Positions 1 to 64,000 of a stretch of DNA of 64,000 nt are shown here, one piece after another. Both the position numbers and the translations under genes were made by a program. The DNA is from Macrostomum lignano (taxonomy: Eukaryota): the NCBI GenBank assembly GCA_002269645.1, contig NIVC01002134.1, forward strand, positions 102,146 through 166,145, in the 5' to 3' direction. Position 1 is the first letter of the stretch. Every line of letters starts with the position of its first letter. The notes under the pieces are model-generated. The model searched no databases, was not told where the DNA came from, and worked only from the letters and a program-made list of their open reading frames with translations.

Positions 1-414
1 TGTCAGTAACTGTGATATCTGAGGATCAGGGAAGGTGTCAGTAACTGTGATATTTGAGGATCAGGGAAGGTGTCAGTAACTGTGATACCTGAGGATCAGG
101 GAAGGTGTCAGTAACTGTGATACCTGAGGATCAGGGAAGGTGTCAGTAACTGTGATATTTGAGGATCAGGGAAGGTGTCAGTAACTGTGATATCTGAGGA
201 TCAGGGAAGGTGTCAGTAACTGTGATACCTGAGGATTAGGGAAGGTGTCAGTAACTGTGATATCTGAGGATCAGGGAAGGTGTCAGTAACTGTGATATCT
301 GAGGATCAGGGAAGGTGTCAGTAACTGTGATACCTGAGGATTAGGGAAGGTGTCAGTAACTGTGATATCTGAGGATCAGGGAAGGTGTCAGTAACTGTGA
401 TATCTGAGGATCAG
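1..414. repeat. 35-bp minisatellite in a Nup98 intron (continues off the left edge)
   Basis: About 12 near-identical copies of TGTCAGTAACTGTGATATCTGAGGATCAGGGAAGG, ending about 25 nt from the donor at 440. Confidence 0.97.
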
Positions 415-440
415 TTAGTATTTAAGCCAGTCACCCTTAC

Positions 441-3400
441 CTGCTGTTGCACCCTAGCCTGCTGCAACAGTGCCTCATCATGATTAGCGCTCAATCCGAT
501 AGACTGCGGAGCAGCGGCTTGAGCTGTCTGTCCAGGCAGAGCATAGGACTGCTGATGCAACTGGAACGGCTGATTAGGCATCATCAGTGACGAAGCCTGT
601 TGCTGACCAACTCCAGTTTGCAGGCCTGACTGAAACGGAGTCTGACCGAGCATCAAACCACCCGTGGTGCCGCCGCCAAGAGCGGATGGTTGACCAGCTG
701 AAGGCAAGCTGAAACCAAACGAGCCGCCAACTGAGGCTGCTGGAGCGCCGGCGGTGGCGCCGAAGGACAAGCCGGTGTTTGCTGATGGCTGGGTTGCACC
801 GAACAGCGGCTTAGCCTGAATTTTGTAATTCAGGTTAGAGAAATCATGTATAATCTTGGCGTTAGTCTATTGATATTAGTAGGATAGGGCACAGATACCA
901 GAATATCTAGATAGGCCACTCAGCACATTTGCGTGTAAGCTACTATCAGTTCAGTAGTAAGCTAAACTGAAGCATTTTAATTTACTTTAAATTAAAGACA
1001 AGGCCCAGCCCATTTATTGGCTCTAACCCCCCCCCCCCCAAGCTTGAACCCACAAACTCCACACAGAACCTCTAACCCAATTTTTATTACCTTCCTCGGT
1101 TGTTACAGCCTAAAATCTGTCTTGTACATTTTAGTGGCTAATGTACATACATTACGGCTAAACCAATTAGCAAGCTTTTTTAGTTAGTCTAGTAGCTGTG
1201 AGATAGGGTTAGAGTTTTGGTTAAGGTATAGCATTAGTTATAGGTTAAGCATAGGATTTAGATTTGTATTAGGATTTAGAATTCAGGATTTAGAAGTTTA
1301 GAATAAGGGTTTAGGTTAAGTTTAGGATAAGGCTTTCGGTTAGGTTTAGGATAAGGCTTTAGGTTAGGTTTAGGATAAGGCTTTAGGTTAGGTTTAGGAT
1401 AAGGCTTTAGGTTAGGTTTAGGATAAGGCTTTAGGTTAGGTTTAGGATAAGGCTTTAGGTTAGGTTTAGGATAAGGCTTTAGGTTAGGTTTAGGATAAGG
1501 CTTTCGGTTAGGTTTAGGATAGGGCTTTAGGTTAGGTTTAGGATAAGGCTTTAGGTTAGGTTTATGATAAGGCTTTAGGTTAGGTTTAGGATAGGGCTTT
1601 AGGTTAGGTTTAGGAGAGAAGAGGGGTTTAGGATAAGGGTTTAGGTTAGGTTGTTAAGTTTAAGGATAAGGCTTTAGGTTAGGTTTAGGAGAGAAGACGG
1701 GTTTAGGAAAAGGGTTTAGGTTAGGTTGTTAAGTTTAGGATAAGGCTTTAAGTTAGGTTGTTAGGTTTAGGATAGGGCTGTAGGTTAGGTTGTTAGGTTT
1801 AGGATAGGTTTAGGGGATTTGGTTAGGTTTAGAATAAGGGTTAGGTTTAGTTTAGGCCTTTGACAATAGAATGAATATAGAGGAACAACAATAAGAATGA
1901 CAAACCGGAACCACAGAAGTGAGGCACTAATAGCATCGCACAATAGAAACTCACCGCGCCGGCTCCAAAGCCGCCCGTAGCGCCGAAAAATCCGCCGCCG
2001 GCGCTTGACACCACAGTTCCAGCTGGCGCCGATGTTGCTGCCGACGGGGCGCCAAAAAACGACGTAGCGGCGCCGCCGGTAGCTGGCGTCGACCCGACCG
2101 AGGCGCCAAATGCGAACGGTTTCGTCGCATTAGCCGCGCCAGCAGAGTTGCCACCGCCAAACAAGCCGCCGCCAGTGGCGCCGGCGCTAAATCCAAACGC
2201 CGATCCTGTCGCAGTGGCGCCAGGCGCCGCCGCAGTAGATGTCGATATTCCGGCGCCGAAAGCAAACGGGCTTGGCTTAGCGCCGGCGTTAGCACCGGCG
2301 CCGCCGAAAAGTCCACCCGTGGTGGCGCCAGACGCGGCTCCGGCGCTTCCGCCAAACAGAGAAGTGGCGCCAGGCGCGGCGGCGCCAGCAACCGAAGCCG
2401 GCTGGCTAGCGGGGGCGCCGAACATAAATCCGGTAGGCTTGACGCCGCCAGCCGTAGCCGCGCCGGCGCCGCCGCCAAACAGACCACCGGCGCCGGCTGT
2501 AGAAGTGGCGCCGCCAGTGGACGCGCCGAATCCAAATAGGCTGCTGCCTGTTCCGGCGCCGCTAGCGGCTACGCTGCCGAAGGTTGGCACGCCAGCCGTG
2601 GCGGCGCCAAATGGCTTAGCAGCCGTTGAAGTGGCGCCGGCGCCGCCAAAGAGGCCGCCGCCGCCAGTTGTAGCGCCAGCAGAGGCGCCAGCGCCAAACA
2701 GGCCGCCGCCAGCTGCCGGAGGGGCGCCAGCACCCGCGCCGGTGGAGGCTCCGGCGCCAAACATGCCAACGCCGGCGCTGGAGGCGCCAGACTGCGGCGC
2801 GCGCCGACCAGCTTGATAATCTTCAAGGCGCAGCTCCTCCAGACTACCGGCTTGATACTCTTTCATGGCCGTGATCACCATGTGCTTGGTGTTCACCGTC
2901 TGCTGGGCACCGCCCTTGGCCTGCAAGGTTAGATGAGCGATTATTGATGCAATAATTGACTAGGATTAACTTCTGGCTGCATTTCAGTGATAAAAAGGCC
3001 TTTGTTTATTGTCATTTCCACCAAAATTGTAAATCATTGATACCGCATTCACGCTAATCCTAAACTGCTTTCTTACTAATCCTAAACTGCATTCACACAA
3101 ATCCTAAACCGCATTCACACCAATCCTAAACTGCTTTTTCACTAATCCTAAGTCACATTCACACCAATCCTAAACCTCATTCACACTAATCTTAAACTGC
3201 ATTCACACTAATCCTAAGTCACATTCACACCAATCCTAAACTGCTTTTTCACTAATCCTAAGTCACTTTCACACTAATCCTCAACCGCATACACACTAAT
3301 CATCAACCGCATTCACACTAATCCTAAACCGCATTCACACTAATCCTAAACCGCATTCACACTAATCCTAAACCGCATTCACACTAATCCTCAACCGCAT

Positions 3401-4226
3401 TCACACTAATCTTTAACTGCATTCACACTAATCCTCAACCGCATTCACACTAATCCTCAACCGCATTCACACTAATCCTCAACCGCATTCACACTAATCC
3501 TCAACCGCATTCACACTAATCCTAAATTACATACACACTAATCCTAAACCGCATTCACACTAATCCTAAATCACATACACATTAATCATCAACCGCATTC
3601 ACACTAATCCTAAACCGCATTCACACTAATTCTAAATCACACACACTAATCCTAAACCGCATTCACACTAATTCTAAATCACACACACACTAATCCTAAA
3701 CCGCATTCACACTAATCCTCAACCGCATTCACACTAATCCTCAACCGCATTCACACTAATCAACAGCAGCAGTCACACAATCACAACAGAGCACAGTGAG
3801 CGGCATATACCTGAGTGGAGCTCTCAGTCCCTATTGGCGGATTAAAGGCCGGCCTGTTACCAGCCGACATGCCGCCAAGACCGCCAACTGTGGCGCCGCC
3901 GGCGGCGCCAAAACCACCAGAGGCGCCAAACAGGCCGGCGCCGCCACCGCCACCAGCAACTGTACCAGTTCCAACGCCGCCAAAGGCTGAACCAGTAGCA
4001 GCAGAAACACCAGCAGTTGGTTGCACACCCACACCAACTGTAGGCTGCTGCATCATGCCAAATGTACCAGTGGCACCAGTAGGCCGAGCAGCGGCGCCAA
4101 AAAGGCCAGTGGTGCCAGTTCCAGTGGCGCCAGCCGAAGGGCTGCCAAAAAGGCCGCCCCCAGTGCCAGCGGCTGGGGTTCCGACTGTTGGAGTTGTAGG
4201 TTTGCCAAATGGATTGCTGCCGAACA
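441..4226 (-). CDS. NUP98: Nucleoporin Nup98, N-terminal FG/GLFG region with GLEBS motif (partial; gene continues left of the window)
   Basis: Exons 4226-3811, 2920-1955 and 815-441 have GT-AG boundaries and join in phase 0. The spliced sequence FNPPIGTESSTQ|AKGGAQQTVNTKHMVITAMKEYQAGSLEELRLEDYQAGR matches the Nup98 GLEBS (Rae1-binding) motif. Many GLFG/FG repeats. The first coding base lies upstream (exon 4226 starts TG after an AG acceptor). Confidence 0.93.
1305..1850. repeat. 24-bp TTAGG-rich minisatellite in a Nup98 intron
   Basis: Unit TAAGGCTTTAGGTTAGGTTTAGGA, degenerate at both ends. Confidence 0.93.
3040..3765. repeat. 22-bp minisatellite in a Nup98 intron
   Basis: Unit CACTAATCCTAAACCGCATTCA, about 30 copies. 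Confidence 0.94.
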
Positions 4227-4669
4227 CTACAATTGGTTGTTTAGTTTTAGTTGTTTAAGTTAGTTTGCTTTGTCAGTGTGTTGCGTGAGCATACTACATA
4301 AGTCATGATTCATGAATATTTAGAAGTAAAAGTGAAATGAATACAGTGTGATACAATTCACAATGTATTCACCTATAGCTCAAGAATAATTCCATTTACT
4401 AGATGATTGAACATGGAATTTGAGAACCCTGATTCAAATGGATCATTAGTTGCAGAATATGAATCCAGTAGAGATATTAGCTATTAAAACCTGCAGATTT
4501 TCAATTTTTTAAAGCAAAACCCTAAATTCCAATTAATAGAACTATCTTTGCATTGCTTTTTTTAATTTGAAGTCATGCTCAAACAAAAACTTGTTAACAG
4601 TTAGGAAAAAGGCTAACAAAGATGGGAGCAAATACATGTTAAATTAAGATTTGAGGCTTTTGCAACTTT

Positions 4670-5306
4670 TCTCCTCTCTTCAACCTTTTCATCGCCTCCT
4701 ATATTTATTTTCTTTCATCCCTCATACCTCCTCTCTCCTTTCCTTTCTCTTCTTTTAACATTCTTATCTCTCCTATCATCTCTCTCCAGTCTACTCTTTC
4801 ATCTTATCTCTCTTCTCTAATCTTTCCTTTTATCTCTTATCTATTTTCTCCTCTCCTTCCTTCTCTTGTCTCCTTTTTCCTCTCTCTTCTCTTTTCTGAT
4901 CTCATCTATTATCTCTCTCATGAGAGAGATGAATCTCTCTCCTCACCTAGCTTTTCTCTCTTCTTTTATCTTTTCTCCGATTGCATTGCTTACCTCTGTT
5001 TGCTTATCTCTAATTGATTCTTTTATCCCCTCTGCTTTGAAGTAAGAAAGTTTGCCTACATTTTTGCTAAAGATAAGAGGAGAAAAGAGGGCATTGAGGA
5101 AAAAGGGTAGAGAGAAAAAGGGAGAAAGGAGGGAGGAGAAAAGAGGAGAGAAAAAAGGAGAGAAGAGAGGAGGAAAAAGGGAGAAAAAGAAAAGGGAAGG
5201 TTAGGAAGAGAGAGAGAAGAGAGTTAAAGAGACCAACCTAGAGAGAGAGAAGAGCCCTTCTAGGCCAGATAGAGGGGCTTTACAAGCTAGAGTTTGCCAA
5301 CCCTTG
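4670..5306. repeat. CT-rich then GA-rich low-complexity tract ending in a hAT-like TIR
   Basis: Pyrimidine tract about 4670-5000, purine tract about 5080-5260. GTTTGCCAACCCTTG at 5292-5306 is the reverse complement of the TIR type seen at 61746. Confidence 0.55.
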
Positions 5307-5439
5307 CTTCAGAGTTTGAGAAATCAATGGGAAACTGTTGGGATAGGCTGTTGATTTCAAAGATCTTGTCTGTAATTGAAGGCTTCTATTCTAGGTTTGC
5401 TCTCTTGCTATACTTGCATCTACTATCCTGATTGCCTCT

Positions 5440-6200
5440 AATTGCGACTTAGTTGCTCCTTTTATGACTTTACCTAACTAATCATTTTGCAATTTATTTA
5501 ATTATTTTGCAACTTACCTAATCATTTTTGTGACTTAGTTGCTCTTTTTGCAACTTATCTAATCATTTGTACTGCTTAATTTGCTTTAGTTGCAACTTGT
5601 TTTTCTTTTGCTTTATTATTTTATTTCCCTACACTGCACTTTTTTCTTTTTTTCTTGCCTTTCTTTCCTTTTTTGTTTTTGGCATTTTTCATTTTTGGTT
5701 AACTCAACTTTGCAACTTACCCTAGTCCACTACAATTTATAGTGGCTAGATCGGCCATGTCTGCCAGCAGTTGCGCATGTATGGCGGAAGAAATATTAAC
5801 ATTAGTTACTTGCTATCTGATAGATACTTGCTATCTAGGAGTAGGAGATATTGCTATTGTATCTAGAGGTTGGTGCTTACTATTAAGGGATGCTTACTCT
5901 CAAAGGAGAAGGGTATACTTGCTATATATATATATAGGATTCTTTTTATCTAAGGATTCTTGCTATCTGCAATTATAGGATACTTGCTATTTGCAATTAT
6001 AGGATATTTGCTATCTAAGGGATACTTGCTGTCTAGATAATGCTTGCTATCTAGGAGATACTTGCTATCTAAGTAAATACTTGTTATCTAGATAGATGCT
6101 TATTATCTAGATGGATGCTTGTTATCTAAAGAGATATTTGTTATTTATTTCTAAAAAAATATCTCTTAGAAATAAAGAAATATTTCTAAGAGGATGCTAG
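5440..6200. repeat. Two degenerate minisatellites
   Basis: GCAACTTACCTAATCATTT-like units at about 5440-5720 and ATACTTGCTATCTAG-like units at about 5790-6200. Confidence 0.7.
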
Positions 6201-8308
6201 CTATCTTAGGCCTAAGTTAGGGACAATTTCTATTTAAGAAAAAGAATGTCTATTATCTTTATGAAACTTTTTTATTTTTTTTTTATTAATTTTACAAAAA
6301 GAGATTCATAGTAAATATCTTCATCCATGATAGTTGTACTCAAATAAGATGATTTGTAAAACAAAAGAATTAGTTTTTTAATGTGCTTTTTTAATTGTTT
6401 TCCATGGATAATTTTTGCTCCTTGGCCTTACTTATTATGTGCCCTGAAGGAAGCACTAGATTGCTAAGTTTAGAACTAAACTAGGCCTATTGGAGTATTG
6501 AAATTGAAATGGATTTTTAAAAAGAAAAAGTAAAAAAAACATTTTAATTAATATAATTTTAATCATAACATAAGCCGATAAGGCTAAGGGTAGGGACTTC
6601 AGTGAGATTTTAAAAGTTTTTTTTGTTTTTTTTGCATCATTTTCAACTTTCAAAATCTCACTAAAGTTCCTACTAAGCTAATATTTTAGGGCAATATTCA
6701 TCCTTATAGTTACTCTATCCTATAGTATATTGACTTGGATATAAATATAAAACATTTTTATTTTTATGGCAAAAATTAAAGAAATCATATTAAAAGACAT
6801 TAAGACAGTTACTTACTTTTTAGATTTTTTGTAGCACTTGGGTCTTGTTCACTTGGAAAGTTAGGTATTCTTTAAAATTCACTATTAATTATCTATTAAT
6901 GTTTGTTAATAGTCAAAGACTTCTGTAGCAATTAATTTTCTCTTAACTCAAATTAACTATAACAATTATATGCTAGGGCATATGGCTTCTACGACTACAG
7001 TTCTACCTAAGTAGGTGTAGGTTCAATTTATCGGACTCTATAACTTAATTATCAAAAAATGAATTCGAATTTGTTTAATTACAGAGCTGGCTTTCCAAAC
7101 ACAAAGTCAGTTTTAGCAGGCCTTCAGAAAGAAAATGAAAACTTTATTTTAATTGCTTATATCTTTATAACTTACTAGTTATCAAAACTATGAGCACTTA
7201 GTCATTTAGTTTATGCTTTGAATTAAGCGCTACACTGTTATTAAACCGCAATTATAAGTATCTCAGGTTGTACTGTACTAAAGCTGTTTTTAGCTGTGCA
7301 TTTGCTTATTACGTTATTTACCCTTGATTACAAATTACAATGCAGAGGAAGAAAAAATATTTTTAATCTAGATGTCATTCAGATTGCGAAATCAAAAAAT
7401 TCACTATATAATAGAAAGTTAAAATATGCAAGCAGAATAACAACATATTTTTTTATTATTTGTACTTACTGCAAACAGAATACCGATAAAAATAATTTTT
7501 GTTAAAAAAATACAAATTAAAAGTGTAAAAGGGTAATTTATTCTACTTTTTATCACCGCTTTGCGTCGCAAGTTTTTTGAAATGGCTTAATATCTAAAAA
7601 TAGTTCACGACTCTTTTTCAATTTAAAACTTTAATAAATCTTCTGCGACGCTATGGACCGACCAAAAAAATGTCATCTATCTTTGTATAATTTTCTCATG
7701 TTTTTTATTGCACCTGGTGTGTTTTTATCTAGCCATTACTTTTAGTAGACTCTTTCATTTACCATATGAATAAGCAAGAGGACTCTATATATTTCTGTAT
7801 TTGGAAATTTGGATTGGATCTGGATGGAGTGTCAGTACTCTGTAGTCAGTACCAGTCAGTAGCAATCAATTTTGACTCAGGTCTCTTTTTTCAATATGCA
7901 CTCTTAGCATTATAGCATAATCTATTTATAAGCAGATAATATGCTGTATACTTGTAACACTTGCAGAATAATAGTAGGTAAGTAGGAGAGTCTCATTCCA
8001 CTTAGGCAAAGCTCCGCATTCCAAATTATATTAATAATCAAGTTGGCAGCAGTGGTCTGTCACAATATATTTATATTAGAAGACATTTTCCTAGCTTAAA
8101 ACAAATTATAATAATAATATAGAATATTTATTATGATACTATTGTTCCATTTTTTGAAAATCTTATAGCTAAATTTATTTATCATTTATTATCAATGCAA
8201 TTATATAGGATTACTAAACTTTTATTTGCATGAAATCAGATTAAAAATACAAACTTGAGCCAATTCAAGGCACTTTCCAAGTTTACCCTTTGAAATCCTT
8301 CAACTGGC

Positions 8309-11300
8309 ATGTCTAGTGAAGATGCCTCATTTGAACAGTAAGTTCAACTGCTTTTTCTATTGTTTTGGTATTTAGAACAAAAACTTTATCAGAGTAACTA
8401 TAAACTGATTTTAAATTATTAAAAAAACAGAAATCCACTCCGAGAGCTGCTGTCTTTGCTTGAAAAGTCGCTGCCTCTGCCAGTCACAGCAGCACCAACA
8501 GCTCAGCAGCAGCAATTAGAGAAGCAGCAACAAAGTCTCCGGGATCAGCGCAGGTCAAGCCAATCAGCCAAGCCAGTCCCAGACAGCCCCTGGCCCCTGG
8601 CCAGCCCTAGGGCCAGCGCCCACGATCAGCAAGAAGCCGAGCTGTGGCACCTGTTCTGTCAGTCGCATCGAAATGAACGCCGTTTTGGTGCATCAAATCA
8701 CGGGGCCAACAAACTGCTGGATTTGCTGTTGGCCAGGAGAGTCAAATCGGATTTGTGGATGTCCAGCGCACAGCCAGACACTTTGCTAGGCCTCCTAGGA
8801 GCTTTGAGAATTCTACTTCGCGATCGGTTTATGCAGCGTCGTTGCCTTGACGACGTTGAAGCTTTGGAATGCTTAGCCAGGGCATTGAAATTGGCCTCTG
8901 AAAGTTACCTTATCCACGGCGACACACCGCACATGCTGGACATTGTCAGAGAATTGTGCAACGTCTTTCAAAAGCTGATCACTTGTTCTGTCGCATCTGG
9001 TTCTGGCAATTCCGGCAATAGTGCCAATTCTGGGAAAGATATTTTCCTCAAACTGCAGGTAGGTTAATGCTAATTTTATAGAGCATCAAAATTCGTTAGT
9101 GTGAATGAGTAAATGAGTCAGTAATCCGTTAATTTTGTGTCAATTATAACTGTTCTGTGTCAAGAGACTGTAACACACCGTTAATGATGTGTCAAGAGAC
9201 TGTAACACACCGTTAATGATGTGTCAGAGACTGCAACACACCGTTAAATGATGTGTCAAGAGACTGTAACACACCGTTAATGATGTGTCAAGAGACTGTA
9301 ACACACCGTTAATTATGTGTCAAGAGACTGCAACACACCGTTAATTATGTGTCAGAGACTGTAACACACCGTTAAATGATGTGTCAAGAGACTGTAACAC
9401 ACCGTTAATGATGTGTCAGAGACTGTAACACACCGTTAATTATGTGTCAGAGACTGTAACACACCGTTAATTATGTGTCAAGAGACTGTAACACACCGTT
9501 AATGATGTGTCAAGAGACTGTAACACACCGTTAATGATGTGTCAGAGACTGTAACACACCGTTAATGATGTGTCAAGAGACTGTAACACACCGTTAATTA
9601 TGTGTCAAGAGACTGTAACACACCGTTAATTATGTGTCAAGAGACTGTAACACACCGTTAATGATGTGTCAAGAGACTGCAACACACCGTTAAATGATGT
9701 GTCAGAGACTGTAACACACCGTTAAATGATGTGTCAAGAGACTGTAACACACCGTTAATGATGTGTCAGAGACTGTAACACACCGTTAATTATGTGTCAG
9801 AGACTGTAACACACCGTTAAATATGTGTCAAGAGACTGTAACACACCGTTAATGATGTGTCAGAGACTGTAATTCACTATTAAATGATGTGTCAAGAAAC
9901 TATAACACACCATTAAATTGTCAGAGACTGTAATATATTTTGAATGATTTGTCAAAGACTGTAGCACATCGTTAAATGACATGTCAGACACTGTAATACA
10001 CCGTTGAATGATGTGTCAGAGACTAACACACTGGTGAATGTGTCAGTGACTGTAACGCTCTGTTTAATGCTGTCAGAGACTGTAACACACCGTTAAATTA
10101 TGCATCAGAGACTGTAACAAACTTTTAAATGATGTCAGGAAGAATTAGCGATAAGTAAAATATATAAAAGAATCTGTTAATAAACAAAAACATTTTCATT
10201 CACATTTTAAAAAAATCTGTCAAGGTCCATGTCTCCCTTGTGCACCTGCTATCGGCGAACGACTCTGCCACTCTCCAGTGCTCTCTGCACGCTCTGGCAT
10301 CGTTAGCTCAACAGGAGTCGCCGCGTCAGCTGCTTCGGAGCTCCAGCAGCGGCGTCGGCGGCGTGAAGCCGGAGTCTCTCACGGAGCAGCTCCTGGCCAT
10401 TGCTGAGCGCTACGATTCACAGTCGAAACGTTTAGCAGCAAATCTGCTGCGTTTGCTTTTGTCAGACGCTTCAATTCGATCGGCAGTGTCTGAGCTAGAC
10501 GGCATCGCTCTGCTGGTTAACCTAGCTGGATCTGAGGATGTTAAATTGGCTTGGAATGCTCTGTGGTGCCTCATACAACTGGCTGAAGATGCCGGGGTGA
10601 GGTGCGAAGTTCGAGCCCTAGGCGGAGTGCCGCTCATTCTAGCTCTGCTAGTGCCAAATGAAGACGATTCAGAAGATGGAGTTAGCGAGGATCAGGTAGG
10701 GTTCGGGGCCTTTAGGAGTGGGGATATTTTCATTTTTTGGGTGTAATCCTGTTCCCCAGCTTCCACCTTAGTACGTAAAGGTTAAAAATCCTGAGTCTTG
10801 ACTCTAAGAATCCTAACCCATAATTTAAGAATCCCAATCCCTATTTTAAGAAATCGAATCTTTAATCTAAGTATACCATAATTCAAAGACTCCGAATCCC
10901 AAACCTGAGAATTTCAACCCTAATTCTAAGAATCCGAATCCCCAATCTGAGAATTCTAACCCTAATTCTAAGAATCCGAATCCCAAATCTGGGAATTCCA
11001 ACCCTAATTCTTAGAATCCGAATCCCAAATCTGAGAATTCCAACCCCTAATTCTAAGAATCCGAATCCCCAATCTGAGAATTCCAACCCTAATTCTAAGA
11101 ATCCGAATCCCAAATCTGAGAATTCCAACCCCTAATTCTAAGAATCCAAATCCCCAATCTGAGAGTCAGGAATCTCGATCTCAGTTACTTTTCTTAGCTA
11201 AAATTTCAATTATTACTTAATGAATAAAGTCCCAGTAATTCATTTTCCCCAACAGGCTCAATTAACTCTAAACGTCCGTTCAGCAGCGTGCTGCGCCCTC

Positions 11301-14300
11301 ACCGAGCTACTCATAGATGATAGAAACTCATTTTTAATCGCTCAAAACAACGGCGTTTATCTACTGGGTAGATTGCTACTCCCAGCTTCTTCTATTGCTT
11401 CATCAAACTCATCGTCTTCATCAGCGGCTAGCGAAGGCAGCCAACGTATAGCTGAGGCGGTGAACACTTTGAGAAAGAATTCTTGTCGAGCTCTGCGATT
11501 TCTATTCAGCTTGGAGCGGAATAGGAGAGCGGTGAAGAAGCTGCTGCCTACGGGCCTGTTGGCTGCCTTCATTGATATTGGCCACTACAATAGGGATTTG
11601 AGCGCCTACGCTAGCGTTGTGGCCGCTATCGATCGGGTGAGGCTATTTCTGTGCCTATGTGTTTTTAGTAGGTTTTTTACTAGTTCGTGGGTTGGCCCTC
11701 GTGGCTGTGAATCGAACGACAACCTAGCTTTTTTTACCTACGCTTTTACCAACGCAGTTGTAGTTGTTCGCTGCTAGGGGGTTGGTTGGCAAATTTTTTT
11801 ACCTGAAGGGCCCAGCTGGAACATGGAAAATCTAGCGCATGGCTGCGGGCGAGAGGAGAGGAGAGATTAGATGGAATAGAGGAGGAAGGAAGGAGAGAGC
11901 TGAGAAGAGACACAAACCTTGTGCTATTGCTATTGGGAAGTTTCAAAGCACCCAAGGGACGGATTCAAAGCTCTAGTGATATGCCTTATCTTGTTCGCTG
12001 GATGGATGCCTTATCAGTTTACCATTCTGACTACATCTATATCAAGCTCAAAACTTTGCATGCTCCACAACCGCCCCCCCCCCCCCCGCCTAGGACGAGG
12101 AGCTGGCTCAGGAGCTGCGCACGAATCTGGAGTCTGTCAATCAGAATCGCGAAGCCAACCAGCACATCAAAGACTACGCCGTGTTGGAGATTCTCGGCAG
12201 CGGAGCATTTGGTACAGTTTATAAAGTGCGCAAACAAGACACAATGTACGCTATAAAAGAGTTGAACACTGGCGGTCTCGGTCGCAACGCCAACGAACGA
12301 CAGAAAAATGTCGGTTACATTGTCAGCGAACTGACCATGGCCAAGGAGCATCTTAGACATCCTAATGTTGTGCGCTATTATAAAACTTTTGAAGAAAGTA
12401 AGTTGTCGTTTTCAACCTTTCTTTATCATACAAGTCTGGTGAAATTTATATAATAAATATAAATCTAATCTTGTTGTTTGTTTAAACTCTCTTACTAATA
12501 CAATAATAATGCAACACATTTTTACCTACGAGGAATCAGTACCTGTTGAGAAAATGTTACCGTGACAAGAATCACTCTAAAGAGTCATTAATAACAACTC
12601 ACTAGTGACTCTAGCGAAGGGGCGACTCTTGTGACTTTTTAACGACTTAAACGACTGAACTCTCATGCGACGGTGAGACGACTGTTGAGTCACGAGCGCA
12701 ACATGTTGAGTTGCAGAATCGTTAAAGTGTCGCAAAAAAGTCGTCCAAAGTTGTTGTGTTGGCGCTTAAATTTTTACTAACTCAAGTAGACTAAATCGAA
12801 AAGGACAGAAGCCTCTATCCAGCCCTCAGGTAGCTTTGAAACTTCACAATAGCAATAAACTCTAAACTTAATTCAATTATTTAATTTCCAGACGACAAAC
12901 TTTACATCGTTATGGAACTCATTGAAGGCGCTTCCCTAATGGAATTCTTTGTATCAATGCGCGAGAAAGGTCTGAAATTTGAGGAGGATCGAGTTTGGTT
13001 TATATTTGTACAGATTGTGCTGGCGCTGCGGTACCTGCATAAGGAGAAGGATATTGTGCACAGGTGCGTTTAAATCGGCTGACTTTTTACAATGCTTCAA
13101 TATTTGGCTGGGAATTATGTTCGATATATCACTGGCGCTAAAGTCCCTGGTGCTAAAGCCCCTGGTGCCAAAGTCCCTGGTGCTAAAGCCCCTGGTGCTA
13201 AAGCCCCTGGTGCTAAAGCCCCTGGTGCCAAAGTTCCTGGTGCTAAAGCCCCTGGTGCTAAAGCCCCTGGTGCCAAAGTTCCTGGTGCTAAAGCCCCTGG
13301 TGCCGAAGCCAAAGCCCTGGTTCTGGCTACGACTTCGTCTGTAAACTACAATAATATTTAAATACTGCAGTAAAGAGATTCAAATTTATGCATTAACCAT
13401 TGCAACCATTGCAGAGACTTGTCCCCGAATAACATCATGCTTGGCGAAGACGACCACGTCACTATCACAGACTTTGGCTTGGCCAAACAGAAACGCAAAG
13501 ATTGCAGCAAAATGATTTCAGTTGTTGGCACAATGGTCTATGCCTGTCCCGAGATAGTCCAGAGTCAACCCTACGGAGAGAAGGCAGACATTTGGTCAAT
13601 CGGATGCGTTCTGTACCACATGGCTGCTCTGAAAGCTCCCTTCGATTCGAGCAATATGCTCAACCTGGCAACTAGGATTGTTGAGGGTAGTTACGATCCG
13701 ACTCCGTTGCAAAATCATTTTTCTAAACAGGTGAGTATGAGTTTTAGTTGGGGGAATTAGGAATCTGGGAATGAAGTCTTGGCTGGGGGAATTTGGAATC
13801 TGGGAATGAAGTCTTGGTTGGGGAATTAGGAATCTGGGAATGAAGTTTTGGCTGGGGGAATTAGGAATCTGGGAATGAAGTCTTGGCTGGGGGAATTAGG
13901 AATCTGGGAATGAAGTCTTGGTTGGGGGGAATTAGGAATCTGGGAATGAAGTCTTGGTTGGGGGGAATTAGGAATCTGGGAATGAAGTCTTGGCTGGGGG
14001 GGAATTAGGAATCTGGGAATGAACTCTTGGCTGGGGGAATTAGGAATCTGGGAATGAAGTCTTGGCTGGGGGGGAATTAGGAATCTGGGAATGAACTCTT
14101 GGCTGGGGGAATTAGGAATCTGGGAATGAAGTCTTGGCTGGGGGAATTAGGAATCTGGGAATGAAGTATTGGTTGGGGGGAATTAGGAATCTGGGAATGA
14201 AGTCTTGGTTGGGGAATTAGGAATCTGGGAATGAAGTTTTGGCTGGGGGAATTAGGAATCTGGGAATGAAGTCTTGGCTGGGGGAATTAGGAATCTGGGA

Positions 14301-17300
14301 ATGAAGTCTTGGTTGGGGGGAATTAGGAATCTGGGAATGAAGTCTTGGCTGGGGGGGAATTAGGAATCTGGGAATGAACTCTTGGCTGGGGGAATTAGGA
14401 ATCTGGGAATGAAGTCTTGGCTGGGGGAATTAGGAATCTGGGAATGAAGTATTGGTTGGGGGAATTAGGAATCTGGGAATGAAGTATTGGTTGGGGGGAA
14501 TTAGGAATCTGGGAATGAACTCTTGGCTGGGGGAATTAGGAATCTGGGAATGAAGTTTTGGCTGGGGGAATTAGGAATCTGGGAATGAAGTATTGGTTGG
14601 GGGAATTAGGAATCTGGGAATGAAGTATTGGTTGGGGGAATTAGGAATCTGGGAATGAACTCTTGGCTGGGGGAATTAGGAATCTGGGAATGAAGTTTTG
14701 GCTGGGGGAATTAGGAATCTGGGAATGAAGTCTTGGCTGGGGGAATTAGGAATCTGGGAATGGAGTCTTGGTTGGGGGGAATTAAGAATCTGGGAATGAA
14801 GTCTTGGCTGGGGGGAATTAGGAATCTGGGAATAAAGTTTTGGCTGGGGGGGGGGAATTAAGAATCTGGTAATAAAGTCTTGGCTGCGGGGAATTAAGAA
14901 TCTGGGAATGAAGTTTTGGTTGATGGAATTAAGAATCTGTGAATGCGTGAAGTTATGTCTTGGGACAAGAACTTCTAACTGCACACACTACGCAGTAGCA
15001 CCTTCTATCTTCAGCTCTTAGACGTGGTGGCTGCCTGTCTCACGGTGGATTCGGAACGCCGGCCGGACATTGTTGGCGTGGCGTCTCTCATGGCCGAGCG
15101 AGTGCTGCGCCACCTGGACCTGGTGCAGGCGCAGAAGGCCGCCGCGGATCGCCGGCTGCATCGGGAGAAACGACGAAATCGTCGACGACTGCTGCTGTTG
15201 GATGACAGCGGCGGCGGAGGCGGGGGCGGCGGTGGCGCTGCGGCGGGAGCGGGCACCGAGGCAGCCGACCATGGCGCCGGCGGCAGCACCGGCAGCGCGT
15301 CGAGAATGCCTGCCAGCGCCTCGCCAACTGTTGTCGCTTCTCCGACAACGGCGCCGTCGTCCGCTTCGGCCTCAGCAGCGTCAGCCGATTTGCCGCCGCG
15401 GCCGCGCGCCGGAACCTCAACATCGTCGGCTGCTGCATCGGCGCTGCCACCTCCAGCGGCGTCGTCTGCTTCCGGTGGGGCGGCGGCGGCAGTCGGCCAA
15501 GCAGCAGCGGCGCCCTGACGATCAGCCAGCGCCGGGTTCGACAGATTTCCGATCCCATCTTGCCGATGTTGGCTGCGCTGCACAAGCTGGCGCATCTGGC
15601 CCGCTTGCCGCCTGGCGTTGTCGGCGGCAGCGGCAGCGGCCTGGGTGACAGCAGGCGCCGTCTGTTGGACAAGTACTGCGGTGCACTGTTCTCCGCCGGA
15701 GTGTCGCCTGTTGAAGTTAAAGAAGAGGTGAGTTGCTCAAGAGCGTGGGTTACAGGAGAGTGGGTATTGAGAACGAAAGAAATTTAGATAGTTTTAGAGA
15801 ATACTGAGAAACGTAGATAGTCATTGTGTGTGAGACAGGTAGATAATCATTGTGGAGTAGATGTGGTTTTCTCGGGGTGGCCTGGTAGGTCTTTGAATCC
15901 CACCGCTGCCACCAGTGAAGTACTTATGGTTGTCTCGCTGTCCCGCTCAGTGACTCGGGCTCTCCGTCTTCTCACTCGTAGTAGCGTAGGTAGTGCTGCC
16001 ACCAGTTCCTTCAGGTCTCGCGGTGAGGTGAGCTTCCCGTCGGAACGAAATAACGAAGTCAACGAACACAGCACCAAGTGCAGATTTGCAGTTCAACGTA
16101 CTAGGCGTCTCGTCAGCGGTACCTGCCGGGCTTGGTTGGTAGAGGGAGGGCTGAGTTAGCCTCTCGTAGGCTTGGGCGCTTTAGTCGGGACTCAGTCAGA
16201 CCAATAAGAACAGAACTTAACGCACACAGATGGGCTGACACTCAGAACTCACGGTCTCGCTAGAAACTGGGAACTCAGGATCTCAGTAAACTGGAAGCTC
16301 CTTGACGGAAAAAAGGGGGAGAAGGGTCCTATTTATAGCCGGGAAACACCCACGCAGAAGACCTCGTGACTCGTTCTATTTTTAGAACTGACGTCACTTG
16401 AGGGTCCCCCGGCAGAGTGCACATGGCTGTGACTCAGTTGCTATTTTTAGCAACATGAGTCACTCCTCTCCTTAGAGAAGGGAGGGGACCGAAAGCATGT
16501 GACTCACCCGGTAAACAGGGCCAGCGAGTGCAGTAAACATGTCTACTGCACTTTAAGACTCGAAGAACTCAAAAACTGTCATGTGACTAGCTCACGAGAC
16601 AGGGTAAGCGGGACGGAAGCGAAACAGAGACAGCCAACAGCAGAGAAGCTGAAGGCTGAGAACAGAGACGCAAAGGGAGCGCAAAAGGGACAGGAGCAGA
16701 CAGACAAGGGAGCGGGAAGCTGACCAGCGGCAGACAGAAACCCACAGAGGGGGCGAGAGCAAGGGCGACTGCTGACAAAGGGCGACGCCTAACAATAAAC
16801 TAGCGGCTCACTACAATTGTGAGACGGAGGGGTAGATAATCATGTAGATAATTATTTTAAGAACACGTAGATATAAGACAGGTAGATAATTAATTGAAGA
16901 CAGGTAGATAATCAATTGAACACAGGTAGATAATCATTCTAGGACAGGTGGATAATCATTCTAGGACACTTACAGATGATCATTTTAAGACAGGTAGATA
17001 ATCATTTTAGGACAGGTAGATAATCATTCTAGGACACTTTTACAGATAATCATTTTCAGACAGGCAGATAATCATTTTAAGACAGGTAGATAATCCTTCT
17101 AGGACACTTAAAGATGATCATTTTAAGACAGGTAGATAATCATTTTAAGACAGGTAGATAATCCTTCTAGGACACTTACAGATAATCATTTTTAGACACG
17201 TATACAGATAAGTATTTTAAGACAGGTAGATAATCATTTTAAGACAGGTAGATGATCCTTCTAGGACACTTAAAGATAATCATTTTAAGACAGGTAGATA

Positions 17301-18254
17301 ATCCTTCTAGGACACTTAAAGATAATCATTTTAAGACAGGTAGATAATCCTTTTAGGACACTTTTACAGATAATCATTTTTAGACACGTATACAGATAAG
17401 TATTTTAAGACAGGTAGATAATCATTTTAAGGCAGGTAGATAATCAATTAAAGACAGGTAGATAATCATTTTAGGACAGGTAGATAATCATTTTAGAACA
17501 GGTAGGTAATCATTTTAGGACAGGTAGATAATCATTTTAAGACAGGTAGATAATCATTTTAAGACAGGTAGATAATCATTTTAAGACAGGTAGATAATCA
17601 TTTTAAGACAGGTAGATAATCATTTTAAGACAGGTAGATAATCATTTTAAGACAGGTAGATAATCATTTTAAGACAGGTAGATAATCATTTTAAGACAGG
17701 TAGATAATCATTTTAAGACAGGTAGATAATCATTTTAAGACAGGTAGATAATCATTTTAAGACAGGTAGATAATCATTTTAAGACAGGTAGATAATCATT
17801 TTAGGACACGTCTACAGATAATAATTTTAATTAAGACAGAAAAATTAATTATTGTGAGAGAAGTAGATATCCAGAGGGAACGAACAACCAATTCAATTGG
17901 AGTCCTCAACCCATCTCATTATCCCCATCCGCCCCGCAGATCCGCCGCCTTATGGGTGCCAGCCGCGACCCAGTGGAGCTGGAACTTCTTGGCGCCTCAG
18001 ACCGACTTGTTCGCCAAGCTCTGCAAGAGCAGCAGAGAGCAGCGCTTAGACTCGAACGTCTGCCCAGCGCTACAGCAGAAGACTGCGGAGCTGAGCTCAC
18101 TTACGCCGACTTGGCTCAGATGCTGGAGTCTGTACTCGAGTCCACGGAGTTTTATCACGGTCGCGCTGGCAACAGAAATTCTCAACAGCAGCAGCAGCAA
18201 CATCAAGGAGGCAGGCCGGCATTGCGCAGAGGCATCTCACTGTCAGATAGTTAG
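8309..18254 (+). CDS. NEK10: Serine/threonine kinase NEK10 (ARM repeats, kinase domain, conserved C-tail), about 1109 aa after correcting one apparent 1-nt deletion near 15478
   Basis: Exons 8309-8337, 8431-9058, 10225-10695, 11256-11636, 12094-12397, 12892-13063, 13415-13730, 15015-15727 and 17940-18254, all GT-AG with compatible phases. Kinase motifs GSGAFG, YAIKE, HRDLSPNN, DFG, CPE. NEK10-typical segments RALRFLFSLERNR, FIDIGHY, SQRRVRQISDPI and LTYADLAQMLESVLES. Confidence 0.92.
9160..10130. repeat. 31-32-bp minisatellite, NEK10 intron 2
   Basis: Unit GAGACTGTAACACACCGTTAATGATGTGTCA(A), decaying toward 10130. Confidence 0.95.
10880..11165. repeat. About 42-bp minisatellite, NEK10 intron 3
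   Basis: Unit CCCTAATTCTAAGAATCCGAATCCCAAATCTGAGAATTCCAA. Confidence 0.9.
13133..13320. repeat. 15-bp minisatellite, NEK10 intron 6
   Basis: Unit CCTGGTGCTAAAGCC; same family as 31950-32425 in the opposite orientation. Confidence 0.93.
13747..14940. repeat. 35-38-bp G-rich minisatellite, NEK10 intron 7
   Basis: Unit GGGGGAATTAGGAATCTGGGAATGAAGTCTTGGCT; length varies in the G run. Confidence 0.96.
15853..16815 (-). mobile_element. Solo LTR (963 bp) in NEK10 intron 8
   Basis: Minus-strand termini TGTAGTG...CTACTCCA; 4-bp TSD ATTG at 15849-15852 and 16816-16819. TATA (CTATAAATA) near 16330 and TGACGTCA / TGA(C/G)TCA motifs. A homologous 5' portion lies at 55379-55978. Confidence 0.8.
16840..17815. 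repeat. 22-bp minisatellite, NEK10 intron 8
   Basis: Unit GACAGGTAGATAATCATTTTAA. A partial unit at about 15835-15850 shows the LTR inserted into the edge of the array. Confidence 0.95.
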
Positions 18255-18336
18255 ATTTCAGTAAACCATAAAGTTTTCATTCGAAGCAAATAACTTTGAG
18301 TTCGTGCTTACAAATATAATGATAATATTCACAGTA

Positions 18337-18512
18337 AGGGTTGTGCGCACCCTGGCGCACTTTAAGCGACATTACTCGTACTCCCCTGAGCAGGCATACA
18401 AGCGCGCGGATACGTACGCAGGCACACACACAGGAGTGTACAGCGGCCCTAACTTTATATTATCGTTAGGCATGTACACTTCACTGCGCCTTGGGGGGTT
18501 GGCTCTCCAGGG
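18337..18512 (-). mobile_element. 5'-truncated SINE copy (family of 29291-29590)
   Basis: Shares CACCCTGGCGCACTTTAAGCGACATT...CAGGAGTGTACAGCGGCCCTAACTTTAT...GGCATGTACACTTCACTG with 29291-29500 but lacks the tRNA head. Confidence 0.75.
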
Positions 18513-19274
18513 CGGTAATTGCACGAGCAGAGCCAAGCCGAGATTCCAATTTACGATCCCCTCTACCACTGAGCTTAGTATTTACAATATTTAATGAGTT
18601 GAAAATCGGTTATGAAATACAAAGGAAGTTTTCTGCATAGTTAGTAAGGTCTAAACAAGATCAAACTGATGTTATGATCACCCATTGCAGAAGCAGAAAA
18701 TTTTCCCATCTTTGTTTCATTTGAATTTTGTCGTATTTTAATGCTGTTTTTCTCTTTCGTACTACTCATTTCTGTAGTATAGTTTGAAGTATCAGTGCAA
18801 CAAGTTTAAAGATGTGAAGAATTTTTTAACATTTCAAATACTGAGTTGCTTTCCAAGATCATTTTATTTCTGTGGCCTTCAAATCTGCTGTGAATGTAAT
18901 TTTGTAGTGCGCTTAGACTTACAATTTAGATTTAATAGACCTATATCGCATTCGATGCATGCTTTGAATATTATCAATTTGCACTACTGCAAAAACCGGC
19001 CACTGAGTAGCGTAATGAGAGTTTTCTACTCAGATTTTTACACGTATTCAAAATAATATTCCGTCCGTAAATCAAAAGCTGTATTTCATTGTTTGGTCGT
19101 TTGCGCTTTTCCTCAATTTTTTCTGCATGAAAATTTTTCTCGGCATTTTTATTAATAACTCTATGCTTTCTCTATCGTCACATTTCTGTTTTGAAAGTAT
19201 AAACACATTCCTTACCCTGGCTACAGTTCACCTCATTTGTGCTATCACTCCGTGTGCATCAATCTAACTCGCAC

Positions 19275-19512
19275 CAGTCACCATAGCTAGACACCCGCCA
19301 CCCCAATGTACACACGCCCCAGTCAGTATAGCTAGACACCCGCCACCCCAATGTACACACGCCCTAGTCAGTATAGCTAGACACCCGCAACCCCAATGTA
19401 CACACGCCCTATTCAGTATAGCTAGACACCCGCAACCCCAATGTACACACGCCCCAGTCAGTATAGCTAGACACCCACCACCCCAATGTACACACGCCCC
19501 AGTCAGTAGCCC
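19275..19512. repeat. 45-bp tandem repeat, about 5 copies
   Basis: Unit TATAGCTAGACACCCGCCACCCCAATGTACACACGCCCCAGTCAG. Confidence 0.93.
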
Positions 19513-20510
19513 AGACATGGTACTAAATTCAACTCAAATATCATTACTCAATTCTTTCTAATTCGCCGCCCGTCCACAGGAAGAAAATTATGCGACTTTA
19601 ATAATTTATTTTGTTATAATTGAGACTTTATTAAAAGCTTCTCTGTTTTCCTTACGCTGCTTCCTGTTGTGCTTATAATTGCCTAGTTTAATAAATATTA
19701 TCTGTTAAGTTGAATGTCGTACATTTTCTTTGTTTCAAATCTATGTAGGTTAATTTTTAGCGTAGTTTAATATTAACTTAGTGTTTTATTTTCAAAAAAA
19801 TGTTAATTAGTTGAAACTCCGTCCATAATAACTGTGCGCAAGTGCCTTGATTGACATTGTATTGGTGGTATTCTCCTCATGCATGTGAGTTGGGAAATAA
19901 ATTAATATGAAGCATTGGAGAGGCCACCGATATACTCTCGTATTATTGTGCTCCAGTTGTGTAGTCATAAATGATCCCCTTGGAACCTGTTATTGTTTTG
20001 AATTTAGATTATTTGTAAGGGTTTTAAGGATTCGCCACAGATAAAGATGATTTTATTTAATGTTATAGCCACAATCTGGTAAATTATTCGAAAAAGACCC
20101 TTTTTATCTTCTAGTCCAGATGCTGTTTCTAGAACTCCACGGCTGGCTAACTGAAACACGTGGCTATACTTTGCACTTTTCAGAGTTAAGAAATCTCGCA
20201 AAGTTTGCTGTTGCTGATACCTAACCTTGGTGTGTTTGCTCAAGCGAAAGATGAATATAGTTTAAAGCGCAGGTACAGAAGCATAAACCAGCTATCGAAA
20301 GTTTCTTTTTTATCTTATCTATTACTTCGCAATGGCTTGAATGCCGATTGCCGAGGTTTCTCTGTGCCATGGTCGCCGTATCAGGGAAAGTTCTTGAAAG
20401 AAACTAGTTATAAAGGCACTTTAGATTCAGCAGGCTACTTTGCTTAAGAGACAGTGGTAAAGGTCAAGACGAACCTTTCAAACCGCAACGCTACGTAGGC
20501 CACGGAAACA

Positions 20511-23500
20511 ATGGGAGTCTTGCAATGGATGCACGCAATCTCTGTGCTGTTGGCGTTGGGTACCGCGCATCCAGCTGCTGCGGATATCTGCACCATCACT
20601 ACAGGTTCCGGTGAGCATATGGAGTCATTAGCGGTTGACAGAAAAACCTGCTAAATAACTATTTGTCACTATAAGGATTCCATCGTAATATAGCTTGTAC
20701 TGTAACCGACTATTGATGTAGAAAATGCAAGATAATCAGATAAAAATACTACTAGCTGGGAGAATAGTTAAATTTACAGGCGGAAACTATAAAGGCACTA
20801 CATGTAAGACAGCTCAACATGATGATAGACTAGCAACTTGACGATTAGAAAAGCGCAAAGATACTAAGACAGAATTGACACTAAGACACTCGGACACTAA
20901 GACCCAGGAAACTAAAACATTAAGAAACTAGAACAGATAGACGCTAGAACAGATAGACTCTAGGACAGATAGACACTGGACAGATAGACACTAGGACAGT
21001 TAGACACTAGGACAGATAGACGCGCGTCGCTTTTTCAATCTCCTACTGAAAAATCCAGAATACTAGTACACTGAGACAAAGTTATGCTATGCACAGACAG
21101 ACAAAGTGACTGACAGCCAGCAAAATAGAATAGAATAGAATAGAAGAAATATAAATAAACATAAATAAGAAATATAAATAGAATAGAATAAAATAGCCAG
21201 TATCCCGCTGTCATGCCTCCCCGAAAAAAATTTACAACCGCGTGCAGAGAAGCTGCCATCGGCTCCGAAGCGATTCCACATCACCATGGCAACAGTGAGC
21301 CAACCGGGAGACTTCGTCGGGCACGCATCGCTGATGGTCGATGAAGAGATGGGCCGAGCCGCCGTTAATGCCGAGAATTTTTTTAGTAACGACGAAGAGT
21401 TCAAAGTTATTTACGATATGGCAAGCGATCAAGTAATGCTGATCGATCGGAAAGCTGACGAGTTTCAAATTGGTAGGTTTTCGAAATCTGTGGTCTTTTT
21501 TCTTCCTATATTAAGGGGAGAGCAGAGGCAGAGGGAGAGAGTAAGGCAGGACGCGGGTGAGGGAGAGGGAGAGAGAAGAAGGGAGGGAGAGAGGGAGAGG
21601 GTGAGAGGAGGAGGGAGAGAGTGAAAGGGAGAGAGGAGAAAGGAGAGAGAGAGGAGGAGGGAGAGAGGAGAATGGAGAGAGAGGAGGGAGAGGGAGTGGA
21701 GGAGGGAGAGAGGGAGAGAGGAGAAGGGAGGGAGAGAGGAGGAAGGAGAGAGAGAGGAGGAAGGAGAGAGAGGGAGAGAGGAGAAGGGAGGGAGAGAGGA
21801 GGAGGGAGAGAGGGAGAGAGGAGAAGGGAGGGAGAGAGGAGGAAGGAGAGAGAGAGGAGGAGGAAGGAGAGAGAGGGAGAGAGAAGAAGGGAGGGAGAGA
21901 GGAGGAGGGAGAAAGAAAGGAGGGAGAGAGAGAAAGGGAGAGGGAGATTGGAATTCCCGTTCTGAAATTTCTTATTGCAATGCTCTTGTTCCAAGCTTTC
22001 CCCTTTAGGCTTACACAATTTGCACTGTTCCAGCACTCAGTTAAAGATACCGATAGCGTGACGCATCCACCATTTTATAAGCAAAGATATTTGGGTTTGT
22101 CGATTTAGGGTTAGAATTGGGGCTTTATCTTACGGTCAATAGTTAACTGCTTATTTTTAATAATTAACTCATCGGCATTATGAGAGCCTTTAATAGGCAA
22201 GTATATATTTGAGTATTTTAATCAGGCCTATTAATATGGGCTCGTAAACGAACTCGGCATCCGGCTTATCGTGTCATTTTCGCTCATGGGGACGAAACAC
22301 CAGGATACAAATATAGGACTAATACAGAAATACAGGAATATGCAAAGTTCCATTATCATTAACCATGATGAACAACTGAAATAGGAGGAGCAACTACACT
22401 CTAGTATGCTCTAGAGAACGCATTGCGTGGACGTCGCTGGCAGTTGGGTTTTTTTACATTACACCGATAGATAATGACGTCATGCGTGGGCTGAACGTCG
22501 ATATACCTTAGCGCCGTGTCTCTTGCTCCTTCAATCTGTGCATGATTAGGTTAGTCTACGACCAGAACTCTTAGGACCCTTGGGATACATGAAGATTGTT
22601 GCGTCAACAATTAGCTATGTCTTTATGCATGTAACGTAATGATAACGACTGCTACATGGAGCAGTCTCTTCGTGTGGCAAAATCCTATTTTCAGTTGTGT
22701 GGTTAATCCTCCCTCGGACAGCGACGTGGATGGATGTCGGGTTGTTAAACGGGCTAAACACCCCAGCAATACGACAAATATACGTTATTTACTGGCCGCC
22801 CACTGATTTCTAGGAAAATTGAGTTTAGCGTTCTTCCATTTAAGTTGTTCATCGCATGCACACACACTAGATATCTCGCCGGGACGTGGGTATCGTCTAC
22901 TAATTTGCGTCAGTACCAAACAAATCGGCGTCGAGCTTTCGACCGAGCATCTTCGAACCTGCAATTTCAGACAACTGTCAGCTCCAGACGTCTGGTAGCA
23001 GCAATTTTCAACTAATGGCCAAAATCAACAACAAAGGCGCAGACAGAATGGTTCCGAGTGGAAAGTTTCTGACGCCTCCGGAGGAGCTGAGAATTGATAA
23101 AGATTCAAATACGGTAAATTCTATAATTTAGTAAACATGATCTTGGGATCCATTGCCTGTCCATTAGAACACTATTCAACTAATTGTAGGAAATTAACGG
23201 AATTCAAACAACGCCATATCGAGCATGCTACAGCGATTCTCTAGCGACCGTCGAAGTAACTTGGTGGTATCCAATTGGTAAGTGAGCAACTTGTGAAAAT
23301 CTCCTGCAGATGTAAAGATTTTCAAGCCAATTTATTTAACCATCGCATCAGGATCCGACTCTCCGATTCAAATCAAAAGCATGTACCAGTTGAAGTCAGG
23401 TGGAAATGTCGTTACAACTACCTTCACGCCAACTCCAATGCGGAATCTGTCAGAGAAACACGACGCTATGCGGCATCCGCTGATGGTAGGATAGATGTAT

Positions 23501-26500
23501 TTTGTTGTCACTGATGCGTTTTATGTGCTAAATTGATAGATACGAGCGTAAATTTTAGTGCTGAAAAGTACGGCAGAGACTGGTACAGGGAGTATTTTGG
23601 ATAATCCTAGTCGTTGCCACTGTCTCCTAGTGGTCGCCACTGTCTCCTAGTGGTCGCCACTGTCTCCTAGTGGTCGCCACTGTCCAAGAGGAGACAAAAG
23701 TTGAGCTCCTGTCATTTGTTGGGCTTGATTACCTCTTATTTAGTTTTTTTTGTTGGGGCGATTAAGGAGCGGGGATGTGGCTCACGATGTAGTATACTTA
23801 TTCTCATAGTTGTCAAAGCGACTGTCAACTTAAGTTCCGGTATCGAGTCCAAGGTGAATCACCCAATTCCGTATCCTCTGAACGCCCCATCCGGCAAGTT
23901 ATCGATTGCTTCGGACTCCACTCCGGCCTCTAAGTTGACACTCCTTTGACATTTCCTTCAAAAAGAATCCGAATTTTAACTTTTTCTCCCTTTACTTTGG
24001 AAAATATACAGGCTCCAAAAGGAGTATACTGCAAAGACATGGTCTCAAGCAAGAAAGCACCCGAGCCAAATAACCGATTCGGTTTTAGCGTTGAAGAGTT
24101 TGTCGGTAAGTTTACTAAGTTGCATTTGAACTACGAGCATACTTAAGATAGCTGCACTGCATTCGACCATATGAAATTTCTGCAGTACACAGTCATATTA
24201 CTTTGGGGCTGGTGCCTCAAGACGCATAGTGTACCGGTGTAAACGCCTGACCATTAGAAAGTCAGGACTGCTGTATAACCTGTATGAACGACTGTACACT
24301 TGACTAGCAGGAGTGTCTGAAACTCCCCTGAGCTCCCCAAACTAACTTGCTAAAATTTCAACTGCTTAAGCTATAGCACTATGTGTTTTAATATAACACT
24401 ACAACACTTCAACACTAAGTATGCTTCTATTGTCTATGGCAGTTGTTAATAATCAAATACAGTTCGACAGCGCGAAGCTAAGAAGCCAGAGCGGCATTTC
24501 CTATCGATAGCTTCACACTTTCGTTCCACTGCAATTATCTGCTTTTTCATAGTTGTAGCACCCGCTACAAAGTGGTAGCAGAGCGTGCGATAACACCATC
24601 TGGCTTACCTTACGATGCCCAGCAAACGCAGCAAGCGACAAACGGTGGCCAACACCACCGGCTCTACGTCTACTACAGAGAGGGACACAGCCTCGACGGC
24701 CCAAGAGTCGATTAACCGTGGCACGGTCCGCCCACCACCATTCTACCGCAAAGCGCCCGATGTCTGGTTCCGCCAACTGGAATCTCAGTTTGTCTTGGCC
24801 CGCATCACCTGTCCAACGACAAAGTTTCATCACGCTCTGTCCGCACTGCCGGAAGACGTCGCCTGCGACATTGCCGATGTAGAGGACGATTACGAAGCAC
24901 TGAAGTCAGCTGTGACGGAACTACTCCGGGCCAACCGCCACCAGCGCATCGAAGAAGCGCTCGCTGCGGTCGAGCTCGGTGACCGCCGTCCTACACAGCT
25001 AGTTACGGACATTCGACGGCGCTTCTCCGAAGTTGGCCTGCAGGTCGACGACTCGATCGTCAAGTCCCGCCTGCTGTCCGCCCTTCCCGGCAACATCCGT
25101 TCAGCGCTCGTCGGCCACGAATCTGAAGCACTCGACAACTTCGCAAGGATCGCTGACAGCATGTTGGCAGTCGCCGGTCCCACGACACCATTCCACACAA
25201 TCGCGCGAGCTACCGCTGCACCGTCAGCCCCTTCGCCAGGCAACGCCCGTGAGGCACGACCCCAGCGACGCACCCGACAGTCAAGGCAGAAGGTCTGCAA
25301 CGGCCACATCTACTACGGCGCAGAGGCTCGCACCTGCCGACCATGGTGCCAGTGGCCCGGACCAAAGCCACAACGCGTGCTCAAGAGCCGTCAGGCTACG
25401 CCGGCACAGTCGCGCGCCGCCAGTCCAACAAACGCGTAGGTCATGCGCCAGGGCCGAGCCATGACCTCAACGAGGCCGCTTCCTTGTTGTTACCCTGTAA
25501 ATTGTTCGGAAAAACGGTTCGTTTTGTTGTGGACACCGGTGCTGAGCGCTCCCTGCTGCCTTTGGACCTTGCACCTCGCCACCTGCTGGCACCCACGCAG
25601 GTCCGGCTACGCAGCGTCGATGGTCGCGAATTTAGTACTCTCGGTCAGTGCTCACTGTCTGTCGCAGTCCCAGAGCTACGCCGCCTGTTTCCCGCGAACT
25701 TCATCGTTGCTGATACACCGCCGATTCTGGGAGCCGACTTCCTGGCTAAGTTCGGTCTCCTAATTGACATGCGGAACAGACGTCTGCATGACCCGACTAC
25801 TCAACTTCATGCAGCTCTTCAAGCAATAGCAGACTCAGCCCCACAGGTGCTAGCAACATCGGAGTGTTAGCGACACCCCTCGATGCTTTCCCGCAGCTAG
25901 CAGAAGCCCCAGACTATTCGTCCGCACCTTCGTCTAGCACAGTCAGCCACCAGATAATTACCGACAGCAAGCCGCTATTCTGCCGACCTCGTCCACTCCC
26001 TCCAGCCAAGTTCGATGCAGCGAAGGCGGAGTTTGACAAACTGCTGCAGCTCGGCATCGTGCGACCTTCCGCCAGTCCATGGGCGTCCCCTCTTCACATG
26101 GTGAAGAAGAAGGACGGCTCGTGGCGTCCCTGCGGCGACTACCGCGCACTCAACGCAGTAACCAAGCCAGATCGCTACCCGATACCCCACATCGGACACT
26201 TTCACCATCGACTCCACGGGTCACGGGTTTTCAGTAAGCTTGACCTTGTCAAAGCTTACCACTTCGTACCCATTGCGGCGGAGGACATAGAGAAGACTGC
26301 AGTTTGCACGCCATTCGGTTCGTTTGAGTATCTGCGCATGCCATTCGGACTACGCAACGCAGCCAGTACCTTTCAACGGTTCGTCGACGCGATTTTCCGC
26401 GACATGCCATTCGTGGTCACCTACATTGACGATATTCTGATCCACAGCACCTGCCGCGAGGAGCACGAGGCACATCTACATGCCGTACTGCAACGCCTGT

Positions 26501-29500
26501 GCGACAACGGACTGCGTGTAAGCCCTCACAAATGCCAATTCTATCAGGATACAATCGAGTTCCTGGGCCATCAGATTTCTGGAGACGGGATCCGACCGCT
26601 GCCCGATCGAGTCGATGCCCTACGTGCTCTTCCTCCACCCAAGGACAGCAGGGAGTTGCAGCGATATCTCGGCATGTTCGGCTTTTACCAACGCCACATT
26701 CAGCACTACGCACAGCTGCTACTCCCGCTGCGACAACTTTTCCACGGCACCTTCAGTTGGCTCCCAGAACATGACCAGGCATGGCGGGCGCTGCAAGACG
26801 CGCTCGCTGACGCGGTCACTCTCGCTTTTCCGCATCCGGAGGCCAACTTCACAGTAACAACGGATGCCAGTGCCATGGCGATCGGTGCCTGTCTGCACCA
26901 GGTCGTAGACGGCGAGTCTACGCCTCTCGCGTTTCTGTCCAGAAAGCTTTCCGACACCGAAACTAAATACAGCACCTTCGACCGGGAGCTACTTGCTATC
27001 TTCGCCGCCATCAAGGCATGGAAGCACCTGCTGCAAGGCCAGACAGTGACGGTATTCTGTGACCACAAGCCAATTATCGGAGCCTTCGCAAGCAGCAAGG
27101 AACGCTTCTCGGACAGACAGCAGCGCCAGATGTCAGCAATCTCAGAGATTGTCACAGACGTGGTTCACATCGCCGGTAAAGACAACGTCGTTGCTGATGC
27201 GCTGTCCCGTCCCTCGAAAGACGCTGTCAACATCGCAACATCAGAAGTTCTGGTCGCGGCCGCTCATGAGATAGCCCCAACGGACGAAGACACTCAAATG
27301 TTGCCCAGTTTTGACCTGCCCGCAATTGCACGCGCTCAACAGCTGGATTCAACGTTGCCATCGCAATCCAGCACTTTCAAGTTGTTCGACATCGGACTGA
27401 CTGACTGTAAACTGCTCTGCGAAACGTCATACCCCAATCCGCGACCAGTCGTTCCACCAGACTTGCGAAAACACATCTTCACATCGATTCATTCATTGGC
27501 CCATCCTGGTGTCAAGGCGAGCTGTCGATTGATCACCCATCGCTACTTCTGGCCGGAGATCTCTCGCGATGTGCGCCGTTGGACGGAGGAATGCCTACAA
27601 TGCCAAGCCAACAAAGTAACTCAGCATGTACACCGACCATTACACCAGTTACCGACTCCCTCTCAGCGATTCGCGACGGTACACATGGATATTGTCGGAC
27701 CACTAACACCACCAGAGGCTAACGGTCAACTACAGCCACGTTATCTACTGACAGTCATCGACGCCTACACCCGATGGTTGGAGGCCATTCCGCTGATAGA
27801 CATCTCTGCCGCATCTGTAGCTCAAGGATTCCTCAGCGCCTGGGTGTCACGCTTTGGCCCACCCCTGACGCTCATTACGGACCAGGGTGCCCAATTCCGT
27901 GAAGAGCTCATGGAAGAGTTTACTAAGCTGTTCGGCATCCATCACATAAGAACCTCAGCGTATAACCCCCGAGCCAATGGTCTAGTGGAGCGAGCACATC
28001 GCTCTCTGAAGGCTGCTCTTCGTGCGCGAGGTCGCTGTTGGTTACAACAACTGCCGATTGTCCTACTCGGACTACGAATTCAACCTAATGATGCCGGCCA
28101 CTGCCCATTCTCCGGTGTAACAGGCGAGCAACCGATCGTACCACCGGTAGTCACAGAGGATGCCAGCCTGAGCCAACTATCCAATCGTCTTCACAATCTG
28201 TTCTACCCCTACCGTCTGCCACGCACGCGCGCAACACCGGTGCACCTTCCGGACAACCTACAGAGCTGCAGCCACGTCTGGCTCCGGCTCGACCGTGTCC
28301 GTAAGCCGTTGGAAGCACCTTACCAAGGTCCATTTCCTGTTCTGCACCGTTCACCGCTCACCTTTACACTCGACATCCGCGGGACACCTACGAGCGTTGC
28401 AATCGACCGCGTTAAACCAGCACGGTTGCCCACTCCCCAGCGCGATGAGCCTACCAAGACCTCCGATACGGATGAGCCCATCCGAGCAAGGTTGAGACCC
28501 CGCCGTGTCACTTTTGCGTGAACTTTGTGTGGTTTGTGCCCCTATGGACACTAAGAACATGTTCTTGTTTGTGCATGATGCTGTTTTCATGATGTTACTG
28601 TACCGAACCGATGCACATATAGTTATCTTCCTTTTGGGAGGGGGGGGTAGTTATAGCACTATGTGTTTTAATATAACACTTCAACACTAAGTATGCTTCT
28701 ATTGTCTATGGCAGTTGTTAATAATCAAATACAGTTCGACAGCGCGAAGCTAAGAAGCCAGAGCGGCATTTCCTATCGATAGCTTCACACTTTTGTTCCA
28801 CTGCAATTATCTGCTTTTTCATAGTTGTAGCACCCGCTACAAAGTATTTGTCAGCGTCCTTTAACCCTATATACCCGACCTCACAACATCGCAGGTCTGT
28901 CAAGCGGTACACCCTCCCAATCGAGCAGCCCTACAACATGCACGAGTCGTACGATCAGCAGGCTAACATCACCATGATGGAGGGCGACGCGACACTGTTC
29001 TTTGCCACAGACAAAGGAAAATACGGGACTGGCCGATTGGCAAAGATTAACGACTTCTCGCGCGTAAGATCTGCAGGATGAACTACGATTTTCTGTAGAA
29101 GAGCTTCCATAAGAATCTTTGCGCGGAATCTTTGTCGGAATGTCGCAAGAATGGGCCACTCGCTATCTGTGACTGTGTATTTCATTCACAGAGAGGTGAA
29201 ACTAGCTCGTGGCGATAGACATTCAAGACGGTCAACAAGCGTTACTCATTCGTAGAATTAAAAAACTCAGATTGGTTTATTAGAAGCAGAAGGCTGTGTG
29301 CACCCTGGCGCACTTTAAGCGACATTGTCACACAACCGGCGAGAGGCATTACTGCCTATTCGGCCGACTCCCCTGAGCAGGCACACAAGCGCGCGATACG
29401 TACGCAGTCGTACGCACAGGCACAAACTCACACAGGAGTGTACAGCGGCCCTAACTTTATTTATCGTTTGGCATGTACACTTCACTGTGCCTTGGGGGGG

Positions 29501-32500
29501 GGAGCAAATTAATGCAACTGCACTTGGAATCGAGCCTGGGTCGCTGGCACACAAGAGCGCCGCACTAGACCAGTACTATGCTACGGCCCCTCCAGAATGA
29601 TTCAGTGATGTTGTAAAGGAAATGTTCTGTTTTACATTACTGTTAGGGTATATTGATTGTGAATAACAGTAGAATTTGCAAAGACACGCCAAGATATTTC
29701 GGTTTTGACCATAGACATAAACTCGGAACCAATGAAAGCCTATAGTTTGCTAGGCACTACACATTTTGACATGTACACGAGACTGTCTATCTGAGTGAAA
29801 TTTAACAATATTACTCATCCGCATCGCTACTTCAACCTTTCAGGCATATCCTACATCAAGAATATGCACTATGGAAATTGTTCATTTGACAAGATCCCGG
29901 AGGACAGCTGGGATGCGACTATCACACCGGGTGGTGCCAGATTGAAATCACCAGCGGAATTCTACTTTCGCCAGTTTGAACGAATTGCAGTACAAAGGCA
30001 GCGTAAGTGTCTTTTAGTTGCCGTTGATACAACGAATTTTCCACGATCGAAAACCAAGCCATGCAAAAACCTTCAACACTACTTCTAAGGCTTCTGGTTT
30101 AAAATGAAAAGCACAAATCTGTATTTAAGTTAGCTAGTAGATTTGAAGTAGAGAATAAATACAGTAGATTAGAAGTTCTATCACATTTATTAGAAGGTAG
30201 AAACATTAGATTAGATAGTGGAAACCTTTGATTAAATAGTGGAAAACTTAGATTATAGTGGAAACCTGAGATTATATAGTGAAAACCATAGATTAGATAG
30301 TGGAAAACTTAGACTGGATAGTGGAAACCTGAGATTATATAGTGAAAACCATAGAGTAGATAGGGAAAACAATGAGTAGATGGTGGAAACCATTGATTTG
30401 ATCGTCGGTAACCAATAATTAGATTAGAGGATATAAACTTTAGTTTAGAACCTATTTTAAAGTGAAGCTTATACTTGTAGATTGTTAAATAGGAAAAAAT
30501 AAAGGCCATAAAATAAATGCCGTTCAGGTCAATTATTATTAAAAAAAGTTGCTAAAAATATTATTACAGGGTATTTATCGCGACACGGATGTTGATGTTT
30601 TCATTGGCTACAAGGATAACTACGTAGACATTGGCGACGGCAAGAAATACCCAGTGACTGTGGAATACTATCTTCAGATTGTAAGCTTAACCTTGGTTTT
30701 TGATGTTTTTATTTCGATATTATTACATACTACGAGTACTTACTAGCTCGAATCAATGGAGTTTCTTCGTTACAGAAGACAACAAGCGACATGGACGGCA
30801 ACCCGAAGTACGAAGCGGTTCCAAGAGGCATTTACTCAGCTGTAGCTCAACCGGTAAACATTTTTAACTAAAAGATTAGGCTTACTTTACAGTACTTATA
30901 ACAGTAGTAAAGCCACTAAAGCCACTACCAACTCTTGGGGCAGAAAAGCTTTAGCACCCACGAAGGGGGCTCTAGGAGGCCAACCCCCAAGGCACAGACT
31001 TTATAAAGCCGGAAAATACTAACCACAACAGCAAAAGATCAGATGAAAATAGCAAATCACTTTCTTAAAAAGTTTTATAATACGCTCGTAGCAAACAAGA
31101 CTACGATGTCTAAGATGCTTCTTAGCCATGGTCAGTTCGCTCAAAATGTAACCGACATTCTTCTGTCGTTCGTTGGCATTGCGACCGAGACTGCCAGTGT
31201 ACGTAACTCGTTGATGGCGTGCATAATTGTCACTTGTTTGCGCACTTTATAAACTGCACGAGGAAGCCGTGCGTTTCACAGCCAGGAGGCCAACTCCCAA
31301 GACACAGAGAGTGTACATGTCTGACGATTTGAAGTCAAAGCCGCTGTACACTGTGTGAGCGTTTGCACGAGTGCTTGTCAGAGAGTCCCCAGAGTTCGCC
31401 GAAGGCGTTCCCGCCATCTATTACTATTAGTATTATTATTAACCTCAAACTGCAGCTTCGCATCTACACAATGACGGACGTCTTTGACTACAACACTAAG
31501 CTGCCTCGAGTTTACGAGCACGACATCTCAGACTGTTTCAGCAGCACCGATGAGCAGCATTTTGAGCTGATTCTGACGACTTGTGAGTGAAAAGATGAAT
31601 TGAAAATATGTTGAGCCCCTGACAGTCCAATAAATTTGCAATCATTTTTAGCCGGGATCAGTGACGAATCGCACATGAAATATCTGAAGAGTCATCTCAA
31701 CGAGTTTTTCTACTCACTCGTGGCCGGCATCTCCAAGGCGATTAATATCTCGCCGTTGAGAGTTCTGGAGCCTAAGGTTAGTTACAATTTTATTTGAAAT
31801 CACTTAACTTGTGTTCTATTCACTTAGAACCAGTCAAAGTCATACCTCATAGTTCAAAATAGAACGAAGCAACGTCATCGTAATTCAGTACCGCTACTCA
31901 TATTGACAACAGTAGTGTAGCCAGGGTCTTTCACTTTGGTTTGCGGCTTTAGAACCAGGGGCTTTAGCACCAGGGGCTTTAGCACCAGGGGCTTTAGCAC
32001 CAGGGCTTTAGCACCAGGGGCTTTAGCACCGCGGCTTTAGCACCAGGGCTTTAGCACCAGGGGCTTTAGCACCAGCGGCTTTAGCACCAGGGGCTTTAGC
32101 ACCAGGGGCTTTAGCACCAGGAGCTTTAGCACCAGGGGCTTTAGCACCAGGGGCTTTAGCACCAGGAGCTTTAGCACCAGTGGCTTTAGCACCAGCGGCT
32201 TTAGCACCAGGGGCTTTAGCACCAGGGGCTTTAGCACCAGGAGCTTTAGCACCAGGGGCTTTAGCACCAGGGGCTTTAGCACCAGGAGCTTTAGCACCAG
32301 TGGCTTTAGCACCAGCGGCTTTAGCACCAGTGGCTTTAGCACCAGCGGCTTTAGCACCAGGGGCTTTAGCACCAGCGGCTTTAGCACCAGGGGCTTTAGC
32401 ACCAGGGGCGTTAGCACCAGGGGCGCAGTCACCAACCAGACATTGTTTAACCGGTGCCCTTAGCCATGACGTACATTGTTACATGTACTAATCATACAAT

Positions 32501-33682
32501 TTCACCTCCCACACCTTAGCTAAGTCTGTTCGCTGAGCCGCTGATGCTTGTCGAAGTGACAATTAGCGAGCGCGCGAATGTGCCCGGCTACACGCCAAGC
32601 CAGCCGGAGTCAACTCTGGCCGAGGTTGCGCCCAAACTGACTGAGGCAATCAATAAGAAAACTCTATACGTTCAGATTCTTGATGGCGAGATTATGTTTG
32701 ACATACCTGTTAATGACTTTGTTCAGATGGATGCGAGAAGGTATTTATTCGCATCGTTATGAATTTTAATTAAGTATTCGACCGTATGCACTTGTGCACG
32801 CTATATAACTTGTTCAAAAATGCTAATTTCAGGACTGAAAAAAACGGAATCGCAAGGAGGACTGTCTCCAGGTAAAATCAATGTCTTGTGTGTTTTTGGA
32901 AAGCAAGAAAGTCTTCATCTTAAATATGGGGCACTGAGACGTTAGAAAAGCGCCGAGACCGACACCTATGCATGACACCGGGATAGACACTTGGGCACCA
33001 GGATATTCATATAGCACAATCTGGATAGACACTTAGACATCAGGATGGACATATAGAACAACCAAAGAGACACTTGGACATAAGGACAGACACCTTGGAC
33101 ACCAAGGATAGACATATAAAACAATATGGATAGACACTTGGACACCATGATTGCCATATAAAACAATCTGGATAGACGCTTGGACATCAAGATAGACACT
33201 TTGGACACCGGGATAAAGACTTGGACACCCGGATAGACACTTGGAAACCAGGATAGACATATAAAACAAACAAGATAAACACTTGGACACCAGGATAGAC
33301 ACTTTGGACACCAGGATAAAGACGTGGACACTAGGATAGATACTTGGACACCGGGATAAAGACGTGGACACTAGGATAGATATTTGAACACCGGGATAAA
33401 GACGTGGACACTAGGATAGACACTTGGAAACCAGGATAGCCATATAAAACAACCAGGATAGAGAGAAGATGATGGCATATCAAAGAATGCTTCCGAAGAA
33501 GGATCTTTAAACCAGCATTCTCAAACCAAACTCACGAAATCTAAGGAGCCGCAGCAGGTCTCAGCATTGGCATGCTCATACTCGGTGCACTGATCGCCCT
33601 GCTGGTGATCTTCGGTCTGAGTTACTTCCGCAACAACTCTGTGTTCGGCTTCAAGCCGTTTGGAAACGGCGCCGAAGGCTGA
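20511..33682 (+). CDS. Uncharacterised type I single-pass membrane protein (signal peptide, large ectodomain, TM helix, short tail), about 693 aa if three 1-nt indels are corrected
   Basis: Exons 20511-20610, 21197-21472, 22971-23113, 23190-23277, 23310-23485, 24012-24105, 28855-29063, 29844-30002, 30570-30680, 30776-30853, 31456-31582, 31652-31776, 32520-32740, 32833-32871 and 33546-33682. N-terminus [24 protein letters not shown]; C-terminal GGLSP|[31 protein letters not shown]. Phase conflicts at 29063/4, 29964-66 and 32838-44. Confidence 0.72.
20860..21192. repeat. Degenerate about 20-bp repeat plus (GAATA)n
   Basis: CTAGAACAGATAGACA-like units at 20860-21022; GAATA runs at 21127-21192. 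Confidence 0.75.
21525..21950. repeat. GA-rich polypurine tract
   Basis: Almost pure G/A; the ORFs over it are low-complexity artefacts. Confidence 0.92.
23606..23684. repeat. 20-bp tandem repeat, about 4 copies
   Basis: Unit GTCGCCACTGTCTCCTAGTG. Confidence 0.9.
24372..24569 (+). repeat. 5' LTR (198 bp)
   Basis: TATAGCACT...CCCGCTACA; differs from the 3' LTR by an 8-bp duplication (ACAACACT) and one C/T substitution that I could see. Confidence 0.9.
24573..24584 (+). promoter_or_regulatory. Primer binding site complementary to the initiator tRNA-Met 3' end
   Basis: TGGTAGCAGAGC, 3 nt after the 5' LTR; complements the 3' end ...GCUCUGCUACCA typical of invertebrate tRNAi-Met. Confidence 0.8.
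24615..25439 (+). CDS. gag: Gag (274 aa) with CHCC zinc knuckle
   Basis: [20 protein letters not shown]-terminal motif; [18 protein letters not shown] knuckle; ATG 30 nt after the PBS. Confidence 0.88.
   Translation: MPSKRSKRQTVANTTGSTSTTERDTASTAQESINRGTVRPPPFYRKAPDVWFRQLESQFVLARITCPTTKFHHALSALPEDVACDIADVEDDYEALKSAVTELLRANRHQRIEEALAAVELGDRRPTQLVTDIRRRFSEVGLQVDDSIVKSRLLSALPGNIRSALVGHESEALDNFARIADSMLAVAGPTTPFHTIARATAAPSAPSPGNAREARPQRRTRQSRQKVCNGHIYYGAEARTCRPWCQWPGPKPQRVLKSRQATPAQSRAASPTNA
25430..25870 (+). CDS. Retroviral-type aspartic protease (in the -1 frame relative to gag)
   Basis: [10 protein letters not shown] catalytic motif and ILGADFL flap-side motif; the ORF-track start at 25343 is nominal. 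Confidence 0.85.
25864..28521 (+). CDS. pol: Pol: reverse transcriptase, RNase H, integrase
   Basis: [35 protein letters not shown]; RH TDAS...RELLA...DHK...ADALSR; IN HSLAH...CLQC, HMD, TDQG, GLVER; GPY/F tail PYQGPF. Separated from the protease by an apparent 1-nt deletion near 25869. Confidence 0.93.
28636..28647 (+). promoter_or_regulatory. Polypurine tract
   Basis: GGGAGGGGGGGG, 4 nt before the 3' LTR. Confidence 0.85.
28652..28841 (+). repeat. 3' LTR (190 bp)
   Basis: TATAGCACT...CCCGCTACA, near-identical to the 5' LTR. Confidence 0.9.
29291..29590 (-). mobile_element. tRNA-derived SINE (full head)
   Basis: Minus-strand head GGGGCCGTAGCATAGTACTGG (A box at 29570-29583), B box GGCTCGATTCC (29526-29536); body shared with 18337-18512 and 31284-31360. 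Confidence 0.8.
30190..30395. repeat. About 21-bp degenerate minisatellite
   Basis: AGATTAGATAGTGGAAACC-like units. Confidence 0.8.
31020..31262 (-). pseudogene. Degenerate inverted copy of the 3' part of NEK10 exon 5 plus the start of its downstream intron
   Basis: The reverse complement CAGTTTATAAAGTGCGCAAACAAG...CAACGAACGACAGAAGAATGTCGGTTACATTTTGAGCGAACTGACCATGGCTAAGAAGCATCTTAGACAT...TATTATAAAACTTTTTAAGAAAGTGATTTG aligns to about 12214-12415, with indels. Confidence 0.85.
31284..31360 (+). mobile_element. Diverged SINE body fragment
   Basis: CCCAAGACACAGAGAGTGTACATG...GCCGCTGTACACTGTGTGAG matches the sense strand of the 29291-29590 SINE. Confidence 0.6.
31950..32425. repeat. 15-bp minisatellite
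   Basis: Unit GGCTTTAGCACCAGG, about 31 copies; reverse complement of the 13133-13320 unit. Confidence 0.95.
32980..33460. repeat. About 20-bp degenerate minisatellite
   Basis: GACACTTGGACACCAGGATA-like units in the last intron of the membrane-protein gene. Confidence 0.85.
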
Positions 33683-34189
33683 GAGAGAATGTGCTTCGCT
33701 GGTGATTATTCGTTTAAACAAACCCGTTATAGCTATTATTCGTGTGAGCTCAGATGTTAAAAAATTAACTTTGATAAACAAAATCAACATGAGCCAGTTT
33801 TCGAAAAGTAATAAACATTTTTAAACCGATAACATTCGCTAGACTTAATATTTCAACAATATCAATAAATTGATAAATATACTAGTATACTCGTTTCTGG
33901 CGTTTCTAGTTAACATAGAAATGTTTTGACAATTTCAACGCTTCACTTTGTTTATTGACTTGTATGGATCACAATACTAAACGTTTCCGACGTGAATTGA
34001 CTTCGCTAAAAATGTGGGTAATTTTACTTTTCCTTTGAATAGGTGTTACACTTCTTTATGATACTGACCAATATACGAGCTAGAGTATCGGGGAGTATTT
34101 TCATAAGACTGAAATTTTCACAGCGTCGAAAAAAGTATTGCTGATCACTTCCGCCGTCTCATACTGAGCCGATTTCGACGATATGACGT

Positions 34190-34640
34190 TACAAGCTGTG
34201 ATGTTTCGAGTCTGTGATGTTTCGAGCTTGTGATGTTTCGAGCTTGTGATGTTTCGAGTATGTGATGTGATGTTTAGAATCTGTGATGTTTCGAGCTTGT
34301 GATGTTTCGAGTATGTGATGTGATGTTTAGAATCTGTGATGTTTCGAGCTTGTGATGTTTCGAGTATGTGATGTGATGTTTAGAATCTGTGATGTGATGT
34401 TTCGAGTATGTGATGTGATGTTTAGAATCTGTGATGTGATGTTTCGAGTATGTGATGTGATGCTTCGAGTTTGTGATGTGATGTTTCGAGTTGTGATGTT
34501 TCGAGTATGTGATGTGATGTTTAGAATCTGTGATGTGATGTTTCGAGTATGTGATGTGATGCTTCGAGTTTGTGATGTGATGTTTCGAGTTGTGATGTTT
34601 CGAGTCTGTGATGTGATGTTTAGAGCCTGTGATGTTTTGA
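34190..34640. repeat. Compound minisatellite
   Basis: TGTGATGTTTCGAG and TGTGATGTGATGTTTAGAATC units in higher-order alternation. Confidence 0.92.
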
Positions 34641-35424
34641 GTCGGCGATGTAGACGTTTCAAGTGACGTGATGCTTTGAGCTTGTTAATCGACCCCCTTC
34701 AAAAAAGAAGTTGTCTGTCCAATGCGACAATGAGACATTTTAAAGAATGGCCTTCAATTTCTGTAGAAATCTTGCTGTCCATAAACATATCATTATTTTA
34801 ATCATACAGTACTATTAGTACAAGTACAATACATTACTAGGCAACAATTGATTAAAATTAGTTTATATCAGCATCAGTATATAGACATAAATGCCTGCTT
34901 AAATACAAAATTCGACACAGCTGAGTTCTATATTTAGCGTTTTACGCGCTGCGTTAAAATATCTGCTGCACTTAAAGCAGCACTAATGATATGCACTGCC
35001 CCGCGGCACTGTGCTCGCAGTGACAGAAAATCTATGGTGTACAAAAGCTAATGTACACCAAACTAAACTGCGGGAGGGGGTCTGAGTGAGACAAGAAAGA
35101 GAGAAAAGAGAAACGGCTGGCAAAGCAACGGGTTAAAAGCACAATTATCGTCAGCAACGCGAGTGCATACATGAATAGGCTTACAAAAGTGGGTGGATTT
35201 CGAACAAGCTAGAAGGATAGAACTGACAGAATTGAAAGCGCATTCTCCGCTTTGCCGACCCAGTAAGTGACCAAAGATTAATATTTAAAGACAATTCTCT
35301 CGACAAGGCAAGGTACAGAAATTTCATCTTAATTGTGTTGCTGAACGTCGCTACAGGTGACCGTGAACTATGAGCGTCTTTAAGTAAGTCTGCGCTTCTA
35401 GCTTACTGTTAATACTTTACTCTT

Positions 35425-35645
<221 letters not shown>

Positions 35646-35712
35646 TGAACAACCCCGAATTTCAACTTCACCGAGCAGGTGTGTTACATGGACTACCCGT
35701 CTGGATAAGATC

Positions 35713-37524
<1,812 letters not shown>

Positions 37525-39489
37525 GCAGCGTCGCCGCTTAGTACAGTGCTCTGACAGCAGAGACTCTGTAATGCGTAATACCGAATGGAAAGACTAAAAA
37601 CTTTTTTTATTGAAAAATACCAAAATATTGGAGCTTATTGTACGAAAAGGAATCATGTTTAAAACAAAATAAAAACTTTTTTTACTTTAAAAAAGGCTTG
37701 ACTGTCTTTATCTACTACGATTTCGAAAGAAAAAATCATCGCTTACCATGCCTGCTTAGAGCCAACGGAAACGTGATTTTTTGTTAGATAGCTTTACTTT
37801 AACGCTTGGAACTCGCTGCAAAAACAAATCGCATTGCTTGCTATTGATAGGACTTGGCAAAAATTATGTAATATATGTCTATGCATATTTCTTTGGTGGT
37901 TTTTGTTTGTTAAAAAGAGCTTTATTTGCGATTTTTATCTTTAAATGCGTGCAGTTTGGAGTTTGTTTCTTTATTTAACTGTCTGGCGTCTGTTCGATTT
38001 CGGATTCTCTCGGTGTAGCTAACTGGCATAGTTAAGATGAGGATCGTTAGTTTTGACTTTTTTACAATCTACAAAGTCTCTACAGACCAGCACCTCACTG
38101 GAAAATTGAACAAGATTGGAAGAACAGAATGTCAGGGACATTCCCTACTTAGTTGCCGCCCCTTGATGTTGATTCTGGCGCAATCACCGTAAGAGTCAAG
38201 AATAGCAGGAGGGAATACCATTTCAATAGTTGTTTTGAAATTCAAAATACCATTTCAAAATGGTGCTCAAGGATTTCCGGATTCTTTCTGTCAGAAAAGG
38301 GGGCCCTACACAGAGGGGACACCTTCAAGGTATCTATAAATCTGTTATTGAGACAGACGTCTAAGCTGACTATTGCATTGTTGGAATTGTCGTAATCTTT
38401 ATTAGTATCAGAGATTTTTAGGGTATTTTATTAGACGACTGCATGTAGCCAGTCCTCTGCGACACTCGGGTACATCGTACCATGAACTAATGGTATTGTC
38501 AATATTATTAAGCCCAGTTTCTGAGAAGAGACCAATACTAATATTTGTATTGTACAACCACATTTTACTGTCATGAATATTTTTGTTCAGCTTGTTACAA
38601 TTTAAATTCCCAATATTGAGGGTTCAATTCTACGAGTATTGCTGTCAGTAGCCATATCGAAATTTAATTTAGCTCGTATAACCCAGTTCAGGACTCGGTT
38701 CTGCTTCCGCACATCGAGGTGGCTTCAGCTTCACCTACCCTGACTGCGGGCTCTCTCGGGCAAAAGAAGGTCGCCAGGACTTCACTCGAAGTCCCCGAAT
38801 TGATCTCAAGAGCCCGTTGATTTCTTTAACTTTTGGTGCGGCAAGTATTAAGTTCAAATCTTGATGACTATCTATCTGTGAATACATTATAGTCTGTGTT
38901 GTGAAACAGTTCTTATACAGACTTGATTCTTACGTTATGAAGGTTTTTAGGACAGCATCTAGTAGCGTTAGTAGCGTCAGTGGCAGCGTTACTTGTAGAA
39001 ATGGAATTTAGGACTATTTAGGGACTATATATTGCATTTTGTACAAAATTCGACTACTGAGAGTACATGTAGTTTTAATAAGCAATTTGTATAGTTATTT
39101 TTTGTCTTTTACTATTAATTTGGTAGTTTTAATTGCTTTCATTAGTTTTAAGTGACTGAGAACGTCAGAAAAATATGTCGAAAGATTGCGAGCTACTCTC
39201 CAAGTGAGTATATGGTGTAGCTAACCATTCTTTGTGACCCTTGATACTCCTTTTTTATAACTTATGCTAGAAGATCTACATGTATTCGTTAAGTTACTCT
39301 TCTCTGTAGTAAAACAAATCTGCGATCAGTTCTTATTTATCAGGCAAAACTAACAAAACTAATTTTTTATCAACTACGTTTCCTTTGTTACTAAACGTCT
39401 AATAAATGACAGAAGCTATACAAAATTCATTTAACCTCTATAATTTACATTTCTAGTACATTGTTTTACTGTAATATTATTCTTAAAAA

Positions 39490-39696
39490 TTTTGATCCCT
39501 TATAGAAACCAATAATTTTGCTTCAGTGCTACAAAACATGGCGCCTGCGGCACCAAAATGAGTGCCTGTGGTGCCAAAATGATCCCTGACAACACCGATT
39601 CGGAAAGTAATGTACTTGTAAGAATTTAGCATGTGCATGTACATGTAGAATTCTTGACTTTGTCCCTCCACCATAAAATCCATGGCGACGCCCCTG
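39490..39696. mobile_element. Partial MITE-like element (family of 47310-48030)
   Basis: GCCTGCGGCACCAAAATGAGTGCC units, ACAACACCGATTC spacer, and right end CATAAAATCCATGGCGACGCCCCTG. Confidence 0.7.
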
Positions 39697-41359
39697 GGAA
39701 CAGGTGACAGTCGGTAAGCAGCTTCAGAGCTCAAAGAGAGCCCTATGGCTGGAACTCTCACCAGATCGATTTTTTTCTATAAGTAAACAGCCTAGAAGGG
39801 ACAGCCTTGCGAGTGAGCCGAAGAAGACAGAAAGTGCAAGCTATTCCAAGGATAATTGCACTAAAGCAGCAAGAGCGTCGCTGAAGGATGATTTTCTATA
39901 GGATTTTCTTGAGCCATTAACAGTTCAAGAAAAAAGCTGCAAACAAGCGACGTCGTGACGCAAAACAACCCAAATCCAGTTTTGCTTCAATCAGCATTCC
40001 CAGAGGAAACTGCAATTGACTATGACGCCATGCATAAAAGCGTCATGCATCCGGGACAATTTACTGAGAAACTGTTTACTATTGTCTCTAAAAACCGAAA
40101 GACGAGAAAATAAAAGCATGCAGTCTATATTTATATTAGAATGTGATGTAACCGCCCTTGTCGCCTGTCCGCTCCGTTGAGAGACGAACGCGTGACCAGA
40201 GGGGGCAATGACCGTGGCTGCCTATGACCGGGCAATGACCTGACGAACCTCCAGCACCAGACTGTCCCGCCCACATGATTGATAGCTTTGGTAGCGCTTC
40301 GTGACCAGAGGGCCAAGGACCCACATAGACCCCACCTGTAGCCAAGGTGCAATAGTTGGTCACTCGGTCATAGTATGACCGAGTGGCTGCCACCACTCTA
40401 TGTGACCTGGCGCATCTGGATCTTACTACCAGACCTCTCGAGGCTACAGCCCCGCCTGGGATGATTACCAGGGGATTTAGGCTAACAGGGGAGACACATG
40501 CAGCCGAGTACACGGACTCTGCTTGAGGCATGATCGGGAACTCTGGGCTCAATCTGGAGGATTTCTCAGCAAGGGATTCTTTGTGGCTGTGAGCGAGGCT
40601 GACTTGCGACTTTGATTACTAAGAGTAGTGTGAGGCGAACATGTGCTGTCTATAGTTTAGACTGCTCAGGGCGAAGGGACACGTCAGCATGGGATTGCAA
40701 CCTTCCTACTGCCATTCTGTGCCAAGACTCGCTAATCCTCAACATCAGGCGCTGATGTAGATCAGGCGATGCTGATGATGCTGGGCGGTATCAGACCGCT
40801 GGCCAATAGGCGAGCTCACTTGGGGAGCTGAAGATAACTTGGCGGTAACAGACCGCGGACCGGCAGGGATTCGTCCTATAGACGAATGGGTCAGAACTAC
40901 GTCTGACAGCGAGTCCACAGTAGGACGAGAAGGAACGCGTAACCTCGCAGTTCTGAGGATTCTCATGCCGAAAACCGCCTCCTTATATAGCCTTCCCAGC
41001 CGCCGCTCCAAGGTCGTTTCCATGACTCCCTCTCTCTGATTGGCTGCCGGCAGAATGACGTCAGAATGAGTCATGATGAGAAGCATGAGAACGGCATAGC
41101 AACACGAGAAATTGGAGAATTGCGCAATCCGGAGGTGGGGTGGGGGATAATTGGCGCAGCGGGAGGTCTCGAAAGTGTTGCACAAGCAAACATTGAGAAC
41201 AATGGGGCGGGGTTCGAGAACAAAGGAATTGGAAATCGGGGATAATTGGGGAGAATCGAGAACAATAGAAAAGCAAACATTGGAGAAAAGGTGATAATTA
41301 GGTGCGAAAACGAGAACAATAGAAAGAGAAAATCGAAGAAAATGTGATAATTGGTGGGG

Positions 41360-44329
41360 CACGCCTATGCAGAAGCTGAAAAATGGGGAAAGAAAATTCC
41401 CAAAGAAACTGATGCTTTTCCCAGCCCCAATGACCTATGCAGATTTCAAAAACAGTGTCAGACAAATCTAATCGCCTTGTCAAAAATGGTAATATGAATT
41501 TTTTATATTATATGCAAATTACATGTAATATGATAGGTATTTAAGGCGAAACCCATCGATAATATTAATGTTAATATAAGTTCGTAGTTTTAATATTAAT
41601 TTTAATCATTAAAGGAACGTGCAACTGTATTAGTATTAATATTATAAAATGAGAACCATGCACTTATTATTGCTAATGTCCGTATGGAATAAAGTGTGCA
41701 TGGATATTAAGTACACAAGCTAAATCCTAGAAATCTTTGCAGGCATGAAAATGCTTGACATCAAATATGGCTGGAATTGTAGCTAACAACTGCGCGCAGC
41801 AGGCATTCTGCATACTGCACATGCCCCAGAGGCCTGCGAAACCGCTGCCACGTCGAACGAAAGTCGCTGTGTGCAGACTCGACTGCCTGCTCACTGAAGG
41901 TCCCAAGGCCTGAGTTGAATCGCTCGCAGAACTCCGGAACATGGTGGAAAAGGGCGTGCATCTTAGGTGTCGGCACCAGCTTCAGTTCAGCGCAGCAGGA
42001 TTCCAGCTGGGCAATCTTCTGGCAAAAGTCGCTCATCAGCTGTTGCCCAAAGCATGCTTGGCGAACAGCATCGAATGCCATGAGAGCAGACGCATAGCCC
42101 TGGAGCCTTGATGGCAGGTTGCTCTTGAGCTCTTGAGCTTTAAGCAGCAATCTGACACACGCAGGGCCTTCCAGACACCCGCCGTGGTACTGCTCGCGAC
42201 AGATTCCAGCTGAATGCGCCCACTTGTATGCCTTGTCGTCGCCCCAAGCTGAGTTCAGCTGATCGAGCAGTTTGTTGGTCACACCAAGCATGATGTGCAG
42301 CTCTGGTGGTGGCACGAGGTCCAGCATTGGCGTAGAATCAGCCCCAGGGAGAAGAGGCTGTCTGACACAGCTTGCGTAGTTTCTTGCCAGTCGCTGGCAG
42401 CTACCAGCAGCCTCGAATGCCGTGGCCATCCGACGAATGGATCCAAGGGTTCTTATGGAACCGGCAACTTGCCACGGCGCCTGCCCCTCACAGTAGAGAC
42501 AAGGATGAGCTGCGGCATGACTTTGAAGGCCACACAGGATGTTGGCTAGCTTGAAGTCGCAAGCGACTGTGAACTTAATCGATGTCAAGTCTAGCTCATC
42601 TAGAAGTGCTCGCACATTTGCATAGTTCTCCTGGACATCCTCAGCAATCGCGATGATAAACAGTTTTTTTACGCCAAAGTTGCTTATTCGCGACTCCCTG
42701 CTCAGCTTCTTAGGTGTGGACTCTGCCTGTGGTTCGGTAGGCAGTACTGGGGCGACACTAAGGCAGATTTTTAGCGAGCCACCACCTCCGTCCATCCCCA
42801 GCTTCAATCTCACATCGAACTCACTAAATCCTCGCTTTGAGCAAATGAAGCTCAGCAGGCCCTGCAGATCGGGGCATATGACGGAACATCTTGTGGTATC
42901 AGTAAAGCTGCCACCTGAGGACTTTTGAGTGAATTTGAGCTGCCGCATCTCAAAAAAACTCTCCGCGATGCTGCCTGCGGCTGCCAGAGCTGCCCGCAGT
43001 CCGGGTTGCACGGCCTTACGACTGCCCTCCGCCTGCCTGATAATTGTGGCTGCCATGTTTGTCTGCCGGTCACTCAGATTGAGAGATGTCTTTAACGTTA
43101 CTAGTGTCTCGGTCCTCAGCGCTCTCTGCTCATTTGAATCACTTGCATGCCTCAGCTGCATTGGTGGGCCACCGGTGGCGCTGGAAATAGAAGCCGTTGA
43201 TCCATGTCCTGATGCTGCTGCTGCTCTTAGCTTTTCACGCATCACGTCATGAGCGATGTGCTCTTTTGATGTAGGGCTGAGCGTGCGCAGGTACTGCAAC
43301 TTGCTGGAGACGCTGCACTCGTGCCTTAGGCCTTTGCCCACAAGTGAGTGGCACCTAGTGCAGCGCTTCTCCGAGTCTCTGTCCTGGCTTCGAGTTGTTT
43401 CTGCAGGTCGTCCTTGGGGCAATTTATGGTTGGCCCGGCTGCTGTCAGACATGTATGGGTGCCAGACCGCCACCCGCTTGTTTGATGGGCTGGAAACTAC
43501 CTGGCAGATACAGCAGGAGCAGTGCGGATGCTCACGTGTGAGTTGTGGCAAAACCTCCAAATCTGCAACAATTTGAAGGTATGGCAGTCGAGCAGGCAGT
43601 TCTTGCGGTACAGGTGACGTCTGTGACTGCAATTTCTTGCTGCAGCAGCTGCACATGCCTCCTGGCAGAGTATTACGGATGTAGGCATGACAGAATTCTG
43701 GCAGGATAAATTGCTCGATGAGTTCTGCCTGAGCAGCTGAAATAACGCGATCGGCTTTGCGGAAGCAGAGGATGCAGCACCAGATACGATTCTCTTCATG
43801 TGTGCGTCGAAAGTTTGGCATCGCGAGGCCAGAGAACTGATTTGAGTACTGAGGGTAATTGTTTCAATTGACTGCAACTTTATTTTCAAAGGAAGTCTGC
43901 GTGTTAGCAAACTTGTGATAAGAGGCATGTTCTACTTTATGAATGTACATAGTCTGTTCATTGTTTCTCAATCCCTTAATCACAATAGATCTCAATAAAT
44001 ATGTACATTTGAGTTGTCTGCCAAAATTTCTATCTAATAATGTACAGCATTTTATGACGCCCTTAAATTTATGCTCTAAACTTTGCAATTGATGCCTGCT
44101 CTTGTTACGCAATTGTTTTCACTACTTGCAATGGCGCAACTGACGAATCTAATACTGAACATGCAGCTGAGAACACATAATTTCAATTTTCCATTCTATT
44201 ATTTTTGGACAAGGCGATTAGATTTGTCTGACACTGTTTTTAAAATCTGCATAGGTCATTGGGGCTGGGAAAAGCATCAGTTTCTTAGGGAATTTTCTTT
44301 CCCCATTTTTCAGCTTCTGCATAGGCGTG
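41360..44329 (-). mobile_element. Autonomous Chapaev (CMC superfamily) DNA transposon, 2970 bp
   Basis: About 128-bp TIRs (41360-41487 and 44201-44329) with CAC...GTG termini and about 3 differences; 4-bp TSD GGGG; single intact transposase ORF. Confidence 0.85.
41761..43821 (-). CDS. Chapaev-type DDE transposase (686 aa)
   Basis: N-terminal H-X7-C-X2-C...P-X3-C-X2-C and CSCCIC zinc-binding motifs. Core LGMDGGGGSLK, ACDFKLANILCGLQSH..HPCLYC, PELHIMLG, TPKMHALFHH and FSEQAVESAH supply D, D and E. Confidence 0.85.
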   Translation of the reverse strand: MPNFRRTHEENRIWCCILCFRKADRVISAAQAELIEQFILPEFCHAYIRNTLPGGMCSCCSKKLQSQTSPVPQELPARLPYLQIVADLEVLPQLTREHPHCSCCICQVVSSPSNKRVAVWHPYMSDSSRANHKLPQGRPAETTRSQDRDSEKRCTRCHSLVGKGLRHECSVSSKLQYLRTLSPTSKEHIAHDVMREKLRAAAASGHGSTASISSATGGPPMQLRHASDSNEQRALRTETLVTLKTSLNLSDRQTNMAATIIRQAEGSRKAVQPGLRAALAAAGSIAESFFEMRQLKFTQKSSGGSFTDTTRCSVICPDLQGLLSFICSKRGFSEFDVRLKLGMDGGGGSLKICLSVAPVLPTEPQAESTPKKLSRESRISNFGVKKLFIIAIAEDVQENYANVRALLDELDLTSIKFTVACDFKLANILCGLQSHAAAHPCLYCEGQAPWQVAGSIRTLGSIRRMATAFEAAGSCQRLARNYASCVRQPLLPGADSTPMLDLVPPPELHIMLGVTNKLLDQLNSAWGDDKAYKWAHSAGICREQYHGGCLEGPACVRLLLKAQELKSNLPSRLQGYASALMAFDAVRQACFGQQLMSDFCQKIAQLESCCAELKLVPTPKMHALFHHVPEFCERFNSGLGTFSEQAVESAHSDFRSTWQRFRRPLGHVQYAECLLRAVVSYNSSHI

Positions 44330-46066
44330 GGGGGTAAAGAGAACAAAAGAATCAAAAACGAGAACAATAGAAGCGGAGGTGGGGTGGGTGTCGCATGAGA
44401 AATTTGGGGAGGAGAACAATGGCATGAGAAAAGGTTGCGCAAGAGAGGGGGATGAGTCATCGATGAGTCATCGAGGGGAAGGAGGGGTCACACGACTTGC
44501 TTCACCGTTTGGTAGTTTGAGAAGGGATGGGGGCACAGTGAGCGCGCAAACTACTGTAAGTAGACGCAGGAAAAGGGGGGACAGCGCAGCAAAATAATGC
44601 GAAAAAAGGCAAAAAGAAGGGAGACAGGGGAGGTACAGAGAGAATAGGGTGGAGCGCAGAGGAGATAGGGTAGAGGGGGAGGTACAGAGAGGGGTAGGGA
44701 GCTCCGGAAAGGCAAGTGTGGCGGCAGGAGAGACGGAGCCAAGGCAGCAGGGGGTGCAGCAGAGCGGGAGTCTGCAGGTCTGGTCGAAGACCTGGCCCAG
44801 TCTCGACAGCTCCGAGCAGAAGGTACGCGGCGATGGGAGGCACTTTTGAAAAAAGTTCTGTGAAATTGCATGAAGAATATCGAAAGTCAAAACAATTTAG
44901 CAAACTGATTCACTATGCAAAAGACACCGTTTGGCAATGCGGATATTGTCATAGGTGAGGTTGATCACCTATGAAAATATATATACTACTCATATATATA
45001 GTACTCTTATGTATATACTCAGCAACATTGAAAAGTCGCCACTCTATGCGCCAGTGAGCAATTTCTCTTGGACTGTTTTGAAATCAAAGATGCAAGAAAA
45101 CTGATCGGCTTAGCTTTAATTCGCCCAACCCTCGCACACCGCTCCCCCCACTTCATTCCTCAATTTAAGTCTGACCCGGCGTAGCTGAGTTGCGTCACAC
45201 GCAGAGAGTCACTCGGTTCTATTGTTCGCTTTTTTAGACATGACCGATGAGCGAAATTGAGCAAAATGAATATTGGATGAAATAAAAAATTTGCGTAGGA
45301 GAACGAGGAGGTAGCAAATTTTGTAGAATCTTAAAACATAAAAGCAAAAAAACAAAACCTTTTCCCTATAGCCCAATGTCTTCAAACTTGTAGAGAAACT
45401 CCCAAACTTCTTGTCTATCTCTGGCCACTACCATTTCAACACCTTGACTCTAAAATCTGCACTAAGAAGAGTGAAATGATTTGATGCAGATATTATGATA
45501 TTATGATATTATGATATTATGCAGAGAAGTCAAACTTGCTAACGATAGAGAAGGTTTAAAAAGCAACCAAAGCAAGAAATGAAGACGAAAGTTTTTTTCC
45601 GAAACTTCTAAACATTGCAGCTATCAGTTTGCTGTGCCTAAATGGAAAAAGTTAAAGTTTCAGAAAAAAACTTTTTGCTTGCAATTCCAGGGCAACAAAA
45701 GTCAATAATAATCCTTTTTCACCTTGCTAAAGGCCAAAAAGAACAGTATCAGTTTGAAGATTTACTTCAGTTTTCTTCAAAAAAGAATTGAGTCTTAAGG
45801 TGAGGATCTCAGCTAGGAGAGAAGTGTGATAAGTCTAGATAACTCCAATCGAGATGTCAGTATGAGCAGTTTGTCAAAGTCTTATTCACGAATGGTTAAC
45901 AGCTGGTTAGCGATAAAACAGACACAGCCCCCTTCCAAACACCTCTCGCCAACTGTCAGAGTTGGAAATCTCCGGAGCATAAAATGCAAAGAATTCAAGA
46001 TTAGTTTACCATTATTTTAGCAGAGAGAAATCGTCCGAAATCTTAAAATAGCGAACAGATTCTAGC

Positions 46067-47265
46067 ATGGAATTAAAACTTAGAGTAATTGCAGCACTTC
46101 TGCTCGTGATCGGCTGTTGTGCAACTCTGATGACGTGTAGCTGCCAGAATGACCCGCATTCTAGCTACTCTTTCAAGGAAATCGTTGGCACGACCACTAT
46201 AAAAGGCTTGAAGCTGCGGGTATTCGAGTTGGGAAGAGGCGTTCAAGTGGCCGAACCGAGAGTCAAGCTCGGTGGGTCTTGCAGCACCCTCAGGTATAAC
46301 CGTCTTTACCTGAAGTATCAGTTGTCTGTACCGTTTCAAGTGAAAACTCCTGTTCTAAAGAGTACCATGGGCCGCGGAAAAAAAATTGGTCGAGTCATCG
46401 TTTCTCAGGTTGACGTCAAGTTGAACGCGGCACTCGCGAGTAAGAGTTCGAAGCTGACTGTGATTACAACCAGCAAGCGTGGCAGATGGAAACTTTTGTT
46501 CCTATGCGACACTTACGAGAGGTGCTCAGGACTGCGAGATGAACTCGTGAGCAATCCGTGGTCTCTTCAGCAGGCAGTGCAATTTAACCTGATCGGAGAG
46601 GTAGCTAGCTCTGCGGTGATGTTCGAAGCGCAAGCAAGTTTGACTCCATTGAATCTCAAGGACTGCTACAGAGGCCGATGGTTTGTCATTCAGCGACAGG
46701 TTAATGGCGATTTGTCATTCAAGAAAAATTGGGACGACTACGTCAAGGGATTCGGACATCCAAAGTCCAGTTTTTGGATCGGTGTGTACTCTTAGAATAA
46801 TCTAAGACTATAACAGCTGCTTTATCAAGGCTAGCTGATTCTGCACAGTTTTAAAATCGCTTACCATGCTTCCATACTGCAGGACTGGAGAGTCTTTTCG
46901 CCATCACTGCGACCAAAGAAACCGATGTTACTTGGCGCAATCCCGAGACTACACTTTGTCGACTGAGAATTGAAGCCGAAGGTTTGGACAAGAAGAAGTA
47001 CTGGGGTGAATATGGCCGATTCCAGGTCTTGAGCGCCGACCAGAACTACCGACTTCGAGTGGGCGATAAGAAAGCGGGCTCAACTATTGACGGTTTCATC
47101 AGGGTGCACAATGAGCAGCAATTTAGCACCTACGACAGGGATCACGATACAAATCCAAAAATGTCTTGCTCTCGAGTGTTTGGCTTTGGCGGATTTTGGT
47201 TTGGCAGCGGCTTAAGAGTGAACCCCAACCCCCAAAAGAGAACTTTTTGGAGTGTTAGAATTTAG
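46067..47265 (+). CDS. Secreted fibrinogen-related domain (FReD) protein with an unknown N-terminal region of about 190 aa
   Basis: Exons 46067-46781 and 46883-47265 (phase 1). Signal peptide MELKLRVIAALLLVIGCCATLMTCSC. FReD motifs WFVIQRQVNGDLSFKKNWDDYVKGFG...FWIGLE, YRLRVG, FSTYDRDHD, GGFWF. C-terminal end short. Confidence 0.85.
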
Positions 47266-47309
47266 AAAGCTACGTATACATGTAATAATATATACCAGCT
47301 ACTTAAGAT

Positions 47310-48030
47310 CAGGGGCGTCGCCACCGGGGGGACAGGAGACATGTTCCCCTCCCCCATTACGAACTAAAAGCTATATTCTGGGACTTGCCAATGCTTTGTC
47401 CCCCCCTCCCTACCTTTTTTGACTTGCTATGGAAATCTAAATGTTTTGCTTATTATAACTAAAGATGGTGCCTGCGGCGCTAAAATGAGTGCCTGCGGCG
47501 CTAAAATGAGTGCCAGCGGCGCTAAAGTGAGTGCCTGCGGCGCTAAAATGAGTGCCTGCGGCGCTAAAGTGAGTGCCTGCGGCGCTAAAGTGAGTGCCTG
47601 CGGCGCTAAAGTGAGTGCCTGCGGCGCTAAAGTGAGTGCCTGCGGCGCTACAATGAGTGAATGTGGCACTAAAATGAGTGAATGTGGCGCTAAAATGAGT
47701 GCATGTGGCGCTAAAATGAGTGAATGTGGCGCTAAAATGAGTGAATGTGGCGCTAAAATGAGTGAATGTCGCGCTAAAATGAGTGAATGTGGCGCTAAAA
47801 TGAGTGAATGTCGCGCTAAAATGAGTGCCAGCGGCGCTAAAATGAGTGCCTGCGGCGCTAAAATGAGTGCCTGCGGCGCTAAAATGAGTACCTGCGGCGC
47901 CAAAATAATTAAATGATCGCGGACAACACCGATTCTGAAAATAATTTACTAGCAGAAATTGTCATGTACACATGTACATGCAACATTCTTGGCTTTGTTC
48001 CCCCTCCATAAAATCCATGGCGACGCCCTG
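47310..48030. mobile_element. Non-autonomous TIR element carrying an internal 21-bp array
   Basis: TIRs CAGGGGCGTCGCCA / TGGCGACGCCCTG; internal (GCCTGCGGCGCTAAAATGAGT)n at about 47465-47905; no TSD recognised. Confidence 0.75.
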
Positions 48031-49266
48031 GGGCAGTGAATACAGTTGACCGAGTCTCTGAGTATTCTTTCTAGGAACTTAAACAGCTTCAAGCATAACT
48101 TGAGCCGCGATGCAGTGTACAGATTTTTATGGGATTTCTGACCTACTACTTGACATTTAACAAAAGTAGTACCAGTAGAGCATGAGCAAATTGAAATATT
48201 AGGAAGTATCAATCCATCAGTCAGTGACAAAAAGCTAAAAGTAGTAGCCAATAATTTTTGGTGCAAAGTATAGTTCGGTAGCGGATCGACTGTCAATCAT
48301 TCTTTCACACCGTGACCAAGAGAAGTCATAAGCTGACAGCCGAATTTATTTATCATATAGAAATCACACGATCTAGGTAGCGCAATGCTCGGAGCACCCT
48401 TCCTGCAGCTAAGTTGAAGGGATCACATGATTTTTAAATTTATACCCCTGTACCGAAGAATCGAAGGTGATTACATTTGTAGCTAACCTTAGTACGGTGG
48501 ACGTTACAGCTGCCAATCTTAGTTTTTATGTCTCTTTTTGGACAGATCTTCCTAGAATTTATGTTCTAAGAAATATCAACCCTCAAATGCGTGTTTGGAA
48601 AATGCAAAGAAAAATGGATAGTTTCAATATCGATTATTAATACTTGGCATTTCCTCGTGTCATTGAGTATAATGTCGAGAGTTGTCAAGAGCTTTCTACA
48701 GTTGTTTAGCTCGTTTAGAGTCGGTTACATCGAATGATTGACAGATCTGTTAAAACAAACCGTATTATTTTATAACTGGCAGAAAGAAGTAGCTATTCGG
48801 TGTTAAAAGCAAACCATTTTTTCGGATAAAATGCTTAGCATCCACACTCAATATCAGGTCGGTTTTTTACAGTTTTAAGTTCCCCTCTTGTCTGCAAAGT
48901 GTTTCAATGTTTGTCAAAATACTCGTAGCTCGTAAGTGGACAGATTTGAAAGAACCATTATTGCTTCAACAGTAGGCTTATTGTTTCATTTCTCAACAAT
49001 TGTTATGTAAACCAGCCGGAGTGGCTTGCCAAGCACTCTTTGTCGTCAATCAACTGAGCCAATGCGAAGAACCCTGCAGTTGTACTGTACCTCACACAAC
49101 TTACAAGGAAAACACGTTAACTCTTCTTAGTCAGTAGTAACGACATTTTGCGAATTAATCATGAGAAAATTTTCATAATCTCTCACTTCTACTGTTCTTA
49201 ATTTAAAAAACTACAATCTTTTTTATATATAATTTGCTATAACGGACGTGGACCTGTTTCTTCCAG

Positions 49267-51495
49267 ATACGAGCCGCGGACGTCTCGGCAACATCCAGGA
49301 GGCGCTGATCAGCCTGCCCGGTTGCTACCGCATCAAAAACGGCCGGGGCTCGAGGCGGCGGACATCCAAATACAGGGAAGAAAGGCGGCCGAGGTGCTTT
49401 TGCTGCTGGAAGCTTCATCCTAGCAGCTAGCATCCGGCTAAGCATTGTGATCGGACAGGCTGGCGGCGCGGCCAACAAGGGCAGGGCTGGCGGGGGGGGG
49501 GAGAGGCAGCTTTGTGTACCGGACGATCGACAACGGTAGCGACGTACTGCTGTTGGCCGCCGGTGGGGGCGGAGGAGCCGCCGACAGTAATCGCGGTGAG
49601 TTCTGCAGCTAGCCGCTGTGTATGGCTGCTCAACATTGGTATATTCCTGCACGGTCACGAGTGCAGGATGTCCTTCACGTACGAGTGAACGTGAAGGAAT
49701 TCCATTGTCGGATGATTCATCGTGCAGGAATGCACAAAACCGTGCAGGAATGCATTTCTGCGCCTAATGCTTTTCAGTGAGATTTTACCATAGACATCCA
49801 TTCCTGCACGCAAAAGAGTATTGAGGTGAGTAGAACTTTAGTTAGGACCATAGATCTTATATTCCCTAGATAGGCCACTTTGTATGGCGGTAATAGGGAA
49901 AGTGCGACCGCCGATTTTCGTCACTTATGCGAAAACGCCGACATGGGTTGCTTATAAATTTGAGTTCAGCAGCCGAGAAACATAGACGCTTTTTTGAGAA
50001 TTTAATAGAACCAAGGAGTTCGAGACTTAGCAACCTGGAATGGAAGCGAGTTTTACCTCTTGAGGCCACGCCAATTGTAAAGATAAGGGGCCGTATGCAG
50101 AAAGCTCTGTCTAGGGTAGTCCGGTCTCGAAAAGCTAGTCTGGACTTGGATTTGGTATGCAGAAACACAAAAGTTAGACCGGTCTACTATAGACAGAACT
50201 AGGGTAGCTGGACCATAGACCATAGACTGAACTACTCAAGCCCGGACTAGCTAGTCTGGACTAAGCTTTCTGCATACGGCCCAAGGAGCCAGCACTGAAT
50301 GTCTATGGCTCTGTCTGACTCTGTCTATTGCATTGAGTAGTTTTTCATTGAATAAAAAGCTACTCAATTAAACTAATGATGCATGCACTGCAGAGACTAA
50401 CTGACGAAATTGAGTCCAGTAGTTGATTTTTGAGCTGTCGCGAGTTGCAATTCTTTTAACATTAGCTTCTATAGCCACATAGTGGCCCATCTTGTGTATA
50501 TATGATCCTTGGTTAGGACCACCCAGAATTTTGGTAGGGACACCTAGTGCTTTGTTCGGGAGATTCAATGTTTCGATAGTGACACCCAATGTATTTTATA
50601 GTCGCTCTTTATTGTCGTAGAAGAGTGGGGAACAAAACAGCAGTCGTTACACTAGATTAAGCTATTCTAGGCGAAACAGAAACCTTAGAAACTACTCTCT
50701 TTTCAAAAAGGTTTCGAAGGGGGGAGAGAGAGAGAGAGAGAGAGCAAACCAAGCCCGTTTTCCACCAATCAGTGCAGCCCAACCAAACCAGACATACAGA
50801 TGGAGAGAAGGGAAACGATTAAGTCTAGCCCCCGTTACCAAAATGCATAATTTTGACATAATAAATACGAGCGTAGATGAATTAAAAAAATGCCGACCGA
50901 CTACGGTTTACGGGTGCTAGAAAGGTAGAGTGCCAGCTCGCAATTTACACAACTCTCTTCATACACAAATAAAAATGTAGCTTACTACGCTAGCCGGTAC
51001 TCATCCTCAGGCAAGCCGGGCTCCGCGTCAACAAGTGGCAGCGATTCCTACGGCAGCACCAAAGGCGGCAAGGGTGGCACCAACGGAGCAGCTGGCTTCA
51101 GCAGCTCTGGCGGGTTGCTCAACTCGATGTTGGCAAGCGGCGGCTGCGGAGCCGGCTGGCTGGGTAAGACCAAGTCGAAGAAGGAGACGAAGAATGACGT
51201 TGAAGGAGGCGGCAGCCGAGCCCAAGGCTGGATCGGCGGAAGGCCTGGCGACGGTGGCACAGGCAGAGGCGGCTTCGGCGGTGGAGGCGGCGGCGGCAAG
51301 TCGAGCCTCACTTTTGGAGCCGGTGGCGCCGGCGGCGGCTACAGCGGCGGTGGCGGCGCGGTGAGCGCCGGTCTGGGAGGCGGCGGCGGCGGCTCATTCT
51401 GCGGCGGCACCATTCGAGGCGGCAATCTGGACAGCGACCAAGGACGAGTAAAGCTTCAACTACTGGCCCTTTTGTTGACGCTTGCAACTGAGTAA
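49267..51495 (+). CDS. ALK/LTK-type glycine-rich domain protein A (5'-partial; two apparent +1 homopolymer indels)
   Basis: Exons 49267-49595 and 51011-51495 (phase 1). IQEALISLPGCYRIK.AGARGG...IVIGQAG...GGGGSFV...LLAAGGGGGA | ...GGCGAGW...GGFGGGGG...AGGGYSGGG...GGGGSF. Indels at 49335-39 (A5) and 49492-49501 (G10). Confidence 0.75.
50088..50282. mobile_element. PIF/Harbinger-like MITE
   Basis: 19-bp TIR GGGCCGTATGCAGAAAGCT at both ends; 3-bp TSD AAG. Confidence 0.72.
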
Positions 51496-51776
51496 ACAGA
51501 TTATAGCATCGATTGGAAAAGAGATAACTCCGTGTCGAAGATCTCAGACGACATTCTTTTTCTGTTTTATAATTAGCTGGATTATACGTTGGGAAATGTT
51601 TACTCTCTTATCCAAACTTCAATAAATCAATGTACGAGAAGAAACTGGAGACCCTGTTTGTTGCTACTGATTGATTCAAATTAACTAAGTGCTGTTATGA
51701 ACTTTCGGGATCGAAGCATCTCCCAGACAATTTATTACTTCAACAGTACCGATTAAAATTTTAACGAGTTCGTTAT

Positions 51777-51999
51777 TGTGACGATGTCGTTATGCTATGT
51801 CGTTATAGCATATAGCATTGTGTCGTTATCTTATATCTTCTTATATACTAAAAATGAAAAAATTGTATATTTGTGCGCAATCAATTATCTCCCGAACGGT
51901 TAAACCCCCTAACCCCATAAATATTACAAAAAATCAATTTAAGTTTAATAAAAAACGGATAGAAACTCAAAAATATTATAGCATAACGACACTGTCACA
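51777..51999. mobile_element. MITE between the two glycine-rich genes
   Basis: TIR TGTGAC(GA/AG)TGTCGTTATGCTAT; 4-bp TSD TTAT at 51773-76 and 52000-03. Confidence 0.68.
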
Positions 52000-52430
52000 T
52001 TATCTTCGTTAGGACAGCCAGTTGTTGAATCGACAGACACACCTAATTTGTATAGACTGGTGTATTTTTAATGATTCAAAAGAGAAAAAGAAGAGGGTAC
52101 TCTGTAGTACTTTATCAGTATAGATAGCAGGTGCAAGTTTGAATAAGTTTAACGAGCGTACCAAGAGTGCAGTCAAGAAATTACTAATCAGCAGCAAAAG
52201 TTTGTTAATATTATTGCAAGTCGAATAATATCAATATTCTGTAAAATAAAACCCAAAAAAAATCTGGTTGAAAATTTCATTCGTATCTTATTCATTTCAT
52301 TTCAGGCTGACTCGATAAATATAAAAAAAATTAAAATATGATACCATAAACTTATCGTGGCGTTTTTTGTTATCCGACTTTCCTGTTATAGAAATGATTG
52401 CACTTTGACAGACTCTGTGCCTCATCAGTT

Positions 52431-54819
52431 TCAGCTCCCATCGCCCACCAGACGCAGCACTACAAAGCCGTGCTGGCTGTCCGAGTTGCCTCCGGTCACG
52501 GCTGAGCAGGTGTCACCAGCTGAGCAGAAGGAGCCGCCGCCTCCGCCGGCCTGGCCTCCGCCGAGTCCAGCGCCGCCTCCGCTGAAACCACCGCCGGCAC
52601 CGGCTGCGGGCAGCTCTTTGTCATGGCGGCCACCGCCTCCACCGCCACCAAAGCCGCCGTCACCGTTAGTTCCACCAGCTGCTCTGCCGCCAGTCCAATT
52701 TTCGGAGTTGCTCCCACCAGGCTTGCCATCGTGGTAGTTTTGCCGAAGAGCGACAGCCCTGCCCAGCCAGCCGGCGCCACAGCCGCCGAAGCTCGTAGCA
52801 TTGATGACGGCGCTGCTGTTCAAAGCGAGTCCCGGATTTCCTTCAGCGCCTCCGTAACCACGCAGAGCGGCGTCGTTGTCGGCGCCCGTGGAGTTGCCGC
52901 CGTCGGGTCCGGCCAGTCCTGGATTGCCTGGCGTAAAAGCAGTTTACAAGAGAGAATTGAGACACACTCGACACTTACCGCCTTTACAGATTTACCTTCG
53001 ACCAAATTACTATTACTGTCGTGTCATATCTTAAAGGAGAACCTCAGTACAAAGAGATGTTTTGAGCTGTAAACGTCCCTAACTGTGCACTGAAATTACC
53101 CCGCACTGACTTTGTTGAGTCTACGCCCAGACGGGCAGGAGAAAAAAGCTGTCAGGGCAGGACGCCCATTATCCTTGGTAGTTCGACGAACGGAAAAACT
53201 GTTAATAATGTGTTTAAATGGACTCTCAATTTTTTATAAAACTCTATGGGATAATACTATACTTGCATGTGTGCTGCTGTCTAAACTTCATATTTACAGA
53301 TAAAATAATATTAACATTAACTAATATTATCGTGTTGATAGACGTAGACAATTTTGGTCAATAATACTACTAGGAACATCGTAGGGATTTTTAGCCTAGT
53401 GGTTAGAGCGTCGGACATACGACTGAAGGGTCTGGAGTTCGAACTTCGACCCACTCCTGAGCAAGACACTTAACTCTGCATTGCTTCTCAGTTCACCCAG
53501 CTGTAAAATGGGTGCTGTAAACTGAGGTAATTGAGGGTGTGTGGCGACCACCCAGTCCTTGGCAATAGCTGCGGCTATTGCATCTGGCCCAATATGGCAG
53601 GTGTAATTAATTAATTTAACTGGAAACAAATTATTACAGGAAAATGCAGCAAATATACAATTCGACGATGACTATAAGGTTCTCACCGTCATAGACAAGA
53701 GACGCGCCGCCGCCACCGCCAGCCGCAATCAGCAGCCTGGCAGAGCTCTCATTCACGAACACGAAGCTGCCGCCGCCTCCGCCAGGTGCTCCTATGCTAC
53801 CTGTTGATCTACCAGCCTGTCCCACCGCGATGCTCAGCTGCAGTCCGACCGTCAAATTGAAGATTCCTGACACTTTTGCGCCGTGGCCTTCCAATTTCGA
53901 GCCGCCTCCACAATTCCCACCTCTGGCACCAGCGACTTCAAGGAAGTAAGAGCCTGTCACGTTGATGATGACGCGCTGGATTGAGCCAGATCGGTTAGTG
54001 CCGACGTCTGCAGTGTTTTTGTCGATTTTTTACTCTGTGACTTGTGTGTTAAAGTTTTAGGTTTCAAGTTGAGTCAATCGAATCAAAACTGCTTGACAAG
54101 CGTGCTGAAACTTGAGCTAGTCAGTTATTTTATTAGTTTTCGGAAGGGTTTTCGAGCACTGCCACTGCGAGGAGTCAAGCAGATATGCCCGTTTTGCTAG
54201 CCTCTTGGCACACTGACTGAGCACGCAAGCACACCTCACACAGGTAATACAGCAGTCCTGACTTCTCACCACCGAGAGTTACGAGTGAGCTGCTGAGCCT
54301 ATTAAAAAGTGAGCTATTGATTATCCAAAACCAAAATGAAAATGCATTCTCTCTTGTCTAGCAGGAAAATGTAATGAATAATTTAAGGCTGGGTTGTTCT
54401 AAATGCACTGTGCAGGATTTATCATGGGTGCAGAACTTAAAGCGTAACATAAAAAATGGACTCACTTGAAAACTTAAGCATGAAAAATTTGACCAAGAAG
54501 ATGCTTCTGTCTCGAGCATCTCGAAGCCACACTCTGACGGTCGAGTTGATCATCAACACCGAGTTGCTGCTCCGGTCATTTGCCGACTCGGCCGATTCGT
54601 TGTTGCTGATAACCAGCCGACAAAATCCACGCCGGCTCGAGTTCGGCGCAAAGACGACGGCAGCGCAACCGAGGAGGCGGCAGCGCACCGCGCATTCGGC
54701 TTCCGTCAGCAGGCTTGACACGTTGATGACGGCAGCCGAGAGTTTGGCCTTCGATCGGAGATCAACGGGTCCGTCGTCAGCTTCAGTTAGACTCATGAGG
54801 TGGCAGTGAGAGAATGTCA
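52431..54819 (-). CDS. PAN-like domain plus ALK/LTK-type glycine-rich domain protein B (first exon not located)
   Basis: Exons 54819-54466, 54007-53687 and 52927-52431, all joined in phase 1 and open to TGA. ECAVRCRLLGCAAVVF...FCRL four-Cys PAN-like motif, then IQRVIINVTGSYFLEVAGARGG...AVGQAG...GGGGGSFVF...LLIAAGGGGGA | ...GGCGAGW...GGFGGGGG...AGGGFSGGG...GGGGSFC. Confidence 0.75.
53384..53615 (+). mobile_element. tRNA-derived SINE with CORE-like central domain
   Basis: A box TAGCCTAGTGG (53392-53402), B box GAGTTCGAAC (about 53435-53444), then CCTGAGCAAGACACTTAAC...CTCAGTTCACCCAGCTGTAAAATGGG, which resembles the CORE (MIR-type) domain. Confidence 0.72.
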
Positions 54820-55378
54820 CTGAAACGCAATTATTGTCAGATTTAGCCAAATAAACTGTCAATTATTAACAATTTCCTCTTTCCTCTGTGTACTTTTTTG
54901 CCTGTAGTGTGGCCCCCAATAACATCTACACAATAGATAACTTAGGCCTCTCTATCCGTGTGGCGCACAAAGAGGTCCAGTTTATTACTTTTTTAAATAT
55001 ACAGCCTGGCCCTCGCCTCGGCTCAATCTCTCACTCTCTGTCTCTCTCTTATCTCTCTCCTCCAACTTTTACGACCGCTTACTTGTAAGCTTTCACTGTC
55101 CGCCAATTGCTACGCTCGTAAATTTTGTTTCATTCAATTTCTTTCTTCGCTATTTGTTCTACTACGAGGCTTGCCGTAATTGAACAATTATTATATTTAC
55201 AGACTATTATTGTTCCAAGTGGCCAGTCATGCTTACTGCGTCTCTGCCTGCTGTAATGTATGCGTTACAGCATATCAAAACGCATTTTTTACTTTTTAAA
55301 CAAAAGCATGAGGGAGTTTTCTTTAGATTAAAAACTTCCGTCAGAGTCAATTTAGCTGCGATTATATCAGCTTCATTA

Positions 55379-55978
55379 TGTAGTGAGCCGCTAGTTTATG
55401 GTTAGGCGTCGCCGTTGTCAGCTGTTCCCTCGCCCTCGCCCTAGGTTGCTGTCTGCCGCTGGTCAGCTTCCATCCCCCCTTTTCCGCCTGTGTGTTGCTG
55501 CCCGTCCCCTTTTCCGCCCGGTTGCGTCTCTGTTCTCAGCCCTCAGCCTCTCGGCTGTGGGCTGTCTCTGTTTCGTTTCTGTTTCGTTTCTGTCCCGTTT
55601 TCTCTGTCTTGTGAGCTAGTCACAGGACAGTCCTTGCGTTATTCGAGTCTTAAAGTGCAGTAAACATGTTTACCGCACTCGCTGGCCCTGTTTACCGGGA
55701 GAGTCACATGCTTTCGGACTCCTCCCTTCTCTAAGGAGAGGAGTGACTCATGTTGCTAAAAAAACAACAGAGCCACAGCCATGTGCACTCTGCTGGGGAC
55801 CTTCAAGTGACATCAGTTCTAAAAATAGAACGAGTCACGAGGTCTTCCGGGCGCTAGTACCCTGCCCGAGACCCTCAAGTGATGTCAGTTCTAAAAATGG
55901 AACGAGTCACGAGGTCTTGTGCGTGGGTGTTTCCCGGCTATAAATATAACCCCTCTCCCCCTTGTTTCCGTCAAGGAG
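55379..55978 (+). mobile_element. 3'-truncated LTR of the same family as 15853-16815
   Basis: Starts TGTAGTGAGCCGCTAGTTTA and follows the reverse complement of 16815-16300 up to CCGTCAAGGAG, just past the TATA box. Confidence 0.82.
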
Positions 55979-55989
55979 AAGGGTCGCTT

Positions 55990-56345
55990 TCACAAGCCCA
56001 AAATTTCACAACGTCGCAAGACACAAACTTTCATAAGCTCTAAATTTCATAAACCCTAATTTTCACATCGTCGAAAAGTTGTGCACAGTATTTCATAAGC
56101 TCTAAATTTCACAAGCTCTAAATTTCACAACGTCGAAAACAAAATTTGCATCAGACTGCATAAACTATAAATTTCACAAGCCCTAAATTTCACAAGCCAT
56201 ACTTTTCATAAGACCTAATTTTCACAACGTCGAAAAGTTGTGCACAGAATTTCATAAGCTCTAAATTTCACAAGCTCTAAATTTCATAAGCTCTAAATTT
56301 CACAAGCTCTAAATTTCACAAGCTCTAAATTTCACAACGTCGAAA
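55990..56345. repeat. 16-bp minisatellite
   Basis: AAATTTCACAAGCTCT units interspersed with AATTTCACAACGTCGAAAA. Confidence 0.88.
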
Positions 56346-56351
56346 AACACT

Positions 56352-57635
56352 ATGGAGATACAATCAAGAAAAAGTCCTATCGTAAATTCAGTGAATCTAC
56401 TGGAGATAAACAACCTCGAAGAATTCAGAAATTCCGAAGAACTTCTCAAACGTATTCCCCATTCAAAAGATTCTGAAATAGTTCTGCTGAAAAAGTTCAT
56501 AACACAAGGCTGGCCAGAATACCCTCCCAAACACATGCTTCCATACAGCAAGGATCGATCCGAGTACACAATACAGAACGGAATTGTCTTCAGAGGCATT
56601 CGGATTGTACCACCATCTCAACTGAGGCGCGAAATCCTGCACCTGCTTCATGAAGGACATCCAGGAATCGTGAGGATGATCCGAGTTGCGCGCCAATATT
56701 TCTGGTGGCCTTCAATCGACCTGAGCATCAACAGTTTTGTCCAGAGGTGCCCGATTTGCCAGCTAAACGCCAGGAAAAAGCCCAATGCAAATCTGGCTAG
56801 CTGGTCTGATGCTGAAGAGTTTTTCGAGCGCGTTCACCTGGACATCGCTTTCTACAAGGACTACAAGTTCCTGGTGCTGGTTGACGCTTTTTCGCGCTGG
56901 ATCGACATTCAGACACTTGGATCCATCACGTCTTCTTCGGTTATCAGTGTGTGTCGAAAGACTTTCAAATACGTTGGGTTGCCCAAGTTTCTGGTGACCG
57001 ACAACGGGACCAACTTTCGATCTGAGGAGTTTCAATCATTTCTGAAATCAAACAAAATTCAACAAATCCTCACGCCACCTGGGCACCACCAGTCCAACGG
57101 TCTCGTTGAGCGCATTATTCAAGTTTTTAAGATGGCTCTCAAGTGTTCATCTGGTGAAGTCGATGTGGAACACTCAGTTGCTTCTTTCTGCTTAAGACAA
57201 AACACCACACCTTCTTCAATCGGTGCGATTCCTGCCAGTCAAGTTTTTATAAAAATTCCACGTACCCGTCTATCAGCTACGTGCACAGAACTGCATCAGC
57301 CAGCGGAAGACTCTTCCAAACCAGTCTACATCCGCATCGAGACTAAATCTAGCAAGGCTGGGGAGAAGATCACTTCCAAGTTCGGTTCAAATACATCTAC
57401 TGATAGCCGAAACAGAATGGTGCATCAATCTGACATCAATGCGAGGACGGCCACGGCGGATGAGGAACCACCGGTTCAAACTACCCCGGAGTCTGATGAG
57501 TCTCCTGTTCCTTCCTCCGGTGCGTCAGTACCAATCGTACCCGATTTGCCAAATTCTCATGCAACAGCCAATCCACGGGTTTTTCGACGGAGTACTCGTC
57601 TACGCAAAACACCCGACAGACTGACTTACTACTGA
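56352..57635 (+). CDS. Gypsy-type integrase region of a 5'-truncated LTR retrotransposon
   Basis: LLHEGHPGIVRM...CPIC zinc finger; RVHLD, LVTDNG, SNGLVER (DDE). No RT upstream; the ATG next to the minisatellite is probably not native. Confidence 0.88.
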   Translation: MEIQSRKSPIVNSVNLLEINNLEEFRNSEELLKRIPHSKDSEIVLLKKFITQGWPEYPPKHMLPYSKDRSEYTIQNGIVFRGIRIVPPSQLRREILHLLHEGHPGIVRMIRVARQYFWWPSIDLSINSFVQRCPICQLNARKKPNANLASWSDAEEFFERVHLDIAFYKDYKFLVLVDAFSRWIDIQTLGSITSSSVISVCRKTFKYVGLPKFLVTDNGTNFRSEEFQSFLKSNKIQQILTPPGHHQSNGLVERIIQVFKMALKCSSGEVDVEHSVASFCLRQNTTPSSIGAIPASQVFIKIPRTRLSATCTELHQPAEDSSKPVYIRIETKSSKAGEKITSKFGSNTSTDSRNRMVHQSDINARTATADEEPPVQTTPESDESPVPSSGASVPIVPDLPNSHATANPRVFRRSTRLRKTPDRLTYY

Positions 57636-57708
57636 CTGCTACAAGCGTATCTTATGAACAGATTGACCCAGTAAAACTAACTTCATTGTTTGGAATCTTT
57701 GGTCGGGG

Positions 57709-57911
57709 TGTTGTGTATAAGTGCATGATATTCGAAAATGTTATTTTATGTCTATGGACATTAACACTGTTCAGTTCAGCTCTGAGCAAAGAAGAGCCAA
57801 GGTCCGCGCGTTATTATGGATCAAGAAAAATACACGCGCCTGCATGCCGCATCTTTTTAGCAGCTCCTGCGTTATTAAGTCTCGGTCACTCGAAATGCTA
57901 AACTTATAACA
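57709..57911 (+). repeat. Candidate 3' LTR of the truncated Gypsy element (203 bp)
   Basis: TGTTGTGTATAAG...CTTATAACA inverted termini, preceded by GGTCGGGG (weak PPT), 73 nt after the integrase stop. Confidence 0.6.
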
Positions 57912-58989
57912 GCCCCTTTTTTGGGCCATGGACAATGAAAGGTAAGTCTTCAATAGCTTGATTCTCCCAATATGGATTAAATTGGCTTGGAAAATGTTTT
58001 ATCTGCGGTGGTGGGTTATTTCTTTAAAGAACTGCATAGGAAAAATTTTTAAGTTTGTTACTGCCGTTTTTAGTATATTGAATCATCAAAGGGGAACGTA
58101 CATGTAGATTTTTTTAGAATGGCGTAGTAAATGTGAATGTACATGTACGAACGTATAGATATGTAAGCATTATAACAGAAATTAAAGTCTTTAGAAGTAT
58201 TCCGCAACTAACCATCACGTCGATACAAGTACTTGTACGAGTAAAGATTAGAATTATCTCTTTCCTATGCTCCGTGTGATTTACAAGTTAGAATTGATAA
58301 CGCTCATTCTTTTACACAGTCTTCGGTACATGTATTTATTATACGATGCCTCTGGGACACAATTAGCAGAAAATTGTCATTTCTCGTTCATTTAATTCGG
58401 CCATGGGCATTCCATTAGACGGCCACTTAGCTCAGTTTCCTGTGCAAGTTTCTATGCCAAAGATATGATCTGTCATCATTTGCGTTCCCGTGGTCTATTT
58501 ATCTTTTTTCCTATGTTACGATAATCCTGTTCCTTCATAGATTGACACAAAGATCAATTTTATTGCCAGCGTGAAACGCAATAACCGAAATCTTGTAATA
58601 TGGGCACCATATTTGGTAAATCTTCTGGGTAAATCACTCGTATTAGGTAAAACAGTCGATCAAACATTTTATACATTGGGACTTCCTCATCGCATGATCC
58701 CGCACAGGGATGCAATCATAAAAATATTACCAAAGCAAAAATTTATTGCGCTATTGTTTTCAATGTCTACCCAAACTAGCTCTCGTAAAGCCAAATTAAG
58801 GCACGTTTACAGTTACTAAATTACTATTCATTGCACATTCGTCAAACGAACATATGCGTAGGAATGGGGGAAAGTGGGACCATGCGTCCTCCCCACACTT
58901 TGCCAACAATGGTAACTGGCCCTTCCATAGTTTAAATGCAAAATGTTGACTTTTTTCTCATGTTTTACTCTTATTTCTGGTTTTTGCTG

Positions 58990-59263
58990 CTTTGCAGGAA
59001 TGCATTTTTCTGCAGGACGACAGAACATAGTGCCTGCGGCGCCAAAATGAGTGCCTGCGGCTCTAAAATGAGTGCCTGCGGCGCCAAAATGAGTACCTGT
59101 GGCGCTAAAATGAGTACCTGCGGCACCAAAATGAGGGCTGACACCGATTCTGAAAATAATCGGTACGTACATGATAATGTGCATTTCCTATATAAAAATA
59201 AATAAATCTAACTCGACGGACGGCGTGCGCCCTGTGCGTCCCCCCTCCCTAAATCCGCCACTG
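58990..59263. mobile_element. Partial element with the same 21-bp array but a different right end
   Basis: GCCTGCGGCGCCAAAATGAGT units and GACACCGATTCTGAAAATAAT spacer; ends CCCTAAATCCGCCACTG. Confidence 0.62.
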
Positions 59264-59771
59264 AACCTAGCCCTCAGTTTTTGAAACGTTCCTACGCATA
59301 TGCAAACGAATAATGTACGGATCAACTACTAATATGTACTCGTTAAAATCGAACTGTCAAAAACAATGAACTGCAAGCAAGGAGTCAAGCGATTCAAGCA
59401 GAAATACTTGCATAATTTATGGCGTAGTTAATAAGCAAAAAGTTGAACAGCTCATATAATATTGTCTCGTATTTCGCATGTAAGGCATGTATGCGTTGCA
59501 GTTAATACATGTAACAGTAAACGCTTTCTGCTGAGCTAGGATCGAGTTTTAAACTGACCCTACCGGGATCTTTCACTGGTTGGATTCGATGGCCAAGAGT
59601 TGTCTAATTAGAAACGGTCAGTGGGAAATATTAGCGAAGCAAAACTATAGTACGATATTGCAGTCAAACGTGTTATCCTAGGATTGGTCACATCACAAGC
59701 TCCAAAATCGTTATCAGGTGAATCAGAAGACAGCTAGACTCAATCTTGTCCAATGAGTACAAGAGGTTCTG

Positions 59772-59796
59772 ATTGGACTGCAGCAAAGTATAAAAG
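59772..59796 (+). promoter_or_regulatory. Core promoter of the secreted-peptide gene
   Basis: Inverted CCAAT (ATTGG, 59772-76) and TATAAAAG (59789-96), about 110 nt before ATG 59906; further CCAAT/ATTGG motifs near 59680 and 59750. Confidence 0.6.
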
Positions 59797-59905
59797 AAGA
59801 TGCTAGATTAAAACAAAACGTTTTTATGCTAATATAGAAGTGAGAAAAGCTAATTTTGTGAAATAACAAGCTAATTTCGTGTCTCTTCTGTAATTTTTCT
59901 CAACA

Positions 59906-62537
59906 ATGTTCGTCTTCTTCCCTCTGGAATCGAAGCCCTACCGCTATAGCCGAATGCTGTCAATTTTAATCTGTTTCGGATTCGTCATCGGAATGGTGAA
60001 CAACGTTGAATCATTTCGTCTTTTCGATGATGCGCTGAACATCGCGGATAAGAGAGTTGTCACTGGGGGTGAGGGTAAGTATATTTGATCAAAGTTTTTC
60101 ATCGATTAAAAAACTACAAAGACCAAAAATATTGTAAATGTTTAAGTTGGAACACGAAAATATGCTTCAAAATTCGGCTGATTTCAATCAATTTTGCCAA
60201 AAAAGCGACCTAGTTTGCCCATAGCAAAGAAAACACCACATACATACATAGCAAGATCAAAGAATGGCCCAGCGTGGACCTTATAACAGGATTTCAGCGA
60301 AGGACCGGCAGCGATTGATTCAAAGCATATCAGGATGGAGAGGACTGGCAAGATTTCGGTAGGCTGTTGGGCATCTCACGAAGAACCGTGACTTACATAT
60401 AGTTGGACAATTCAACGCAACCGGTCGTATAGAGTCTCTGCCTCGCGGAGGTGCCAAGCGGAGGTCCTTAACAATGCTATGATTGAGAGCATTTGTGCCT
60501 ACGTCTCCATTATAAACTCGCTGTTTATTGTTCACTGTTACAGTTTATTTCGTCACACTTCCGAAATGATTCTCAATAAAAATTCTTCTTGGCTTGCTAT
60601 GGGCAAACTAGGTCGCAGTTTTGGCAAAATTGATTGCAGTTTTCAAAGAGTTGTCTGTGGCTGAAACTGGTCATGACTGAGCAGACTTGGCCTAGACAGC
60701 AAAATTATAAGTGATATTTTTCCGCAAGCAAAATTGATTGCAGTTTTGGCACACTACGACTCGTATAGATCGCAAAAAGGTATAGTACAATAGCACATCT
60801 TATCTTATTTCGCATCTCTTGTCTCCCGACTCCTCTCGATCTCATCTGGCCAGGTAAAAAAGTTTTTATTACTGCACTGCGCCCTGCTTCCCGAACAAGA
60901 CGCAGACTCTGCGAAACCTACTTTTTTAAAAAGCATAGCTAATTGCAGTTGCACTAAGTACATGGACATTAAAGATTCAGTTTTCTTATAGAATGATAGA
61001 ACCCTATATAGGCATTTCCAGTAAACAGCACCACGCAAAAATTGCGAACTACTTTTTGTTGTTGTTAAAACTCTTTAAACCTCCTGAGTCAGGGACTCCT
61101 TTTACGACCTCTGGGCAAACCAGTCTTGAAAAAACACTGAAAGACGTGTCTGAAAGGCAATAAAATTTTGCTGGATCTATCAATCAAGCAAGTATCGATA
61201 GTTTCAAGTTGATATCCTATATTATCTTGCTAGGCACGCTCAAAGAATCAAATCCTGCAGGCTTAAAAGCTGAGGTAATGCACGATAGCATGATACTCGG
61301 AATCGCCTTTTTGTGTTACACTTACACGACTTTTAATACTTCTGTCACGTGCTGGGAAGGACTTTCGTTTGCTTACACACCATATACCCTCTTTGAAGGA
61401 TATAATATTTCAATATTTCGACTGGAGCCATCAGATCATTGAAGCTCATGAGTTGCCTAAAAGAAACTGCTCGTAAATGTTGAGGTTGAAGCGCCACTTT
61501 TTCAGAGTCACACAAATTTTGAAATTATACTCGTGTTTGGAATAGCTACTTTTCATAATATTCAGATATAGTAGGCAATAGTAAGCATTTTATTAAACTA
61601 TTAAACTTATAGTTTAATATTAAACTATAGTTATTTAGTTATTAGTTAGTTATTAACTTAGTTATTAACTTATAGTTATTAAACTTTATTGAGACGAGCT
61701 GTAGCCAATCGGAGAATTTAATTTATTGAAGTTTTTGCTATGGATCATGGGTTGGCAAACTCCGGCCCGATCCGGCCCTCGGGTCTTTTGAAACTTCAAT
61801 ATGATAGCAATCTGGCCCGATCAATGTTTATATCTCTTGTCAGCGCTCTTCTTTCTAATGTACTCTCTTCCTCTCTCCTCTCTTGTCATCTCTATTATCT
61901 CTCTCATCTACTCTCTTCTCTTCTCTATTATCTCTTTCATCTCCTCTCTCCTCTCTTCTCTTTTCTTTTATCTCTCTCCTCTCTCCTCTCCTCTCGTCTC
62001 GTCTTCCGTCTCCCCTCTCCTCATCTCCTGTCTCCTCTTTTCTCTCTCATTTCTCTTATCCTCTCCTCTCTCTTATTCTCTCTACTCCTCTCTTCTCCTT
62101 TATTTTAATGCCTTTCCCTTCTCTTATCTCCCTTCTCTCTTTTTCATTCCCTCTCTTCTCTTCCCTCCTAGGGCCCGCGGTCAATATCTATGTTCTCTAT
62201 CAGGCCATTAAGGTAAAATAGTCTGCCGACCACTGCTACAGATGCATGATGGCCTACATGTATGTACGTGTAAATAGCATAAAAGTCTATCATAAAATTA
62301 ACTCTTAAATAATCATTATTGTCTCAACGTTTCTCAATGTTACACTGAAGTATCTCAAACAATTGCCCACTTATCCGTGTTCCACCCGCAGATCCACTTC
62401 GATCGGCTCGTTTAAACGCAATTTGCTCAAACTTGTGCCGAAAAATATTCCGAACGGGTAGTGCATTCTGCAGCGGTCTGTTTACTGTTGCCTTGGGCTA
62501 CCCGGACTGCGTTTGCAATCAAAGCTGTCAGGCTTAA
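59906..62537 (+). CDS. Small secreted cysteine-rich prepropeptide, defensin/CS-alpha-beta-like (104 aa from 59906, 88 aa from Met 59954)
   Basis: Exon 1 59906-60074 (G|GTAAGT donor) and exon 2 62392-62537 (pyrimidine-rich CCACCCGCAG acceptor), phase 1, in frame. Product MLSILICFGFVIGMVNNVES-FRLFDDALNIADKR-VVTGGEDPLRSAR-LNAICSNLCRKIFRTGSAFCSGLFTVALGYPDCVCNQSCQA*. Confidence 0.7.
60264..60560 (+). pseudogene. Decayed Tc1/IS630-like transposase N-terminal HTH fragment
   Basis: With frameshifts it reads MAQRGPYNRISAKDRQRLIQAYQDGEDWQDFGRLLGISRRTVTYIVGQFNATGRIESLPRGG; several indels; no TIRs found. Confidence 0.55.
61746..62235. mobile_element. hAT-like MITE with internal CT-rich tract
   Basis: Ends CATGGGTTGGCAAAC and GTCTGCCGACCACTG; GGCCCG subterminal motifs; 8-bp flanks CTATGGAT / CTACAGAT (6 of 8 match). 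Confidence 0.62.
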
Positions 62538-63904
62538 AACCTGGGGGGACGCATATAAAAATTACCGTTTGATTAGCTGACGAGAGACAAAGGTGTTGTT
62601 GAGTAACTGTTTATCGCCATCATCGCGATCACCTAACTGCGCCAATGCCTCTCTAGATCTGGAAGGCCGCTCTTGAAAATATACATGTTAAGAGTATATT
62701 TTCCCAAGTTAGATAACATCTATTGATATTTACACAAAAAGAAGAGCATTGCTCCAATTGGACGCGTACCTTTTGTTTCAGCTATCAGTGGTAGCAAATC
62801 AATTCAAGCAAAAGTTACATCATGCACACATCAAAACAATATTGATGTTGTAAAAGCAGTATTTAAAGTAGCTGAAGCAATTACGCAACCGAAGAATTAA
62901 CCTGATAGACAATAAAATCAACAGTACTTTCTTCGTTCTTTAAATACTTTATAAAAAAATCACGAGCTGCATGCAGTGCAGACACACACTAAATTTATTA
63001 CTTACATATTCGAGCGTAACAGTGAAATGTAACAGAATTAGGAAGGTAAGCTACATGTCAGACTATACATGTAGAAAAAGCACTTGAAGCATGCATCAAA
63101 TATTGTTTGTCCTTAAATGTATCTTAGGATGAAAACCAGCGTGGTTTATGCATTGGTGTATTCAACTATTTTTCGCTACAATTGCTACCATTGTAAATTA
63201 AAGTTTATACCCGATTTACTGCCAATTCTGATTGTTTACTTCTACGAGCGTAGTATTTTAGCATAGATAGAAACTATTTTATCAAGACGTTTAATTCACT
63301 GCAGCGCGCAATCACCAAGATGGGTTCCAGAAGCAACCGAAAATATCACTAAAATGCAGTAGACGCTACACAATCTCCCTCAGATTTAACTGCTTCTGTC
63401 TCTTCACCCCTTTAAGACGGCTTTGAGCACAACCGAAGAAGCTATAGGAAATGGTCATTATGGTCCTGGGTTCTTGGGTCTAGGTGCAGCTTTGTAGAAC
63501 TTAGTCAGTCTGGTCACACATTCCCTTGTGGGCCGTTTTAGACCTTTGCAGGAACTGTTCTGCAATCGTCAAGAGTAACGGAGCCAAACTTGATGAATTT
63601 TGCGAGACGGTCAACCACTTTGCCTCTGCCTTCCTCCTTGCAAAGACAAGGGCCACGACTTGTTGAAGTTCATTTACACTGGATTGTTCGAGTTTCCTGT
63701 GGCAAATGTACTTGATTCAAACCATGAAGTACTTCATGAAGAACCATGAAGTAGCTTAGTGTTACTCGTAGCGTATTCCAGAAGTTTTATAATATGATGA
63801 GAACTACTTCAATCCTAGAAATCGCACCCGAGTCTCATTTCTTCTGGATCTTATTCCAAGTAGGCTATTTCTGTGTCTTAATTTTTCTTTATTTAAGTAT
63901 CTTA

Positions 63905-64000
63905 CAAGGATTACTGTACTTGATAAACCAAGGGTTAACTGCACTTGATAAACAAGGATTACTGCACTTGATAAACCAAGGGTTACTGCACTTGATAAAC
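63905..64000. repeat. About 24-bp tandem repeat (continues off the right edge)
   Basis: GGTTACTGCACTTGATAAACCAAG units. Confidence 0.85.

Follow-up and report, generated by a model that had tools for sequence, protein, structure and literature searches.

The described peptides closest to the product of this locus are the cysteine-stabilised alpha/beta (CSαβ) peptides or cis-defensins, such as eurocin, plectasin, MGD-1 and insect defensin A, in which a CxxxC pair on the helix and a CxC pair on the last strand are joined by two parallel disulfides. A search of 33 flatworm species, both M. lignano assemblies included, concluded that flatworms are without CSαβ peptides, big defensins and myticalins, and the absence of CSαβ peptides was called surprising (Irvine et al. 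2023, PMC10414684). In file S5 of that paper a M. lignano peptide, the paralogue described below, appears as AMP-like group 118, an unprioritised candidate that is SignalP-positive and scores positive with 6 of 11 AMP predictors. The authors dropped this group for its peptides of more than 60 aa and assigned no fold to it. The locus described here encodes a second peptide of the same family with the same cysteine framework, and this second type, represented by UniProt A0A1I8G4C8, was not found in the part of file S5 covered here. We put at about 0.55 the probability that the locus is a real two-exon gene whose product is secreted, cleaved at KR and folded in a CSαβ-like manner, with a host-defence effector as its likeliest role.

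The gene lies on the forward strand of the window, the 64,000-nt stretch of M. lignano DNA that was analysed. Its features, in window coordinates, are the following:

59750..59794 (+), candidate core promoter, with CCAAT at 59750-59754 and TATAAA at 59789-59794, 112-156 nt 5' of the first ATG
59906..60074 (+), coding part of exon 1, first ATG at 59906, coding for the signal peptide, the short acidic propeptide and KR
59934..59935 (+), possible splice acceptor AG after the pyrimidine-rich run ttcgtcttcttccctctggaatcgAG, 18 nt before ATG 59954
59954..60013 (+), putative signal peptide MLSILICFGFVIGMVNNVES, in which inspection of the sequence places V at -3 and S at -1
60014..60055 (+), propeptide FRLFDDALNIAD followed by the dibasic KR (60050-60055), the KR being aligned with KRR of the paralogue
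60075..62391 (+), phase-1 intron of 2317 nt, or 2323 nt with the upstream donor
62392..62537 (+), exon 2, comprising the last 2 nt of an Asp codon, PLRSAR, the entire six-cysteine domain and the stop TAA (62535-62537)
62424..62528 (+), six-cysteine core from the first to the last Cys codon, C-x3-C-x10-C-x12-C-x-C-x3-C, with identical spacing in the paralogue

Translation of exon 1 from ATG 59906 gives MFVFFPLESKPYRYSRMLSILICFGFVIGMVNNVESFRLFDDALNIADKRVVTGGE, and a second in-frame ATG, at 59954, lies immediately 5' of the hydrophobic core. Exon 1 can be spliced from either of two donors, the consensus AGG/GTAAGT just after 60074 and the in-phase GGG/GTGAGG just after 60068, 6 nt upstream. Both keep the frame with exon 2, which is entered through the acceptor ccacccgcag/AT at 62391/62392, and the joined product continues as ...DPLRSARLNAICSNLCRKIFRTGSAFCSGLFTVALGYPDCVCNQSCQA up to the stop. 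Within the intron lie an element of 452 bp bounded by 43-nt terminal inverted repeats (60185-60636) and a CT-rich stretch of low complexity (61863-62097). The earlier note had proposed such a two-exon gene; the in-phase join is confirmed and is matched by a public gene model, although the reading frame starts at ATG 59906 and not at 59907. It had also pointed to a CCAAT and TATA promoter. Both motifs are present, but the window contains two such combinations where chance would give 1.19, so these motifs alone are no evidence for a gene; their placement relative to the ATG is plausible for a candidate promoter. The AG at 59934-59935 is possibly a cis- or spliced-leader trans-splice acceptor. 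A0A1I8G4C8 starts exactly at the codon following this AG (PYRYSR), and the paralogue has tttacAG 10 nt 5' of its ATG; trans-splicing affects 38.8% of M. lignano genes (PMC5730564). Judged by its sequence, 59906-62537 is a genuine two-exon gene with a predicted prepropeptide of 86-104 aa.

This gene is already in public databases, where it stands uncharacterised. UniProt A0A1I8G4C8 (Macrostomum lignano, 92 aa) is 96% identical to the window's spliced product (E 2.8e-52) and, as the alignment indicates, is the same spliced product made with the donor 6 nt upstream. Specifically, it reads ...KRIVTG/DPL, as expected if the upstream donor is used or if its own locus differs by a 6-nt indel. The 96% match also rules out an initial reading of the sequence as insect or mosquito DNA and assigns the window to the free-living flatworm M. 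lignano or a very close relative. No gene record encoding A0A1I8G4C8 was found, and the window's exact products are absent from a collection of ~15 billion proteins. The gene, earlier described as hidden, is therefore public in its spliced form. Additionally, a paralogue 40% identical to the window product, BOX15_Mlig008453/Mlig002236 (UniProt A0A1I8HB23), is present in GenBank under the M. lignano entries PAA48380, PAA79169 and PAA86856, on three contigs of up to 310 kb. It keeps all six Cys with the identical spacing C-x3-C-x10-C-x12-C-x-C-x3-C, and in its two-exon gene a phase-1 intron interrupts an Asp codon located 10 aa ahead of Cys1, compared with 11 aa in the window. The paralogue intron measures 226 nt, and its phase and position are as in the window. 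The Mlig_3_7 gene models were built from RNA-seq (PMC5730564), so the paralogue is a transcribed gene. The three paralogue loci are nearly identical across exons, intron and upstream flank, and a selection test on them is therefore uninformative.

In an exhaustive phmmer comparison with 1.84 billion representatives, A0A1I8G4C8 and the paralogue group were the only true relatives. Two further hits were repeat proteins matching the pro-region only and were treated as spurious. No further relatives were found among ~15 billion proteins, and neither a profile word-index search nor a scan of metagenomes revealed more distant ones. Inside the window, tblastn and a regex scan found no paralogues. An apparent third copy, ~6 kb downstream of the paralogue, has a stop and is without CxC, and was dismissed as chance. 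The family thus comprises two paralogue groups, both known from Macrostomum alone. The earlier idea of a possibly undescribed family does not hold, given the near-identical A0A1I8G4C8 in UniProt and a paralogue recorded both in GenBank and in file S5 of PMC10414684. A search for paralogues, which had been suggested with it, recovered this 40%-identical gene, conserved in its six-Cys spacing; the spacing itself had been read correctly.

The precursor opens, by inspection, with a signal region containing a 15-residue hydrophobic core. In file S5 of PMC10414684, the paralogue's equivalent segment is called a signal peptide by SignalP 4.1. The KR of the window aligns with KRR of the paralogue, and the remainder of the propeptide is not conserved. 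A secreted precursor with a signal and a KR site, as had been proposed, is supported by the hydrophobic N-terminus, the conserved dibasic site and the SignalP result for the paralogue. For the proposed 41-aa mature peptide, the residues, the net charge of +2 and the Cys spacing are as had been given, but the RSAR cleavage that would generate it is not conserved: RSAR aligns with QRVK of the paralogue, which breaks the R-x-x-R pattern. Leu2 of the segment that this cleavage would remove is invariant and lies within the predicted helix. These observations, together with the conservation of KR/KRR, make the 41-aa form doubtful, and the mature peptide is probably one of 52-54 aa beginning VVTG.

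To describe the domain itself, we used AlphaFold (AF2) models, which were made from an alignment of 2-3 sequences only. In the model of the exon-2 47-mer (pLDDT 91.4), a helix at residues 2-19 carrying C11 and C15 is followed by strands at 28-33 and 36-41, the latter carrying C39 and C41. The model of the full precursor adopts the same topology (helix 46-64, CxC in strand 81-87), with the confidence of the domain dropping to 57-74. In both models the CxxxC of the CSαβ pattern is located within the predicted helix and the CxC in the last predicted strand (C39-V-C41 in 36-41), which agrees with the CSαβ-type positions assigned to them by the earlier note and with the arrangement in eurocin, plectasin, MGD-1 and insect defensin A. 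The predicted order, a helix and then a β-hairpin, is defensin-like, as in the helix and two strands of insect defensin A, and is not the Kazal order. From the i/i+4 and j/j+2 geometry we infer two parallel disulfides linking the helix CxxxC to the strand CxC. The hydrophobic moment of the helix is not above that of shuffles, so its amphipathicity provides no independent support.

Further likenesses to CSαβ peptides are the Cys 10 residues past the helix Cys pair, as in scorpion toxins, and the synthesis as a small secreted prepropeptide that carries a dibasic site for processing. There are also differences. Both paralogues are devoid of Cys from the signal peptide up to CxxxC, and in place of the GxC gamma-core expected before beta-2 the window has S-A-F-C and the paralogue D-P-F-C; these two deviations and the extra C-terminal Cys, already noticed for the window peptide, recur in the paralogue. 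Moreover, the hairpin spans 12 residues between Cys here versus 4-9 in cis-defensins, the predicted helix is long (18 residues), and the cationicity is weak. With no Cys before the helix, the canonical third CSαβ disulfide, which leads from that Cys to the one at the start of beta-2, cannot form. A rewired third disulfide, C26-C45 in the numbering of the exon-2 47-mer, is plausible because the N-terminal Cys is missing and an extra C-terminal Cys is present. The C-x-C-x3-C spacing is the same as that of the plant defensin ending, e.g. KCICYFPC, in a group that with drosomycin terminates in CxCxxxC or CxCxxC. Unlike the situation here, the last Cys of plant defensins pairs with the extreme N-terminal Cys; since this partner is missing, the last Cys of the window peptide would have to pair with the Cys before strand 1.

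At the sequence level, the evidence that the peptide is homologous to CSαβ peptides is weak and unspecific. Pfam gave no match at E<=10 for the full product or for each family domain, with all defensin, toxin and Kazal models included. Against the PDB, phmmer returned the scorpion excitatory toxin 1wwn (E 0.1, weak), and the family profile returned the fungal defensin eurocin 2lt8 (E 1.4, weak) with five Cys aligned. Both of these cysteine-aligning hits are CSαβ peptides, the sole other hits being Suppressor of Fused chains, and the best of the weak sequence and profile matches hold five Cys in register. We then consider hhalign, for which the CSαβ reference sequences, including plant defensins, were validated as a set. 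The 14-member CSαβ profile gave P 5.9e-4 (probability 29%, 36 columns), a score above that of 197 of 200 shuffles that left the Cys columns in place and of all 200 full shuffles; a profile of plant defensins only gave P 0.028. A two-sequence EGF profile, used as a control, gave a comparable P of 0.0012 over 22 columns, on the hairpin and CxC, and the hhalign support for CSαβ is therefore not specific. The knottin, beta-defensin, ShK, Kunitz, thionin, insulin, eclosion hormone and CHH profiles, also run as controls, all gave P of at least 0.045. Foldseek with the AF2 model against the PDB reached a best E of 3.3, with no defensin or toxin among 41 hits; its power is low for 47-residue disulfide-rich peptides. 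The check by AlphaFold and Foldseek that the earlier note had called for thus yielded a helix and a hairpin at pLDDT 91 but no CSαβ neighbour. As to the defensin-like kinship itself, the AF2 order of helix and hairpin speaks for it, whereas the empty Pfam and Foldseek results, the PDB hits at E 0.1 and 1.4 and an EGF control that nearly matches the hhalign score do not.

The same data bear on the likeliest alternative, namely a disulfide-rich fold unrelated to CSαβ, in which CxxxC...CxC would have arisen by convergence or coincidence; such a fold might be an EGF-like hairpin plus a helix or a wholly new mini-fold. Such a fold agrees with the EGF control almost equalling the CSαβ profile (P 0.0012 vs 0.0005), with the finding of no structural neighbour by Foldseek in the PDB, with the missing N-terminal Cys and GxC, and with a family limited to one genus. 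We nevertheless regard it as unlikely, as AF2 twice puts the first two Cys in a helix and the cysteine-aligning PDB sequence hits are CSαβ peptides. An EGF domain in particular is all-beta and follows C-x(4-14)-C-x(3-8)-C-x(4-14)-C-x-C-x(8-14)-C, of which only C3-x12-C4-x-C5 fits here; the spacing is broken by the 3 residues between C1 and C2 and the 3 between C5 and C6, the N-terminal half is predicted to be helical, and Pfam gives no EGF match at E<=10.

Under the preferred reading of a secreted, CSαβ-like peptide, the signal peptide would direct the precursor into the ER, and the exon-2 domain would fold as a single alpha-helix lying against a beta-hairpin of two strands. The helix CxxxC and the strand CxC would be connected by two parallel disulfides in the cis-defensin arrangement, while a third, non-canonical disulfide would pair the C-terminal Cys with the one before strand 1. 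Cleavage at the conserved KR by a proprotein convertase would free the 52-54-aa peptide that begins VVTG, and the secreted peptide would act extracellularly, most likely as a host-defence effector and less likely as a channel or receptor ligand. An antimicrobial or toxin function is purely what we infer for the window peptide, and its low net charge, +2/+3 (0 in the paralogue), argues against an antimicrobial role. It is a tentative proposal, which we hold at clearly less than even odds, that the family is a Macrostomum-specific cis-defensin branch that has shed the ancestral N-terminal Cys and closes the open side of its hairpin with a relocated third disulfide, between the Cys before beta-1 and the C-terminal Cys; it would then be the first CSαβ-type effector known from Platyhelminthes. 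If a CSαβ-type fold is true, the reported flatworm absence would be one of detectable sequence similarity and not of the scaffold. The gene would then offer a concrete innate-immunity effector candidate in a transgenic, RNAi-amenable model, as well as a new disulfide framework for a widely reused antimicrobial and channel-toxin scaffold. If the fold prediction is wrong, the product is one more lineage-restricted secreted cysteine-rich peptide, carrying a misleading automatic "Kazal-like" name.

A different role for the peptide is conceivable, that of a prohormone or neuropeptide-like precursor cut by a convertase at KR, possibly also at RSAR, to yield a cystine-stabilised receptor or channel ligand or a reproductive (seminal-fluid) peptide instead of an antimicrobial one. 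The signal peptide with its conserved dibasic site, the low net charge, which is atypical of antimicrobial peptides, and the lineage restriction and divergence of the family (paralogues 40% identical) are all consistent with this. Additionally, two of the three paralogue loci adjoin a DEG/ENaC (ASC) channel gene, perhaps by mere positional coincidence. However, the eclosion hormone, CHH/ITP and insulin controls gave P of at least 0.15, no known neuropeptide family was matched, and the precursor is without an amidation signal. Expression or functional data for Mlig008453 and Mlig002236 were not found in the supplements of PMC5816591, PMC7336406 and PMC12896417 or by full-text accession search. 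On balance a signalling precursor seems improbable.

In UniProt, A0A1I8G4C8 and A0A1I8HB23 both carry the automatic name "Kazal-like domain-containing protein", whose source is likely PROSITE PS51465, and a Kazal-type serine-protease inhibitor domain therefore has to be weighed. The resemblance is real in places: there are six Cys within ~45 residues, the first and third Cys lie 14 residues apart, as in classical Kazal domains, and by inspection the stretch C-[SG]-G...Y-P-D-C-x-C (more generally C-[SG]-G...Y-x-[DN]-C-x-C) loosely recalls the Kazal C-G-x-D-G-x-T-Y-x-N-x-C-x-x-C. Spacing, length, predicted topology and profile comparison all differ. The framework C-x3-C-x10-C-x12-C-x-C-x3-C does not follow the Kazal spacing C-x(6-8)-C-x(6)-C-x(10)-C-x(2-3)-C-x(~17)-C, and the protein ends 6 residues past the fifth Cys (2 past the last Cys), whereas Cys6 of Kazal domains lies ~17 residues further. 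In Kazal structures, such as those of ovomucoid and PSTI, the hairpin precedes the helix, the fourth and fifth Cys are within the helix, and a C-terminal strand follows; AF2 predicts the order helix then hairpin, with Cys4 and Cys5 in a strand. Moreover, Pfam Kazal_1 and Kazal_2 show no match at E<=10, and hhalign against a validated Kazal profile gave P 0.39 with a probability of 0.15%. We consider a Kazal inhibitor very improbable, and the "Kazal-like" database label is probably wrong for both paralogues.

A non-functional relic or annotation artefact, with two ORF fragments joined by chance, is hardly credible: the absence of the exact window product from the 15-billion-protein collection, the intron swollen with repeats and the promoter motifs at chance level would suit it, but it is opposed by an independent gene model of 96% identity, by the intact frame and consensus splice sites, and by the conservation of the six Cys, intron phase, signal peptide and dibasic site in a 40%-identical, transcript-supported paralogue.

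An Rfam scan of the window gave nothing at gathering score. Elsewhere in the window lie one Nup98 and one fibrinogen-C exon as well as Ty3/gypsy elements, in keeping with an animal origin.

The DNA between 59500 and 62800 was read and translated. The open reading frame starts from an ATG at 59906, one base away from the start given by the earlier note, and exon 1 encodes MFVFFPLESKPYRYSRMLSILICFGFVIGMVNNVESFRLFDDALNIADKRVVTGGE. The features of the gene are as follows:

59750, upstream of the ATG at 59906: CCAAT motif
59789, upstream of the ATG at 59906: TATAAA motif
after 60068, plus strand: second in-phase splice donor, GGG/GTGAGG
after 60074, plus strand: consensus splice donor, AGG/GTAAGT
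62391/62392, plus strand: splice acceptor, ...ccacccgcag/AT
stop at 62535-62537, plus strand: exon 2, product DPLRSARLNAICSNLCRKIFRTGSAFCSGLFTVALGYPDCVCNQSCQA

Whichever donor is used, the join is in phase 1 and an Asp codon (G/AT) is completed across it. The spliced product matches one database protein, the 92-aa UniProt A0A1I8G4C8 of Macrostomum lignano (E 2.8e-52, 96% identity), which spans exactly the same junction. The in-phase two-exon join proposed earlier is thus borne out, and the gene described there as hidden had already been modelled. At the junction A0A1I8G4C8 reads ...KRIVTG/DPLRSAR..., so either the upstream donor is used or 6 nt are absent from its own locus. Translation gives the claimed cysteine spacing, C-x3-C-x10-C-x12-C-x-C-x3-C, and recomputation the claimed net charge of +2 for the 41-mer. 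The motifs taken for a promoter are present and compatible with one, but with two occurrences of the pair in the window, where 1.19 are expected, they are near chance and no evidence for a promoter. We put the probability of a real gene with a secreted six-cysteine product at about 0.9.

When 1.84 billion cluster representatives were searched exhaustively with phmmer, a single further true relative emerged (E 2e-7), a divergent paralogue comprising M. lignano PAA48380, PAA79169, and PAA86856 (BOX15_Mlig008453, Mlig002236) on three contigs. Two other matches, repeat proteins aligning with the pro-region only, were rejected as relatives. The paralogue is 40% identical across the domain and retains all six cysteines with their exact spacing, the conservation among homologues on which the earlier reading depended. 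Besides the cysteines, L2, L7, N8, L14, R16, F19, F25, G28, F30, G35, P37, D38, and V40 (numbered on the exon-2 47-mer) are invariant. Its gene also has two exons, with a 226-nt phase-1 intron splitting an Asp codon 10 residues before the first cysteine, versus 11 in the window gene. Since the Mlig_3_7 gene models were built on RNA-seq (PMC5730564), the paralogue is transcribed. Profile search and a metagenome scan returned no further relatives, which on present data suggests a small family confined to Macrostomum; the window holds no second copy of the gene. In two of the three paralogue loci (paralogue at 6001-6510, plus strand), a DEG/ENaC (Pfam ASC) channel gene (1-4373, minus strand) lies about 1.6 kb away in divergent orientation, a proximity that may be coincidence; in the third locus the neighbour is a RING-finger gene.

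A0A1I8G4C8 begins with PYRYSR, at the codon directly after an AG (59934-59935) that ends a pyrimidine run, and the paralogue carries tttacAG 10 nt 5' of its ATG (about 5989-5990 in locus L001). In both genes, an AG preceded by a pyrimidine tract lies 10-18 nt before the signal-peptide Met. These sites suggest either a 5'UTR intron or trans-splicing of a spliced leader; in M. lignano, 38.8% of genes undergo trans-splicing (PMC5730564). From the model start, the paralogue site, and this share, we infer that (trans-)splicing of the mRNA may occur at 59934-59935, with Met17 (59954) as the start, which would yield a classical predicted signal peptide, MLSILICFGFVIGMVNNVES.

The earlier note placed a 41-aa mature form after RSAR. 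This motif aligns with QRVK in the paralogue; what is kept instead is the dibasic site downstream of the signal peptide (KR in the window gene, KRR in the paralogue), while the propeptide upstream of it differs (12 versus 4 aa). Moreover, Leu2, which precedes RSAR, does not vary between the paralogues and falls within the predicted helix. Together, these features make a mature peptide starting at VVTG, of 52 or 54 aa with net charge +3 or +2, more likely than the 41-aa form.

AlphaFold2 models the exon-2 47-mer from a three-sequence alignment with a mean pLDDT of 91.4. Specifically, the predicted helix 2-19 holds C11 and C15, the predicted strands span residues 28-33 and 36-41, C39 and C41 lie in the second strand, and C26 and C45 sit immediately before strand 1 and immediately after strand 2. 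The full-precursor model is poor overall (pLDDT 53.8); it reproduces the helix-strand-strand order and contains no N-terminal strand. A helix CxxxC opposite a last-strand CxC is the cysteine-stabilised alpha/beta (CSαβ) motif, and the core proposed earlier falls on exactly these predicted elements. Compared with canonical CSαβ peptides, the cysteine before the helix (the usual partner of C26) and the GxC gamma-core are missing, both absences having been pointed out before. C26 and C45, both placed where the hairpin is open, would be able to pair with each other, giving a putative connectivity of C11-C39, C15-C41, and C26-C45. The structure is best read as a CSαβ-like scaffold whose third disulfide is rewired, at roughly even odds.

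This reading rests mainly on predicted topology and cysteine placement. Pfam gave no match for the peptide, nor did Foldseek against the PDB for the predicted model. Weak PDB sequence matches align the cysteines of a scorpion excitatory toxin (1wwn, E 0.1) and five cysteines of the fungal defensin eurocin (2lt8, E 1.4), the remaining ones being Suppressor of Fused chains only. We further compared the family by hhalign with profiles of 14 CSαβ peptides and 5 Kazal domains, built from sequences validated as sets against the PDB. The CSαβ profile scored P 5.9e-4 (probability 29%, 36 columns), a score attained by 3 of 200 shuffles with cysteine columns fixed and by none of 200 with all columns shuffled. 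However, an EGF control aligned to the hairpin and CxC with P 0.0012, so the score is non-specific; eight other disulfide-rich families gave P of at least 0.045. Sequence comparison is thus suggestive of CSαβ without being diagnostic. The predicted topology fits the defensin-like reading, and homology to defensins is unproven.

UniProt names both paralogues 'Kazal-like domain-containing protein', probably after the stretch C-S-G...G-Y-P-D-C-V-C, which loosely resembles the Kazal C-G-x-D-G-x-T-Y-x-N-x-C-x-x-C. A Kazal domain is contradicted by the spacing, by the lack of a cysteine about 17 residues past the fifth, and by the predicted order, helix ahead of hairpin; Pfam Kazal models match neither paralogue, and the Kazal profile gave P 0.39.

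A search of 33 flatworm species, in which M. lignano was covered by both its assemblies, concluded that CSαβ peptides, big defensins, and myticalins are not encoded in flatworms; its authors termed the CSαβ absence surprising (Irvine et al. 2023, PMC10414684). Its bearing on that reported lack gives the present family moderate interest. Going by the entries for it in file S5 of that study, the paralogue is flatworm AMP-like group 118, SignalP-positive and positive with 6 of 11 AMP predictors, and was dropped from prioritisation, its peptides being longer than 60 aa; to that extent the family had already been seen, with neither structural interpretation nor testing. Searches for data on expression or function of the two paralogues found none. 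Given this and the low charge, a host-defence role, the leading guess ahead of signalling, is doubtful.

Repeats account for part of the excess of the 2.3-kb intron over the paralogue's 226 nt: a 452-bp element at 60185-60636, 3.9 tandem copies of an AT-rich 12-nt unit (TTAGTTATTAAC) at 61635-61682, and a CT-rich low-complexity run of about 235 bp (periods 5, 7, and 33) at 61863-62097. The first has 43-nt terminal inverted repeats (95% complementary), contains a short ORF (MAQRGPYNRISAKDRQRLIQSISGWRGLARFR), has no other copy within the window, and resembles a MITE or a DNA transposon with an internal deletion.

The 96% M. lignano match identifies the window as flatworm DNA. The Nup98 and fibrinogen-C exons support its metazoan origin and, with the Ty3/gypsy elements, agree with a flatworm source. 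The surrounding features are:

1847-2926, minus strand: host-gene exon, Nup98 Gle2-binding (GLEBS) segment, near DNA of high GC and strong skew
24615-28521, plus strand: Ty3/gypsy-type LTR retrotransposon body
24615-25439, plus strand: its DUF7041 gag-like ORF
25864-28521, plus strand: 885-aa pol ORF (RT, RNase H, integrase zinc domain, rve)
41761-43821, minus strand: 686-aa ATG-initiated ORF without Pfam match
46067-46795, plus strand: host-gene exon, fibrinogen C-terminal domain fragment
56352-57635, plus strand: 427-aa retroelement ORF, integrase part only (Integrase_H2C2 and rve)

Relative to the peptide gene, the integrase ORF lies 2.3 kb upstream. About 0.8 kb upstream, a 21-nt tandem repeat (AGTGCCTGCGGCGCCAAAATG, 5.1 copies, 59029-59135) lies within a 118-aa minus-strand ORF (58828-59184) with repeated GTHFGAAGTHF..., and a 24/48-nt tandem repeat (ACAAGGATTACTGCACTTGATAA...) at 63904-64000 extends past the window end.
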